A stretch of 64,000 nt of DNA from Marsupella aquatica (lineage: Eukaryota; Plantae; Marchantiophyta): the NCBI GenBank assembly GCA_973895155.1, contig OZ316895.1:2591659-2655658 (forward strand). Direction: 5' to 3'. Below are positions 1 to 64,000 of the stretch, one piece after another. The notes below the pieces were generated by a model, which was not told where the DNA came from, ran no database searches, and worked only from the letters and a program-made list of their open reading frames with translations. The position numbers and the translations under genes are program-made. Numbering within the stretch: the stretch's first letter is position 1; every line of letters starts with the position of its first letter.

Positions 1-2392
1 TTTGCCACTATGGCAAATATAGGCAAATCAATTGCCCTCGCTGCTTACCTCGCCACAAGTGTATGTTCTTTGAAACCCGGATGTGGATATTTTGGTACGA
101 ATAGTAGATGATTGACTTTGATGAGACTGCAGAACTCATCTCATGGTTAGAAGCGATTGTAGCGCTAGTCGGCAAGTCACTTTTACTTCAGAAATGCTCA
201 ACTGCGTTCAGTTCGTCGCCATGGACCTCGAGTGTACCAACTTCTTGGAAATTCTAGGCTGTATCAAAATTGCATATTATGGAGAGAATTTGTCACTCTG
301 AGGGACAGAGGGCTGCATACAAAGGTCTCATTCCTGTTATCGCTTTCCTTCACAGTCAGCCATACACAAGAGTTTTGCAGTTGGAGACAATCTTGCAGAT
401 ATTGCTGCCAAAGGACAGGTATTGATTATGAGACACTAACCGCACATAAATTGTCTTTGTTGTCCTCCGTGTAATTGTAGCGAACATGTACGTAATTGAG
501 CTGTACTACTGATTTTGCTGATTGGTATTCAAAGGTCATTTTGTACTGTGTTACGATGAGGTCACCTCCGTTCTTGACCGAGTCGAGGGACTGCTTTTAT
601 TGAATGCAGGTACAGACAGTTGTTGCTGATAACCTCGGCCTCGCTATTGCTGTGGCACTTGATAGCTCCGTGAGATCGAACAAGATGTAAGTTTGAGATC
701 GTAACAAAATTATCGAAAATTGGTTTGGGAAATAGAAGTTTCTGGTTCTCCTTACACCTTCGAATAAAAGAGCTGAGATCTCCGGAAATGTTGTTAGAGC
801 TACGTTTTTGGTTTGTGATATTCTTGACAGGGTTGGGCAGCTATTGCTGCTGGCACTTTTCCCGATCCTAGCGAGTCTGGATTTGTATGCGATTTACAGA
901 GAACTCCAATCTGTCCATCTGCAAACCTTGAACAAGGTTAGCCAACTATTCGAGTGATGCTACTAAGATTCGGATTTCTCAGGTTCGCTCCGGGTAGTCC
1001 GCTGATTAGATTCCAGAAAGGATAAGTATTTTCTTCAGGTTTCTGGTATTTGTAATGGTTCCTGATTTTTTTCAGGTATGAAACTATCTTCAGATATTGG
1101 GAAGTTTTGAAGAGATAATCATTGGTTCCGAATTCCGCTGCAGGCCAGACTGGAGATAATAGTTGATAGATGGCTCCACACAGGGGTAGTACCTACTGCT
1201 GAGAATGTGAGCCAAGTGGAGTGCCGACAATTTGTTCAGATTGCTGGTATTTTTCTTTCACAGTTCGACTTCAAGTTGGTCGCTTTCATTAAGATTGATA
1301 TTAAATCTTTAATGTGGGCATTAGTCTTGGAGGGGGGCTTGAAAGTGGAGAACAAGAAGGCGACCACGGAGATAACTTGCGTCTTGGGTTAACTGTATTC
1401 ACGTTTTGGAGTTGGCTTCAGCTCAGAGAACTCTGCCATTGAGAATTGGGGCCCTCAACCCCAGAGGTTGGACACTTGAAGACATCATGCGAGCATTCCA
1501 ATGTCAGGCTGGGCAGTCGTATGCAATTTTTGAAGAGCTCCGAGGGTTTATCCCTTTTCCTTCTCAGGTAATTGTCTGCCTAAAACTAGATAAATATTTG
1601 TCATCAACGTGGTTATTTTAATCACAAACTACTCAAATATAGTGGTGATATTTACGCACCTTTATAAATTGAGTCAGATTATGATCATGATGATGTGGAT
1701 TCTTCAGCGGGGTTTACTTCTGTGGCTTCATGATGGATTTACATCAAAGGATGTTATCACGGCCCTATTACAGGTAGGTTTGCGAAGCTTTGTTACGAGG
1801 ATAGCGTGTGTTGTTCCTGATTGCTTGGCTGGCAGCAGTAAGTTCTCGAGGATTTGGCTCTTTGGACTTCGTTAAATCAACAGATTGTTTTGAGATCAGA
1901 GCAGATTCTTAAATTAGCAGGTTGTTTTGAGATCATAGCAGACTCGAGATATGGCGGTGCCATTGTATTTTATGAGGGGTCCTTTTCTGCTAGTTTGAGG
2001 CATTTGTGATAAGCTTTCAGGCCTTTACAGCGCTCTTCTTCACTATTAAGATTTTCTGCATGCACCGGTTTTGAAAAGGTTTTCCTTGGCAGGCTGAATT
2101 GATGAGATCAATCTTGTATTCAAATTGCGAGCCGTCCTGGCGTGGGTCTTTCTCGGAGGACAGCAAATACAAAGCACCCATAGATGAGATCTCAGTAAAA
2201 GAAATGAAATCAAAATATGGTCACCTGGACATGAAAAAGTCTTTCAGAGGTTGGGCCTCCTTAGTCGTAGAAAGTAGAGAAAAGGCGGAGGCATTGGTAG
2301 ATGATCTTATTGATGGCATGGAGGCTAATGGGTGGCAGACTCATAATATCCTTTTGGATCCCCAGGAGCGTCAAAGTTACTCAACTATGTAA
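1..2392 (+). CDS. 3' part of an unidentified multi-exon gene, possibly degenerate; 5' end lies outside the window
   Basis: Series of short segments bounded by canonical splice signals (ttcag|..aaag|gtctc ~192-324; gcag|..gat|gtaagt ~610-686; gacag|..aag|gttagc ~830-936; ..ctcag|gtaatt ~1567; ..acag|gtaggt ~1773). Terminal exon ~2092-2392 (..RGWASLVVESREKAEALVDDLIDGMEANGW..STM*). No recognisable domain. Confidence 0.4.
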
Positions 2393-3404
2393 GCTAAGTA
2401 TAACAATTCAGCAAGGGTCAGTCGATGCACATTAAAAAAGAAAAATCATTAACTCACAGCTGATCTGTGAAGATAATTTTTTTTGGGGTTCGCAATGAAA
2501 GGAAGTGTCTATATCTTATGCTCTAAGATGGAGGCGGGTATGATACTTTGTCACCAGTAAAGAGGTAAATAACTTCTGCATGAAGGATTATTACGGCAAC
2601 TACGTCTTGACAACCGGATGTTTGTTGGACAGTCCTTAAAATCCGTAACTTTCTATTATTGTCTTCCCATTGGAACATGAGAGTTCTTTCTTGTGTACCT
2701 TTCATTGGAGATTTTGGGTTGCATTACTGAAGATAAATAGTACCTACGTGGATTGGTACTTGTTGGGAGACGAACCTACAGCCTATTTGTCAATGAAACG
2801 TCTCAAACCCTCTTCATCCAATACGGGTTCAAGAGCGATTTCACAGCACTGTTGTTGGCGCACTTGGGAGAGTTCCCTTTTTGTATCGTCTCCTATGTAT
2901 CTTCGGGGTCACATACTTGAAGAACTTCTTTGTTGATTTTACGACGTGGACTGCGGTGTTTAAGGATACGAATTTACCATAAATCTTTTTGGGAGCTCAG
3001 TAAGTAGTGTTGTAGGGCTTACAGTCAACCATGATAATGAAGTCCAAACGCAAACCACAAAGCAAACGTAGGGATACTAAAACAGGAAGCAAATGACGCT
3101 TCAAAGTGCTGATAAAGAAACTCGATGGTTGAACTAAGCTACAGCTTCGGGACTCTGCAGCGTAGGGGCCCATTGAAGCTTCAAAGGACCGTTGTGTGGA
3201 CGGGTATAACACAGTTCTTGGACACACGTCTCATATCAGAAAGCAGTTACGGAGAAAAGTAGAACACCCAGGTCTCAGTAAACGAAGACAAGACACGAGG
3301 AGTACCAGGAGGAGTACAACTGTGGGAAGGAGTGTGGAACTATTTTATGAAAAAAATCCTAGTGAGCCCAATGGAAGGGGGGGACCACCCAGAAAGGCAG
3401 TCAA

Positions 3405-3700
3405 AATAAAAGAACACCCCAAGAAGGGCAGCAGGGCAAAACACCCCTGGGGACAACAGCCAAATCAATGGCAAGTTAAAATAAAATAACACCTCACAAC
3501 AGGCAGCAGGGATAAACACTCTGGGGACAACAGCCAAATCATTGGCAAGTAATAATAAAAGAACACACCAAAATGGGCAGCAGGGCAAAACACCCTGGGG
3601 ACAATAGCCAAATCAATGGCAAATCAAAATAAAAGGGTACCCCAAAAAGGACAGCAGGGCAAAACATCCTGGGGACACAACAGCCAAATCAATGGCAACA
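3405..3700. repeat. Tandem repeat, ~4 copies of a ~75-bp unit
   Basis: cagcagggcaaaacac(c)ctggggacaacagccaaatcaatggcaa recurs at ~3429, 3504, 3578 and 3652. Confidence 0.85.
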
Positions 3701-5264
3701 AGCCCATACCCGACCGAGAGAAACTTAGAGAAGCAAACTGTTTGTGAAAATGAAAATCGGCAAATTTGTAGGTAACATAGAAGAGCAAAAGTGGGTACTG
3801 AGAAAAAAGTGCATATGTGATGAGAGTCAGAAGCCCTCAGATAGGAGGGGAAGGGATGGGAGGGGAGAATTTTGATGGGATTCATAATGTGTGGAAAACA
3901 AATTGTGCTTATCTGAGAATATGAAAGTGAAATTCATTACCTTAAAAACTACGCTTTGCACATCTCTTTTGCACTTGAAAGACAAGTGGTTATAAGAAAA
4001 CACACACACCCAACCTAACAATTTACAATCAACAAGGTTGTGTGTAGAATTTGTGAAGTCATAGAAAACTGATGTGTAAAATTGTTTCTGAAAGTCGTAC
4101 TTTAGAAAGTTGAGAGTGAAATTGTTTGTCATGCTTGTATGGTAGGTTGTACAGTAAGCATCTGACTTATAAAGTGCAAACCCCAAGATAGAGTTGGGGT
4201 CTAGGTTCCTAGAGTGAAGCCTTTAGACAGTAACTCTATGGCCCACCGTGTGTATGGAAAGACTCCTGGGTATGATGTATGTCAAATGCTGATAATGTAT
4301 GTTTTTTGTCATGGTTTCTATTTATATTCAAAGAATTGGAGGATCACATTGTGGGAAAGTTTATTTTCAAAACATGACACAACATTTATGTGTCGTGGGT
4401 TATGGGTGGATTATTTTCCCATTTGAATGAAAAGAAAAAAACTGTTGTCATCAGATATAGCAGAGTAAAATTTTCTCAACATGCAAAGAGGGGGAGGGGG
4501 GTGCTCACTTTCCCATGCAAAGAGGGGTGGGGGGTTCACTTCTCAACAGAAAAGTTGGTACATAAAATCATGTTTCAGAGCCAACTGGATGACGCCACAA
4601 TTTGACCAGACGACAGCAGTCCGGCCATGAGTTTGTGCTGGAAAACTCATGGAAACATATTGTATGCCATATGGGGCACCCATGGGGGCCAGATCACATT
4701 TACAAACATTTGAAGTATGCATGGGGGCATGCCACATAAGAGGGGTTTGTTGTTTGGGGAGAGGTGAGAGTGGAATCTTAGGGGATTGATAGGGGAAATT
4801 TATGTTCTTATTTTATGTTCTTCTCTGTGAATTTTTTATGGAGTTTTTTTTGTGTGTTTTTTTGTTTTTTTTTGGTTTTTTTTGTTGGGGGGGGGGAGGG
4901 GCGGGGGCTTTTATTTGGCTCCCAACCTTGCCATTGTTACACTTTGTTTCTCCCAAGTGTTTTTCTTTGTCTATCCTTGCCATCTCATTGACTCCTCTCA
5001 CTACATTCCTCTTTCCCCTCTCCAAACTCTTCATTGATGACATCTTCTAAAATCCTTGTTCCTTATGCAATAGCAACCCGACCACACGACTTCCAGCTTG
5101 AATTGCATCATGTGATTACATAATTTTATGACAAATTTGAACAAGATATGTGCAATGACAACACTTTTCATAATGAAATGGACCAGAAAAAATCATGGCC
5201 ATCCATTGAAACCCACCTTTTTGGAACAGTTCAATCCACCAAAACAGTTCAAATCTCCACCCTG

Positions 5265-5925
5265 CATTTCTTTGCCTTGCCTTGACATCTTTGTCTCACC
5301 TAAGGGGCACTTTACAAGAAGTCGGGGCCGTTCGCTTCCTTTTCTACCAAAGCTGAGCCAGCAGCAGTTTCACATGCTAAAAACAGTATACCGGGGCTAA
5401 TAGAGAATTTAGAAGACTTTTATTGCCCCCGACGTCTTGTAAAGGGAACTCTGGCCAGTGTAGCTAGAATCATTGACTAGAAGACAAACTTGGGACCCAC
5501 TCCACCTGAATCTTTGGCTAATGCTGGCTAATCTTTGGCTAATGCTGGTTCCTATGGGTCCGCATTTATTGAAAACTGCCCATAATAGGAATGGACCAAG
5601 CGGCCGGATGAAGGGACCTCCAACGGAGGTGGTCTAAAATTCTGGACAAAAAAGAGCTCCACGTCGGCAAAAGTTGGGCCCCACTGAAGTCCATGTAGGA
5701 TCGGCAGAATCAATGAGCAAAACTGCCCCCGACGTTTTCTAAAGTGTACTCCAGCACTATCTCCCCAATGGATGGCCCGGATTGGATCTTGGATGTCAGA
5801 AAAGTGAAGGAACTGCCCCCGACGTCTTGTAAAGCCACCCGAAACATCTACACTTACCTTGGCATCTTTGCCTTGCCTTGACATCTTAAATTGTCTCACC
5901 CTGACATCTTTGTCTCACCTTGACA
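5265..5925. repeat. Local dispersed direct repeats, possibly a degraded TE remnant
   Basis: tttgccttgccttgacatct..tgtctcacc at ~5271 and ~5867; gcccccgacgtcttgtaaag-like motif at ~5425, 5725 and 5815. Confidence 0.5.
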
Positions 5926-8900
5926 TGATCTATGTGTTGTACAAGCATTGGGCTAAAAATGGAATAATAAATGTCTTGTATCCTATAATTCCTACAATGT
6001 ATACAAATTAGACTATTTTCATAAAGCACTGTCTTGTCTATATTGAATTGAGTTGAATTTGAGATCCGTAATTAAGTTGTCTTCCCAAAATGAAGGGAAA
6101 TGTGTGTGGATAGATATGAAATTTTATTACCACTTTGAGTAAATATTGAAGTGCACCTACATAAATTTATTCTACTTATCATGAAGAAACAATTTTTCTT
6201 GTTGCATTTGGATGCAAGAGAATTAATTTGATCACTGTCCTAACGGAGAGAGAAAATTTGTTATCTAATCCCAAAGGTGCAAAAGGCGGCAAATTTTTCA
6301 AAAGGACCTGTTCATAGACAGTAACCAAAATGTAAAAGTTTCTTTTCATGGCAGTTCACCGTTACATTTAAAGCACACCTGCCCATATAAAGGCCCATTC
6401 CTGCCGGATTATTGCTCATTCCTGTCCCTAGTGAATAGTGTACTCACTTTACAGAGTGGACCCTAAGTTCATTCATAGTGAACCATATATCACAGTGCCA
6501 AAAAGACAGGACCGCCAAACCTGGAAACATGATACCAAAGGCAAAAGAGCCCAATAAAGGAGGGGAAGAGAAACACCCAAAGTAGACCAAAGAGGCCCAA
6601 CAAGTCAAGTAGCATCACACAAAAACAAAAAACTGAAAAACAAGCAACAAACTTCAGGATAAAGGCTACGGATAACTCAGAGCTCTTATACAAGTAGATG
6701 TGTTATAATATCATTGTCATCCAGTTTTGCAGAGCACTGGCACAATCCATGAATTACTTTTATTTTTGGAAAATAACAAGTGCCAAAATAGTATTCCTGT
6801 TTTTCATGTTTTAATTGAAAACAATGTAGACACTGAAAATTCAGTGTTTACACCAGAACACTATGAAATGTTTCCAATGAAATCCAATGGAAGCTCTGAT
6901 GGATCTCCAAGTTTGATAAAAGTGACTAGGATTTATTTTTTCAACCTAGGTGTACTGCAGAAAACTCTCTTCTCTACTGATATCTACAGTAGTCTAGTAC
7001 ATATTATACGGAGTGAAATATGGCAAAATAACCTGATTAATCTTTGAAATCTTTCCAATGAGCCTAACATAATATAATTTGATTGAGAATTGAAGGAGTT
7101 ATTTTGTCATATCTGAGTCTGTATAATATGTATTATCAGAGTAGAGAAGAGAGTTTTCTGCGGTACATCTAGGTTGCAAAAATAAATACTACCTGTAGTA
7201 TTTTGTCAAACTCAAATTCCCAACACCCGGGCTAGTTTTAAAATAACTATTTAATTATTGCACGACACCAAAATGGCACTATTTTGTGTCATAACGTTTA
7301 CCTTTGGTAAAATACGACCCCACCACGTTCATCCTTATCTCCTCCACTTTGCTGTAGGCAGTTATTCCGCTCCGGCACCAGGCGTCAGCCAACGGAGCAA
7401 CCCAGGAATATCCGACGGCCCCGATCATTCTCACGCCCGCGAATATAGCTGCATAAATATAAATTGTTTAGATGGCGAGAAGATCGAACGACTCGGGCGT
7501 CCCCGAACGGCCTGTTCTCAACGGTTCAAGCTAGCGCTGAGGCGCGGGCATATTGAGACCGTCGGATTTGGTATCGGAGGGCTCGGGACGAGTCATTGTA
7601 ATGGGGATGTTGGAGTTTTTAGAATCCTCGAGATTCTGAATCGGACGGTATGAAACGTCGTGCTTGGGCGGCCCGCTCCTTTTCTCCCGGCCCCCGCGCC
7701 TTGTGCAGTAGGTGTGAAGTAGGTGAGGACGATAAAGAATGCCAACAAAGGAGAGCGGAAGAGCGGAAGAATGAAACATTTCCATTGCCGCTTCTGTTGT
7801 TTTCGCTTTCGGTGTTTCTGCTGTGCTGATTGCTCATAGACGAGTGCTGTTCGACACTGATCACACCCTGCTGTCGCTGAGCGTTAAGTTACCGACGGAA
7901 GTGCTTTCTCCAAATCATTGGGACGCTTGTCCACGGTGAATTGTAACGATTTCTACAACCTGTTACGAATCTCCCCGATTGCCGAGAGGTGTAGAACGAC
8001 CAAGATCGATTGAAGGTTGAGGCGAAGGTGAGGATGAAAAACTTTCCGTGACGATTTGCCGCGTTGTTAATTTGTAGATGGTAGGTACGGGATCGTTGAA
8101 ATAGAGTAGTTGTTGTCTTATGGATGTCCTTTCTCGCATCGGGACGTTAGCGGGGGAGAATTGCTGTGAATGTAAAGAGCATTAAGGCGAAGGAGACTGG
8201 TCCTATAACTTTAGGGAAATAATGCTGTTCCGAACGGATAGCTTTCTTGCTAGGTGCGGAGCCGTTTCGTTCTATCCAGCATTGCGCAGGTCGTGGTTAT
8301 TTTCGAACTAACGTGAAGTGTAGGGCAAAGGGCTGATGTATCTGTCGGTTGAACGGTGTGTAGTTTGACTAGGAGCGCAGTGCAGATACGACTCGTGATC
8401 GTTTTCTTTTTAATTCTCGACTAACGTGAGCAAGGTGTGTCTTGCTCTGAACCGGCGATGTGTTTGGGGTGTCTCTCTACCCGTAGTTATTGCCTTCGGT
8501 TAGCCGAGCTCTCGCATTATTCGTCGGCACTTTGGCTTGTTTGATGTGGACCGTTCTGCGTGCTCATTGTTATTGAACACTCCATCCCTGAAATGTCCGT
8601 ACCATTTGAACGCTGCATCCCTACCTGTTCATTGGTAAGAGTTGTGGTGCGTGCTATGTTTCCGTTTAGTATTTAACTAGGTGCTACAACTTCGCGCGGC
8701 AGCTGGTTAGAGAATTTGTTATCGATGAGGGGTAGACGCAAATGACCCTGTTTGAAAGGAAGGTGCTCGAAATTTGTCTTTGATGAGGGGTAAACGCAAA
8801 TGATCCTGTTTAAGAGGAAGGTGTTATGTGTCATTCTCAGACATGAACAATTTCGAGTGTCAACTATCGATGCCAAGTCCAGTCAGACGAGGATGCTTTA

Positions 8901-10312
8901 GTTGCATGACGGCGACGGGGGCCAGCACGTTGGATGGTATCCTTTTGTTTGAATTCTGGATGATGCTGGATGGTAGAACTCACATAACTTGTCATCATGT
9001 TGACAGATGAGGAGCCGCATGTCAAGCCGGAATCACCCGATGCAGCCACTTTCGCCCAAGCACCAGCCGTGGTTCAGGATGCAAGCTCCCGATCGCAAAC
9101 TTGCCAGTGCTAACTTGTCACGTTCACCTACAGAGCAGCGATTGTTTGGGGCGCCCGCACAAACTGTGGAGCAGGAACTAGTCTTACGCGCAAGAATCGA
9201 GCAGCGGTCGGCAGAGAAGCTGGAGAAGTTGCACGAAGCGGTCAGTCATGACCGTTTTGTTAGAGTAAGTGCCACTGAACCGAAATTGGTGGTTCTCATT
9301 TCCACTCCGTTCCTCAGATATGATATCGTGTAGCCTTTTCTCAGCTTAGAAACTACACGGAAAGGGGCTTCCTTTTAATAGACACGATGATTCGTGTTGT
9401 GTCAAGTCCCGAGGTTCTTAACCCACGACTTCTGATATAATTGTGTGCGTACTGGATGCACTCTTCCTCTGTATTTGACGTTTGCATTCGTGAATGTTTC
9501 AGAGGCGACAGCGGCAACGTGTAGTAGGTCACATTGGCGACATTGTTAAGCAGGAGTTGAGCAAAGCTAATGCGTAAAATAAGCACTCAGGGTCGGAAGG
9601 ACAAGCACACGTGACGTAGGCGTACCGATAGGTAACATCGGAGTCGATCTCTGTGATGGAGGCGCTAAGTCTCATCTGTCGACTAACGATAGGGACTAGA
9701 AAGTTCGGGACTTGTAATTGTTGTATATATTTTGTGCAGGGTGTTTTTAATTGTGCATTTCTGTAAAGCATAGAGGTAGTCGAACTAGTTGGTCTCGAGT
9801 TTCTTCAAGAAGGTGCAATTCCTTGAACTTTGTCAAGTTGCGACATTAGTGGGAGGGAAAGTTCCACAGGGAGGATTTTTATAATCTCGATGCATCAGTT
9901 GCTTTTGCGAGAAGATACTTTTCAATGTGATCTTCAATGTGAATTTGAACTATTAGCAAAGGGCCTACTTCTTTTCGCAGAAACTTCTTATCTAGAAGCC
10001 AAGATCTGTTTCCCTGCCCCGTCATGGCCATTTACTTGTGGATCTGCCGACAGAAGCATAACATCTCTGTTGTTCTCTTGCCCATTTGCTTCGTTGACCG
10101 TGGAGATATTCATCGTGATACTTTGCCTCAGATCGCTAGTGAAGTGCAGCTTCACGCAAGGTAGCTCTTCAATTGCGACCTAAGCTTAGTCTTCCTGTAT
10201 TAGCTACTTTCCAGTTACCCTAACTATGAATACCAGAAAGCAAGGCCTGTTGAACAGACATTAGATTGCTGAGTTAGAGGAGAAAGTGATAGTTCTTGTA
10301 GGCAATTGTGTT

Positions 10313-10430
10313 GTCTCACCATTTCAAGAGAATTTTCGATTTCCAATGGGATAGGACTTCAGAATTGCGTGTAGTCTCACCATTTCAAGAGAATTTTCGA
10401 TTTCCAATGCGATAGGACTTCAGAATTGCT
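10313..10430. repeat. Tandem duplication, ~61 bp x2
   Basis: gtctcaccatttcaagagaattttcgatttccaatg(g/c)gataggacttcagaattgc occurs twice. Confidence 0.9.
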
Positions 10431-10906
10431 CGTTTGCCCACTGATGACCACATAGACGTGTCTTATTCGACAAATTTGGTGATGCTTTAGAGTCGCATAG
10501 AAATTGACAGCGGAATAATGGAGTATTGCGTGGTGAGAAAGATCCCCTTGTACAGGAATTGAAACTTGAATTGCCTCCATGGAGTATGCTGCCCAGAGTG
10601 AACCAACCTATGGTAGAGCTTTTGAATTTTCTCAATTCACGTGTACTGCAAGGAATAGTGTATATCACCCTCAAGCTTGTAACGTAACCCCAAAGAAGTT
10701 CATCGAATGTTCGTTTGCTAAAGAAGTTAAAATTTATTGTTGAGAACGAGGGCAGGGGACTCGGAAACACTCGGTATGTAGAAAGTGGAGGGGAAGGTGA
10801 CTTTCACAAGCAAGAGCTACAATGGAATGGTGGGGGTACACCATGTCGCTTGCAAATCGATTGGCCCCTGCCTGTATCAAAAACTACCCATGCAGCTATA
10901 GTCACG

Positions 10907-11090
10907 CATTGTTATCATTTTATTGAAAACCTGCAGGACCTGCAAAATAATGGAGGGGCTAGGAAGTCCTACGAAAAATCAACTGCAGTTCCGAGGTGCA
11001 ATTGTCATTGTTATCATTTTATTGAAAACGTGCAGGAAATGCAAATAGTGGAGGGGTTAGGAAGTCCTATGAAAAATCAATTGCAGTTTT
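10907..11090. repeat. Tandem duplication, ~99 bp x2
   Basis: cattgttatcattttattgaaaac(c/g)tgcagga..gcaaa..tggagggg..aggaagtccta..gaaaaatcaa occurs twice. Confidence 0.85.
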
Positions 11091-12319
11091 CACTCCATGT
11101 CTTACAATGACCATGCCCAATAGTCGGAGGCTTCCTTGCAGGTTGATTAACCTTCTTCTGACCGCCAGACAGACAGTTTATGAAAGTGACTTTTGAAAGA
11201 TTCCTTCCCAGTCTTCAGTTTCCTTGAATACTCCAATTAGAGGACCCTCCTCTCTAAGTGGGACCTTTCTCCTTGTTTGGACAATTCCTTGAATACTCCA
11301 ATGTAAAGAGCACCCTCCTCTAAGAGAAGGCCTTTCATCTTGTTTGGACAATTCTTTCCTACATTGAACTGCATATATTCTGCCAAAATTTGGCAGTGGT
11401 TTATTCTGTAGGTTCACACTGCTTGATCTGGACTGTGCCTTGGGATGCGCGGGAACCCTTTAGTGGCTGGAACTCTGTAGAATCGCCATGAAAAACTTGA
11501 TTTTCTTTCGAGAAGAAGCAACAGTCAAATATCGTTCTAGAGAGTGGGGGAAGAATTCACTTTTGCACTTTTGCGTCTCTATACCTTCACCATATTTCCT
11601 TCCAAAGTTGCTTGAAATGGATTGCATAGTTAACAGTGGTGGACTACTTTGATAACCCTGGGTGTTCATCAAACTCTTGCAATGAGCTATGTTGCATGAG
11701 CCACAAAATGAGCTGTGGACGTGTTGAACACATGTTTGACGTATTTCCACCTGCAACAATCCGACAATCTAATTGTGACCAGTGCAAAGTGCTGGTAATT
11801 GATAATTGAGTTAGTCAATCTACAGGTGAGTGGGTGGCGAGCCCACAATAATCGTAGTCAGGCCGTGGAAGCCGTGGAATATGTACAGATCTCCCTGTAG
11901 TTATACGTCCTATGAGAAGTGAACAAACTTAGTTTCTAGTTTATTGCCCATAAGGCATTTTCTCTACCCGATGATTTTTTGTCGGAATGCTAAGTTCGCA
12001 GCTCGATTACGATCCGCATAAGAGACCAAGAAGAAAAGGGATGACGGTTTGAGGTTCTACACGTTCCTTCCCCCCAAAAGTATCTCTTTGCCAGACAGTA
12101 TCTCTCTACTGTGTCTTGGACCTGGATTCTAAATTCCTTTACGAGGGATCCATAAAGGTTTGCTTGCTGGACTTATACTCTCTACCTTGCCAAGTGGAAT
12201 TCTCAGGTGTATGGCTAGAGCTGTTTGAAATAGTGGGGTGTTGTCAGAGGTCATTGGAGCTGTTCCTCCCATGTCCTCCCATGATTTAGCAGTATTGTCA
12301 TGTTAGTAATGACATCCAT

Positions 12320-12500
12320 GTTGGTAATCCCTTGATCTCACAACTATCTTTCACTTTTTGGCATCCATCTGCAAAGAGTGAAGTTGGTGATCCCTTGATC
12401 TCAACTATCTTTGATTCACTTTTGGGCATCCATTAGCAATAAGTGAAGTTGGTGATCCCTCGATCTCACAACTATCTTTGATTCATGTTTTTGCATCCAT
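12320..12500. repeat. Tandem repeat, ~63 bp x3
   Basis: gttggt(g/a)atccct(t/c)gatctca(ca)actatcttt..gcatcca occurs three times. Confidence 0.85.
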
Positions 12501-15500
12501 TCGCTGAAAGGCAGAGTGTACTCACGGCAGGCGTTTCCTATTTGCCCAACTCGAACTTGAGCTGGCACTATGAGTTTCTTGAAAAACTAATTGTTCGTTA
12601 AAGTGTCATTATAGACCCACCTGCAAACTATGCACCCTCACTCTTTAGCACAAAACATGATAGTGAGTTGTTTATGACAGACAATAATGGATCCTAATTT
12701 TGTTTGCATTATGTGTAGTGAGACAATGGTGAATAATGGAACTTCAGATTGATAGTTTTATATCTCTAAGAAGTACCATAATTTACACAACTTTGTACAC
12801 ATGGTTAGACTAGTGCATGTAATTCTCACACAGTGACACCTGTTGACACCTATGTTACATAGGTATCTCTTCATGTCTGACATGGAGTATATTTGGATTT
12901 GAAATGGGTATTTCAAAATTCATTTAACCTCAGGTTTCTAGTTGGTTGCTAATTAGGGCTTTAGTTCTTTTGCCCTTGTCGGGATTCTCAAGATTTTCCA
13001 CTTGTTTGGTCTTTCTGGGTTTTTTGGTGTTTGCCCCTTTATTGGGTGTCTAGCCTTTGGGATCATGTCAATCCGTTTGACATTATTTGTTATATATCTA
13101 TTTTAAATTGGGTATTTCAAAATCACTTCCTTACACTGTAGTATGTAAGAGAGTCACTATTGTAAATGCGACATGATAGCATCTGTAGTGTAATTCTACA
13201 TTCTACTGTGTCTCTTCGTAAAGACGCACCTTTCAGATTCTGCCTCAAAACTCATGTGACATGACTTGCCACCTCTCCCTCTAATCTACAGCTTTCAACA
13301 AAGACAAGAAGGCCTTTGAATTGACTCGACTGTGGAAAGAGAAACTAGTTGAAGAAGGATTGAAGGAAGGAAGGAAGGAAAGAAGCAACAAATTAATTGA
13401 TCAAGTAATATATTATACTAGAGGAAACAAGACTTTGGATTGACTAGGGAGATAGGGATTTTGGAATAAATTGTTGGCTATCAGTACTACAGACACCTGC
13501 ATAATCTGAACATAGTACGTAACTAATGGTCTGAATAGATCAAATTAAGGGCCGTGGATGCAGATCAAGTCTATGTTTCCTCAAGAATAATTCTACACGC
13601 AGTCTCACAAAGAGCAATGAATTCCTACATCAAGGGAGACAGACTCTTGCAGCCCAATGGCAGGTCATGACCAAGAGTTGCAATGCATTATCATTTGTCT
13701 GGATAGACATTCATAGACCACAGGGACCAAAAATGAGCCACAATTGCAGCTACAAATTTACATGAGAACACAAGTGGATTGATTGATAGGTAGTGTGCAC
13801 TACTTCTAGGGTACTATATATGATATTCAAATGCCGGAATATCATTGTTGGCTAGCCAGGCCTTGCCTACACCTATCTTCCTACAACTCGATTCTAGTTT
13901 GGAAAATCAGCAACTGAGCAATCAGAACTACTTATTGCAGTGTATTCCGCTCCACCCACTTTGCTCTCTGTAAGTCATTCAATCTTGTTCAATGTGCTCT
14001 TTTAATTGACACTTTTGAAAAGAATGGACATATATCTTTCATACGTCTGTATCTTCTGTCCGTGGAGTTAGGCTTTCTACCTTCCATATAATTGGATATA
14101 CCCAAATTGAGGTTAGAGGGTGGGAGGTCAATCTGACAGAATGAGGGCTATTGGGCATATATATAGAGAAAAATTGATTTTTTGTAATCTAGTGAAACAA
14201 AATACTCAATTTGTAGGAAAGGAATGTGAGATTCTTTATAAGAGGATGCTTGACCTCCAAACCTTTCATTCATTCATTTATCCATGCCTTCTTTGGGGAT
14301 ATCTGGTTTAAATATGGTCCATATGCATATATATCAGGTGCATGAACGTTGTGTTAGACTAGCTATATGCAAGATGTACGTTGGTTGTCCGAAGTCTTAG
14401 GCTTAATCTTTCTTCTTACGGCTTTTACGTGACATTGTATAACTCTTTGGGGATTTGCTCTGCTCTTGTGTACTCCATTCCAACAAATGCTTTGAATGGT
14501 TTAGATCTTACGCATATATCTTCTTGTGAGTTGTTGTTCTGATGCTACATTGAATATGATTGTGAAAGAACTTTATCACCTCCCAAATCATTCATGTGGA
14601 TCCAGCCTTCTAGACTATCTTCCAACTGAAATCAATTGATTGTTCTTGAGAAGATAGAGGAATCTGGTGTAGATGGAGATTAACAGTTACAAAATCATTC
14701 AATGAAACTTGGGTCAGTGAAAGTGATCAGTCCATCTTGACTGTAGCCATAGTAGTGTCATGACCACCCGCATCACCTTACAAATATTATGATCACACAT
14801 GAAAAATAACAGAATAGTTTGAAACCACAATAACATATTAGCTTCTAAATGAAATGGAGCTGGTTTGGGTTTGGCTTGTAGGGATGGAGTGAAACCAGGG
14901 CAAACCAGGGTTGATATCATCAAAGTCAATAGCCAGCTCATGAACATCCAATATGAGCAAGACATTCTTCAAGCTGTGGTTAGTAGCCGGGTGAATATTA
15001 ATAGGCCTGGAGTGCAAACACAAAGTTATCAAATCAATCAAATCAATCAAATCGCTCAACTAGTTCCTCTAGATCTTTGGTTTGACGTATGGTTGGACGA
15101 AAGGTTGCTCATACCCGCTGGGGGGAATACACTTATTCTATCACTACATCAAATTCATGGCTACATAATCAAATCAAAGGACCAACACTATTTCAATCTT
15201 GGGGATGGGGGCGAGCTGGTGATCAAGATCCTGAGGAATTTATGGACAGCTAACACAAAATCTCAAAAAGCATCGAGGCAAGCCAGGGTGGAAAAAATTG
15301 TAATATTGTTAGTACTTGAGATTTTGGGGGAATTGGACTACTCAACTGTATAGTGCAAGCTAGTCAATTTTGACATCATCAGTTTACATTAGATCCATAC
15401 ATTCACAGCAATTAAGACAAAGACACACTGGAGTCACAAGGACAACCGCATGGGCTTGGCGATCATCACAGCAGCGGTGGCCGTGCAATTGTGCCGCGGC

Positions 15501-15517
15501 CGCTATTGATAGATAAC

Positions 15518-18346
15518 ATGAACAGTATGAGGAGCAACAACAATGATCAGATGATGCAGCAACAACAACAAATGGGTGGGGATCCATCCATCTCAGGGAG
15601 GCCTCAAGATCTGATGAGCAACAATAACAATAATCAGCAGATGTTGCAACCACCGCCGAATACCACACTCTCCATGGCTCCATTTCCTGGATTGGGAGGC
15701 ATGGGAGGAGATCAGCAGTTGGGCGGTCCTGGATCCACACCTCCACCTGCTCCTCCTCGATGCCAAATCATGAACCCTTTTCTTGGCACTCCTCCTCTAG
15801 TTCCCCACACAGACAGGATGCAGCAGCAACAACCAACAGCTGGAGGCTCTAGCTTAGGCCAGATGGAGACCACATTCAGCCAGGACATGCGGCATCGAGG
15901 GTACCCTGGCGTTCTCAACCTGCCTCCACCATTTCAGGTGCATCCCAATCTGCAATCCCAAATTCAAGCATTCCAACATGATATGGGGCAGCAACAACAG
16001 CACATGATCCAACAACAACAACAGCCCCCAGGATTCCTTCAAGGGTTCATACCCACAGAAATTGTTTCGAGTGTGCCGGAGTCGCGCAACTCTTCGCACT
16101 TGCTCCAACCTCATGTGAGGCAACGCGCACGCCGTCGCTCAAGAGCAAACCGGTCCTCTTCCATTGTCCAACATGTACATGACGCCCCACCAACCTTAAT
16201 TGGAGGGAATGGAGGAGCAGGCGATGCAGCCTCGGCTGTGGCACTAGGTCAGTCCCGAGAGATGCCACCCACAGCTCAGATCACCATGGACTCAACTTTT
16301 GGAGATAATGGTGCTGTAGCGGCAGCAGCAGCAGCAGCGGTTGCAGCTGCTGGAGCTGCAGCCAGACTTGAGGATGCAAAGCTAAAAGGGTTGGAAGAAA
16401 ATTACAGTAGCATAGGAGAGAATTTTGAGTGCAACATATGCTTCCAAAAGGCAAATGAAGCCGTAGTGACATGTTGTGGCCATTTGTTCTGCTGGCCATG
16501 CCTTTACCGCTGGTTGCACATCCACTCATACCACAAAGAGTGTCCAGTGTGCAAGGGAGCCATTGACGAGAGCACCATCACTCCCATCTATGGCCGCGAG
16601 TGCAGTGCTCTACTCTCTGCGAGGGGCTTGTCGGGTAGCTCCGCTGCCGAAAGAATTCCACCCAGGCCGCCTGCACGCCGAGTTGAAAGTGCCCGGCAAC
16701 TACGCGAGCGCGAAGACCGGGGCCGTGAACGAGAACAACGGGAGAGGGCATTGGAGAGGGAGAGAGAGCGAGAAAGGGAACAACAATCTGAGACCCGAGG
16801 CCTTGCGGAGGTGCTGGCTGGGGAACCTCCTGGGGTTGGAGTCATGACGACGTCAACAGCAGCAGCAACTTTGAATGAGGAGGGCGGGCCAATGAGAGAT
16901 TCAGCTAGCAGTGCGGTCCAAAGTGTGCAAGGTCAGGTTGGTGCGGGGGGAGGAGGAGCAACGCGAGAGAATCAGCAAGAGGAGATTGACTCAAGAGAGT
17001 CTGCTGGACATGAGGACACTAGTAGTTCCGGAGGCTCCATGTCACAGCCCACCGGACCACCAGGGGTAATGAACATGGCTGCCTCATCTTTTCAGGATCC
17101 AACAAACACTGGTGGAGGAAGAGCAACTTTACCAGTTCAGCTGCAAGGTGCCTTGACAACAATCGGAGGAGGTGGGAGTAATTCTCCTTCTACAAACACC
17201 AACAATGCTCCAGCATTTCTCCAACGTCGAGTCTCGGACAGGAGAGAGCAGCTTCGTGCAGCACTAGCTGCATCGGCTCGAAGTGGGGGAGTCAACTCAA
17301 CGTCATCCACCTTAGCGGAGAGGGTGGACGAGCGTAGGCAAATGATTGCGGCAGCAGCATTGCTCTCACAAGAATGGGAAGACATCGTGAACATCAGCCG
17401 ATTGGTGGGGCCTGTGAATCCAGTGCAGGCGGCAGCATGGATGGCAGCAGTGCAAGGGGGTTTGGGTAGCTCAACGGAGGGAACAAGCTTAGAGAGCTTT
17501 GGCGATTTTCCCAGCCATCCTCATCACCATCAGCAACAACAACATGTTGGTGGAGGTGGTGGTGGAGGAATGATGCTCCACAGCCAGCCCATTCACCGAT
17601 CGAATGCGAGCTCTAGGCACATGATTACTTCACCTGCAATGATATCCCAGGACGGAGGCTCAGGTGGGGAGGATTCAGCTCTAAGTCGACTTGTGACCGT
17701 CAACCCTCTCCAAGCGGGAGACTGGCTGGCTGCCATGCGCTCTCGTCTCACAAGCATGGAGAAGGTCGTGGAGAATTTGGATAGTCCTCTGCAAGTCTTG
17801 CAGCAGCCCATTCCCACATCATTACATTTGAATTTGCCTTCTGTTCAATCCTCCATTTCACACGGTGGACAATTGCTGCAAACCTCATCCGGCACTCCTG
17901 TTGTTGGGCTGGATGAACTCTCGCTTTTGGACAGCAGTGTCTCGAACTCCACCACAACAAGCCTGGAAGGTCCTAGTAGCAGAGCTATGGAGGAACGTGC
18001 TGCAGCAACAGCAACAAGTGAGGCACCCCCCCCATCCGCTCCACCGACAAGTAGTAGTAGTACATCGGCGTCCACTCCCGTGCAAAACAATCCTAGAACT
18101 CATTCACAGCCCAGATTACATTATCGTGAGGCACCAATTCCCAAACCACCCAGTTCGAGTAGGAGGAGATCATCAAGAACAGTCGATGAAGGCACGAGCA
18201 TGACTAACAATAATAATAATCATAATCAAGGTCAGAGTGTTGTAATAGGAGGACAACATGATGCAACAACAGAAGGATCTGAGTGCACAGGACCGCAGGA
18301 ACCCATAGCCAGCACAAGGTCAAAGAGAAGAAGGTTAGATAATTGA
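15518..18346 (+). CDS. RING-HC (C3HC4, RMA/RNF5-like) E3 ubiquitin ligase with long Q/G/S-rich disordered regions
   Basis: ~940-aa uninterrupted ORF. FECNICFQKANEAVVTCCGHLFCWPCLYRWLHIHSYHKECPVCKG..ITPIYGR..RIPPRPPARR matches the RMA/RNF5 RING and its trailing motifs. First in-frame ATG is at 15518; the frame is open back to ~15364, so an upstream exon is possible. Confidence 0.9.
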   Translation: MNSMRSNNNDQMMQQQQQMGGDPSISGRPQDLMSNNNNNQQMLQPPPNTTLSMAPFPGLGGMGGDQQLGGPGSTPPPAPPRCQIMNPFLGTPPLVPHTDRMQQQQPTAGGSSLGQMETTFSQDMRHRGYPGVLNLPPPFQVHPNLQSQIQAFQHDMGQQQQHMIQQQQQPPGFLQGFIPTEIVSSVPESRNSSHLLQPHVRQRARRRSRANRSSSIVQHVHDAPPTLIGGNGGAGDAASAVALGQSREMPPTAQITMDSTFGDNGAVAAAAAAAVAAAGAAARLEDAKLKGLEENYSSIGENFECNICFQKANEAVVTCCGHLFCWPCLYRWLHIHSYHKECPVCKGAIDESTITPIYGRECSALLSARGLSGSSAAERIPPRPPARRVESARQLREREDRGREREQRERALEREREREREQQSETRGLAEVLAGEPPGVGVMTTSTAAATLNEEGGPMRDSASSAVQSVQGQVGAGGGGATRENQQEEIDSRESAGHEDTSSSGGSMSQPTGPPGVMNMAASSFQDPTNTGGGRATLPVQLQGALTTIGGGGSNSPSTNTNNAPAFLQRRVSDRREQLRAALAASARSGGVNSTSSTLAERVDERRQMIAAAALLSQEWEDIVNISRLVGPVNPVQAAAWMAAVQGGLGSSTEGTSLESFGDFPSHPHHHQQQQHVGGGGGGGMMLHSQPIHRSNASSRHMITSPAMISQDGGSGGEDSALSRLVTVNPLQAGDWLAAMRSRLTSMEKVVENLDSPLQVLQQPIPTSLHLNLPSVQSSISHGGQLLQTSSGTPVVGLDELSLLDSSVSNSTTTSLEGPSSRAMEERAAATATSEAPPPSAPPTSSSSTSASTPVQNNPRTHSQPRLHYREAPIPKPPSSSRRRSSRTVDEGTSMTNNNNNHNQGQSVVIGGQHDATTEGSECTGPQEPIASTRSKRRRLDN

Positions 18347-20599
18347 TTTATTTATTGGTGAATGGTAATTCAAAACTGAACGAGTTTGAGCATTGTAAGA
18401 AAGCAATTCCACAGACCTCAAGCCCTCGGAGCTGCCCACCCACCTACAGTTCTTATCTAGTCAATGTTGTAAGGAGCTAGCTAAAAGGGTCGGGGTCATC
18501 ATGTGAGTAGTAACGTTCTTCCATAGATATATTGACCAAAGGAGAATTCTAAGGCTTGGAAAACACGAGAAAACAATTGTACCCTCATGTACATATGTCT
18601 ACTAAGGTCATTGAAGTTCTCCAGCTGAGATCGTCTTGCTGACGATTTGATGGACTTCTGTGAATGTCCTGAGAAAGCTTTTGCCATACAGCCGATTAAC
18701 TAAGCAGAGGAGAGCAGAAGGAGCTATAATTTGTTCGTCTATCCACTGGCGGTGAGCTGCTAATAGGACTACGTTGGTAGCTCATCAAGCTACCAAACTT
18801 AGAGAGCTTCGAAGCTTCAATTTAATAGTCCGAAAACCGTATTACCTGTCCACCCAACCAGTAAATTGTATTGCACAATGTCTGTAAAATGCTGACATTT
18901 CAGGAATTTAGGGAGCAGGTCGCTACCGACTACTTCGGCTGAACGATCGAGATAACCGATTTTCGTCTCCCTACACACAACACTTATTAATTGCATTGAA
19001 CGCTGCAGATACGCAATCATGGGATAGGTATGCTTTGTACTGTCAATTGATTCATGGCCTTCTACAGTGGATTCCCTCACTTCCCTTCCAATATGCACGA
19101 TTTGATAATGCAGTGAACGTCTACGAGCTACAGGACTATAACTGCCAGCTGCTAAATGTTAAGCCTAAAGGTTAGAAACCCTGTTAGTACAGTGTCAAGA
19201 CAACTTCGAAAATTTTTTTGTGAGACTCTATATCTCAGGAGATTTAGCTTTACAGTTCGGGAAACCTGTTAGCACAGTATGAAACAACATACTTTAAGAC
19301 TCTCCTATGGACCGTAATTTTTAAGGTTTTAATTTTTCCGACAGCGTACAAGGGAGGATGCTAGGAGTATTTCATATCTAGTTTCTTTAGATTAAGTTTT
19401 GATTGTCAGATCTCTCTAGATTTAAGGCTGACCTGTCAGATTCTGGGTCATGGGGTCTGGCTAGGTGGAAAACAGGATAATCGACCCAGAAAATCTAACA
19501 TATGTTTGCCACTGAAAAGAACGCTGCTACTCAGGCTAAACAGACTCCCATACTTGTCTGTAGTGGCTGTAAGGAAGTTCTGACCACCTTGGGGAATGAC
19601 TCCTCTATTACTACTTAGACTTCGTGAAACGATGCAGCGAAGGAAGAGGAGGAAAATTGAGAGCGAGAAAACAAAAGGTTTTGTCACTCTGGATTTCAGT
19701 AGCAAAAGAGTTGAAACGAGACGTTCTATATCAGCCACGAAAATTATGTTTTGTGCACTCTAAACGGTCTATTGCCACGCCAAGTTACCAGCGGAAATTT
19801 GTTTAAGTTGATCTGGAGATCTCAAGCCAGGGGTTTTACTTAGAACCTGGTGACCAGGACCGCTGCTTAATTGTGGACCTTCTTCTGATCTCATGGAAGG
19901 TTCCTGAATTCATGATCGTCTTAGGGGTTCGTAGGACCCAAGCCTCGACCGAACCTTTTTGTCAGTATGGTTCGAGACTTCTAAGAGATATGCAGTATGA
20001 CGGAATTTGGGATCACAACGGAAACTTGTACTTTGACAGAAGTCTGCAACCCTGTGAAAAAACGTGGGAATCTTAACTAAAACGCCCTGACTTGAGATCT
20101 CTCTACTAACTAAAAGTACCCAAAACACCAAAACACGTTCCGAGAGTGGAGCAAACGGGCCCACAAGGACACTGATCAAGTACCACACGACAGAAATCAA
20201 TTCAGAACCTGTCCACGTTGTGCCTGCGTGAGGTAATTCTGGTCTATCGCGGAGTCCTAGATAGGAACTACTACTGTAGGTATTGTGTTGAGCATCCTGA
20301 TTGAACGGCAAATCTGACCACGCTCATAGAAAGTAATGGTGTACCCCCATGTTGTAGGGAAATTCATAGGGTGGAGGTTGCATTCGCGGGCAGAAACGGT
20401 GGTACCGGGAGACAGAGAAATTGACTCTGTTTTGCTGAATTCTTTTCTCCGACAGCAAAATAATCTGGAGATGGCCTTCAGTCCGTCAAACAGCGTCCTG
20501 TAAAGATCTACAGAAGTCTCTCCGTCCTAAGCTCGAAAACTTTACGTCGTGTTGGCGAAGACATGACGAATTATTTAACTATATTAGAGAGGATGATGA

Positions 20600-23305
20600 A
20601 TGAAAGAAATCCGTCTACATGGGAAAGGCGCCCTTTCTACTGTACTGAGCTCGGGTGGTGAATTGGCTGAAAATGTGGAATCGCCATACAACCATGCTTT
20701 GACTCTCTCATGGAAGGAGTTGTTCTACACTGCTTCGTCGCTCGACAAGCACTTGAGAGTTCCCAAATTCCTCAGCTCATCAGCGTTGAACTATAAACCT
20801 CGAGCGGGATCTAGCACTCACGCGGACAGGAACGGTGGTACAGTAATGGCGGAGATGAGAGATCCAGAGATGCGAGATCCAGAGGTGAGGTTCGATAGAT
20901 CGTCGGAAACAGTTGACAAGTCAGATCGAGATGGCCAGGTAAAGGTTCAACATACTATTAATCCCTCTTCTTATCCCGGGGAGCCTGACGTTACAACGAG
21001 ACTCGCTGAGGCCAATTTTCAGCTGGCCATCTATATTGCAATGGCACATGCGGGATTGGCACTGGTGGTGTTGGTCATGTATGGATTAGGTCGACTCCTG
21101 AAGGACTTCTGGAAGCCAATTCAATGGGCTGTGCTGTGCTCTATGCCTCTACGTGAGGTGCAAGAAGCTTTGGTCACGTTCTGGAAGGAACCACTGCGGA
21201 AGGGGCTCGTGGAAACAGTAGTTGCTGCACCAATTGCTCTGTACAAGGTCTTGCTGGGCACGTTACTAGACGCGCGGGAGGGAGTGTTAAGATTTGTGGG
21301 AAAGGGGCACAGTTTTGGCCACCCAAGACCTGTGGGTTTCGCCAAGCTGTTCCAGTGGTTGGTTTCATTTGGCTTCTTTACTCTGGGTCTAGACGTTTTG
21401 GGCCCGGCCAATCTCTCTCTCGTTGCATTTGCTGGGCTTCTCATGTACGCTGCAGGAACTGGATTCGAAGTCTCGCAACTCACCACTGCCTTCTCTCAAA
21501 ATGGTAGGCTGCATCGTGACGACGGCAAATTGAGGTGGGTTAGCTGGGTCATGGGGCCCATTACTCGAGCTTCGAGGTCTGCTAATCAGCAAATTTCTCG
21601 TTCCCTGATCAGCAGTCTTCACACGCTGGTGGCGATAGGGTTGATCACCACTATGATTCTGGGATCTTTGGGAGGATTGGCACTCTTCTCCTATAAAGTG
21701 GGTATGGAAGGAAAACACGCAGTGGTATTGATCAAGGTGCATCTGGAGGAGAACGACTATGCGGAGGTGGTGGGATTCAACAGGTGGGTGCAGGACAACA
21801 GAGTGCCCGAGCTGATCGATACGTATGTCGGCAAGGGGTATGAGGCGCTGGTGGAGCAGGTCGATGCATTTGCGGCGAAGAATAATCTCACAGATGTTGT
21901 GGATGTTGGAAAAGAGCTTCTCATGGGATTTGTCAGAGGGGATAGAAACGGCCATATGAATAAGACGGAAGATGACCAGGAGAACCCGCTGGTGCGAAGG
22001 CTTCGTGACTTGCAGTGTAAGGTGAACGAATTTGATTTCCAGGGAATTATTGCGGAGGTCGAGGCCACGTTCCTTCTTTTCCTGGAGCATTTCCAGATGA
22101 AGAGAGAGGATGTCCTGGAAAAAGTGAAGCAGGTGGCACAGAGGTCTACAGATGTTGGAAAGAGGGTTCTTAGCAGTGGCACGAACATGGTGACCAGCGG
22201 GGCATCTATGTTCTTCTTCGTGTCCAGTGCTATCGCATCTGGTGCTGCAGAGCTGTTCAACTTTGTAACTCAGTCTCTGATCTTCTTCTCAGTCCTGTAC
22301 TATCTCATCACGTCAAAGACTGGGGGTGTTATGGAACAACTTCTGGAGATGGTGCCTCTCTCGGAAGACACAAGGCGAGGTTGTGCGCATGTTCTTGATC
22401 ATGCCGTCAGCAGCGTCCTTCTAGCAACGGTCAAGACTGCATTCTTCCAGGCTTCTTTTACATGGCTGTTGTTACGATTCTGCGGTATACATTTCCTGTA
22501 TGGGTCTACGATGCTCGCTCTGGTGCAGGCATTCCTTCCTTTGTTTCCTAGCTGGCTCGCAAGTATACCGCTGGCAGTAGAGTTTGCTCTCAATTGGCAT
22601 TACATCGGAGCAATTTTGCTCTTCGGTATCCATGTCTGGGTGATGGATTACGGAATGGAGAAAATTCACAGCGAAATTCCTGGCCACAATGCTTATCTCA
22701 CTGGCCTCAGTATTGCTGGGGGAATGGCTCTCTTCACACCTGCTCTGGAGGTAAGTCGCTGGTGCTTCAAAATCGAAATCTGTCTGTACCACCGCTCTAT
22801 TCTGCACTTTTATTTGTCTTTGACCTACAAATACAAGAGGATGTTCTTGTTATCTTGCTGACCAAAACTCACCAGGAAGGCTCTGATAAATAACTGACCT
22901 GCGAATTTCGTAATATTGCCCTGTCTTTTCTCTTCTTGATATGCCTTCCATAGCCCTGTTCACTTCAATGAGTAAGAATTCTTGTTCCTTGAGTGGCACG
23001 ACTTCCGAATGCAAGGATTACTCACGTCAGGGGTTTTTCTGTTTAATAAACAGGGTCCGGCCATAGTAGGATTTCTTCCTTATAACTAATAGGAATCAGA
23101 GGTGTGCAACGAAGAACAACCAATATTTGCTCGTCATTTCTGATGCTTGGATCTGATCTTATCATTGATGTGATTGCAGGGCGCAATTATGGGTCCATTG
23201 CTCATGACAGTTCTCATAGCTGTAAAGAACTTGTATGCTGAGTTCGTATTGAGCGCGGAGACGGCTGTTGAAAGTCACGAGCACTCTGGCCCCAACAGCA
23301 AATAG
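20600..23305 (+). CDS. TMEM245-like / AI-2E transporter family membrane protein, 2 exons (20600-22750, 23180-23305); start may be 20600 or ~20846
   Basis: Multiple hydrophobic helices; plant TMEM245-type motifs LAIYIAMAHAGL, PIQWAVLCSMPLR and IPGHNAYLTGLSIAGGM. Donor gag|gtaagt at 22751 and acceptor tgcag|ggc at 23179 give the in-frame end ALE|GAIMGPLLMTVLIAVKNLYAEFVL..*. Confidence 0.9.
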
Positions 23306-23981
23306 GTCAGAGCAAGGAATGATTAGGAATCACATCCAAGCTGCTGTATACTAAGATATCATTTTCTGGAGTTTGCTTTCGGCCACTGATGGAAGGTTGG
23401 TCTCCTGCTGTATTTTTTTCACTGGAGGCATCAACTTTGAACCTTGCACAGACCAATTACACCCAGGGTTCATTCAGCATAAACCGTGATGGAGTTTCAG
23501 AATATTTTCTATGCGCTGGTGATACATAGTCCTGGGCGGATGATCTGTGTCGTTGATGCAACGCTATTCTACGTGAGCTAATAGACAAAATTGGACGGGT
23601 GATGGAAATGAGCCCTTGCAATCTTGGAGTGATGAAATGACGTACCTCCTCCCAGTGGGGTGAACACTTGCTGGTTTCATGTACAGCTAGGGCAACTCCA
23701 AGCCATGTGGAAACACTTTACGGAAGTACAAATCCAAAAGAATTCACATGAGTGACACTGACTAACAACTTGAGGCAGTCCTCGAGATTGATTTCAGGAC
23801 CATTTTTAATTATGGAGAGAACATCGACACTGTAACGAAAGCACCACGAGTTGCGCAGTTGTCATAGGAAAGTATTTAAGTTGAACTTAACGTCAATCAG
23901 GTGCATTACCCCAATTCTTTTATGCACTATTACTGCGAAGGATTAACATTATCTTTGGCGTGTTTGACCGCAGCCCTCATT

Positions 23982-26900
23982 TTATACAAGAGTGCTAAAC
24001 AGGGACTCATTCTGCGTCAGGCATGCTCCTGCTATCTCTGCCATCTGTAGCCTTTTCGAAGACCAAATATTGCGAAATTCCAAGCTCTGTGCTGCATAGC
24101 GTGACGATGGTGAAAGCCGCTCCTTCGGGTTTTGGGTACAAGCAATGGTCACACAACTCTCCCCAACCTTCGGTGGAGAGATGATTATTGTATGATTGTC
24201 ATCCAAAATACCATCATGTATTATTTGCGATTGGTCTGAAGTCCTTTCTTCCTGCAGATGAAGGTGCTTTTCGCCAGAAACCTGCTTCAACAATTGTGTG
24301 GTCTTCACAAAATAGTTGTTTACACATTCATTTACTTTCTTGTCTTTGGCAAGAATCTCCGGTTGAACTGCGTCAAAGCTTATGGCATTCTCTGTGATTC
24401 TGTCCCTGTCATGTGTTCGATATTGCTTATCACTTGCTCTACTATTGAAAGAAGAATATCATGAAGATAGCCAGTTCTCCACATCCGTAGGGTTATTTAG
24501 TATTGTTCAGCAAATTAGTTGTTCATTATGTGCAAGGGAGTAAGTAAACGAACAGCAAAATAGTGCTACTTCACCGAAGCTCAGGATGTGGATCTGTTAG
24601 CAATGATGGATAATCCAAGTTGGAAGTTATGTGTACCCTGATATCGGATCCGAAGGCTGCACCACATAAAGTTGATGAAGCGTTTGAACGACACTTTTAA
24701 GAGTACGGTCCTGATGAACAAGGTCTGCAGATGGAAGGAAACTTGGGACCAGAAGCATCTTCAGCTTCTTCGCGCTATCATTCATCTGTTCAGATTCCTG
24801 GAGTGATCGTGTAGGTGAAGTGGCGACCTTTGCATGAGCTCCCAGAAATCTACACTCTGCGCCAACAATTAAAGATATTTCTTGCTGACGAAGGCGACTA
24901 GTGGAACAGTTTGTTGTTGCTGTTGTCACTTGTAATTATGATCGGAAATGGCCATCTAGATCTAGAATGTCTTTACCCTTGTTTTACAGAGAATTGATAG
25001 TGTTCGTTATGAAATTTCTTGAAATGTCATAGGCGTTCTTGTAATTGAGAAAATCACGTGTAGAAGAAAAGCAGAAGCAACAACTGGTTGAAGGGGTTCT
25101 GTCACCCACCTATCATTGTGTCAAGTGACGAGGCTCCGTTTAGTGAAGGGGGTCCGTTGCAAGCTGACGTAGCCATATCTGTTACGTCCGGATAAGAAAA
25201 CACCTGAGGCAAAATAGTGCAGACCTTTGGTCACTAACCTCTCGCTCTTTCACGGGACTGAGGACTACCAAATCCCGAATTAGTTGCTGAAGGCGAAATA
25301 ACACTGCTTGTATTCTGTTTAGGGGACTGGACTGTATGACTATTACTGCGCTTGTTAGAATACTGCCCGAGTCGATAGGACCCAAGTACGGTACTGCGGT
25401 TAGACCCTAGGAATTTTTATGTGGTTGCCTTGGTTTTCTCACACAAGGAATCTTCAACGTCGTTAACAATTGTTTTACATTTGGTGCAAGAAGCCAAACT
25501 ATGGAGAGAGAACGAAGTACCTTACCTCTAATTTGCAGACTTTGCTGGAAGCCAATTTCATTGGACTCTCCGGGCTGACGATAAACAGTGGCGAGTCATT
25601 ATGGTTCTCCCCGGAGCTCCTCATCTTGTTCCTCGCAATCTCTGACTTCAGGAGCAAAGGTGACAGGTTTCCAGCCTGCCGGATTTGATGATTGCCGACT
25701 ACCAATGAAGCCTGTTTCGTGTCGAGATTAGAAGCTCTCCCTTTTAACACCGAGAGATTTTGACATGGCTGCCGAAACTCCTCATCTTTGCCTGGTGAGA
25801 CATCGCTGGTAGTTGACTGTCGGATCTGCGTTGTGTTACCACCCTGGGCCGGATTTTCTCTAGTATCTGGCTGAGAATCAGATGGTTGTCGCAATATGCT
25901 GCCCGCTTGCCTCTGAAGAGTATCAGGTCCCGCCTTGCTAAATTCAACAACATCGAGAGTTCCTCGTTTGTTTGCTCTGGCAAAAACTGGCGGCCTGCGA
26001 ACGCCGGACTTTTATTAGATGTCGGAACCATGTCTAGAGGACGTGCATTGGCGGGGATTGCAGACGATAATTATTTTATTCCTCGGTAATCGCTTCATAT
26101 TTTCGGATAGCTGTTTACAACTCTTAGTAACCTACAGGAAGACCATCATAATTATGCAAGGAATGTATTTTAGTAGAAACGGTCAGATGGTGGCATGCAA
26201 TCATAAATACAACGATAGTCTCGTCTACTTCTCTGACAGACCAAGCAGCTTCGGATGTATTCAGGTCGGATGAATTTCTCTGACAATAATGTGCTTTTTT
26301 CTTCCTGAAGATCTCATAGTGATTATCAGTCATTCGAAGTTGGCTGAAAGAAGAAATGAATCCATCGGGAGTCAGTTCACAAAGCCATGCTGGGAACAAC
26401 TACAGCGGGCATCAGTGAAATTGTCAACCAGTTTTCAGTTTCGTGCGTGTCCAATGCAGTTTTTAAAAGGTACCGTGGAGGTGGTCGTCGGATGGAAGTT
26501 GCGGAAAGTAAGTCCTTAAGCTGGGAATCTCGCTCGGATGCATGGAATAATCGACGGTTCACTGTCCTAGTCGCCGATTCAGCTTTTGAACCTCGATTAG
26601 GAGTCTTTGGAACTTCCGCGCCTTGATCCTGCGAGATTCTTTCATCATCATGAAATCAGATCTAAATCGAACTTCAGGACTAGGATTTGTTCGTCTCGTA
26701 TTGGTACTTTACAAATATTATCACGTCTCGAAATTACTATATCAATTGCACCGAAATAAGTCGAGGCTTTGATTGACAGAAGTTTCATCAAAGTTTTGAA
26801 TAACTGACTTAAACATTGGACTGACATGAGCTTGGAGGTTGCCTTACCTTCGAGACACTCCCAAAAGACAACTCAGGGGCTCGCTTAACAACTAACGGAC

Positions 26901-27058
26901 TAGTAAATCTTCTCATTTCAGGTTGACTCGAGTATCCATCCGTCGTAGACAAGATAGATACATCCGCTTCGCCGGGTGGAGAACTGCGAGTTACATGCAA
27001 GGGACTTGCGAATCTCCTTTTCATAGTTTCAAAGTTTCGTTTCAGGTTCTTAATTTCC
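23982..27058 (-). other. Possible multi-exon orphan gene or pseudogene, S/P-rich
   Basis: Chain of minus-strand ORFs; two end at GTAAGG donor-like sites (~26847, ~25525). No known domain; some ORFs overlap in different frames. Confidence 0.3.
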
Positions 27059-27857
27059 CTGTTGGATTTTCGTGCAGCTTCCGAAACCGTTGGTAAGAAG
27101 TCAGGTTGACATTTGTGTTTGTACTAACTCTCCTACTTGAAGGTCGGCATCGTTAACCCAGTCTGGAAGACTTGTAACAAGTTATCCTTCCAATCACTGC
27201 TGAAGTTGCGAGATACAAAGCAATATATGAATCGGGGTCAGTTGATCTGCCTGAAGTTCAAATACCACATTTGTCAAGGATCTGAAAATGTAACTCGAGC
27301 ATGTCTCTTTCTCCTACCTCCTGGGATTATGTGAAACACCGTAAGCGCTTTTACAAGCTCTAATATTAAGTACTTGAGAGTGTATTTTGCATTATTTGCG
27401 CCTCGGGAGAATTAGTGACCAAGGAGCCTGTCATAGCGTGCTTTCCAGATTTTTACTTGACAAGACAGATGGTGGAAGGAAGGCCTCACATTCACGGCAT
27501 TCTCTTACAACTTCGATCCTTAGCTCGTACCTCTATAATCCTAACTTAAAAGCATATCCGAAGTGGTGGAAGGTGCAGTAAAGCTACTGTAATGACATCA
27601 TATTCCCGAGCGAAGTGAATGCTCCTCGTAACAAAATAGCTGTCCCGTCCGTCTGCAGGGAGAAATCGCACGGTGCAGGGCAAGGAACCGAGCAAGATTT
27701 TTTGTTCAGTTGCTTGTTAGATCCTGATAACCAGGAGTCCCGATTGCCAGAGAGACGTTCAAGTGAACTGCAAGAGCCATCATTGCAGACATTTTACTCC
27801 GTGAAATTCAAAGATCACTGAATGCTCGAAAAGCCGGTGAACAGACAGAGAGTGTGT

Positions 27858-28125
27858 AAAGCTAAGATTTCTGTGCTCTGCTTTGCCAAACTGCTTAAAC
27901 CAAATGAATTAGCGAACGAAAACGAGACGTGTTAGTACAGCTAACATTTCTGTGCTGAGCTTTGCCAAACTGATTGAACCAAATGTAGTAATGAACGAAA
28001 ACGAGACACAGTGCTATAGAGCTAAGATTTCTTCGCTGGAGCTTCCGAAAATGCTTCGACCTAGTTGCGAACGATTTAAAACGAGACAGAGTGTTGATTA
28101 ATAGAGCTAAAATTGCTGCCCCGGT
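27858..28125. repeat. Degenerate tandem repeat, ~80 bp x3-4
   Basis: agctaa(g/c)atttc..gctttgccaaactg..aaccaaatg..gaacgaaaacgagac recurs. Confidence 0.75.
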
Positions 28126-28326
28126 GCTCTAACAAAAGGCTTCAACCGACTCTAGGTGCGAACCAATTAACGAATCGAACGCAAGGTAACGCTTCTGCAC
28201 CAAGACAACAACGTGAGTTTAAAGCGCTACTGCACCAACCGTTCTTTGCCCCGAGACTGCTGGAAGGTCTGTTTCTTCGGCCCAGCGCTCTGTTTCTGCT
28301 GTGCTCCACTTCGTCTCCTCGTGGCC

Positions 28327-28427
28327 GGACCCCTCTGGCTTCATGAGTGTTGGTGGATTGGCTCTCGGCTGTTCCTCGGACCCCTCTGGCTTCATGAGTG
28401 TTGGTGGATTGGCTCTCGGCTGTTCCT
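28327..28427. repeat. Tandem duplication, 51 bp x2
   Basis: ggacccctctggcttcatgagtgttggtggattggctctcggctgttcct occurs twice. Confidence 0.9.
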
Positions 28428-29288
28428 GCGCCAAGTGACCAGCCCGCCCCGAGAAAGTGTAGGGTAACCCATTCCCAAGGGTCTCGGTAACTCCACATCA
28501 CATATACGATACACCCCTGCAAACAGAGATAACCCTAGTTTTTTTTTTTTCAATCAATGAATGCAGCCACATTTTGATATGTGAATACCATGTGTGATTA
28601 CCAGCAGGGCATTCCCAAGGGTGGTAATGGCTACCCGAAGAAGTGTAGTGTAGTGCCAGATGACACCTGGCAGCAAGGCCAATTGAGTAATTTTTGTTGG
28701 GTGTAAAAGTTTTTGAGCCATGTGCAGAAGGTTAGGCCACGCTTAATATTTTTTGACGCTGCTATAATATGGCGACTACACCTTTCAGGGTTTTGTATTA
28801 CCCAGATCTGTTGTGTATTTAATGTACATTCACAAGGTGCATCATTTGTGTTATGTAGATTTTGAATTCAATTCAACACCCTTCTTGATGTTTGTAATTT
28901 TTGCCATCCTAGAGCTCTTCTTCCCTCTCATTTTACATTTTAATATTGTCCATTAGCAAATTCTATCACTTGAGAGATATGTTCATTTCTTCTAATGAGT
29001 GATAGAAAGAAATGGTTCAAATTTGTAAACCGTGTGTATAGTTTCTTTTCATGATTTGTTTCCTAAGTTTATTGTTTTGATAGATTTGAGTGTTGTTATC
29101 TAAGGCAAGTGAGTATCTATATCTTATGCACACAAATCTTTGGTACCTTTGTACCACATACTTGTACTTTTCCATGTTATTATGTGGATTTTTGGTTTTT
29201 GCATATGTTGTACTTCTACTCTTGCATTTTATCACACTAAATCTTAACAAATGTTATGCTATAGCCAAAAACAAATTAGATCACCTAT

Positions 29289-29322
29289 AACACAGTGACG
29301 ACCAAATGAGAAGTGTGACCAC
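29289..29322 (+). repeat. Left terminal inverted repeat
   Basis: ~34 bp matching the reverse complement of 41954-41988 with 1 indel and 2 mismatches. Confidence 0.9.
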
Positions 29323-29439
29323 ACTTCTCGTTTTGCCCGCGGCGAAAAAAGTTTCTAAGGCAAAAAAGTCTTGGATACGGAATTAGTATTCCCACTAAAA
29401 ACTAGTTTTTCAAATTGAAAAAATGGGAAAAATCGACAC

Positions 29440-30185
29440 GAATACGAAGATGGGATACGGCGTATCCCATTTCGGATCCAACCGCGGAATTCCAAAAACA
29501 AAAAAACAAAATGCAGTAAAAGTGCCGATATTGGTTTACCCGACAAGAATATTCCAAAACAATTCTTCTCAACGGTAACATTTAACCGACTGCGATGCAA
29601 TTGCAGTCAAATACTAACCACGGTCAGTGAGAAAACTATAAATAGGAGATCACCGCTTGAGAATTTTACGCTCATTTTTTCTCATTCTGTATACTCTTAC
29701 TCTCGACGAATGCATACCGTCTATACAAACTCGTATTCCCCGAAAATCAGTTTTGACGAACAGGTGAGAATCTTCCTGAAAATGGCGAGGACGAATCCCA
29801 AATGGGATACGGCGTATCCCAAACCGTATCCCGTTTGGGATTCAACCCTCAAATTTCAAGTTTTTATTTCACATTAGCTAAAAAAGGAGGTTGGATGCGA
29901 AGTGGGATACCCAACCTCCGAATATGAAGTATCGTAGACTCCAAATGTCAAAACCTCAACGTTGAATGCGAAATGGGATACAGCGTATCCCGTTTGGGAT
30001 TCACTCTTCAAATGTCCAGTTTGATTTATCTTTAGCTAAAAAAGGAGGTTGGATGCGAAGTGGGATACGGGGTATCCCATGTCGCATCCAACCTGCGAAA
30101 ATGAAGCATCTTAGACTCCAAATGTCAAAACCTCAACGTTGAATGCGAAATGGGATACGGCGTATCCCGTTTGGGATTCACTCTT
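29440..30185. repeat. Left subterminal cluster of ~40-bp palindromes, including a ~177-bp tandem duplication
   Basis: gaat(g/a)cgaa(a/g)tgggatac-nnn-gtatccc..t(c/g)g..ttc at ~29441, 29793, 29963, 30051 and 30140; half site at ~29892. Confidence 0.9.
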
Positions 30186-30871
30186 CAAATATCCAGTTTT
30201 GATTGCCCATGTGGTATTTACCTAGAGTTTAAACCTTATGGATTACTGATTGTTTCGCAGGCGAAGTTCAACTGAACTGTACGCACTGAAGCTCTTGCTG
30301 CCTTTCAGTGACCGACACCCACTCAAGCTTAAGCTTTTCTTGAAAAACGAAGTTTTCTCTTGTGAGTCTAATGGCGGTCCAAATCAAAACCTTGAGAAAC
30401 ATGCTCGTCGATTGTATAAGCGATTAGTTGCACTCAAAGTTCTTCGTCCTGGATTAGGCGCGCTATGGACGGGAGGCGTGGATCCACATGATAGTTTGAA
30501 TCCACTCCGAATAGAGTTTTGTGAAAAAAATGAGGACGAAGTTCCAATTCGGTCGAGGATATGTTTGAGTGGTTGTCTGCACTCTGTTAATTCCTCTTGT
30601 AACTATTGTCGTGATGCCAAAACAAATATCATCGATTGGCATATTTTTGTTGTCGGATTTGGAACGAAGATCCTTGGGTTAACTTATCGCGTTGAATTTT
30701 CTTGATTAGTGTGTAAGTGTTTAGGTGAACGTTCTTGGGTCAAACATTTTGTGAATATATTTTTCTTTTGATCAAAGAAATAAAATCAGTTTTTCCATCA
30801 CTGTTTTGTAGGTTGCTGAGAAAGAGCTCACCATCTCATTAATTACTCCAGGTATCCACTCTTATTTTGGA

Positions 30872-31424
30872 ATGGCAGTCACTAAGAACCCTGTCTTTAC
30901 AAGGTTAGCGATGTCATTCGACAAAGAGAAGAAACAAATTCAACAAAAAAGTGGCCAAAGGGAATCCGGATTGCTTTTGGATGGACTTCCTGACGAGATT
31001 GTTGAAACGTTCATTTGGCCCATTTTGAAAGTTTGTTGTATAGAGGATGAGTTTGATTCCTCCAAGAACCAAGCTGATGAAAGATTGATGCGATTAAAAA
31101 CCATGGTGTGGCTTGGATGCACCTCCAAGAAATGGAACCAGCTCGTAATTTGTACACGAGTCTGGGGGTATTCTTAGACTAGCAAAAAGCCAGCTTGAGG
31201 AAGTAAATGAAATGCTGACAAGCATTCCCGATAGAAAACCCCTTCAGAATGTTTATATTGAAGCTTTTGTTAGGATGGAAACACCAAATCTTCCTCCAAT
31301 TGATTTCTTAGGTTTATTTTGAAGGTCTTACCTAAATCGATTTCAAGAAGACTGGCACAATCTTGAGAAAGATGAGCAAGCGAGGCTCTTGGAAATGTAT
31401 GGGGAAGCTTCTAGTCTGGTTTAG
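30872..31424 (+). pseudogene. F-box-like cargo gene, frameshifted
   Basis: LLDGLPDEIVETFIWPIL..LGCTSKKWNQLV resembles an F-box. After a frameshift near 31165 another frame reads GILRLAKSQLEEVNEML..F*RSYLNRFQEDWHNL.. Confidence 0.55.
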
Positions 31425-31899
31425 AGCCATCTTGAATGGGCTCTTTGTAAAGACTCTTTTTAAGAATATCAACTTAGTTTATTTTGTGGCACAATTCCGA
31501 ATGAATAAAGAGTTTTGTGATTACCCTAGCATCAACCCGATTCGCTACGCGTAAAATCTATTTGGTTGAATACAAGGACTTGGGGATATGCCTTATCTCT
31601 AGTCCCATCAAGAGAAAAAAGTATACATAGACATCCGGACTCCAACCCTACGCTTTTGGATACACATTATCGCCTGTGGAAACCTTATCGCCAGTGGATA
31701 CGAAGGTGATAAAGTATAAATAGGAGTGCCTGGTCAAAAAAATTACTCTCATTTCTTTTTCTTCTCAACTTTATTTGCCTCCGCGTTTTTCTTGGGCCGT
31801 AACATCTCTATAGCTTTTCGTATTTGCTCGAATCGAAACCAAAAAATAGGTAAAAACTGAAGAAACTCTCCCCTCCTCGTTTGGTTAATTGTTGAATCC

Positions 31900-32340
31900 T
31901 GAGAGGGATATGCCGTATCCCCCTTTGTATTCAACTCTATTATTTGGCCTTCTTTTCAATGTTGAATGCGAGATGGGATACCCTCTTTTTAGTCTTCCAT
32001 CCGAACCTCCTCGCTCTTTCTTGACTTTGAATATGAACTGGGATACCGTGTATCCCATTTCGCATTCAACTCCCTCTTTTTCGTGCTTTGCATCAGACTC
32101 GAGGCAATTGTTGAGGTTGGATGCAAAGTGTGATACCGCGTATCCCATTTCGCATTCAAGTCCCTCTTTTTTGTTAATTGCATCAGACTCTGGACATTTG
32201 TTGTTGTTGGATGCGAAGTGGGATACCGCGTATCCCATTTCGCATTCAACTCCCTCTTTTTTGTTCTTTGCATTAGACTTGGCAATTGTTGATGTTGGAT
32301 GCGAAGTGGGATACCGCGTATCCCATCTCGCATTCAACTA
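31900..32340. repeat. Palindrome array (~88-90 bp period, 5-6 copies), probably in the 5'-UTR intron of the cargo gene
   Basis: gttggatgcgaagtgggataccgcgtatcccatttcgcattcaac-type units at ~32030, 32116, 32206 and 32294. Acceptor ttttcag| at 32377 lies just before ATG 32382. Confidence 0.9.
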
Positions 32341-32381
32341 CTTTTGGTCTGGTTCTAAGTGTGTCAATCTTTTTCAGGATC

Positions 32382-35300
32382 ATGTCGAACAAATCAAAGT
32401 CGTCTGGTTTGACCCAGTCTTCACGAACATGCATCGTTGATGAGATTTGGAAGAAAGACCTTTACACGGAGGAGAAACTCGTGAGGAATAGGTGGTACTT
32501 CAGGGATGCTCGGGCGATGGATATTCACAGAGCCTATGAAGGTCCAGCGATGTGGTTGGTTAAAGTTAAGGGTAAAGACCATTGCCATTATGGATTAGTC
32601 ATGGACACCGGGGAGGCGGATATCACCGACTCAAAAACAAAATAGCTAAAGAAGATTCCAATGTACCTTTGCATTCTTCCAAACAATGCCTTCACTGTAG
32701 TTGTCCTCAACTACGAGAAACTGATCGGGTCTCGATGAACACATTTCCTGATGACCCAATCTGCCAGCTAATTTTGGAAGTGCCGGAGATTGAGGACTTT
32801 TCTTATTGGTGTTTGAAATTTGTCTTGAAGTCTTGGAGGGTTGTTGAGGATTTTACGAAGGTAGCGTATAGGTCCGTTGTTGGAGCCGACTTTGGCGTCA
32901 AAGAGCGGCCTTTGAAGTTGAAAGTGACGAAGCCTACCGATCCGGCTTCGAAGTCAGGGGAGATGTCTGGAACACCCTCGACAAAGGAGAAATCTGCCAC
33001 AGTTTCTTTTAAGGAACCGGCAAAGAGGAAGCTTGCAGATCAACTCTCCGGGGAAGGTTCTAAAGTAGCGGTGTCAGGAGAAGCTATTGTCAAGAAGAAA
33101 TTGGATTGACGTGACATCCAGAAGCACGCACCTTCTGCACCAGGAAGTGTTGTCTCATCTTTGGTCCCACCAATTTCACAGACACCTTCTCAGATTCCTT
33201 CAACTTTGTCAAGTGGGCCTTCTTTATCATCTAGGGGAGCTGTTAAAGAAAAGAAAAACGATTCAACAGATATCACCACAGCTTTGCAGCGGGAAGAGAC
33301 ACTTGTGGTTCGTGAAGAAGTGTCTCGGTTGATGGAGACTAAGCGAGTTCAGAAGACAACAGTTGTTCTGAAAACAACTAACCTGCTTCTTGTTGACGAT
33401 ATTGACGATGAGAACTCAACGTTGGTTCGAACAGTCGATCGGTTGCATGTGGAGAACATCAAGACTTTGATGAAAATGAATCCGATAAATTTCACGATGC
33501 CATTTGTCTTGTTTGTGATCCCCAAAGACTGCCCGACAGTGACAGACTGGGACCCAGAAAAGGCAACAAGCTGGAGATATCGAGTGATTGGAGGTAATCA
33601 CGGTGCTCGGGCTAAGAGAGAATTGTATCAGGCTTATGGGAGAGAGATCTTCAATGAACTCCAAGCTTGGATGTATGCTGGTCTCACAAGGGAGGACATT
33701 CAAAAACTTAGCATCCAACATAATATTGATCAGGAGTACAGGAAAAAAATGAACAACATTGATCAAATCCGAACAACGCATAAGATTTTCCTTGCCAGAG
33801 GAATGGCAAAAACCAAGGAGACTAGAGAAGCGTGTGCGATGGAGGTTTGCCTCGACGGGTTTTTTTCGGGGGATGCCACAAGCCTGAAGAAGCATGAGCC
33901 TCTCTTCCAAATTGCGTTTAGGTCAGGTAAGGTCTGGGAACTCCAAGACCAGATCTTTGAGATGTGGAACAAGTTGGAGATCAAAGGGCAGAATAAGCAG
34001 AAGTCACCGATCAAGAAACTCAAGAAAGGAAAGGGAAAAGCGCAGTCGATTCCAAAAGCTTTGAATAAGCTTGCAGGGGGCCTTACCTTGACACCTTGGA
34101 GAGCAATCCAGGGAATTGAACACGACCAATTTTTTGAGTCCCTTCTTCTCCGAGTGAAGGACCGGATGATCTCTTTGGAGCAGATGGCAAAAGAAGCCGA
34201 GAGTTACAAGAAACTTGTGAAAATCAGCAAGCTTTTTGTTCAGTTGTCAGGGCAGCCAGACTGGGCGACTTGCAAACGAATGTTTCCGAAAGAAACAGAA
34301 TCTGCCGAGCTTGAAAGATGGAGTGGGAAATTGTCCGATGTGGTATGTTCTCCCCTTCCACTAATTGGACTTTTCTATTTGTTTTGCCATGTTCGGAGGT
34401 TTTCTTCGTGGATTTCTTGTTGGATGCGAAGTGGGATACGGGGTATCCCATCTCGGATTCACTTGTGCTTATTTGATGTTGGTGATATTTCAATGCAGTT
34501 TTTTCTTGGTTGAATGCGAAGTGGGATACGCGGTATCCCATCTCGTATTCACTTGTGGTTATTTGACGTTTGTGATGTTTCAATGTGGTTTTTGCTTGGT
34601 TGAATTTGAAGTGGGATATGCGGTATCCCATCTCGTATTCAATGTGGTTATTTGACGTTTGTGATATTTCAATGTGGTTTTTGCTTGGTCGAATGCGAAG
34701 TGGGATACGGGGTATCCCATCTCGGATTCACTTGTGGTTATTTGACGGTGGTGATGTTTGACTGTGGTTTTTGCTTGGTTGAATACGAACTAGGATACGG
34801 AGTATCCCATGTCGCATTCGTCGTCCAGATTTGATTGTTTGAATTCCTAAATGGTTATCTCCCCATTGTCTTTCCTCCAGATTCTTTTAACAAGTTTGCG
34901 TTTGCAGTTGAAAGCTTTTTCGAAGAAGAAGAACAAGGATGCAATTGGTGCCGATGCGGTTGAGAAGCCTACGGAGGAGCTGACTTCGAGTGTTATTCCC
35001 CCAGGGTTTAAGAATTACGTTCAAGAAGCGATTGAGAACTACAACCGTCGTCGTGGGATTGAAACGGTTGAAGTAGAGTCGAGTGACCATCGATGGAAAA
35101 ATGCTGATGGAAATTTTATCAGATATACATTGCATTGTGGAGATGTCAGGGCGCTGGATAAGTTTGTAGAGAAAAGGAATTACACACTTGCAATTGCAGA
35201 CATTCCTTATGGATTCAATGCGCCTGGCTCTGAAAATGATGAGGTCCCATTTTCAGAGAGTGATATTGTGGATCATATGGTAAATTGTTTTGCCAAGGTG

Positions 35301-37042
35301 ACAAGTTCAAAGATGTGGAGGTTTGTTGTGATTCACTCTTTGCAACAAACTTGGTCTGTGATGAATGCTCTTGGAAAAACTTGTAACACAGGTGTAGAGG
35401 CTGGAATTTGGGAGAAGACAAATGTACATGCTCATCCTTCCGGGAATCGATTGGCTTGGGCTTTTGAAAACTGGTCAATCGGATATTATCACGAGAGTGG
35501 TATTAGGACCAGAGACATGTATAATTTTGAACATGATGAGAAAAGGGTAAACATCATAAAAGTCCCTTGTGTTACAAAAAATGTGTAACACCATTGGGAG
35601 AAATAGTGAACCCTTACCAGAAACCGATAGCTCTAGCAGATTGGTTCGTTCAACATTTTAGTGAAGCAGGGGATTGGGTTGCTGATTTATGTGCGGGGAG
35701 TGGTTCGACCTCATGCGTTGCCTTGTTAGGGAAACGTCCGGTGATAGCCGTGGAGCTCAGTGCAAGCTAGGTGGATTGTATCCGGACCCGACTTGTCACG
35801 CTTGATGAATCGTGGGACTTGAATGATGAAGCAACCGAGGAGGGTACAGGACCCATGAGCTTTGAGGTTCAACCACCTATTGGTGGTACTACGAGCACCC
35901 TCACCACTGGAACTTGCATTATTACAACCGCGGAGGAGAACGATAATGATGAGGATGAAGAGGATGAAGTGGAACATGAAGCTCCGGCACTTGATCTTGG
36001 CTCATTCCTTGAGGTGTAAACTTAAGTTTGATTAGTTCTCTCATGTTGTATCTATTGATCCAAATTTGTGAAATATTGAGGAAGATTATGATTGGACTAT
36101 GTTCTTATTTCACAAAGTAATATCTTTGCAGGAACCAAAGGAGGATTTTGTATTGAAACATGTTTTGCATAGATTCTCACACAATCCTTCTAGTGGATTT
36201 CTTTTGGACAATAAAACATTGAGCCAACTTAAACCCAGTCAATATTTGGGTGATGAAATAATGGAATTTTACCCACAATTAATAACCGAGGAACATGAAG
36301 ATCTGGCTCCCTCGATAAACACATTATCCTTTTTTTTTACCCTTGGCTTGTTTCAAGGATTGAAACAGAACCAGCTGAGACCTTGTTGGAATCAATTCAA
36401 AAGATGCAGAATTATTACAAGCCACCATTTTCCCAAATTGAGGTCATTCTCATGCCAATTCACATGAGCATGCACTGGAGTCTGGTTGTAATATGTTTGG
36501 ATCGGATTGAATCTTCGGTCAAAATGTATCATCTAGACTCTCTCGCCAGTCTACACTCAACCCATGTAATTGGATCAATACTGAGCAGGTACGTATATAT
36601 TATATTACATTTTTTCAATTTGAATTTATTTATGTGGTACATAAATATAAACACTTTGGACTAAGAACTTTGAATGATAATTTGCAGATATTTTACAATG
36701 GAATGGGAATTATTTTTTGGAAAAGTTCCAATTGGAGTTGTGGAGATATACAATCAAATGGTAAGGATTTGAAAAGTTATTTCAACTTTTATTTAGTTCA
36801 ATTATTAAACACTTTGGAGTAACTTTAAGATTCTTTCTCAGGTACCCCAACAACCAAACAATTCACATTGTGGTCTATTTGTTCTTCAAAATATGGACGA
36901 AATCATAATTCAATGGCATATTACACAATGCCTTGATGCACAGTCTTTATTTACTGAAAAATGGTACAATTGTAAAAGAGCATGTAACCTTAGAAAATTC
37001 ATTCGAGATCAAATTCTAAAATTGATGCATGTACCTGTTTAA
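32382..37042 (+). pseudogene. ParB-like domain + beta-class N6A/N4C DNA methyltransferase + Ulp1/C48 SUMO protease fusion gene, 5 exons, disrupted
   Basis: Exons 32382-34342, 34881-36013, 36132-36588, 36688-36760 and 36842-37042 join in phase at GT..AG. Motifs: YRVIGGNHGARA (ParB/Srx-like); LHCGDV..IADIPYG (motif IV); NPYQKPIAL..SEAGDWVADLCAGSGSTS..VIAVE (motif I); LKPSQYLGDEIMEFY, MPIHMSMHWSLVVI, HLDSL, VPQQPNNSHCGLFVL (Ulp1 H-D-Q-C). Lesions: in-frame stops at 33107 and 35768; frameshifts near 32640, 35578 and 36335-36385. Confidence 0.85.
34420..34820. repeat. Palindrome array, 5 copies at ~90-bp period, inside intron 34343-34880
   Basis: gaatgcgaagtgggatacg(g/c)(g/a)gtatcccatctcg(g/t)attc-type units at 34421, 34511, 34601, 34690 and 34780. 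Confidence 0.92.
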
Positions 37043-37053
37043 GGACATCAATC

Positions 37054-40000
37054 TCAATCCTCTGAGTGTGCAGAACCTCTCTCTAATATAGCAGACTCTA
37101 TAATTTTTTTTAGTTTTTGCTGCTATTTGATTAGTACTTAAAAGCGCAAAGTTGTATGCATACACCGCTGTTGATGATAGAACTAGTTCATCTTGGAGAA
37201 GTCGATTAGATATATTATCTTTCTCTGGAAAATATTTCCCATCAATAGCAGACTCAGCACTTGCTTCAGTTGTGTACCATGTGATTTTGATTCTCTCAGG
37301 AATGTCTGCAGTTCTTGTCAAAATCTTTGACATCTTTGCCATCCAAAACAACTTGCCTTCTAGATCCTTGTGTGCCGCTACACATATCATGGACCACTTA
37401 TTGTTAACTTCCATATCTCTGAAATCTCCAAATTCAGCTTGCTTTCGTCGAGGTCCGGAGTAGATAATTCTCTGTGGTCCAGCAACTTTGTCAACCAAAG
37501 TTGGATCAACACCTTCTTCAACAAGTTCATTTCTCACCCTTGGAAGTAGTTGTGCACCTTGATTTTGTTGCGGCCAAACCCACTCAAATAACCACTCACC
37601 TTCCTCTAGGTGGTTTTTGATAATATCTTTTTGTTTCTCAAAAAAACTCATCCACCAAAGTTTATCTTCATTGTCAAAGTAATTGAAACCTTCCTGGATA
37701 GCTTTTTCATATTTCACCAGAGTAGTTAATGCACCATCTGTATTGGAAGAAACATGGACATCATCCCTCTCAACACCTTTTGCTGACTTCAATGACATTT
37801 ATGCAGCAACCCACATTCTTGAAGTTGGAATGTAATTGACAAACGTCACTGCATCTCCCCAATCCTGGGTCGTGGAAAGATGTTTCCCGTGAAATGTTGT
37901 CTCTTCGTTTTCATCCTCCATGACTCGTTTGAATCTGAATTGCCTTTGAAGTTATGAGATTGAGATCTCTCAAGACTCTACCTGAGACTCCCTTCTCATT
38001 TGGCTGGTCGTTTTCATTGAGAAATTTTTGAAAATCGGCTACTTCATCCACAAATATGATCAAAGCTTCAGGTGAATATGCTCGTCGAATAATATCTTCA
38101 AGAGTCTCCAAGCGAAATGCTTTGTGCTTGTTTAACCTAGACAACAATTTACTAAACATCTGATCTATCTGGTCATGTGTATGACCGACCAACAAGAAAC
38201 CCACTTTAATCTTGTCAAAGATCTTCAAATCTACTAACATGTGAAGCTAACCCATCAAGAATTTATTCTTGTTTTCCCGAGTGGTATTATCTAATTGAAG
38301 ATATAACACTCTTGGTAATGTCCCATCCCATGTATTCAATACATTTTGAATAACATGTATGGTCAAGTTTGCATCATTATGGATATTGGGATATGTCAAA
38401 AATACTTTTGCTACAAGGTTCCTGTCGAAGATGAGACAACCTACAACATGTATTGGAATGAAATACTTTTCATCCATGTTCTTTGGACAACGAAGAAAAT
38501 GTGGTAGCTCTGTTTTCTTTTGATCCATACCATCTATACAAATACCCAAATACTTGTTGGGCTCATCATAGCATTTTTTACGATGCTTGGCTAACTTCAT
38601 CATTTCCAATGATTGTACTTTTCGATGCTCCATAAGGGCATTGATATACTTTCCTGAAATGATACAATAGCAATGAATTAAAAATCAATAACTAAGGATA
38701 AACTTTGACAAATATTGAATTACATGTCATCAAATTAAAGTTGAAGGTTATAGTTAGTGGAACTTACTTTTATCCTCTTCAGTTGTTGCTTTGTCCCGAA
38801 GAGCCTTGAATTCAGTACAAGGACCACAAGTAGAAAATCAACTCCTTTTAGGAATTCGTACATTTGGAAACTTTTTTTTCCAAACATGCAAAAAATAAGA
38901 ATATGTAACTTGTTGTTCTTCTCGCAACATTGTTTCAGCTTCAAAGATTCCATGTATCTCTTGCTTTGTCCAATTGTCTGACAAGTGATGAATCTCTTTA
39001 TGGGGAAGACTATCCATATTTTTTTGGAAAAAATCTTTCAACCATTCCACCAACTTTAGAAATGAAGGTGAGTCTTCCTTACAAAAGGTATCTCGTTCAA
39101 TCCTTGTAAACATGTTTGCATGGATTGTTGCCAATCTATTATTACCTAAAGAATATAGTTTCTTGAATCCTCCTCTACATATAGGTTGTCCATTTACACT
39201 ATCTCCACGAGAAGTACTACAGTTGTTCATGATACAACCTCGTAGCAAAATATTTTTTTGAAAGTGTTTAAGACCAAAATAATACTTGTGTTGTTTTGAG
39301 CATTCCTCTAGACCCAGAGACCTCAAGCAAAACTTGTCACAATAGGGATACTTAAAAATATCTTTAATTTTGCGTTTTTTTAGATTTGCAATGGTAAGTC
39401 TATCTTTTCTAATCATCTAATCTCTGATTTTCTTGTTGGGTCTTGTCACCTCTACTCTATCCTGAATAGTGTCAGGAGAACTTACCCCCCCACTATTTTC
39501 TAGTGAATTAGAATTTAAAACAAAAAGATCTTCTGTATAGTTGTTTCCACTCTCCACATTTTCTGTAACTGTTTCATGAACAATCTCACATCCCAGGATC
39601 TCTTCAACAACATTTGAGATTACAACAGTCTCTCTGTCATTTGCAGCCTCCTCTGATCTCTCTTCAGAGTCTTCTGAAAATGTAATAGGTGTTCGGAGAT
39701 TTCTAGTTTGAAATCTTCTAATGATATTCACATCTTCAGTCGGAGTACCGCCCACTTGTCTCTGAGACTATAATCCCAACCTAGGTGATTCTTCTCGACT
39801 TGAGGGCTCATCTTGACCATTGAATAATTTTTGGACAAGTTTCAATTTAGCATGTACCCTTGAATTTTCGGGCCCTCTCTCCGACAGCTCACTTCGCAAT
39901 AATCTCCGAGGAATTTTTTGGACACTAGATCTCTTCCCTCTTTCGTTCTGCACTTGCCGTCCAATGGAAGATCCAAAAACCTCACACTGCATCCTCGCCA

Positions 40001-40901
40001 AAGGGCTTCGAAGTCCCATGTTGTTAGTTTTACCACTCGGTGAAATAACTGATGGGAATACTGATTGGGATCCATGGATCCCAACTCGTATTCGTCCTTC
40101 GGGACTTCGAAGTGAAAAATTTCCCACTTGCTGTTCTGCGTCATGACTTGGTAATTTTCCATTGCGCAATACAAACTGGGATCCGCGTATCCCATTTTGC
40201 ATTCCACCATCGGAACTCGGGTTGGAAGTCCGCAAGACCGGTGACTCGGGCACAGGATTCTACAAAATACCACGAGGGAATACTAAGTGGGATCCATGGA
40301 TCCCACTTCGTATTTGACCCAAGGAATTTGGTACTGAAGGAGACGAAATAGGCAATTCGCGTTCACCGTTTCTCAACATTCGAGTAGGGAATACCAAGTT
40401 TGGCTCCAAGGCTGCCCCTCCCTGCAATTCTGGCAAATTTTGACTCCTCATTCGCTCAAACTGTGATTGAACACTGGACACAGCTATCTTCACTCCCAAA
40501 GAACGAGACATTGGAAAAACCAACGGAGATCTTCGGGCGGGCCTACATGGTAACGTTGTTCTTGGCATTAAAAACCGGGGCCTTCGCCTTTGAAGATCTG
40601 TCGGGGTTCGCGATGAACCAAGTGTCTATGTCGTAGGAACTACATTAGGCTTCTTTACAAGTAGACGTCGTTTAAGAGGTTTACTTGGAGAGACATAGTA
40701 TGAAATCGGAGCACCCACAACACTCCTACAAGACTCTGAATCAGACTCTGATTTCTCAGATTCTGAGGAAAATGAAATCTCTGGCACTACTCTCTGTGAG
40801 GCTGGTAATTCATTCATCAAACGAGATGGAATAAATTTTTGAACAACATCTGGCAAAGATGCATTTGAACTGTAAATTGACTCATCACTTGAAGACGCCA
40901 T
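37054..40901 (-). pseudogene. Sola-like (DUF7869-type) DDD/E transposase, 2 exons (intron 38654-38767), disrupted
   Basis: One frame runs from ATG 40901 to the donor at 38767, broken only by in-frame stops. Motifs: CDKFC; VWKKKFPNVRIPKRS*FSTCGPC; CIDGMDQKKTELPHF; LYLQLDNTTRENKN; FLLVGHTHDQIDQMFS. The phase-1 intron restores EEDKR-KYINALMEHRK. Confidence 0.85.
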
Positions 40902-41279
40902 AGAGAATCAAACAAGGGTTGTATAGGAGTACGTATTCGTATCCAACAGAGAAAATTCAGATTACAGTATTCTATGAAAACAACTACTCAATACTGAATG
41001 AACCTCAAAGTAATCGCGAGAAATGAAGATGAAAAACAGATGCGAGCTCTTCCTTTTATAGTTTTCGGGGGCATTGGACACGTGGCATTCCCTGATTGGT
41101 CCGTACGAGGGTTTTTTCACGTGAGAGTTTGTCTTTTCAAAGAATGCTGAAATTTAAATTGTAGATTTTTGAGGAAGTCGCCATGGATCTTAGTTGGTCT
41201 TCAAACTGGAATATCAAGGTATGCGATGCAAAAACTTCAAAATGTAGAGGTTATCCTCTTATTTTCCCGATCAGTTTTT

Positions 41280-41875
41280 GGACTTGCGAAAAAAATGGGA
41301 TCCATGGATCTCAGTTGGTATTCATGTTGAAAGATCTCCTGATGCAAAGTTGCAAGTGGAAAACATTGAGGTTGAATACGATAGTGGATACTTGGATCCC
41401 ATCTCGTATTCATCATGCGTTATGGGCTAAAAAATTTCCGGACATGTCGTCGGGTTAACTTAACTAACTGTGTGGTTCAACTGTAGTCCGCGGTCAGTTT
41501 TTCGCAGTTTTCAATTTTACCGCAGTTAAAAATTCAAACATTTTTAACCTGAGGTTACATGGAAGCGTCAAGAGAATGATTTGGTGTGGTTTTCGTCCAT
41601 GTTCAATAGTTGAATCTGAAATGGGATACGCCGTATCCCATTTTCAGTTTGCCATTTTGATGGCGAAAATGAAATCTTGTGTTTTACTCGTTTTGTTTGA
41701 CGCTCAGATTTAGCTTTTAGAAGGATCACGTGATGAGCATTGTTTTTCCAGGTTTTGGAATTTGCACTTTTTTTAGATGAAGTGTATCAGAATTCTGGAT
41801 TGTGACAATTCTGTGTTTTTGCGTCGACAGTATCTCGATTTGAAATCCGATGTTGGATGCGATTTTGGATTCATC
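41280..41875. repeat. Right subterminal palindromes
   Basis: tgggatccatggatctc ~41297; gaatacgatagtggatacttggatcccatctcgtattc ~41374; ctgaaatgggatacgccgtatcccattttcag ~41616. Confidence 0.8.
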
Positions 41876-41953
41876 CTCAAAATAGCGTTTTTGATCTTAA
41901 TTTTAGTGATTTTTTGCTGTTTTTCGCGAAATTGAAAACACACTTCTCGTTTG

Positions 41954-41988
41954 GTGGTCATACTTCTCGTTTGGTCCGTCACTGTGTT
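41954..41988 (-). repeat. Right terminal inverted repeat
   Basis: gtggtcatacttctcgtttggtccgtcactgtgtt, followed by the TSD ctat. Confidence 0.9.
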
Positions 41989-43841
41989 CTATGCATCACT
42001 ACAAGACCAAAAATGGAATGTTTTAGGATGAGCATGCTATATTGAAGAGCACATTTGGTTGAGCTTTAAAAAACAGACTTTCCGGGCATTTTGCAATGGG
42101 GTAGGAAAACCCAAAATATACTCTGCATGATTGTGGGTATGCTCTAGAGACTGAAAATGTTGGGATTCATGGTAACCTATTGTCATATTGCTTATTGACA
42201 AAAATCACAAGGCAGCCAATGCAGCAACAAGTAGACAATGTTGAGGAAAACCAGTGATATACACACATGAGAGACAAGCAAGAAGCTCATACACCAACAC
42301 ACAAGATACGTGGTTCGCCGTCGTCAAGGCTATGTCCACAGAATACTAGAGCTTTACTAAACTTTGGCAACCACGTCACACTAACCCTCCAAGTACAAGC
42401 CCCCCTTAGCACTAAACTTGCTCCTCCAAGAATGAGCAAGAGTCTCCATGAGGACTAACTCCTTGCTCCCCTATATGCTAGGCACACTAGTCACAACTAA
42501 TCATCATTAAGTCCCTAATGCCAATTAGTCTAAGAGGTTAATTGCGACTCAAGAGTTAGCCCGAACAGACAATTACACAGCCTGATGAGTCTGCAGAGGA
42601 GCAAAGTCAGCACTTCATGAGCTCAGATGTGTGCCACACGATTGTTAGCACTAAAACCAGAAACAGACATGTTGCACGATAGCAGTTAAAATCTAATTTG
42701 GCAGTGGTGATTTTTCATCGAAATCATATCCATTCCTAGCTTGGCACGGGTGTATTTATTTATATTCAACCACACAGTTGCATGGCATGGTTTCCCCCAA
42801 CGCTATGTAAATATTTATTGGTTCATACATAAATGTCATTACCTACAGTAGGGTGGTAGCCAAGTGGGGCTTGGGCGACAAGCTGTGGCCAATAGAGGGC
42901 TTGAGTCTAAGAGTGTCTATCTAATGTCTCCCTAAAAAACTTTGCTGCAGCTATCGAATTTTCTGGCAGTGCTTTATGGTACAGTGTCCCACCCTAAATG
43001 CAACCCTGGGGTTCCCGGAATTTGGGCTTAGGGAGTACTTGAAAGTCTCAAGAAGTGAAATTTAATGGCTAACTGCAATAATCAGTAAATGCACACATTA
43101 CTTAAAGTTTTGCAATTCCTATGATTCCATTTTTTTTGGCACTTTTCAATTAGTGCAAGGATTGTACTAAAATTATAGCAACAAGTGAACTTAGAATCAA
43201 GCCATGCAAATCCATAGTAAGAAAGAACTAATGGCCCCCCCTTGAGAGTTGCCAAAATGTGCAAAGTTTCTGTTGCCAATGCATGAGAATACCCAGGTGG
43301 CAAATCTTTCATTTTGAGAGAATCTGTGAGAAAGTAATGAACCCGCCTATGTGCATCCTACTAGCGGGGGCAGTTGGGGCCCACCTTTCAAGTCCAAAAG
43401 AGCATCAGCAAAAGGTGGTGGTGCTGTAAGTATATACTAAACCCTTGTGTACAGGGCATTGTGGGTTGGAATGCCTTGAGGGGTTATTATTTCCCAAAGT
43501 GCTCTCGTGACAGGACCTTAATACACTTCAGCCTTAGGTTTCATTTTACTAAGTTTAGTTAAAGTAAGAAAAACTATCACAATGACTCCAAATGAAAGTG
43601 GAATATACACACTTTTTATAGAAATGGACCAAACAGAGTACAAAAGAACAAACAAAAGAGGGTCCAAGTGGACAAAACCAATCGTAAAAGAAGTGAGCAA
43701 AAGGGAACCCCTAAACACCAAGAAAGAGGAACTAAAAATAAGAAATGAGCAATAGGGAACCCCTAGAAACCAAGAAAGAGGAACTAAAACTAACCCAAAC
43801 GGACCGAGGTCCTCATAATTCCTAGCAAATGTGGCAAAAAG

Positions 43842-45340
43842 CTAATGGTCCACATCAAGTGTCAAAACTAGATCGGCAAGTGGGATTGGAACATCCTCTA
43901 GGGGAGCTAGCGGCTGTGGAGGCACACTAGCACCCACTGTAAGAGATCGACGATAGATGGCCTGAGCTTGAGCACGCTGTAAGATGCCTGAAATGCGTTG
44001 GCGAAAGTGCATGGTCAAAACAGATAGCGGGGGTCCAGTGGGACCCATTCGGCCATGAACATCCTGGGCAGCTTGCCGAAGAAGCCCATCAAACTGAGGA
44101 TGAAGACGCCCGAATAGCTCCAGAGCAAGGGGGAGGAAGCTGTCTGATGAAGCTTGTGCAACATATTTGGCCTCCTTCGTTGTTGCCGCACGTGACGCTG
44201 CTGCCCTTGCCGTTGTTGCCGCTGTCCCAATGATGTCTTGGCGCATGGGTTTGCCACCATTACATCTGCCAAAGTACGTTGACCCTCATGGACCATGGTA
44301 AGATCCACCCATAACTGCTGTGATGGAGGACCAGGTAACTCGAGTACCACCTCCCCCCACACACATACCAAAGAGCCAGAGAGAACTTGAGCAGTTGCAT
44401 CTTGCACAACGTCGTGAACAATAATGGTTTCACCTCCCAAACTGCACCGAAGAAGATGGACACGTGTGGCATCACAAGGCTTCCCACAAGTGCAAGAAGT
44501 GGGTGGGGCAGCCCCATACAAAGACGCATGGCTGTGGAGAACTCCACTGAAGACATCCGCAAATGATGAATGACTGGATTGGCCTGAAGCCATCCTCCTA
44601 TGCCCTTCCCTCCGGATGAAAGAATCCAAGCTCGGTCCATGTTAGGTGCCTCGGAGAGGATGCTGGAAAGGGTGAAAGCGTGCATATGCCTAGTGAGGTC
44701 TGCCTGAAGACGGACGGGATCCAAAGATAAAAACTCCTGAAAAGAAGGTAACGCAGCGCAAACGGGATCTGGTAAAGATGACCGCACCGTGCGCAAATGA
44801 ACCTGAAACGGGAGGGAACCCTCCTCTACCTCCATGAGAGATGAAAGTAAATTAAAAAGGGCGATCCTCAGTAAGGAAACGATCGGCCAACAATGAGAAG
44901 GCGGCCGCCCACGTGCCCAAAAAGGCCAAAGGTGCAAGGTTCTCAATGGAAGTAAGCCCCAAACCATCCTGAGAAATAGGAAGACCGAGTTGTCGATGAA
45001 GCCATAGAGATGAGAGCAATGTCCCCAGCCCTAAAAGAGAGGCCAAAGTCTCACAAATGGAGACATCAAATGCTCGAAGGTGGAGACAAAGATCCTCGGT
45101 AGGGGGATGCGTCCTAGCCAGATAAGACGCACGAGGGTGGATGCACCTCAACAACATCCCAAATGCTGCCTAAGAATCAGCTAACTTAGGGAGCATAGGA
45201 GTAGGGGCTAAGGCAGCTTGTAAAGCATCAGCAATGAAAGATGAGCAAAAGGAGGCGGTATCGACTGGGGAGCCAAGGACCCGAAGACCATCGGTTGAAC
45301 GTAAGAACCCTGGGGGAAGCGCAAGATCAAATCTTGACTG
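43842..45340 (-). mobile_element. 5'-truncated, frameshifted RLE-type non-LTR retrotransposon (CRE-like)
   Basis: Post-RT motifs LRVLGSPV, LPISQDGLGL and WLQANP..FSTAMRLCMGLP; zinc knuckle CTCG..HLLRC..HD; restriction-like endonuclease D..ADV..K..KY..FLPLALELFGRL; C-terminal RISGILQRAQAQAI. Confidence 0.85.
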
Positions 45341-47493
45341 TGGATTCTTCTCCAAGAATGCCCTGAAAAGCACAAAGCGAAAAATCATGAAGTGACATTA
45401 AGATCATATTAATTATGTCTCATTCGTGCAGTTTCAAAAAGTGATACTATCCTCTCTTCATTTGATGAGTATACCTATTCCTAAAGTCAAGTAAACATAG
45501 ACGAGTGACGAGTCGTACAGGTCGCTTGAAAAAGTTTGCTTAATCAACCCCCTCCATGCTTTTCCCCAATCTGGACCGTTGATAGACCTTTAGATCTTAG
45601 ATCTGGACTGTTGATAGACCTCAGGGGGTTGATCAAGTAATAAGTTTCATTTTGGCGGTCCATCAAGCAAATACCTCTATTTTATGTCTTTAGCCAAGTT
45701 CATCCCATTAGAAGTACAGGGGTAGCCCACAAGTGTTACCAATCAAAGAATTGTGGGACCATAGGAGGCCACATCCTCATAGCTGGATAGTAGAACTTGA
45801 GAATATTACAGCAATCATTAACAAATATAAATGAAGAAAGGTACCCCGGTAAACAGCAGGTCGAGGGAAGGAGGACAAATGATGACATGAACAAAGGAGC
45901 AATTTAGTTTGGTCTTTTGTGACCCAATGTCTTCTGGCCAGGACCCGGTCTTCGTTTGCATTCAAGCTTCCAAAACATGCTGAATGTATTCTTGCAAGTG
46001 GTGTGGTTTAGGAGGAATGTTATTCATCCTATGTAGGACCATTTGAGAGATTGTACAAGAAATATTGGAGACAGCATTATGTGTATATATCACACTGCCA
46101 AAAATCAAGAAGTGCCAAATTGGGACACCAGATCACAAACACATGAGACCCAATAGGGCATTTCAAACCAGCCATTTCTCAAATTTCTTATGGGCAGCCT
46201 CTAGAGGGAATTCGTGTCACTAGGTCTTTTTGTTGGGCAGCCACTAGGAGAAAGTAGTACTCCACAATGTTGGCAGCAAAAGTCAAAATAATCACTTTGG
46301 GGTGAGTGGGTGTTTCCAAAGGTGACATTTTCATTTGGTGTCTATAGAACTATGGGCTTTTCACAAACAGCAGGGCTAGCCACTGGTGTTTTATGGATGC
46401 AGTTTGCGCTAGGTGCAAAACTCATTTTGGGCACAATGCACATCTTTTGTTCAGCTGCACTAATAGTACCTGTAGATGGAGAGAGATCCCTGCAACATTG
46501 GAGGTCCCCCAGCAAGGGTCCCTGTACAAGGCATCACTTCAGCCATTCGTCGTACAAAAGGAAATCTGGCTCCTTGGTTCTGATTATGGACATGTGTTGT
46601 AGCATATGGAAGGAAAGGCATTTAGCATTTTACTCCCATTTCCTTGGAAGTTTGCTGGGCTGGGCTGGGCTGTCTTGTGCCAAGCAGAAACACATTTGGT
46701 ATCCATTAGGGATATTTGTCACTCTGCAAGCAAGAGCAAAAAGCTGAAACACTCCATTGACCAACTCCAGGTTGTCCTGAAGCTGTGGGGGACTACAAAG
46801 GACCCAATTTCACTAAACACCAATGAGCTTGATGCTTTAAAGACTCAATGGTGAGAGGAAAAGATATTATGTCCAAAGACGGGAATTAGAGGTGACAACA
46901 CACCAGATTCCACACTTTCTAGTGCTGGATTTGTAAGCAACATGAGCCTACTTAGCATTAGACATAGGATTTTACTTCCAACATGGTAGCAAGTTATAGT
47001 AGGCTGAAATCCTTTGATAGCCCTGGACAACAACAGAACTTCTTGAGTACTCGGTTTGAGGTAGCCTCTTGCTGAGCAGAACTAAGCAGCACTGGGAGGT
47101 TGAGGGAACCACGTGGCTGTTTAGGATGGCATGGCCTGAATGCTTGTATGGGTTGTGGGACTGGCTTCCCTGGCACAGTTTGCAGTCTGACTTGGATGGC
47201 TTGTGTCCCATTGTGTGGGATTGATGGGGCTGTGCATCTTGTTAATTAAAAAATATAATAAAATGTAGCCCAGGGGTTTTTTTTGGTTTGAGGTGGGTCA
47301 CAACACCCAGCTTCTTCACCATCAATTTTCTGAATGGAGCCAAACAAATTTTGGTGTGGACACTAGTGCACTGAACGCCCAAGTTAGTGGCAGTAGCATT
47401 GTTTATAAAGCACAAATTTCTGACCATCTACCCAGGCTGCAACCTTTTCAGTCATGGTAAACCTCCAGGCAACAGGTGACTCAAGACTCCCTA

Positions 47494-47919
47494 GAGCATC
47501 TCCAGCAGTTTAGGGGTGAATGATGGCTCAAAACCAAGATTTAGATCGTCTTTTGGAGGTCTGAAAATTAAAATGCCCTCGTATTGAATTCAGTCACCAT
47601 TCTTTTAACCCTTCTTTGATTACCGTAGTGTCCAAAGTGATGCGTTGTGACCCCTTGTTTTTTTTTTTTACTTCAATGGTCTCCAAAAGTGATGTGTTGT
47701 TATACCCAGTTTTGAAATCTCAAACATACCCCCATCTTGTGACATGTGGTGGAATCTCAAATATAAATGAAAATACAGGACACTATGTCCCATATAATTT
47801 TGAAAATGGAGGCTTTTTGCCATTTATCGAGGGCTAGGGGTCACTTCTGAGAAGCCATCCCTCCAAAATAAACCCTTACATGCTTCTTTAAAAATTTGAC
47901 CCCACTTTTGGATATTCTC
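47494..47919. mobile_element. Possible degenerate PIF/Harbinger (Tourist-like) MITE
   Basis: Begins GAGCATCTCCA, typical of Tourist TIRs; ends TGGATATTCTC (2 mismatches). Flanks cta/taa are an imperfect TSD. Confidence 0.35.
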
Positions 47920-48099
47920 TAAATGGGGGCAAACAACGAAACGCGACGGTGTGCCTCCTCACTCCGTCACTCCCAAACCCTGCAAGAGTGCAAGAGGAAA
48001 AGTCTTACACATCGTACTGCAGAGAAGAGCACGGTAACTCCGCTCTACAGATTAAGTTACTTTTGTGCTACTTCGAAAGTAAGTTTGTTTATAGGGAAT

Positions 48100-48390
48100 T
48101 GAAGATTAGCATTAATGTATGCAGGTAGAGATTGCCCAAGGTGTACTTTCCAGCCGTGAGGGATGAGCAGTGCACACGGTTGGTACCTTGGTATTTGAGC
48201 CCTGAGAAAGTAAGAAAGGAGTGGATACTGGGGACCCTAGCTCCCTGCCTTGGAGACAAGAATTTTTGCGAGAATAAATTATTTTAAAGTTTGTGGAATG
48301 GAAGATTAGCATTAATTTAACCGGTGATATTACCCAGGGTGTACTTTCGAGCCTCGAGGGACGAGTAATGCACACGGTAGTACCTTGAAA
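48100..48390. repeat. Diverged direct duplication, ~200-bp spacing
   Basis: gaagattagcattaat..ccca(a/g)ggtgtactttc..gaggga..atgcacacggt..gtaccttg at 48102 and 48301. Confidence 0.75.
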
Positions 48391-51300
48391 TTTGAGCTCT
48401 AATGTCCGTGTTGGGGACTGGGGACTGTCCGTTGCTCCCAGCAATGGGGACCGGCTGTTATTTATCAGGGATTTTATCCTCATAAACCCATCGGGCATCG
48501 TGCATTTTGTCTGAAGACGGTCAGATTTTTGCGGCTGAGGAACGCGATTTTATTCCTTGACGACTGCAAATGTTTTTGGTTCAGAGAAAGGAAATTGTAT
48601 CTGGGAACACTAACGTGAAATGAACAAAGAGCTCTGCTTTTAATGTCTTGGATAAAATGGTAGATTTTTCGTGGTTTTCTCCGTTAGATAACTCACTAAC
48701 TACATATGGGTCCCCGTAAGTGCAATCAAAATATGATGTATACTACAGTTCAAAGTACCCTGATACACTTCATTATTATTTTTAAATCAATGAGTATACA
48801 CCAACCATATATTATCACATTGTGATTACCTGGCAGGGACTATATGTTGGATGATCGTGGCAAAGGTCAAAGGAGCTTTCAATTATATCATCTATTGTTG
48901 GCAAGGGATTTGACTTCCAATATGTTGCAAAATACGGTTCTTATTTGGGACTTGGGGGGATCAATGGCAATGAGACACCACACCCAATGGTGCAAGTCGC
49001 ACCTGGTTTGGCACTATGGGTGGGGAAAGCCCTTTTGCTAAACACTACAATAAATGACCGTTCATTAAACACTACAATATATGATCCCGTACAAATGGGG
49101 GATCATTTGCTTACAAAATTGGAAAGGGACAGGAACCAATCTTGGCCCTTCACCAAAAGAATGATTTTTTGCAAGATCAGATTCACCCATACACCCCTAA
49201 TATCTGGCTTGTCTACCCAAGCTGCCCGAAGCCAGAATGAAAAAAATAAATAAATCAAATTTGAAAAAACTTTGAATATATATAAGAACCTAAAATGCTT
49301 AGAATATCAATAAATTAAAGTTTCTAAAAATGAAGAGACAATAGAGAAGAAAATTAGAACCCTCCCGCTTGTGTATGGACTCTGCAATGTAATGCCTGTC
49401 ATGTTGAGTCTGTGGGCATGCACCCTAGCTCCCCAACAAGAAAACTTTCACAACAAGAACACTGACCAAGCTGATAACAATTTTGTAACAATAACCACCC
49501 AACTGAGCAGACTTATACACCCACAAACAGCACTTCACAGATGACATTCAAAATGACAACACCGCATTGCGTCACTTGCAATTCTTGCACCACCTTGACA
49601 TCTTGCACAACACACTACCAATCATTGTTGCACCAACAACCACATGACTGCGATAAGTGCATGGGGTCACAAACTACAACTTGTCTCATCTTGACATTTT
49701 TGTGCCATGGATAAGTATTGTTACACCAACAACAACATGGCTGCAATTACAGTCATACAACCTACGGTATGGGCTATCAAACACTAGAATATGCCAAAGA
49801 TGACATCAATGAATCGTGGCTATCAAATAAACAACCGCTTATTCATAGCCGTTCAATTGGGTAGAAACATCTCCTTCACGACCTCTGTGCCCTCTGCCCA
49901 CACTGTGATATGTCTGTCGCAGTACATTTGGGTATGTGTGTGCCTGCGGAATCCAAAGAGGGTTAAACTAGTTTGGCAAAAAATAGTACATGATGAGATT
50001 CTTTATTGACACAAATAAAGTTTGCTTGTGTTTTACTCTCTTCAACTTATGTTTTCATGCGGTCACATTTGAACATTTTGTGCATTCTATTTCATTGAGA
50101 TGATTGACCTTTAGGTTTTGACTACTGTCCACACTAAATTTGCAGTGGCAATATCATAACGACAATGATAACACGATCACAATGACACCATAGTCACAAC
50201 AAGCGCATTGATTACATGGTAGTAAAAACAATTGTGCAATGCAGTATTATTAGAATATTTATTTATTATAATGTGTGCATACCTTGAGGGCCAACCAGAT
50301 CGGCAACACCAAGAACACAGGGCCACAAACCCCACATGGAAATCTGCCGGAGCATGCAAAAGCCCTTCCCTCAGCAGGAAAAGCGAGAGATAGCTTGTAC
50401 AACTCCAGGTACAAAAAAAGAGAAATATCTCCCGACGACGAAGCCGATCTGACTGACAGCAATATATGGATCTATACAATAGTATCCAAAGTGGGTGAAT
50501 AGTTCCACCTTAAGTTTCCCTAATGGCTTTTAAGCGTAAAAGGCAGAGTTATACGGACAATTCATACCCAAATGTTTGTCAACCATATGTGTGAGGTGTG
50601 ATGCATTCCAGTGCCCTAGGTAGTGATGCCCCATTTTTCTAGGGCCTACGCAAAGATGCCAGAATAAAATTATCTTGTTTTAGTTATTTAATGAAAAAGA
50701 ATTATGTATGCACTCAAAGGTCATATTTTCATCAGAATATTTAAATCTTAATAATTATTTTATTGGGGGAGTGAGGATGACATGAGGAAAATTAAGCCTG
50801 GGAAGGACACCCTGAGTAATATTTTCAGGTGTCTCGATCAACTATAAACCTTTTTTTAGCAAACTTGTGTATTTATTTAAGCAACTTTTGGATCTCTTTT
50901 TCAACTCAAATCTTCCTACATGTTCTCTGACTTACAATCTATTATTTGGAAAAGTTTAAATGTTTTTTGAAATCATTTGGTCCATTGTTGGTGAGTGCAA
51001 AATGGTCCAATATTATAAACTAACTGTCAACGGACTCTCCATTTTTGTAAAGAACTCCCTCAGTATTTGGACACAAGCACCAACTTAGTAGTTGAGGAAA
51101 GGACACTTCACTTTTATGAAGGACTCCCTGAATAATGTGCATGAGATGCTACTTATAGGTCACATAACAAAGCTATTCGAGCAAATTGTCATGTTATCTC
51201 AATTTTGGAAATCCATGAGGGTTTCAGAGCAAACCCAGTCCTTCGAGGCTTTACTTTCATGGCATGACAGTATTTTGCCAAGCAGCACAATAAATAAATG

Positions 51301-53477
51301 TGAAAGTAATGCCAAAATATATACTTTTATTTATTTTATTTTATTAAATAATCATGTCTACACTGAAAAGTCAACGTTTGCATCAAAATATTTAAATCTT
51401 ATTAGTTATTTTAATTTGGGAAACGAGGATGACATGACGGTATTTCACCAAGCAGCACAATAAAGTCTAGCTGGTTCAGAAGGTCAGGGATGCCCTTGAC
51501 GGGTGAAGACCAACGGGTCTCACGGACTGCACTGGTACTCTGGTAGGATTTGCCGTTTGCCAAATGCTCACGTGGTTTCTTCACAAGTTCAAGGCTCAGC
51601 AATGCTGTACGAAAGGGCGGGAGCAAGAGTCTTTTTGACTGGATTCAGTAATAACGTCTTACAGTCCTGAAATGTGCATCATGTCGCTTTGCTTGCACGG
51701 TTCGCCATCATTAGAAAAGTACCCGCAGTAAAACGGACTCCTTTCTTCTCTTCTTCCACGGTTGGCATAATGATGGTCAAGTGCAAGCGAGTCGGTGGCT
51801 TGTCGTACCATTATTATCGTGTTAGAGCACTATAAGAGCAATACTAATAATACTTTTGAGCCAACTACAGTATTTTGGTAGTTCCCTTTGTGTCCCCTTC
51901 GATTTTTCGTTTTATTGACAAACTCATTGGAGGCTGAATTCATACACAAGGCAACTTGCAGTGCACCTTACAGAGTGACTAGCAACTCTTTACTGTCTCA
52001 AGATTTCACTTCTGGATTAGACAATTACCACAGGTTAGAAGTAGACTAAATTCTACTACGATGTCGCTTTAGGTTACTTTGTTACACTTTCCAGCTGTTG
52101 ACGGGCTAGACAAACGTACCATAATAACCATTAGGGTCTAACTATTACGCTCCCTCACTCATTCACTGTATTACTGCAGTACAGTTTACTGCAGTGCAGT
52201 AAATGTACAATATTCGTTGCAGTAATAAGTATTTGTCCTGGGTATCGCGTACATGACTTGAGTATAGGAAAGAACTATTCGATAGTACCGGTAACATACC
52301 TTCCAAGGAATCGTTTCCTCGGTCCGAGTAACACTAACTTAACTTATTAGAGAAAGAAAAAGAAATGAAATGAAAAGCAATGCTTGGTGGAAGTGCATGT
52401 ACATGTCCCCAAGGTTTGAGAGAAAATTCATTTCTTGATTGAGTTCTGTATATTGATGACATTAGTTGTGCTCAGCTGCGTCAACTTTGACTGCAGTCAG
52501 TTGTGTTCATTGTGGCTTGCTTCTGTACATTGTGCTTCAGTTGGCGTCTTCTGTATGCTACGGTGACTCTATTTCGATGTTGTGGGCATTTCATCCCGGT
52601 TATTGGTCAATTGATTATTGGCAATGCTGAATATTGTAGTAGGCTTCTACACTTAAAATAGGCTACAGGATACTTCAAATGAAGTTAGAAGGAAACCTAC
52701 AGTAATATACCGTAATCCATAATCCAATACTAGGAAAGTTAATTAATGGACACAAGGCAGATGAAGCAGAAATCATGGACCAAGGGTTTTCCCTCACCCC
52801 AGCAGTCCGCCAGTCGTGCAGCTATTCTCACCCAAGGGATCCGCAAGTTGTGTAGCTATATTCTGTTTCGGTTAGGTTTCCGTTTCTTTGCCCCCCACCC
52901 CCTCCAAACAATATAAATAAATTGGATGGACAAAGCGTATTTTGCATCCAGAATATAGTGCGAATCATTTTATACAAAAGGAAAGGTGCCAACTGAATGG
53001 GATATTTGGAGTGACCCTTGGAAGTTACTATGGTCTATCCAAATATCTCATCAAAGCTAACGGTCCATGTCAACACTTAGTCCTCCAAGAAACCACGCTA
53101 CGCTGTCAGTTTTCAAGTTGGAGACATACATGCAAAAGGACTATAGACTACAACATCACTATTTGTGCATGCCATTACAATGTTGCTACACAAACCCCTG
53201 TAAATTGGAAGAGAACCTACGCATGAGCCAAACTATTTTTGTGGGGAAAATCACAGAATTCCACCTCACTAAAAGGTATTCCCCACTTTCTGTGACAACT
53301 CCAGTTTTCCACCTAACAGCAAACCCCACCAGCCAGAATCTGATTAGAATTAAATCTAGGAAACATACACCAATTTTCACCTCACAAAAAAGTATTCCCC
53401 ATTTCAGTGAAGATTCACTAGACTTTTTGACCTACATTCACCTCACAAAAAGTATTCACCTTTTCACACACACCTAA

Positions 53478-53800
53478 TCAACTGGCTTTGGTCAGTTGGC
53501 CAGAGGATGACCCTCGAACCGAGAGGTCCCAGGTTCAATCCTCCCTCCACACATAAGGGGTGTGGAGGGTATGTGTATGTGTGTGTGTGGGTGGAGTGTA
53601 GTGGTGGGAGTATTGATTATCTCCTCAGCCCTGGTTATCCACTTTGGGTTCTGGTTTAATCTTTTTTCCCTCCTGGTCTGGGTCCCTGTCGGATCCTTGG
53701 GTATTGTCCCCTTGTGGTTGCCCTACATAGAACTGCATGCTCCAAAGTAGGACGTCTATCTTCTGTTGGATGGGCCTGTTTTCGGTTTTCAAGGCAAAAA
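53478..53800 (+). mobile_element. tRNA-derived SINE-like element
   Basis: A-box-like TGGTCAGTTGG (~53489) and B-box GGTTCAATCC (53532-53541) at tRNA-like spacing, then a GT-rich body and a short A tail. No complete acceptor stem. Confidence 0.55.
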
Positions 53801-55522
53801 CAGTGTCACAAAGTGTAAAGCCTCTATTACCTTTAGCCTAGATTCTACCTGTAAATTCCATTACCTGTAGTATAAATCTAGGCTACAGGTAGTGTAAAAG
53901 AAAAAGTATTCACCTTTTCAGTGAAAATTCACTACACATTTTTTCTTAAATTAGCCAGTTACCAGCGAGTCACAACATCCAGAATCTCATGATTATCCTT
54001 AAATCTAGGATCTAAGACTCATACATTAGTCAATGGAAATACATAAAGTAATATTCTTAGACATTAGAAATTACCTCTGTACAGACTCCAGACCACACTC
54101 AACGGGGTGAGAGAATGTTCCCTGCCTGGCGACTCGGAGAAAGACTCATCTACTTATTACTGTAGTGTGCCCTGCTTCCATGGAAATAACTGAGTAGCCA
54201 AGAAGGGTAAATAAAGAGGACGGGACAAGGACGAGCGTAATTGCATCCGTAGTTATTGCGTGGCCGATGAATGGGTGGGTCCGGGCGCGAAAGCAACACG
54301 GGAGCGATGGTGGAAAATTGATGAGAACTAAAGAAGAAAACATGCAGAATGATTAGCTGCGGGCGAGCGTGCTGCAATTGACATAGGGTAATAAAGAACT
54401 CCCTGCAGGTTTGGATCAGAGGGAGGATATCGATTGCTCGACGATTTGCCTGCGCTTGACCAGCGATTACATAGCGAGAAGAAGTCGAGGAGCAGCGGAG
54501 CAGAAGAAGAGGTGATAAGTAGAAGAGTGTAGTTCATTAGAGGATTGAGCAGCAAACGGAGTTAACAATGGGATTGGTTTGGAGGTTTGGACGTGCCCAG
54601 GCCTTGACGGGAGACATTTTCACAATCTAAACAATTATGGACGAATATGAATGAACGTCTGTCTGTTTCGCCGAGGTTGGACTCAACTCTTGAAGATTCT
54701 ATCTGGGTTGATAGCTTGCTGGCTGCATTATTGGATGATCTGTGTCATGCTGGAAAGGGTTACCGAATCAATCCCTGCGGCGGCTGTAATTGTCAAGTAC
54801 TTGCTTCATCATTGATTGATTGCCAATAAGGGCTGGCGATGATCATCCTCGTCAATGTGGAACGACTCCCAGTGCAATTCTGTTAGGCATGAGACTATGA
54901 GGCTCACAGTGTATCGTTTATTTGCGGAATAGTCTGCCCGTGAAGCTCTTCCTCTTCTGATGTTGCTGGTGAGAGTCTTCTCGATTTCACTCAAAAGTTT
55001 GGTCACTTCTGCCTCTAGTGTATTCCGGCAACCATTCGTCAGCTGCAAAGGGGATTTTTGGATTTTCGGAATTACCGGGTACAGCGTGCGAGTTCACGTG
55101 TTTGACGCCCTTTGATCAGTGGGGTTCTGCCGTCTGAGATTTCTCTAAAGATTTTCGTGAGTTCTTGAACTGCAATTTCAATGTTCTTTACGAGTGTCTC
55201 TCTGTATGTGCAGTTTCTTAGGATAGTCGGATGACCTGGACTTCTGGAGTTGTAGAGGGATGTATGGAGTCTGTTGCGACCTGTTTGTCGATGTATGGTG
55301 AGATTCACATGTGTGAAGATTTTATTCAAGTTACCAAAGATCACATGGGTTGGGCTCTTTTGCAGAGAGATGAGAGAGTTTGCCTGGTCTAGGCATTTTA
55401 AGAGGTCGAACTTTCTCAAATTGGCAGAGGCTTTACACTACCTGTAGCCTAGATTGAGAATATGGACGACATCTCGGTGGTATTATAGGGCGGCCAAGAA
55501 TGTGTTAAGCGAGTGGATCAAG

Positions 55523-56992
55523 ATGGGAGGGCAGAGTAATTCAACAGCTGGAAAGCGAGTATCGGCGCAGTTCTCTCGTAACCCACGGGTCGCCAAATAC
55601 TGCACTAGTGAGACGTTTCAGCCAAAGAAGAAAGAAGCAGTGATAGGTCCGAGCCCCGCCGTCGGCAGGCCAGGTAGGAAAGGACCAAGGTTGATCTTTG
55701 GCGGTCTTATTAGAGGCTGCTTGAATCCCGAATCAACCGTGGCCATCAGAGAGCAAGCCAGAAAGGTCGTGAAGAAGCAAGCCAGAAAAATAGACGATGG
55801 CGCTGATGAATGTCTCTTGAATTCACTCCCTGAGGATGTCTGGCTCGAATGCCTGGCTCGGGTCTCCCGTAGCTCGCTTCACACGTCCATGATGGTCTGC
55901 CAGAAATGGAGATACACGTTGCAATCCAGCGAGTTTTATGAGGTGAGGAGGAGCAACCGCAAGGTGGAGAACTTGCTATTCGTGTTTGGAGGGGCCGGTA
56001 CAGGCCTCGCTTCAGCTGTTTACAGCAAGAGCTCTGGGACCTGGAAAGCCGGCCTCCTCTGTACTGAGAGAGCGCTGGAAAAGAACGACTGGTTGCTGGA
56101 TTATCACAACGCGGACCACTGCCTTCTTCATGTTCAGCCCGCCGTGGTCAAGCACAGAATTTACATTCTCGGCGCAGTTCCGTCCTACTCTGATGGCGGT
56201 GGTGGAGAAGGAGAAAGGGAATTCATTATTGTCTACGACACATGGACCAAAACCCTCACCAAAGGATCGCCAATGACTCATCCTCGAAAGAAATTTGCTA
56301 CCTGTGTGATCGCTGATCGCATTTACGTAGCAGGTGGGTCAAGCAGGGAGGATTCCAGAAGGGAGGCGATTACGGGTGCAGAAGAATACATCCCAGAATT
56401 GGACCTCTGGAGGCCTTTACCCAACATGCCCAAGAAAAGATATGCATGTCTGGGGGCCGCGGTGAATGGGATTTTCTATGTCATCGGGGGTTTAAAATTC
56501 AGCAGCATGCTTGGCCTTTGTGTGCAGCCATACCCTTATGAGGGTTCCATGGACTCCTTCAACACCAGAACGAGCGCTTGGCAAAGAACAATGAAGCTAC
56601 CCATGAGGGGTTGTGTGACGGCCTGCACGGTGGTCGGAGCATCCATCTACATGCTCTGCAGCCTAGCACTGGAGCTCTCGTTTTGGAAGTACGATACAGG
56701 GCACGATGGGGGAGTCGAGGGATTTTATGAGATAAAGCCTCCTCCGCCCATTCTATCACCTCTCCGGATCGACAATTATTTGAAGTTCTCTTGCGTGACG
56801 ATGGGAACTTCAGTGTACATAATTCAAGTAGGAGGATCGATTGACGATCTTTTGCGAAGGAGTGGGCGGTATGGGCGAGGTCTGAAGGAAGGACTTGTGC
56901 TAATATACGATACTGTGACCCGTGAATGGTCAAGAGGACCTGATTTACCTTACGTAAAGAATGGGGCAACGTGTGCTGTTGTGCTTTGCTAG
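55523..56992 (+). CDS. F-box/kelch-repeat protein, single exon
   Basis: F-box LLNSLPEDVWLECLARV..VCQKWR, then kelch repeats (LFVFGG, RIYVAGG..AEEYIPELDLWRPLPNM, FYVIGG, YDTVTREWSRGPDLP). First ATG at 55523. Confidence 0.93.
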   Translation: MGGQSNSTAGKRVSAQFSRNPRVAKYCTSETFQPKKKEAVIGPSPAVGRPGRKGPRLIFGGLIRGCLNPESTVAIREQARKVVKKQARKIDDGADECLLNSLPEDVWLECLARVSRSSLHTSMMVCQKWRYTLQSSEFYEVRRSNRKVENLLFVFGGAGTGLASAVYSKSSGTWKAGLLCTERALEKNDWLLDYHNADHCLLHVQPAVVKHRIYILGAVPSYSDGGGGEGEREFIIVYDTWTKTLTKGSPMTHPRKKFATCVIADRIYVAGGSSREDSRREAITGAEEYIPELDLWRPLPNMPKKRYACLGAAVNGIFYVIGGLKFSSMLGLCVQPYPYEGSMDSFNTRTSAWQRTMKLPMRGCVTACTVVGASIYMLCSLALELSFWKYDTGHDGGVEGFYEIKPPPPILSPLRIDNYLKFSCVTMGTSVYIIQVGGSIDDLLRRSGRYGRGLKEGLVLIYDTVTREWSRGPDLPYVKNGATCAVVLC

Positions 56993-59900
56993 CTACGACA
57001 GGACTCAGCTCGGGACGACAAGGCAACGTGGCACGCTTGAGAAAATGTATCGTGAGAGGCTTGTTGTGCGCTCCAAAGACCAGGCATGAGACAGAGTCAT
57101 CTTTCAGTCAATCCTCGGATGTCATCTCCCTTCTTTAACGATTCACGTCCAATGGTTTTAGACTTCAGACTACTTTTCATCATTAGGTCCCACGGCAACT
57201 GATTTGGGAGAGGGCCCAGCTGCAGCAAACCAACCATGACCTCCTGCTACAAACACATTCACCAGAGCGCGGTCGAGATTATTGCATTGAATTGGTTCCT
57301 AGAACTTGAACTAGAACTCCTGCTCTTGGGAAAAGCCAGGACCGAAGGGTAGCAATTTTTGTGCAGCACCGAATTGCTGCTTCTAACATTTCGCAATTGA
57401 ATCTGGCATCCTTGCGCTAAAAGGGCCTCACTTGTCCTACGTAAATACAGTGGTGCTTGCTGATATTGAAAAAAATTGCCTTGAATGGATGCATTTTTCT
57501 TTCTAAGTAAAAACTACCTTTCTACGCAACGACAAATTGGCCTTTATGATCGTCAGAAAAGTTCCGGGGAATAATCGCTGTGTATTCATTCTGCAATATA
57601 ATATCTTCGCATGGTCTACAGGAGAAACATGTTTGAGTGGACTGAACAGGGAGCTTGAATGTAACCCTATTGTAAAAAATCACTTGTAAAAGGAATGTGG
57701 TCCAGGGTCATGCCTCCGAAAGTTATGCACAAAATAATATGCTCTGACGTATTCCACATGGAACTAATGTAAAGGGCTTGTTCAAGGTTGATTTGTAAAG
57801 GTTAAGTAAGCATGTTCATGAAATTATGGTCCCTACAAGAAACTAGCCTCTTGTTAGTGGTTTCCCTTCCTCTCCCCCAAGGTGATCCAGACCTCACATT
57901 CCACCGTATGGTCATGTAGGACACACCTCTTAAAAGATGATTAGTAAACCATCATTTATTATTATTTTATTATCATGTGATTATTTCATCAACAAGTAAT
58001 TTGCAAGGCACCTTGGACTAACCCACCCATACAACTCCCTATCACGTTTGCCCCCCTCACTTTCTTACATATTATTTGAAATTCGAGGAGTCAATGAAAA
58101 TGTTTTTAGCTTTATTCATCTCAACGAGTACAATTTTTTCACATCTTGCTATCCGTGACTTTGTTACAAATTTCAGATATGAGCTCCTGGACAAGCTCCT
58201 GGACAGCAACAAAGATTGCTACCACTAGGTGTAGGTAGATGGGAAAAATACCGCATACCATAGAGTTCACCTGAGAGAATAATACCGTTTAGTGACGATC
58301 TGTTTTATTCGGAAACTTTGCAGTGTGGATTAAATCGGATAAGTGGCAGAGCAACATGCTGAGTCTGACATATATGTTGTAAGACTCTGCGTGGCTGCCT
58401 TGTACCTTTATCTTTGCACGGTCATGTTCGGTTCCTTCAGTGATGAACCGAACATGCAATCACGTGAAGTCTGCAATTAAGAGGAGAATTTTTAAAGTGG
58501 TAAGGACATTCCCCGTGTGATAATCTCTGACGAAACCCCAATAGCATATAAGGTTATAAGTGATAGGTGGATGGAGTTTGGTCACCCGGATGGCACCAGG
58601 CCAAACATTTAAAATTTTCTTCATAACATTACTTAATTACCGTAATGATTGAAAAATCATCTGTGGCAATCAACTAAACACTTGCATTTCCAACTCGAGA
58701 GATACTTGATCGACCGCCAAAAAAAACAAAATACTTCTTGATGGACCCATGAGTGATCCAGACCCTTGATAAATCTCAAATCAATGTACCCAAAGTTCAT
58801 GTGGTCTCTCAAGTATGACATTTTAATTTAGGGGTCCATCAAATATATCTCTTCATTTCTAACCATGAAAAATAAATGAATGGCAATTATACATTTGTTG
58901 AGCCCTCCAAAACCTCGTTTGTAAGCTACAGTAGCATTGGTAACTCATTTTGGCCCTTTACAAGCTTGGTACCATGATTTGGAGTACAATTTTTGGCCTT
59001 GATATCTTGCTTAATTTGAGTGTCAATGGAAAGTTTTTGGAGAGAGATATTACCATATCACAGTTGCCAAATAAAAGGTGGCTACTTGAGAACCATCCTC
59101 CCAGACTTACAGTTCTCCCTAGACTGGGAGAATGTGCTTAAGAGTACATCTTAGGTCACTATTTCTCTTCCACCCTACACCCTGCTTCAATCCAAGCTTT
59201 GTTTTTAGAATCCCTAGCACCTTAGACCATTTTTCCCAAAGACAATTTTTATTTGACAATAGAAATGCAGAATAGAATGATTTGAGAAGCAACCAACAAG
59301 AGGGAGAAATTGAAAACTTTGGTAGGATCACTCGAGCAATTTCTTTTGCCAGGAGAGCATCCGACAAAGGGCCTTGCTAAATCTCCCTTACTTGCGTGTG
59401 GTTTATTTTGGTTTGGTTTCCCTGATTTTCATTTTGTTAAAGGGCCTTGCAATTTATACAAAGGGATTTTTTGGCATTTCGGAAAATATATTGCCAGGTA
59501 AATATATTGGTAGAGATTTCGAAGATCTAACGGCTGAGATTTTATTAAACAAAACCTAACACTGGATATCTAAGATGAAGTACAGAAGAGCATTTGCATG
59601 CTGACCAGTCACCAATGAAGATTCTGGATTCTCTGTTCACGCCACATGCTCAGATCACTAAAAAATACATTGAATAATCCTTTTCGTAGATTAGACACCA
59701 TGCATCTGTAGTACATGACCTGGAGCATCGCCCAAGCCAGATGCATCTGAACAAGGGTGTGTGACCAAAACGTGAAGAGAAACAGATTATGCCAGAATCA
59801 GTGCTGCCTACTGTACTCTGCTCCTAACCTGAAAGTAACAAGTTATGCCACTTTTGGGCAGGTCACTGGTCTCAAATTATCTAACCAGAACATGAACATG

Positions 59901-61729
59901 ATTGTAATCACCTACTCTTGGACTGTAGTGTCCTGTAGAGTCTGTTATTCACAAGCTCTACTAGAGTTTTTGGGTTGTTGCATACCTCCTGGGAGAGAGG
60001 TAGGCAGGAGCTTGGTATTTCACTTTAATAAAGTTATTCCCTTCAAGACTTTAAGAAATAAATCCAGGGAATGCAAAACTTGGAGGTAAGTGACTGAACC
60101 TTGAAGTAAAAACCATTTTGTTCCTACTTAGTCATTGGGTCTCCTTGGAATGACAGACCATCCAAGGTACATACATGTGAGAGGTTCAATGCCCCTCCTT
60201 GACACATATAACTATGGATAGTGAGCCTTCCCTATGGAACAGAAGTGATTTGGGGAATAGGGGGCAATAGGTCAACTTTACAAACAGTTTAGCAACTTAT
60301 ATGGTTAAGAGTGGTCAAATCCTTGCTATTGTTGGAACATGCCCCCTAGCTACCCTGCTTGTGAAAGGTTGAAAGTTTGTCCTTCACAAGGAGAAGTCCT
60401 GAGAGAAGTGTGGGCAATCAGATGGCCCGTGTTCAACAGAACTTTCTTAAGGAGCAATTACTCTGCTTGTAAAGCAAGGATGGGAAACTCAGGGAACTTT
60501 GGTGTGCCCATATCGCCCTCCCTTGATCAAGATCGACAACCCCTCCTGGTTATAAGCATCCCCCTTCTCTTTGGCAAAACAAAGCAAAATCAAGCAAGCA
60601 AAGGGTACAAAATATTCTGTAAAGCAAATTATGAGACTGGAGGCAAGGTTTAGGTTTCTTTCTAAAGTTGGTTAAATTTGGACTGGAATTAATTTGTGAA
60701 CTCAACAAACCTGGACATAGTATGTATAGGTATCTTGAACTAAAGTTGACAAGGGATTCCATGTGACTAGCATTACTAGTAGTGTTTTTTTTAATGAGCA
60801 CAAGTCATCCTGGTAAACCTAGTTTGCACATAGGTTGAATATTAAATATACATATCCATCACAATCAATTTTCACCTACAACAAATTTTATGAAAATATA
60901 AGCCCAGATGAGTTTTCCTGATAGCCTCACTGGGAACAATTCCTCAGATAACTTCCCTTTAACCTCTAAGTTGTAAAAGACATGTAGGCCGATAGGAGGG
61001 GGAGGGAAAAGGATTAGTGGAATAACCTTTGATGCTAGTAAGAATTACTTGGAGTAAAATTCCAACCAAAACAAAAAAAAACCTTCCAATGAAGGACGGA
61101 TGCAAGGTCTCCAAAGGACCTGACTCTCAGTCAAGGATCAGCCATGTACTCCACAGGGTAGCTAACTTGCATCCACATCATGACATTACAAACTATAATA
61201 AAGGGTTGCACATTTTTTTAAAGTGGTCTTCATTCAAATTTGAAGAGGCTTTTTGAGTGAAAGAAAAGTAAACTGGAAAAAGAGAAAGACATAAGAAGAA
61301 AATAATTATGTTTGGTGTGAGCACATTTTCCAAGTAAGAAAAATACAAAGTATTCTAGGCTCCATGCTACACCATACTCCTCCCTCTACCATCCATGCTA
61401 ATGATGGATACAAAGTGCTACTCCCTTTACCATTCATGCCATACTATGTTCCATGCCATATCCTCCATGCATAGGAAGTGCTACATCATGAGAGGAGTTT
61501 AATTACAAATATTATGTAATCAATAAAATAGTGCAAAATCTAATAAAAAGACAAGACAAGAAAAATAGTGAAAAAGAAGGAAAAGGAAAATGGGGGAGGG
61601 GGGGGGGGGCACAGGCACCATATTTGGTGGTGGTTGTTGCCTCTCTTTGTGTCATGATGCCTTTCACTCGACAATTTTTTTTACACAATGAGATCTTTCT
61701 AACAAAGATATCTTTCGCACCATGATATT

Positions 61730-62150
61730 TTTTCAACTACATCATTAGCACAACGTCATCTTTTACGCATTGACGTCTTTCGCCAAGCGGTATCTTTTAG
61801 TAAACTACATCTTTTGTGCAACGACATCTTTCGAGCAACCATATATTTAACTTAACGATATCTTTTATTTAACAACATTGTAATTTATGCAATGACGTAT
61901 TAACGCTACAACATCTTTTGTGCAACGGAGACTTGACAACATATATGACTAACAACATCACTTTACTTATGGACCATTTTGTACTTAACAACAGTCAACT
62001 TTATATTTAACAACATCTTTTCTCCTAACAACATCTTGGGTGACATGACATCTTTTCTTTTAATAACATCTTGGGCATCATGATATCTTTTCTCTTAACT
62101 ACATCTTGGCCGTCACGACATCTTTTTTTTGCATGACATCTTTTGTGCAA
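61730..62150. repeat. Degenerate ~20-bp minisatellite
   Basis: Recurring (a/g)acatctt(t/g) units such as acaacatcttttgtgcaacg. Confidence 0.7.
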
Positions 62151-62478
62151 CACACAGGTATTGAGCTCGTCCTCAATAATGAGAAAATGTCATTAGCATA
62201 AACACTTTGGCTTTCCTCTCTGTTTTTTTTAAGGCTTCCCTCTGTCCTGGTGTTACCCAACATCATCCTTAAATAAATCTGTTGTAGATTTCTACTAGAT
62301 CAGAGAGTTAATGGCTTGTCTGAAAGGATAAAATTTATCACAAAAGAAGGCATCCGTGCCAATTGTGTGTGTTCCCTGAACAGAAGGCCAAGCTTAATTA
62401 GTAAGCTTGTGGCTCCTTAGATTTAAGCATAATGCACTGGGGTTTAGATTTTTGTTTCAATGACCAAGTTTGGCACTA

Positions 62479-63164
62479 CCGTCTTCCCCCAAACACAACG
62501 CCCAGGCACTATATTCGAATAGTGGGCCATGGGGCGTTATATTTGAATAGTGCGCCCAGGGCGTTGTGTTTGAGTTTCAACACTATGTTTTGGATTTTTT
62601 TTACCTTGTGGCATTGTGTTTGAATTGTGGCGTTGTGTTTGAATAGTGGCGTTGTGTTCAAATTTAGGCATTGTGATGAATTTAGGATGTAAGCAGGAAT
62701 GATAGGTATAGAATTTAGGGTGTAAGCAGGAATGAAAGGCTAATGCTTCCAGACCATTTCAGCCCTGGCCAAATCTCTGATTTCTAGTGCGTTTGCACAT
62801 GGATGTAACTATTTGCAAAGTTGTCAAGTGCCATTTCAATTGAGGATGTGTGGGCAATATTGCTCCAGAAATTGCTCCTAGCATTGTTGTCAAGATGTGA
62901 AGGTTATCAATAGTTTTTTGTTTACTTTGCTTATGCTTTGATTGTAATTCATGAACTTGCACTTTTTGTGTTCAATGCTGTCAAGATTAGGAAAAACTCA
63001 AACACAACCCTGAACACTCAAACACAATGCCATATTCGAACACAATGCCCGGGCGTTGTGTTAAAATGACGTTGTGTTCGAGTTAAAATTACTTTTTCTT
63101 ACCAATACTAAAAAAATTCAACTTTTGAACACAACGCCCTGGCGCTGTGTTCGGGGGAAGAGGG
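62479..63164. mobile_element. Non-autonomous Tc1/mariner(pogo)-like MITE
   Basis: TA|CCGTCTTCCCCCAAACACAACGCC ... GGCGCTGTGTTCGGGGGAAGAGGG|TA: ~25-bp TIRs and TA TSD. Internal aacacaa(c/t)gcc / ggcgttgtgtt repeats occur in both orientations. Confidence 0.8.
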
Positions 63165-64000
63165 TAGTCCTACAGGAATGCCTAATGGATATTCCCTCTT
63201 TAAATGTTGTTATTAAAAAACAATGCCCTTATTCAAATACAAGTCCTGGGCTCTCTAATACAAAAGGACCGTACCTGCGAGGAACTACCAGCCTTTTGTT
63301 GCGATTCCTTGTGTTCTTGGGATGAAGACCACATAACAGTATGATAAGTCAGCTTTCAAGTAATAATATTGTCCCTTGGACCTTTTGGCCAGAAATCTTC
63401 AGTTTCCTACCTTCAGCCATTTAGGAGGTCTCGTCCTGCTCAATGATGAAACTCGACCTTCTGGTTTTGTTCCCCTTCTCTGCTTTGGTAGGTTTTTCCT
63501 TTCCTGCACTCTTGGCCATAAGTGTTTTTTGGCCCAAAAATGTTGACATTTACTTTGTCCTCTCGAAAGATCCTCACAATTCAGAAAGACCATATATCTG
63601 AAGCAGAACGTGGGAGTAAATTATCAAGGTGTATGTAGATGAATCCGCGCTTTTATTCACTGTTGGTGCGATCTAAAAGAGTAGAGATTTCTGCAAGGTC
63701 TGGTCCTGACGAAAGCAGACACGGCCCCAAAAAAATTCCCAATCGAGGTTTTCAAGAGTACTGGCCTTCCACACTGGCCTTCCACACTAAGAACTTCCAG
63801 TCTGCATCATTTAGAAGATCTTCGGCTTAATGTACACCGAACGAGCTGGAAGCCGAAGCTAAGCAACTAGGGGCATTTCGTATTGTGCAACGAAATCACG
63901 ACTGTAGAATGAATATAGTTACCCAAGCGTATTCAAAATTGCCAGCACAGGACCCACTGCACTCTTCGTTAAATTCGCCTAAAAAAGTTAGCCTCCTTAC

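Follow-up and report, generated by a model that had tools for sequence, protein, structure and literature searches.

The closest described counterpart of the locus analysed here is Sola1-1_Ec32 of Ectocarpus, a Sola1 element with a 4-bp target site duplication (TSD) and, on the strand opposite its transposase, a gene coding for a ParB-like domain and an N4C/N6A methyltransferase (MTase), for which self-binding and self-modification were proposed (PMC12477816). Plavaka elements of the red alga Bostrychia moritziana contain a ParB-like gene, an N6_N4_Mtase gene and tandem inverted-repeat arrays proposed as ParB sites (bioRxiv 10.1101/2025.02.11.637652), and ParB-HTH-fused MTases are described from chlorophytes and chytrids in a paper whose available text mentions no element of the present type (Iyer 2016, PMC4738411). 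Transposon-borne ParB-methyltransferases have hitherto been a sequence observation only, in algae. For the VANC proteins of VANDAL transposons, the recognized motifs are found in introns as well as upstream regions, with a turnover that proceeds through tandem repeats (PMC5735166), and some Arabidopsis VANC genes carry a captured Ulp1 domain (KIU; PMC13317346). In bdelloids, a captured amino-MTase marks transposable elements (TEs) for silencing, not activation (PMC8885841).

Within the window, by which we mean the whole 64-kb stretch of land-plant DNA analysed, a 12.7-kb element lies between matched terminal inverted repeats (TIRs; 29289-41988) flanked on both sides by CTAT (Table 1), and its ends proved to be intact, as the preliminary description had proposed. 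The 34/35-bp TIR pair is identical in 32 of 35 columns, with one gap and two mismatches. Finding a perfect inverted 12-mer flanked by a 4-bp direct repeat is not by itself decisive for element ends because 3 of the 337 inverted 12-mer pairs in the window have such flanks; the end assignment is confirmed by the 35-bp TIR match, a jump in sequencing depth and nine contigs of run X3 that end loose at exactly 41988 and continue into unlike sequence (agreement 0.46), the left boundary being placed by the TIR/TSD match and the depth jump, without loose ends. Both TIRs carry a repeated word, ACTTCTCGTTT, that is distinct from the internal palindromes. A Transib/RAG-type interpretation of the TIR's internal CACAGTG was rejected, as with a CAC terminus the adjoining AA/TT belongs to the inverted repeat and is not a duplication.

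Table 1. Coordinates of the element's features in the window, with the basis of each assignment.
Feature	Position	Strand	Basis or remark
Left TSD copy, CTAT	29285..29288	none	4 bp
Left TIR, AAC... terminus	29289..29322	+	1 base shorter than right TIR; 32/35 columns match right TIR
Five bipartite palindromes near left end	29452..30168	none	Flanking TATA-like site at 29637
Broken ORF, weak F-box-like motif (LPDEIV...), identity uncertain	30911..31463	+	Pfam F-box E 0.16
Five palindromes, four in a 90-bp tandem array	31905..32324	none	TATA-like site 31715 on one side, gene B start on the other
Gene B exon 1: N-terminal domain, low-complexity linker, ParB-like + HTH region (about 33278-34339)	32382..34342	+	tblastn; predicted fold of relative L005
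In-frame GT-AG intron of gene B	34343..34907	+	Palindrome-bearing counterpart in L001-L005
Five palindromes in a 90-bp tandem array	within 34343..34907	+	In gene B in-frame GT-AG intron
Gene B exon 2: putative beta-class amino-methyltransferase, DIPY then DLCAGSG, acidic tail	34908..36019	+	Pfam, profile matches, tblastn
Ulp1/C48 protease region, three in-frame exons (36132-36588, 36688-36760, 36842-37042)	36132..37042	+	Pfam; His-Asp-Cys residues
DUF7869 DDD transposase, two exons (40901-38768, 38653-37054)	37054..40901	-	Pfam; motifs DGMDQ / QLDN / GHTHDQIDQ
Three palindrome variants, 16-bp core, 111-bp spacing	40067..40304	none	In low-complexity part of transposase exon 1
Three palindromes near right end	41297..41639	none	Upstream of transposase TATA-like site 41060, minus strand
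Right TIR, ...GTT terminus	41954..41988	-	TIR match; loose contig ends at 41988
Right TSD copy, CTAT	41989..41992	none	4 bp

Copy number was estimated from four public sequencing runs (X1-X4), in all of which the element stands at roughly 7-30x single-copy depth, every bin of it being multi-copy. Element contigs reached depths of 214-298 versus 17-22 for unique flank contigs in X1, 472-700 versus 33-38 in X2, 474-731 versus 49-69 in X3, and 2020 versus 57-71 in X4. Junctions of the insertion at the window's own site were recovered on the left in X1 and on the right in X1, X2 and X4; no empty CTAT site was present among the joints listed from the runs, and a TIR pattern scan of metagenome contigs returned 0 matches. 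Every gene of the window copy is broken by stops or frameshifts, and the copy is a dead, decayed member of a multi-copy family of cut-and-paste DNA transposons. Its stops (TAG/TAA/TGA), two of which, at 40262 and 37801, were compared with other copies, fit C-to-T decay, as would be expected if host 5mC silencing had prevailed over this copy.

The DDD/E transposase of the preliminary description was upheld by two DUF7869 matches in the window (Pfam E 2.5e-21 and 5.7e-18). The motifs DGMDQ, QLDN and GHTHxxxD are present here and in 86, 106 and 100 of 120 homologues, respectively, and their Asp residues presumably form the catalytic DDD triad. The open reading frame is not intact in the window copy, having seven in-frame stops and two frameshifts, and other copies differ at several of these positions. 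No PDB sequence matched the transposase, and DUF7869 was not mentioned in the literature searched. With its 4-bp TSD, TIRs with AAC...GTT termini and predicted DDD triad, the element is Sola1-like.

Gene B lies on the opposite strand. Its first exon, broken by frameshifts and one stop, begins with an N-terminal domain common to the window and the related loci L002 and L005, for which there was no match in Pfam, NCBIfam or Atlas, and the exon 1 region shows DUF3723-like features. The window's own ParB region matched no Pfam or NCBIfam family, and the ParB alignment matched no PDB sequence. For L005, which is 46% identical to the window region, we obtained an HTH_ParB match (E 8e-4) and an AF2 model (pLDDT 89.8) whose top Foldseek matches were ParB/Noc, with TM-scores that are low (0.23-0.37 by query); an earlier AF2 model from six sequences (pLDDT 54.8) was left out. 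A predicted ParB fold of gene B is supported by way of this relative. ParB CTPase clamps carry a GxRRxxA arginine patch and an EN motif. In the ParB-like domain the patch is mostly lost, reading GGNH[S/G/T]xxA with position 116 never commonly Arg in 55 rows, which makes CTP clamping and spreading doubtful; the EN motif is replaced by H/D-N, while Asn156 is retained in 54 of 55 rows, and Arg56 is retained in 34 of 39.

The second exon has an N6_N4_Mtase match in the window (Pfam E 4.7e-8) and profile matches to M.RsrI, CcrM and N4C MTase entries (E 1e-4 to 7e-4), with motif IV before motif I; its lesions are a frameshift near 35579 and a stop at 35768. A catalytic motif of the form D-[I/V/L]-P-Y was found in 23 of 27 homologues, the other four lacking or altering that stretch, and a DLC.G.G-type SAM-binding motif also in 23 of 27. 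Because the catalytic motif departs from the canonical DPPY/SPPY, both MTase activity and the target base (N6A or N4C) are putative. Some distant homologues have no clear catalytic motif. An in-frame intron joins the two exons, and a ParB-like domain and N6_N4_Mtase occur in one protein in 8 of the 40 longer homologues scanned, the fused homologues being named from Chara, Riccia, Adiantum and Ginkgo, with Holothuria through a cluster member. The order ParB-MTase followed by convergent DUF7869 recurs in L001, L004, L005 and L006, and in Riccia sorocarpa the tags R1sor_010795 (DUF7869) and R1sor_010796 (ParB-like + MTase) bear consecutive numbers. Between L003 and L004, dN/dS is 0.07 for the MTase and 0.06 for ParB, synonymous sites being saturated or nearly so in between-family comparisons; the ParB-MTase cargo of the related elements is under purifying selection.

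Downstream of the MTase, the Ulp1 region gave Peptidase_C48 matches above the cut-off (Pfam E 3.1e-9 and 2.3e-4), matches SENP2 and reads HW...DSL...HCG in the spliced frame, the His-Asp-Cys triad of C48 proteases, with SUMO or NEDD8 as the putative substrate. Its GC content is low (33%), 11 bp separate its end from the transposase stop, and it has one frameshift, near 36330. A 945-bp contig (35804-36747) at ~12-14x single-copy depth crosses from the MTase into Ulp1, and therefore the cargo belongs to the family; that other copies share it was one of the points on which the preliminary description had staked its reading. Of the ParB-MTase-Ulp1 fusion claimed there, the ParB-MTase part stands, through the in-frame intron and the fused homologues, whereas the joining of Ulp1 is no more than a possibility: the MTase reading frame ends at 36017-19, its natural stop and the position where relatives' MTases also stop, so that fusion requires a splice at 36014-36131, where a candidate intron would join the two in frame. 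All four relatives spanning the interval between MTase and transposase lack Ulp1, which is therefore a lineage add-on. The F-box match fell short of the cut-off (E 0.16; 12.4 bits versus 20.5), and a search of PDB sequences found no F-box chain; the open reading frame is multi-copy by depth, and its break positions, 31164 and 31321, read differently in other copies. With a weak F-box call and an Ulp1 missing from relatives, the ubiquitin/SUMO toolkit as a whole is an addition of this lineage.

A rival explanation is that the locus is a chance composite, in which unrelated insertions and captured gene scraps came to lie between two ends without joint function. The window copy is heavily broken, no single contig in the run assemblies spans the whole element, and the Ulp1 and F-box-like parts had no match among ten loci; nor did these parts or the gene B N-terminal region match in the fetched proteins, a weak comparison with sets gathered by other queries. 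We nevertheless regard such a composite as very improbable, given that all bins are multi-copy in all four runs, that the 945-bp contig crosses the MTase-Ulp1 junction, that transposase and ParB-MTase are linked in four other elements, and that one palindrome recurs in every part of the element except Ulp1 and the 3′ transposase block.

That palindrome, GGGATAC-N2-4-G(T/G)ATCCC, occurs 21 times inside the element versus one weak match in the 51 kb outside, in agreement with the roughly 20 copies first reported; across 100 shuffles the count averaged 0.14 and never exceeded 2. Eighteen of the 21 occupy the element ends, introns or the upstream regions of the three genes. The region at 31905..32324 is a probable 5′ UTR intron of gene B, and a reading of the 90-bp arrays as coding repeats was ruled out, the arrays being intronic. 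Among the window and its relatives, three families have three different 16-17-bp palindrome cores without cross-occurrence, each on its own branch of the MTase tree, and in all three a [G/C]AAT (SAAT) arm is kept 19 bp from the palindrome centre (22/32, 40/68 and 12/30 half-sites versus 0.2-0.7 expected). The number of independent families is three, as one core is common to five of the six close relatives and repeats inside a family are non-independent. No palindrome family was seen in the distant, short loci L007-L009, and in L010 two sites have a fourth core and lack the SAAT arm. This combination of variable core and fixed arm across three families is a new detail.

The palindromes could be subterminal and internal transposase sites that pair the ends, with ParB-MTase otherwise employed, for example to bridge the 12-kb element or condense it. 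Plant TIR elements commonly have subterminal transposase motifs, 8 of the 21 sites lie within 1.1 kb of one or the other end, and the transposase also varies with the families and so could be the palindrome reader. We consider this explanation unlikely, since ten sites lie deep inside, in the gene B upstream region and intron, with equivalent placement in L001-L005, the TIR word would be a more natural transposase site, and a 16-17-bp dyad suits an HTH dimer.

The reading that we favour, with somewhat better than even confidence, is that ParB-MTase binds its own palindromes and methylates DNA at them, so that each family has a self-recognition mark to itself. From the self-marking and anti-silencing idea put forward earlier, self-recognition through the element's own palindromes is thus retained as the best reading, backed by the family-specific palindromes in relatives. 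A ParB-like dimer would read the core through its HTH region, much as bacterial ParB reads the 16-bp parS, and the C-terminal MTase domains would act on or near the conserved outer [G/C]AAT arms, N6-methyladenine being the more likely product given the Asp at the start of the catalytic motif. The most likely benefit would be VANC/VANDAL-like, with element promoters kept active against host silencing, since 18 of 21 sites sit at ends, upstream of genes or in introns. Ulp1 would be a later capture, set directly behind the MTase and probably spliced on, in parallel to the VANC-Ulp1 (KIU) genes, and the F-box-like frame would be a further passenger.

The same binding might have the opposite outcome, with ParB-MTase restraining its own element, or the MTase might have lost catalysis and serve as a DNA-binding scaffold. 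Promoters can be repressed by ParB bound near them, and the non-canonical D-[I/V]-P-Y motif, together with its loss of clarity in some distant homologues, would suit a dead enzyme. The 4mC made by bdelloid N4CMT is tied to TE silencing (PMC8885841). Both variants seem improbable to us, however, as strong purifying selection has preserved the SAM motif (23/27) together with the Asp, Pro and Tyr of motif IV, and fast core turnover fits an arms race better than self-restraint. The family is a concrete target: its two-part palindrome has a variable core and a fixed arm and comes in three versions, each linked to one of three protein lineages. If the favoured self-recognition reading holds, it would supply plant genomes with a local source of 6mA or 4mC and be the second example of a self-recognising transposon protein to which Ulp1 has been attached. 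Far more tentatively, land-plant Sola1-like transposons may run a prokaryote-derived epigenetic code private to each family, in which a ParB-HTH dimer reads an exchangeable 16-17-bp address, the fused methyltransferases place N6-methyladenine on the constant [G/C]AAT arms 19 bp away on both sides and, in the present family, a spliced-on Ulp1 removes SUMO from silencing factors at these sites. If true, the anti-silencing strategy of VANC/KIU would have been invented a second time, independently, and programmable, site-addressed DNA methyltransferases could be drawn from these transposons.

The architecture, first taken to be undescribed, has published precedents in its core design, for Ectocarpus Sola1 (PMC12477816), and in the pairing of ParB with repeat arrays, for red-algal Plavaka (bioRxiv 2025.02.11.637652). 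Our literature search found no paper uniting all parts; Iyer 2011, the original Sola paper and Repbase lay outside its scope and may describe moss members. Like Sola1-1_Ec32, the window element is a giant transposon of Sola1-like type with a 4-bp TSD, AAC...GTT termini (AACCG-CGGTT in Ectocarpus, AACAC-GTGTT in the window) and an accessory ParB-like + MTase gene opposite the transposase strand (PMC12477816). Compared by description, the brown-algal element is 21.5 kb long with a 282-bp imperfect TIR, whereas ours is a 12.7-kb land-plant element with a 35-bp TIR; palindromes and Ulp1 go unmentioned in the main text on Sola1-1_Ec32 (PMC12477816). The Bostrychia Plavaka is likewise a giant DNA transposon with a ParB-like accessory gene, an MTase and repeat arrays, but has an EnSpm/Plavaka transposase and separate genes for a fusion of ParB with a 2OG-oxygenase and one of the MTase with SET, and the available preprint text does not mention a family-specific core with a conserved outer arm (bioRxiv 10.1101/2025.02.11.637652). 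VANDAL/VANC and KIU offer the parallel of an accessory protein, family-specific motifs in introns and upstream regions, and Ulp1 capture; VANDAL differs in being a Mutator-like element whose VANC (DUF1985/DUF287) is not ParB/MTase-like and whose motifs are short and non-palindromic, and anti-silencing has been shown for VANC, whereas for the window element it is suggested by an analogy of layout. Bacterial ParB/Noc supplied the top fold matches and M.RsrI, CcrM and N4C MTases the profile matches, with motif IV likewise before motif I; unlike bacterial ParB-parS systems and beta-class MTases, the predicted protein has mostly lost the arginine patch, has no ParA, uses DIPY, and is encoded with introns on a eukaryotic transposon.

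The element is a decayed 12.7-kb Sola1-like copy whose TIRs are identical in 32 of 35 columns, with CTAT duplicated at both flanks as a 4-bp TSD. Because two further inverted 12-bp pairs in the window are likewise flanked by a 4-bp direct repeat (3 of 337 pairs in all), its ends required independent support, which we drew from contigs of four public sequencing runs (X1 to X4) in two studies. At the left edge, summed depth in the four runs rose from 65, 168, 56 and 205 (bin 28602-29152) to 832, 4951, 3665 and 11455 in the following bin, and on the right side it dropped to 46, 155, 115 and 248 (bin 42377-42927), while nine X3 contigs left the window sequence at exactly 41988 and continued into unlike sequence. 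The matched TIRs and the CTAT TSD of the preliminary description are thus upheld, and the element is a real feature. Individual contigs within it had ~7-30x the depth of unique flank contigs, a ratio that gives no true copy number; one of the four runs might come from the source sample itself. The junction between the MTase tail and Ulp1 was crossed by one 945-bp X1 contig (depth 242 vs. 17-22), and the F-box-like region was similarly deep. This multi-copy depth marks the cargo as a family property shared with other copies and not a chance nest, making a chance composite highly improbable. Among contigs of the four runs none spanned the whole element; the window differs from the other copies at several of its break points, so intact family members may exist.

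Features of the element and its surroundings (window positions)
Feature	Coordinates	Strand	Description
Element	29289-41988		ends are TIRs, CTAT on either side
DUF7869 transposase	40901-37054	minus	two exons; three Asp motifs
Gene B		plus	N-terminal domain without family match, probable ParB-like domain, in-frame intron, beta-class amino-MTase
Left-hand repeat	27500-28601		multi-copy, depth ~1,500-6,600 in bin 28051-28601; includes 79-bp and 51-bp tandem repeats
Right-hand repeat	43479-44000, 44015-45030		immediately right of element; very high summed depth (12,696-147,686); broken minus-strand ORFs beside it resemble retroelement remains
Long host-type ORFs	15416-18346, 20600-22861, 55448-56992		presumably RING-finger, multi-pass membrane and F-box/kelch-like (named from motifs)

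The DUF7869 match and Asp motifs agree with the DDD/E transposase already suspected; its start is backed by N-terminal homologues, and its frame is disrupted by 7 stops and 2 frameshifts. Named relatives (~26-60% identity) are mostly from Riccia, with others in Adiantum, Chara and marine invertebrates, and TSD, termini and triad support probable Sola1 membership. Three palindromes at 40067-40304, inside the coding exon and spaced 111 bp (37 codons) apart, encode repeated G[I]xGS peptides; a homologue, P0157, has similar repeats (GAIPVSD) at its transposase N-terminus.

The middle domain of gene B, the accessory gene, is predicted to be ParB-like from the AF2 model of a related locus, L005 (63 sequences, pLDDT 89.8), whose top Foldseek matches were ParB and Noc, with E-values from 2e-5 upwards and low TM-scores (0.23-0.37); L005 itself had an additional weak HTH_ParB match. 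The arginine patch is mostly absent. The MTase matched profiles of M.RsrI, CcrM and N4C MTases, and its catalytic motif, D-[I/V/L]-P-Y in 23 of 27 homologues, is non-canonical. The ParB region search gave 160 proteins, and 8 of the 40 longer homologues scanned also matched N6_N4_Mtase, among them proteins of Chara, Riccia, Adiantum and Ginkgo and a cluster with a sea-cucumber member. In the comparison of L003 with L004, the MTase had a dN/dS of 0.07 and ParB one of 0.06. Two homologues have other layouts: P0173 (Chara braunii), a 1825-aa model with two tandem ParB-like+MTase units, and P0198, possibly a domesticated or re-shuffled form, with a fused N-terminal SAM domain.

Ten related loci were found among metagenome contigs, six of them close and, judged by contig name, all from one assembly. 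In the four reaching the next gene (L001, L004, L005, L006), a convergent transposase lies beyond the MTase and Ulp1 is absent between them (4/4 for each); the spacer is ~320-470 bp in L001, L004 and L006 versus ~1030 bp in the window element. Riccia has a DUF7869 protein and a ParB-MTase on consecutive locus tags (R1sor_010795, R1sor_010796). In the window, an Ulp1 domain with its triad follows the MTase in three in-frame exons. As for the proposed ParB-MTase-Ulp1 fusion, the MTase frame ends at a stop position common to the relatives' MTases, so that fusion would need an extra, putative splice; the F-box-like gene was not sustained, its ORF scoring only E 0.16. The Ulp1 and transposase stops face each other 11 bp apart (37040-37056), so 3' UTRs would overlap opposite coding regions; the palindrome array of the relatives' spacer is absent here.

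We counted 21 palindromes (GGGATAC-N2-4-G(T/G)ATCCC) within the element, where ~20 had been claimed, versus one weak one outside; shuffles gave 0.14 each, and 18 of the 21 are non-coding. Relatives carry arrays at equivalent places but built on different cores: L001-L004 and L006 share GCGAGAC-N2-GTCTCGC, with 3-10 sites per locus, whereas the 15 sites of L005 have CCGAT-N6-ATCGG. None of the three cores was found in another family. On an MTase tree of 23 rows with several long branches, the core groups occupied separate branches, with L001-L004 a starred clade and L005 and the window (placement not starred) elsewhere. These palindromes could instead be transposase sites, which we consider unlikely. 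Kept in all three families is [G/C]AAT beginning 19 bp from the palindrome centre, at 22/32 half-sites in the window (16 sites with a 3-base spacer; 4/6 for three short-spacer sites), 40/68 and 12/30 (expected <1), counts within one family not being independent; three families do not prove co-evolution. A distant MTase locus has a fourth core upstream (L010:77-168), CGAGATAG-N3-CTATCTCG, where the SAAT arm is absent.

On balance, we lean towards a reading in which a ParB-HTH dimer would bind its family's own core and the fused MTase would mark neighbouring DNA, probably at the adenine of the fixed arms, which may keep element promoters usable. Against such self-marking count the non-canonical motifs, the C-to-T-type decay of the window copy and the silencing role of N4CMT, an amino-MTase captured in bdelloids (PMC8885841); that the ParB-MTase serves self-restraint or is a dead scaffold seems improbable.

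Among published systems, inverted-repeat arrays adjoin ParB cargo in Bostrychia Plavaka elements (bioRxiv 2025.02.11.637652), motifs of VANC, the accessory protein of Arabidopsis VANDAL elements, lie in upstream regions and introns and turn over via tandem repeats (PMC5735166), and Ulp1 is present in some VANC genes (VANDAL/VANC/KIU: PMC5735166, PMC13317346). Our literature search found no work joining Sola, MTase and Ulp1; sources outside it that could bear on novelty are the first description of Sola, Iyer 2011, Repbase, and the Ectocarpus FASTA and Bostrychia supplements. The architecture had been put forward as not known to be described; Sola1-1_Ec32 of Ectocarpus (PMC12477816) already pairs Sola1 with an opposite-strand ParB-like+MTase gene, for which its authors proposed self-modification, and the supplement gives a 4-bp TSD and AACCG-CGGTT termini. 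The window element resembles it in that gene and TSD (PMC12477816), and its new points are a family-specific palindrome built of two parts and the added Ulp1.

Follow-up and report, generated by a model that had tools for sequence, protein, structure and literature searches.

A broken ParB-methylase gene with Ulp1 exons in a Sola-like transposon of Marsupella aquatica, and its possible role in self-marking and anti-silencing

In a 64,000-nucleotide stretch of Marsupella aquatica contig OZ316895.1 (positions 2,591,659 to 2,655,658; hereafter the window), a predicted gene joins a ParB-like domain, a beta-class amino-methyltransferase and an Ulp1 protease, which raises the question of where such a combination comes from and what it might do in a plant genome. 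A preliminary description of the gene had overlooked that it is carried as cargo by a Sola-like DNA transposon and that the copy in the window is dead. We propose, with somewhat more confidence than doubt, that it is the broken accessory gene of a multi-copy Sola-like plant transposon, whose intact copies would encode a self-binding, self-marking anti-silencing factor. The predicted ParB/HTH part would likely bind the element's own palindromes, the beta-class methylase would likely write N6-methyladenine on or beside them, and an Ulp1 domain, likely spliced on, would strip SUMO from nearby chromatin proteins. The probable outcome would be that the element's genes stay expressed despite silencing by host 5mC, in a manner that works like VANC/KIU.

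The element is a cut-and-paste transposon of 12.7 kb (29289..41988), bounded by terminal inverted repeats of about 35 bp (left, 29289..29322, + strand, with the terminus AACAC; right, 41954..41988, - strand), which agree in 32 of 35 columns and are flanked by the target duplication CTAT (29285-29288 and 41989-41992). Contig-level support for the boundary covers the right end at 41988, from which 13 contigs in DNA run X1 and nine in X3 enter unlike flanks. The element is multi-copy, with roughly 13-19 near-identical copies, as interior high-depth contigs are 12.8-19 times as deep as the unique junction contig in X1 and 13-19 times in X2; depth is not the same as copy number, and these ratios describe the long, high-depth contigs that were kept (6 of 7 interior rows in X1, 5 of 7 in X2 and 2 of 7 in X4), the lower-depth and more diverged contigs having been dropped and X3 having no junction row. 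Convergent with the ParB-methylase gene lies the transposase gene (37016..40901, - strand), also broken in this copy, which matches Pfam DUF7869 (E 4.8e-21 and 5.6e-18), a domain that may mark Sola-type transposases. Five of the seven stops checked in this gene, and two frameshifts, are missing from the family majority among the rows listed. The terminal repeats and the 4-bp duplication fit Sola, and we call the element Sola-like. The single target site, CTAT, departs from the AWWT preferred by Sola1 (PMC3845634), which counts for little since the Ectocarpus element Sola1-1_Ec32 departs from it too. Two further cargo genes are encoded on the + strand. Gene A (main exon 30261..30705, predicted first intron 29764-30260) had no match in Pfam, PHROGs or NCBIfam and no usable match in the Atlas, and a Pfam scan of gene B (30863..31460), which is broken, gave no match either; its F-box-like start was noticed by eye in the translation only. 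As the ParB-methylase gene sits between transposon ends, we rejected a domesticated host gene like DN4MT1.

Within the ParB-methylase gene, which lies on the + strand, coding exon 1 (32382..34342) encodes an N-terminal domain of about 200 aa, 24-28% identical to the relatives L001 and L005, followed by a low-complexity linker and the ParB fold with a helical/HTH part. Exon 2 (34881..36013) encodes the methylase and an acidic tail, and three further exons (36132-36588, 36688-36760 and 36842-37042) encode the Ulp1/C48 protease. The four GT-AG introns described before were found again at 34343-34880, 36014-36131 (predicted), 36589-36687 and 36761-36841, in phases 0, 0, 2 and 0. That they join all domains in phase over about 1270 aa is true of the span, the full model having 1275 codons, but this frame requires an X at each of three one-base frameshifts and read-through of three stops; spliced literally, this copy meets its first stop at codon 88 and contains 64 stops in all. 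With stops at 32643 and 33107 in exon 1 and at 35768 in exon 2, and frameshifts near 32721 in exon 1, near 35578 between methylase motifs IV and I, and near 36329 within the Ulp1 part, this copy is a pseudogene. In four DNA-like runs, and for part of the depth, other copies have an additional base at all three frameshift places, and a related contig end has a sense codon at the stop at 35768 among the rows listed. Of the 39 C-to-T changes listed for this copy, 26 fall in CG/CHG, against an expected 27%; this 5mC deamination signature indicates that any protection by the gene is incomplete. The introns are more than chance, since homologues span intron 1 and relatives share its donor: homologue P0020 aligns unbroken across it (aa 338-961, E 1.6e-69), and in three relatives (L001-L003) a GT donor of phase 0 occupies the identical position, together with repeat arrays. 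Intron 2 is without such support.

The ParB-fold nucleotide-binding domain and its helical/HTH part (33326-34342, + strand) gave no HMM match with the window's own sequence, and neither the ParB piece nor its profile matched anything in sequence searches of the PDB (0 matches). A single-sequence fold model (pLDDT 36.6) was set aside. The structure model that we used (pLDDT 92.7) has ParB and Noc as the best Foldseek matches listed (E 6.4e-6; aligned over about 283 columns, the targets being 190-213 aa long), and 12 PDB entries match at E <= 0.001, those listed all being ParB or Noc, with 10-13% identity to ParB. The model thereby upholds the ParB/Srx fold claimed earlier and supports a domain of this superfamily followed by a helical DNA-binding part. 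CTP-clamp ParB proteins of chromosomes and plasmids bind as dimers to a palindrome of 16 bp, and their arginine patch reads GxxRxxA. Here, the corresponding stretch is GGNHGARA (GGNH at 33590, aa 404) and the family has GGxH without a conserved R, so that the CTP-binding arginine patch is absent; the conserved residues R35, H92 and N133 are present. The fold matches also include the repressor KorB.

In the methylase, motif IV (DIPY; 35199, aa 761) stands ahead of PYQKP (35612, aa 899) and motif I (DLCAGSGST; 35684, aa 923), all on the + strand, which agrees with the beta-class order (IV, PxQKP, I) reported before. The motif-I piece matches Pfam N6_N4_Mtase (E 5.4e-8) and the family profile aligns across motifs IV and I to M.RsrI and M.MboIIA, and from its sequence we assign the protein to the beta-class amino-methyltransferases with motif IV ahead of motif I. 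Of 24 aligned rows, 22 have letters at motif IV; D stands there in all 22, D-x-P-Y in 13 and DPPY in three. The protein described here has D-I-P-Y, with I for the first proline; all three metagenome relatives having that exon conserve the motif. Some members may be inactive, because the motif-IV proline is replaced and the aromatic residue is lost in four animal-clade rows (DMPQ, DMPK, DVPN). The loss of this residue in the animal clade and in some plant copies, together with the non-canonical D-I-P-Y, might suggest that the fold has no catalytic activity and is merely an additional module for binding DNA. We consider this very unlikely, as plant members keep D-x-P-Y, QKP, GxG and the acidic motif II, DPPY is found in three rows, and the methylase is better conserved than the ParB part. 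The catalytic motifs are in this sense conserved in the plant members of the family. Exon 2 is 54-56% identical to the open exons of L001-L003, and the methylase core is 58-80% identical in protein whereas its four-fold sites match at 19-31%, which is near random and demonstrates purifying selection on the methylase.

With regard to the methylated base, the family profile ranks M.RsrI (8e-13), M.MboIIA, CcrM and DpnA far ahead of N4CMT-type enzymes (5.5e-5) and M.PvuII (0.009). This places the methylase closest to N6-adenine enzymes and agrees with the earlier view that D at motif IV leans towards N6-adenine. Alternatively, the enzyme could write N4-methylcytosine, occupying cytosines and thereby blocking host 5mC: Pfam N6_N4_Mtase spans both chemistries, among the phage matches shown, the one ranking first by E-value (2e-8) carries an N4-cytosine annotation, the repeat cores are CG-rich, and the Ectocarpus paper, in its passages on the accessory protein, leaves the base open (PMC12477816). 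We regard this as distinctly unlikely, given that DN4MT1 and N4CMT have (T)SPPY, that the SPPY motif is absent and D rather than S stands at motif IV throughout the family rows, and that N6-adenine enzymes come first in the ranking.

If intact copies mark N6-adenine, where would they do so? The element contains 16 palindromic repeats and the remaining 51 kb of the window none; a looser second pattern also had five matches outside the element, and only its clustered matches were counted as real. One array (29441..30183) covers the left subterminal region and the predicted first intron of gene A, a second (31894..32339) lies between a TATA box at 31715 and an acceptor at 32377 just ahead of the ATG, five repeats are located inside intron 1, and a further set (40056..41654) in and before the transposase gene, with a TATA box at 41060, has mostly the variant core GGGATCC-N2-GGATCCC. 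The palindromic core of 16-17 bp is family-specific, the GAAT outside it stays the same from family to family, and four of five relatives carry arrays of their own at corresponding locations. Half-sites with GAAT located 11-8 bases outside the core number 22/32, 22/38, 12/16, 3/6 and 11/40. We suggest the inner core as a candidate ParB site and the outer GAAT as a candidate methylation target. An unlikely alternative is that the protein serves transposition mechanics or self-restraint instead of anti-silencing, with ParB gathering the ends or partitioning copies, hemimethylation timing transposition to replication, or the protein repressing promoters. Bacterial IS elements under Dam control provide a precedent, the ParB family has repressors among its members, one of which, KorB, is among the fold matches, and some repeats are subterminal (29452, 41623). 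However, the majority of the repeats are distant from the ends, being located in introns and directly behind TATA boxes, as the passages on VANC describe for its targets.

The module had been interpreted as derived from a phage or bacteria; its relatives speak against a fresh capture. Among the 150 ParB-part homologues listed, 19 also match the methylase part, and the fusion is found in Chara, Riccia, Adiantum, Ginkgo and marine invertebrates; in L002 and L003, the fused gene stands opposite the transposase, in the layout seen here. In a tree of 28 rows, which had no outgroup from prokaryotes and unsettled deep forks, which omitted P0157 because a BLAST search of an older database gave no match for it, and which we used for host-lineage grouping only, the homologues group by eukaryotic host lineage. 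Viral-contig scans and a first metagenome scan, which used single pieces, gave no matches, and in word-index protein searches neither the ParB nor the methylase piece matched any of the longer proteins. The phage matches listed have 22-32% identity, and an accessory gene of similar design is known from Ectocarpus (PMC12477816). We assign the ParB-methylase to an old eukaryotic family and do not regard it as newly captured from a phage. The prokaryotic type of both folds could point to a recently acquired prophage, bacterial fragment or contaminant. We rejected this origin as improbable in the extreme, in view of the spliceosomal introns at a conserved position, the eukaryotic transposon ends, the many insertion sites, the grouping by host lineage and the distant phage matches.

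The Ulp1 part has all the expected H/D/Q/C residues, in HWSL (36473, aa 1147), LDSL (36533, aa 1167) and QPNNSHCG (36851, aa 1213), on the + strand. It matches Pfam Peptidase_C48 (E 2.8e-9) and is SENP2/Ulp1-like in structure, at a weak E (nearest solved structure SENP2, E 0.0026), and the family majority keeps the frame with a canonical QxNxxDCG. A 945-bp high-depth DNA contig in X1 links the methylase tail, intron 2 and the Ulp1 exons. The weakest link in our reading is the splice that would fuse the two, for which the sequence makes a plausible case. The fusion to a eukaryotic SUMO protease proposed earlier gains from the intact triad and loses from the intron-2 donor, GAG/GTGTAA, which is the weakest of the four and lies where three relatives stop. 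If intron 2 is left unspliced, the frame ends two codons on, at the place where relatives end, and L001-L003 end after the acidic tail where intron 2 begins, with repeats in place of Ulp1. Ulp1 is absent from all 150 homologues listed, many of which are fragments cut at introns. A word-index search with alignment A1 covered proteins of 1674-4780 aa, returned P0006 alone and is little informative on other Ulp1 fusions. A less likely reading than the fusion is that the real protein is a ParB-methylase ending just after 36013 and that the exons for Ulp1 were captured as a passenger, either expressed apart, occasionally spliced on, or joined to ParB by skipping the methylase exon with its phase-0 borders. 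The stops in L001-L003, the weak donor and an in-frame ATG within the predicted intron 2 (ORF 36072-36467) would all fit such a passenger. In contrast, only about 110 bases of 29% GC separate the stop after 36013 from exon 3, which begins behind a good, frame-keeping TTTGCAG acceptor, and the Ulp1 frame and DCG motif are retained by the family majority.

The fused gene most resembles the accessory gene of Ectocarpus Sola1-1_Ec32, which encodes a ParB-like domain and an N4C/N6A methylase in a Sola1 element; the authors suggest that the product binds the element that carries it and modifies it (PMC12477816). By description rather than sequence, and as far as the passages on it go, both are large Sola-type elements with a 4-bp duplication and an accessory gene opposite the transposase, and their ends both start with AAC (AACCG in Ectocarpus, AACAC here); the land-plant host, the C-terminal Ulp1 exons and the palindrome arrays set the present element apart, and the word palindrome was not found in the main text of that paper. 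In Bostrychia Plavaka elements, the accessory genes PAG2 and PAG3 encode a PF01555 methylase and a ParB-like protein as cargo, for which self-binding and self-modification were likewise proposed (bioRxiv 10.1101/2025.02.11.637652). According to the parts of that preprint that describe them, tandem inverted repeats adjoin the ParB gene and the best structural relative, Myxococcus ParB 7BNR, is the same as here, but the element is of the EnSpm/Plavaka type, two different genes encode a fusion of ParB with a 2OG oxygenase and one of the methylase with SET, and Ulp1 is absent from the main text on them. The design reported for algae in 2025 is thus extended to land plants, and what is new are land-plant members with catalytic motifs kept, family-varying palindrome cores with a constant outer GAAT, and the Ulp1 domain. 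The best solved relatives are beta-class N6-adenine enzymes (M.RsrI, M.MboIIA and CcrM, by profile) and chromosomal ParB/Noc (by fold), from which the present protein differs in its low identity to ParB, the missing arginine patch and the substitution of the first proline in motif IV. DN4MT1 of Marchantia and N4CMT of bdelloids are also prokaryotic-type amino-methyltransferases in eukaryotes, and N4CMT is likewise permuted (beta), but in the passages describing them they are host genes that write 4mC, with no ParB named (10.1101/2021.02.12.428880, PMC8885841), whereas the enzyme described here has D-x-P-Y, is fused to ParB and is transposon-borne.

In function, the closest parallel might be Arabidopsis VANC of VANDAL MULEs, which recognises tandem motifs within the introns of its own gene; some VANC genes also contain Ulp1 (PMC5735166, PMC13317346). 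As the passages on VANC and Kaonashi (KIU) describe it, a transposon-encoded factor, family-specific short tandem motifs in introns and upstream, and in some cases a captured Ulp1 are common to both systems; the transposon superfamily is a different one, DNA binding here would rely on a ParB fold, a methylase is present in addition, and a Pfam scan of the gene pieces showed no homology to VANC. We tentatively speculate, in a bolder version of our proposal to which we give clearly less credence, that land-plant transposons carry their own sequence-specific 6mA writer, in which ParB reads the family palindrome, the methylase marks GAAT and a SUMO eraser was added in the present lineage, the VANC-Ulp1 (KIU) design having been reached independently from prokaryotic parts. 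If so, 6mA in plant DNA would have a defined source, and the family would represent an epigenetic counter-defence that addresses itself. If active with either base, it would be a transposon-encoded source of 6mA or 4mC in land plants and would add to VANC another anti-silencing system of unrelated origin, in which Ulp1 was likewise captured late. Algal transposon-borne ParB-methylases were proposed and not tested in the passages on them, and the present family is well suited for testing, since the methylase exons are open in L001-L003, the catalytic motifs are under purifying selection and the matching arrays with three different cores allow enzyme and site swaps. A repeat-programmable DNA marker functional in plant chromatin could also serve as a tool.

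The ParB-methylase gene (window 32382..37042, + strand) is cargo of a Sola-like DNA transposon of 12,700 bp (29289-41988), which is bounded by terminal inverted repeats alike in 32 of 35 columns and by a 4-bp duplication, CTAT. The transposase is encoded on the minus strand, is broken and runs towards the ParB-methylase gene; it matches DUF7869 of Pfam (E 4.8e-21 and 5.6e-18). Contigs of family copies from DNA-like public sequencing runs continue past 41988 into unlike flanks (13 contigs in run X1, 9 in X3), confirming both the right end of the element and its insertion at many sites. Interior depth was 12.8-19x (X1) and 13-19x (X2) that of the contig at this one junction, an estimate only, based on high-depth interior contigs with the low-depth diverged ones left out. 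A contig in which 41988, the right end of the element, is joined to 37214 in the transposase interior (runs X2 and X4) suggests that one copy was inserted into another. The family majority lacks five of the seven transposase stops checked and two frameshifts. Among the private C-to-T changes of the window copy, 26 of the 39 displayed lie in CG or CHG compared with 27% expected (P 4e-7, for a selected subset), a bias that is the mark of host 5mC. This bias and the flanking RING, AI-2E-type and F-box-Kelch genes suggest a land-plant host. Upstream lie two further cargo genes on the + strand: gene A (30261-30705), without a match in Pfam, PHROGs, NCBIfam or Atlas, and gene B (30863-31460), which is broken and has an F-box-like start by eye.

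The four GT-AG introns and all motifs of the preliminary description were recovered: intron 1 (34343-34880, phase 0), the predicted intron 2 (36014-36131, phase 0), intron 3 (36589-36687) and intron 4 (36761-36841). The resulting ParB-methylase-Ulp1 model has 1275 codons, and its matches in Pfam are N6_N4_Mtase, for the piece with motif I (E 5.4e-8), and Peptidase_C48 (E 2.8e-9). The claim that the introns join the domains in phase fails for the window copy. Its frame is interrupted by in-frame stops at 32643, 33107 and 35768 and by single-base frameshifts near 32721, 35578 and 36329, and literal splicing meets its first stop at codon 88. At each frameshift place, contigs from the four DNA-like public runs carry an extra base in part of the depth, and in one related contig the codon at 35768 is a sense codon. 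The window copy is therefore a pseudogene, belonging to a gene family that, judged from these contigs, very likely has intact members elsewhere.

A metagenome scan yielded five loci of close relatives (L001-L005), whose ParB parts are 45-52% identical; three of them, L001-L003, reach far enough past the ParB part to include what follows. These share the position and phase 0 of intron 1, and their methylase exon is open and 54-56% identical, with DVPY or DIPY, PYQKP and GxG; L002 and L003 also show the convergent transposase end. The ParB exon carries one stop in L001 and one frameshift in L003. As the methylase core is 58-80% identical while four-fold sites match at 19-31%, which is near random, the methylase is under purifying selection. 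That it is catalytically dead seems to us highly improbable.

In all three loci a stop follows directly after the acidic tail, at the start of window intron 2, and Ulp1 is absent, so that Ulp1 is a later gain of the window lineage. Its proposed fusion to the ParB-methylase is plausible. A 945-bp contig shows Ulp1 fixed in the family beside the methylase exon in an open frame, with the canonical QxNxxDCG kept (position 36866). On the other side, intron 2 has the weakest donor of all four introns, GAG|GTGTAA, and if left unspliced the protein would end as in the relatives. That Ulp1 is not fused, a reading compatible with the rest of the mechanism proposed below, is possible but doubtful, and we consider that Ulp1 is probably spliced onto the ParB-methylase. 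As introns 1 and 2 are both in phase 0, splicing could also leave out the methylase exon.

The ParB part had no match in any HMM library searched, and a search of 1.84 billion representatives returned 159 relatives at E <= 0.001. The ParB fold assigned to this N-terminal region is borne out by a structure model with a pLDDT of 92.7 (129 aligned rows), for which the Foldseek matches listed at E <= 0.001 were ParB or Noc only, the best at 6.4e-6 over about 283 columns. KorB, Spo0J and sulfiredoxin came next, and viral matches were mostly ParB by name too. In the family alignment GGxH is present and the conserved arginine patch, a motif of CTP-clamp ParBs, is absent, and we therefore predict a ParB-fold protein, but one without this feature. 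A conserved N-terminal domain of ~200 aa (24-28% identity), without a Pfam match, is found at window 32382-32990, L001:625-1185 and L005:1086-1664; the latter two loci seem to have it on an exon of its own, ahead of an intron with repeats.

Among the 150 listed ParB-part relatives, 19 also matched the methylase part and none the Ulp1 part; likewise, N6_N4_Mtase was present in 11 and C48 in none of the 56 relatives scanned. One homologue aligned over aa 338-961 in a single unbroken alignment. Named clusters (18 of 30 looked up) came from Chara braunii (5), Riccia sorocarpa (5), Adiantum nelumboides (3), Ginkgo (1) and marine invertebrates (4). As the homologues cluster according to their host lineages, with long branches, and phage matches reach just 22-32% identity (30 rows listed), the ParB-methylases are a long-established family of eukaryotes, prokaryotic in ancestry but not freshly captured. 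The Chara braunii protein P0006 is a tandem pair of ParB-methylase units in one 1825-aa model, which may be a merged gene model. Some homologues carry a weak Tudor-like or a SAM domain (the P0064 cluster, P0031); P0064 is a 543-548-aa abalone protein forming one 90% cluster over four Haliotis species, and it may represent a domestication.

The motif IV aspartate is kept in 22/22 rows with letters, 13 of which have D-x-P-Y, and the aromatic residue is lost in the four animal-clade rows. In the ranking by the family profile, M.RsrI, M.MboIIA, CcrM and DpnA (E 8e-13 to 4e-11) come before the N4-cytosine enzymes (5.5e-5 and 0.009), which favours 6mA as the methylated base and, together with the aspartate, upholds the earlier lean towards N6-adenine. 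The best-scoring phage row among those listed is annotated N4C, as would suit a methylase writing 4mC, but given the profile ranking we regard this as improbable. The gene also lacks the SPPY motif of the eukaryotic 4mC methylases DN4MT1 (Marchantia) and N4CMT (bdelloid) and is hence no member of their group.

The element contains 16 copies of a 39-bp hairpin-forming palindrome with the core GGGATAC-N3-GTATCCC, and the rest of the window none. Gene A and the ParB-methylase gene are preceded by the same 12-base TATA box, TATAAATAGGAG (at 29637 and 31715, respectively), and behind each box lies a predicted first intron packed with palindromes; arrays also occupy intron 1 and surround the transposase start, there with a variant core. 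The relatives' arrays stand in matching places with different cores, GCGAGAC-N2-GTCTCGC in L001, L003 and L005 and CCGAT-N6-ATCGG in L002; no array was found in L004. At 11-8 bases outward from the core, each array set has the consensus GAAT (22/32, 22/38, 12/16, 3/6 and 11/40 half-sites, units inside one family not being independent), a word kept across the three core types.

Similar cargo has been described in several reports. In Ectocarpus, the 21.5-kb element Sola1-1_Ec32, with AACCG ends and a 4-bp duplication, encodes, opposite the transposase, a 1104-aa ParB-like and N4C/N6A methylase accessory protein, and proteins like it are cited from green and red algae (PMC12477816); from what is described there, our gene is built likewise. 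In Bostrychia, Plavaka elements carry ParB-like and PF01555 genes as cargo, along with arrays of inverted repeats (bioRxiv 10.1101/2025.02.11.637652), and Iyer et al. catalogued ParB-linked eukaryotic methylases, few of them in land plants (PMC4738411). In the literature covered, with most subscription papers outside it, a gene of this type is described neither from land plants nor together with Ulp1. In Arabidopsis, the introns of VANDAL elements hold tandem motifs to which VANC binds, and KIU-type VANCs carry an Ulp1 whose role is given as unknown (PMC5735166, PMC13317346). By analogy, our gene is likely to work in this way. The intact protein would bind the palindromes of its own element through the ParB/HTH part, and the methylase would methylate adenine in the palindromes or next to them, perhaps at the conserved GAAT. 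In the window lineage, provided that intron 2 is spliced, Ulp1 would remove SUMO from nearby proteins. The element promoters would in this way stay usable under host silencing. With modest confidence, we consider this mechanism as a whole the most likely; the narrower view, in which a 6mA writer addresses its own element and is joined to a SUMO eraser, is tentative. A role of the protein in transposition or self-repression instead seems unlikely.

Elsewhere in the window, broken ORFs at 43842-45030 (- strand) resemble by eye the end of a non-LTR retroelement, the piece scanned having no Pfam match. Inverted arms of 52 nt, 92% complementary and with inner arms, are MITE-like (6927-7191). Pfam identified three host genes on the + strand, encoding a Q-rich RING protein (15416-18346), an AI-2E-type membrane protein (20600-22861) and an F-box-Kelch protein (55448-56992).
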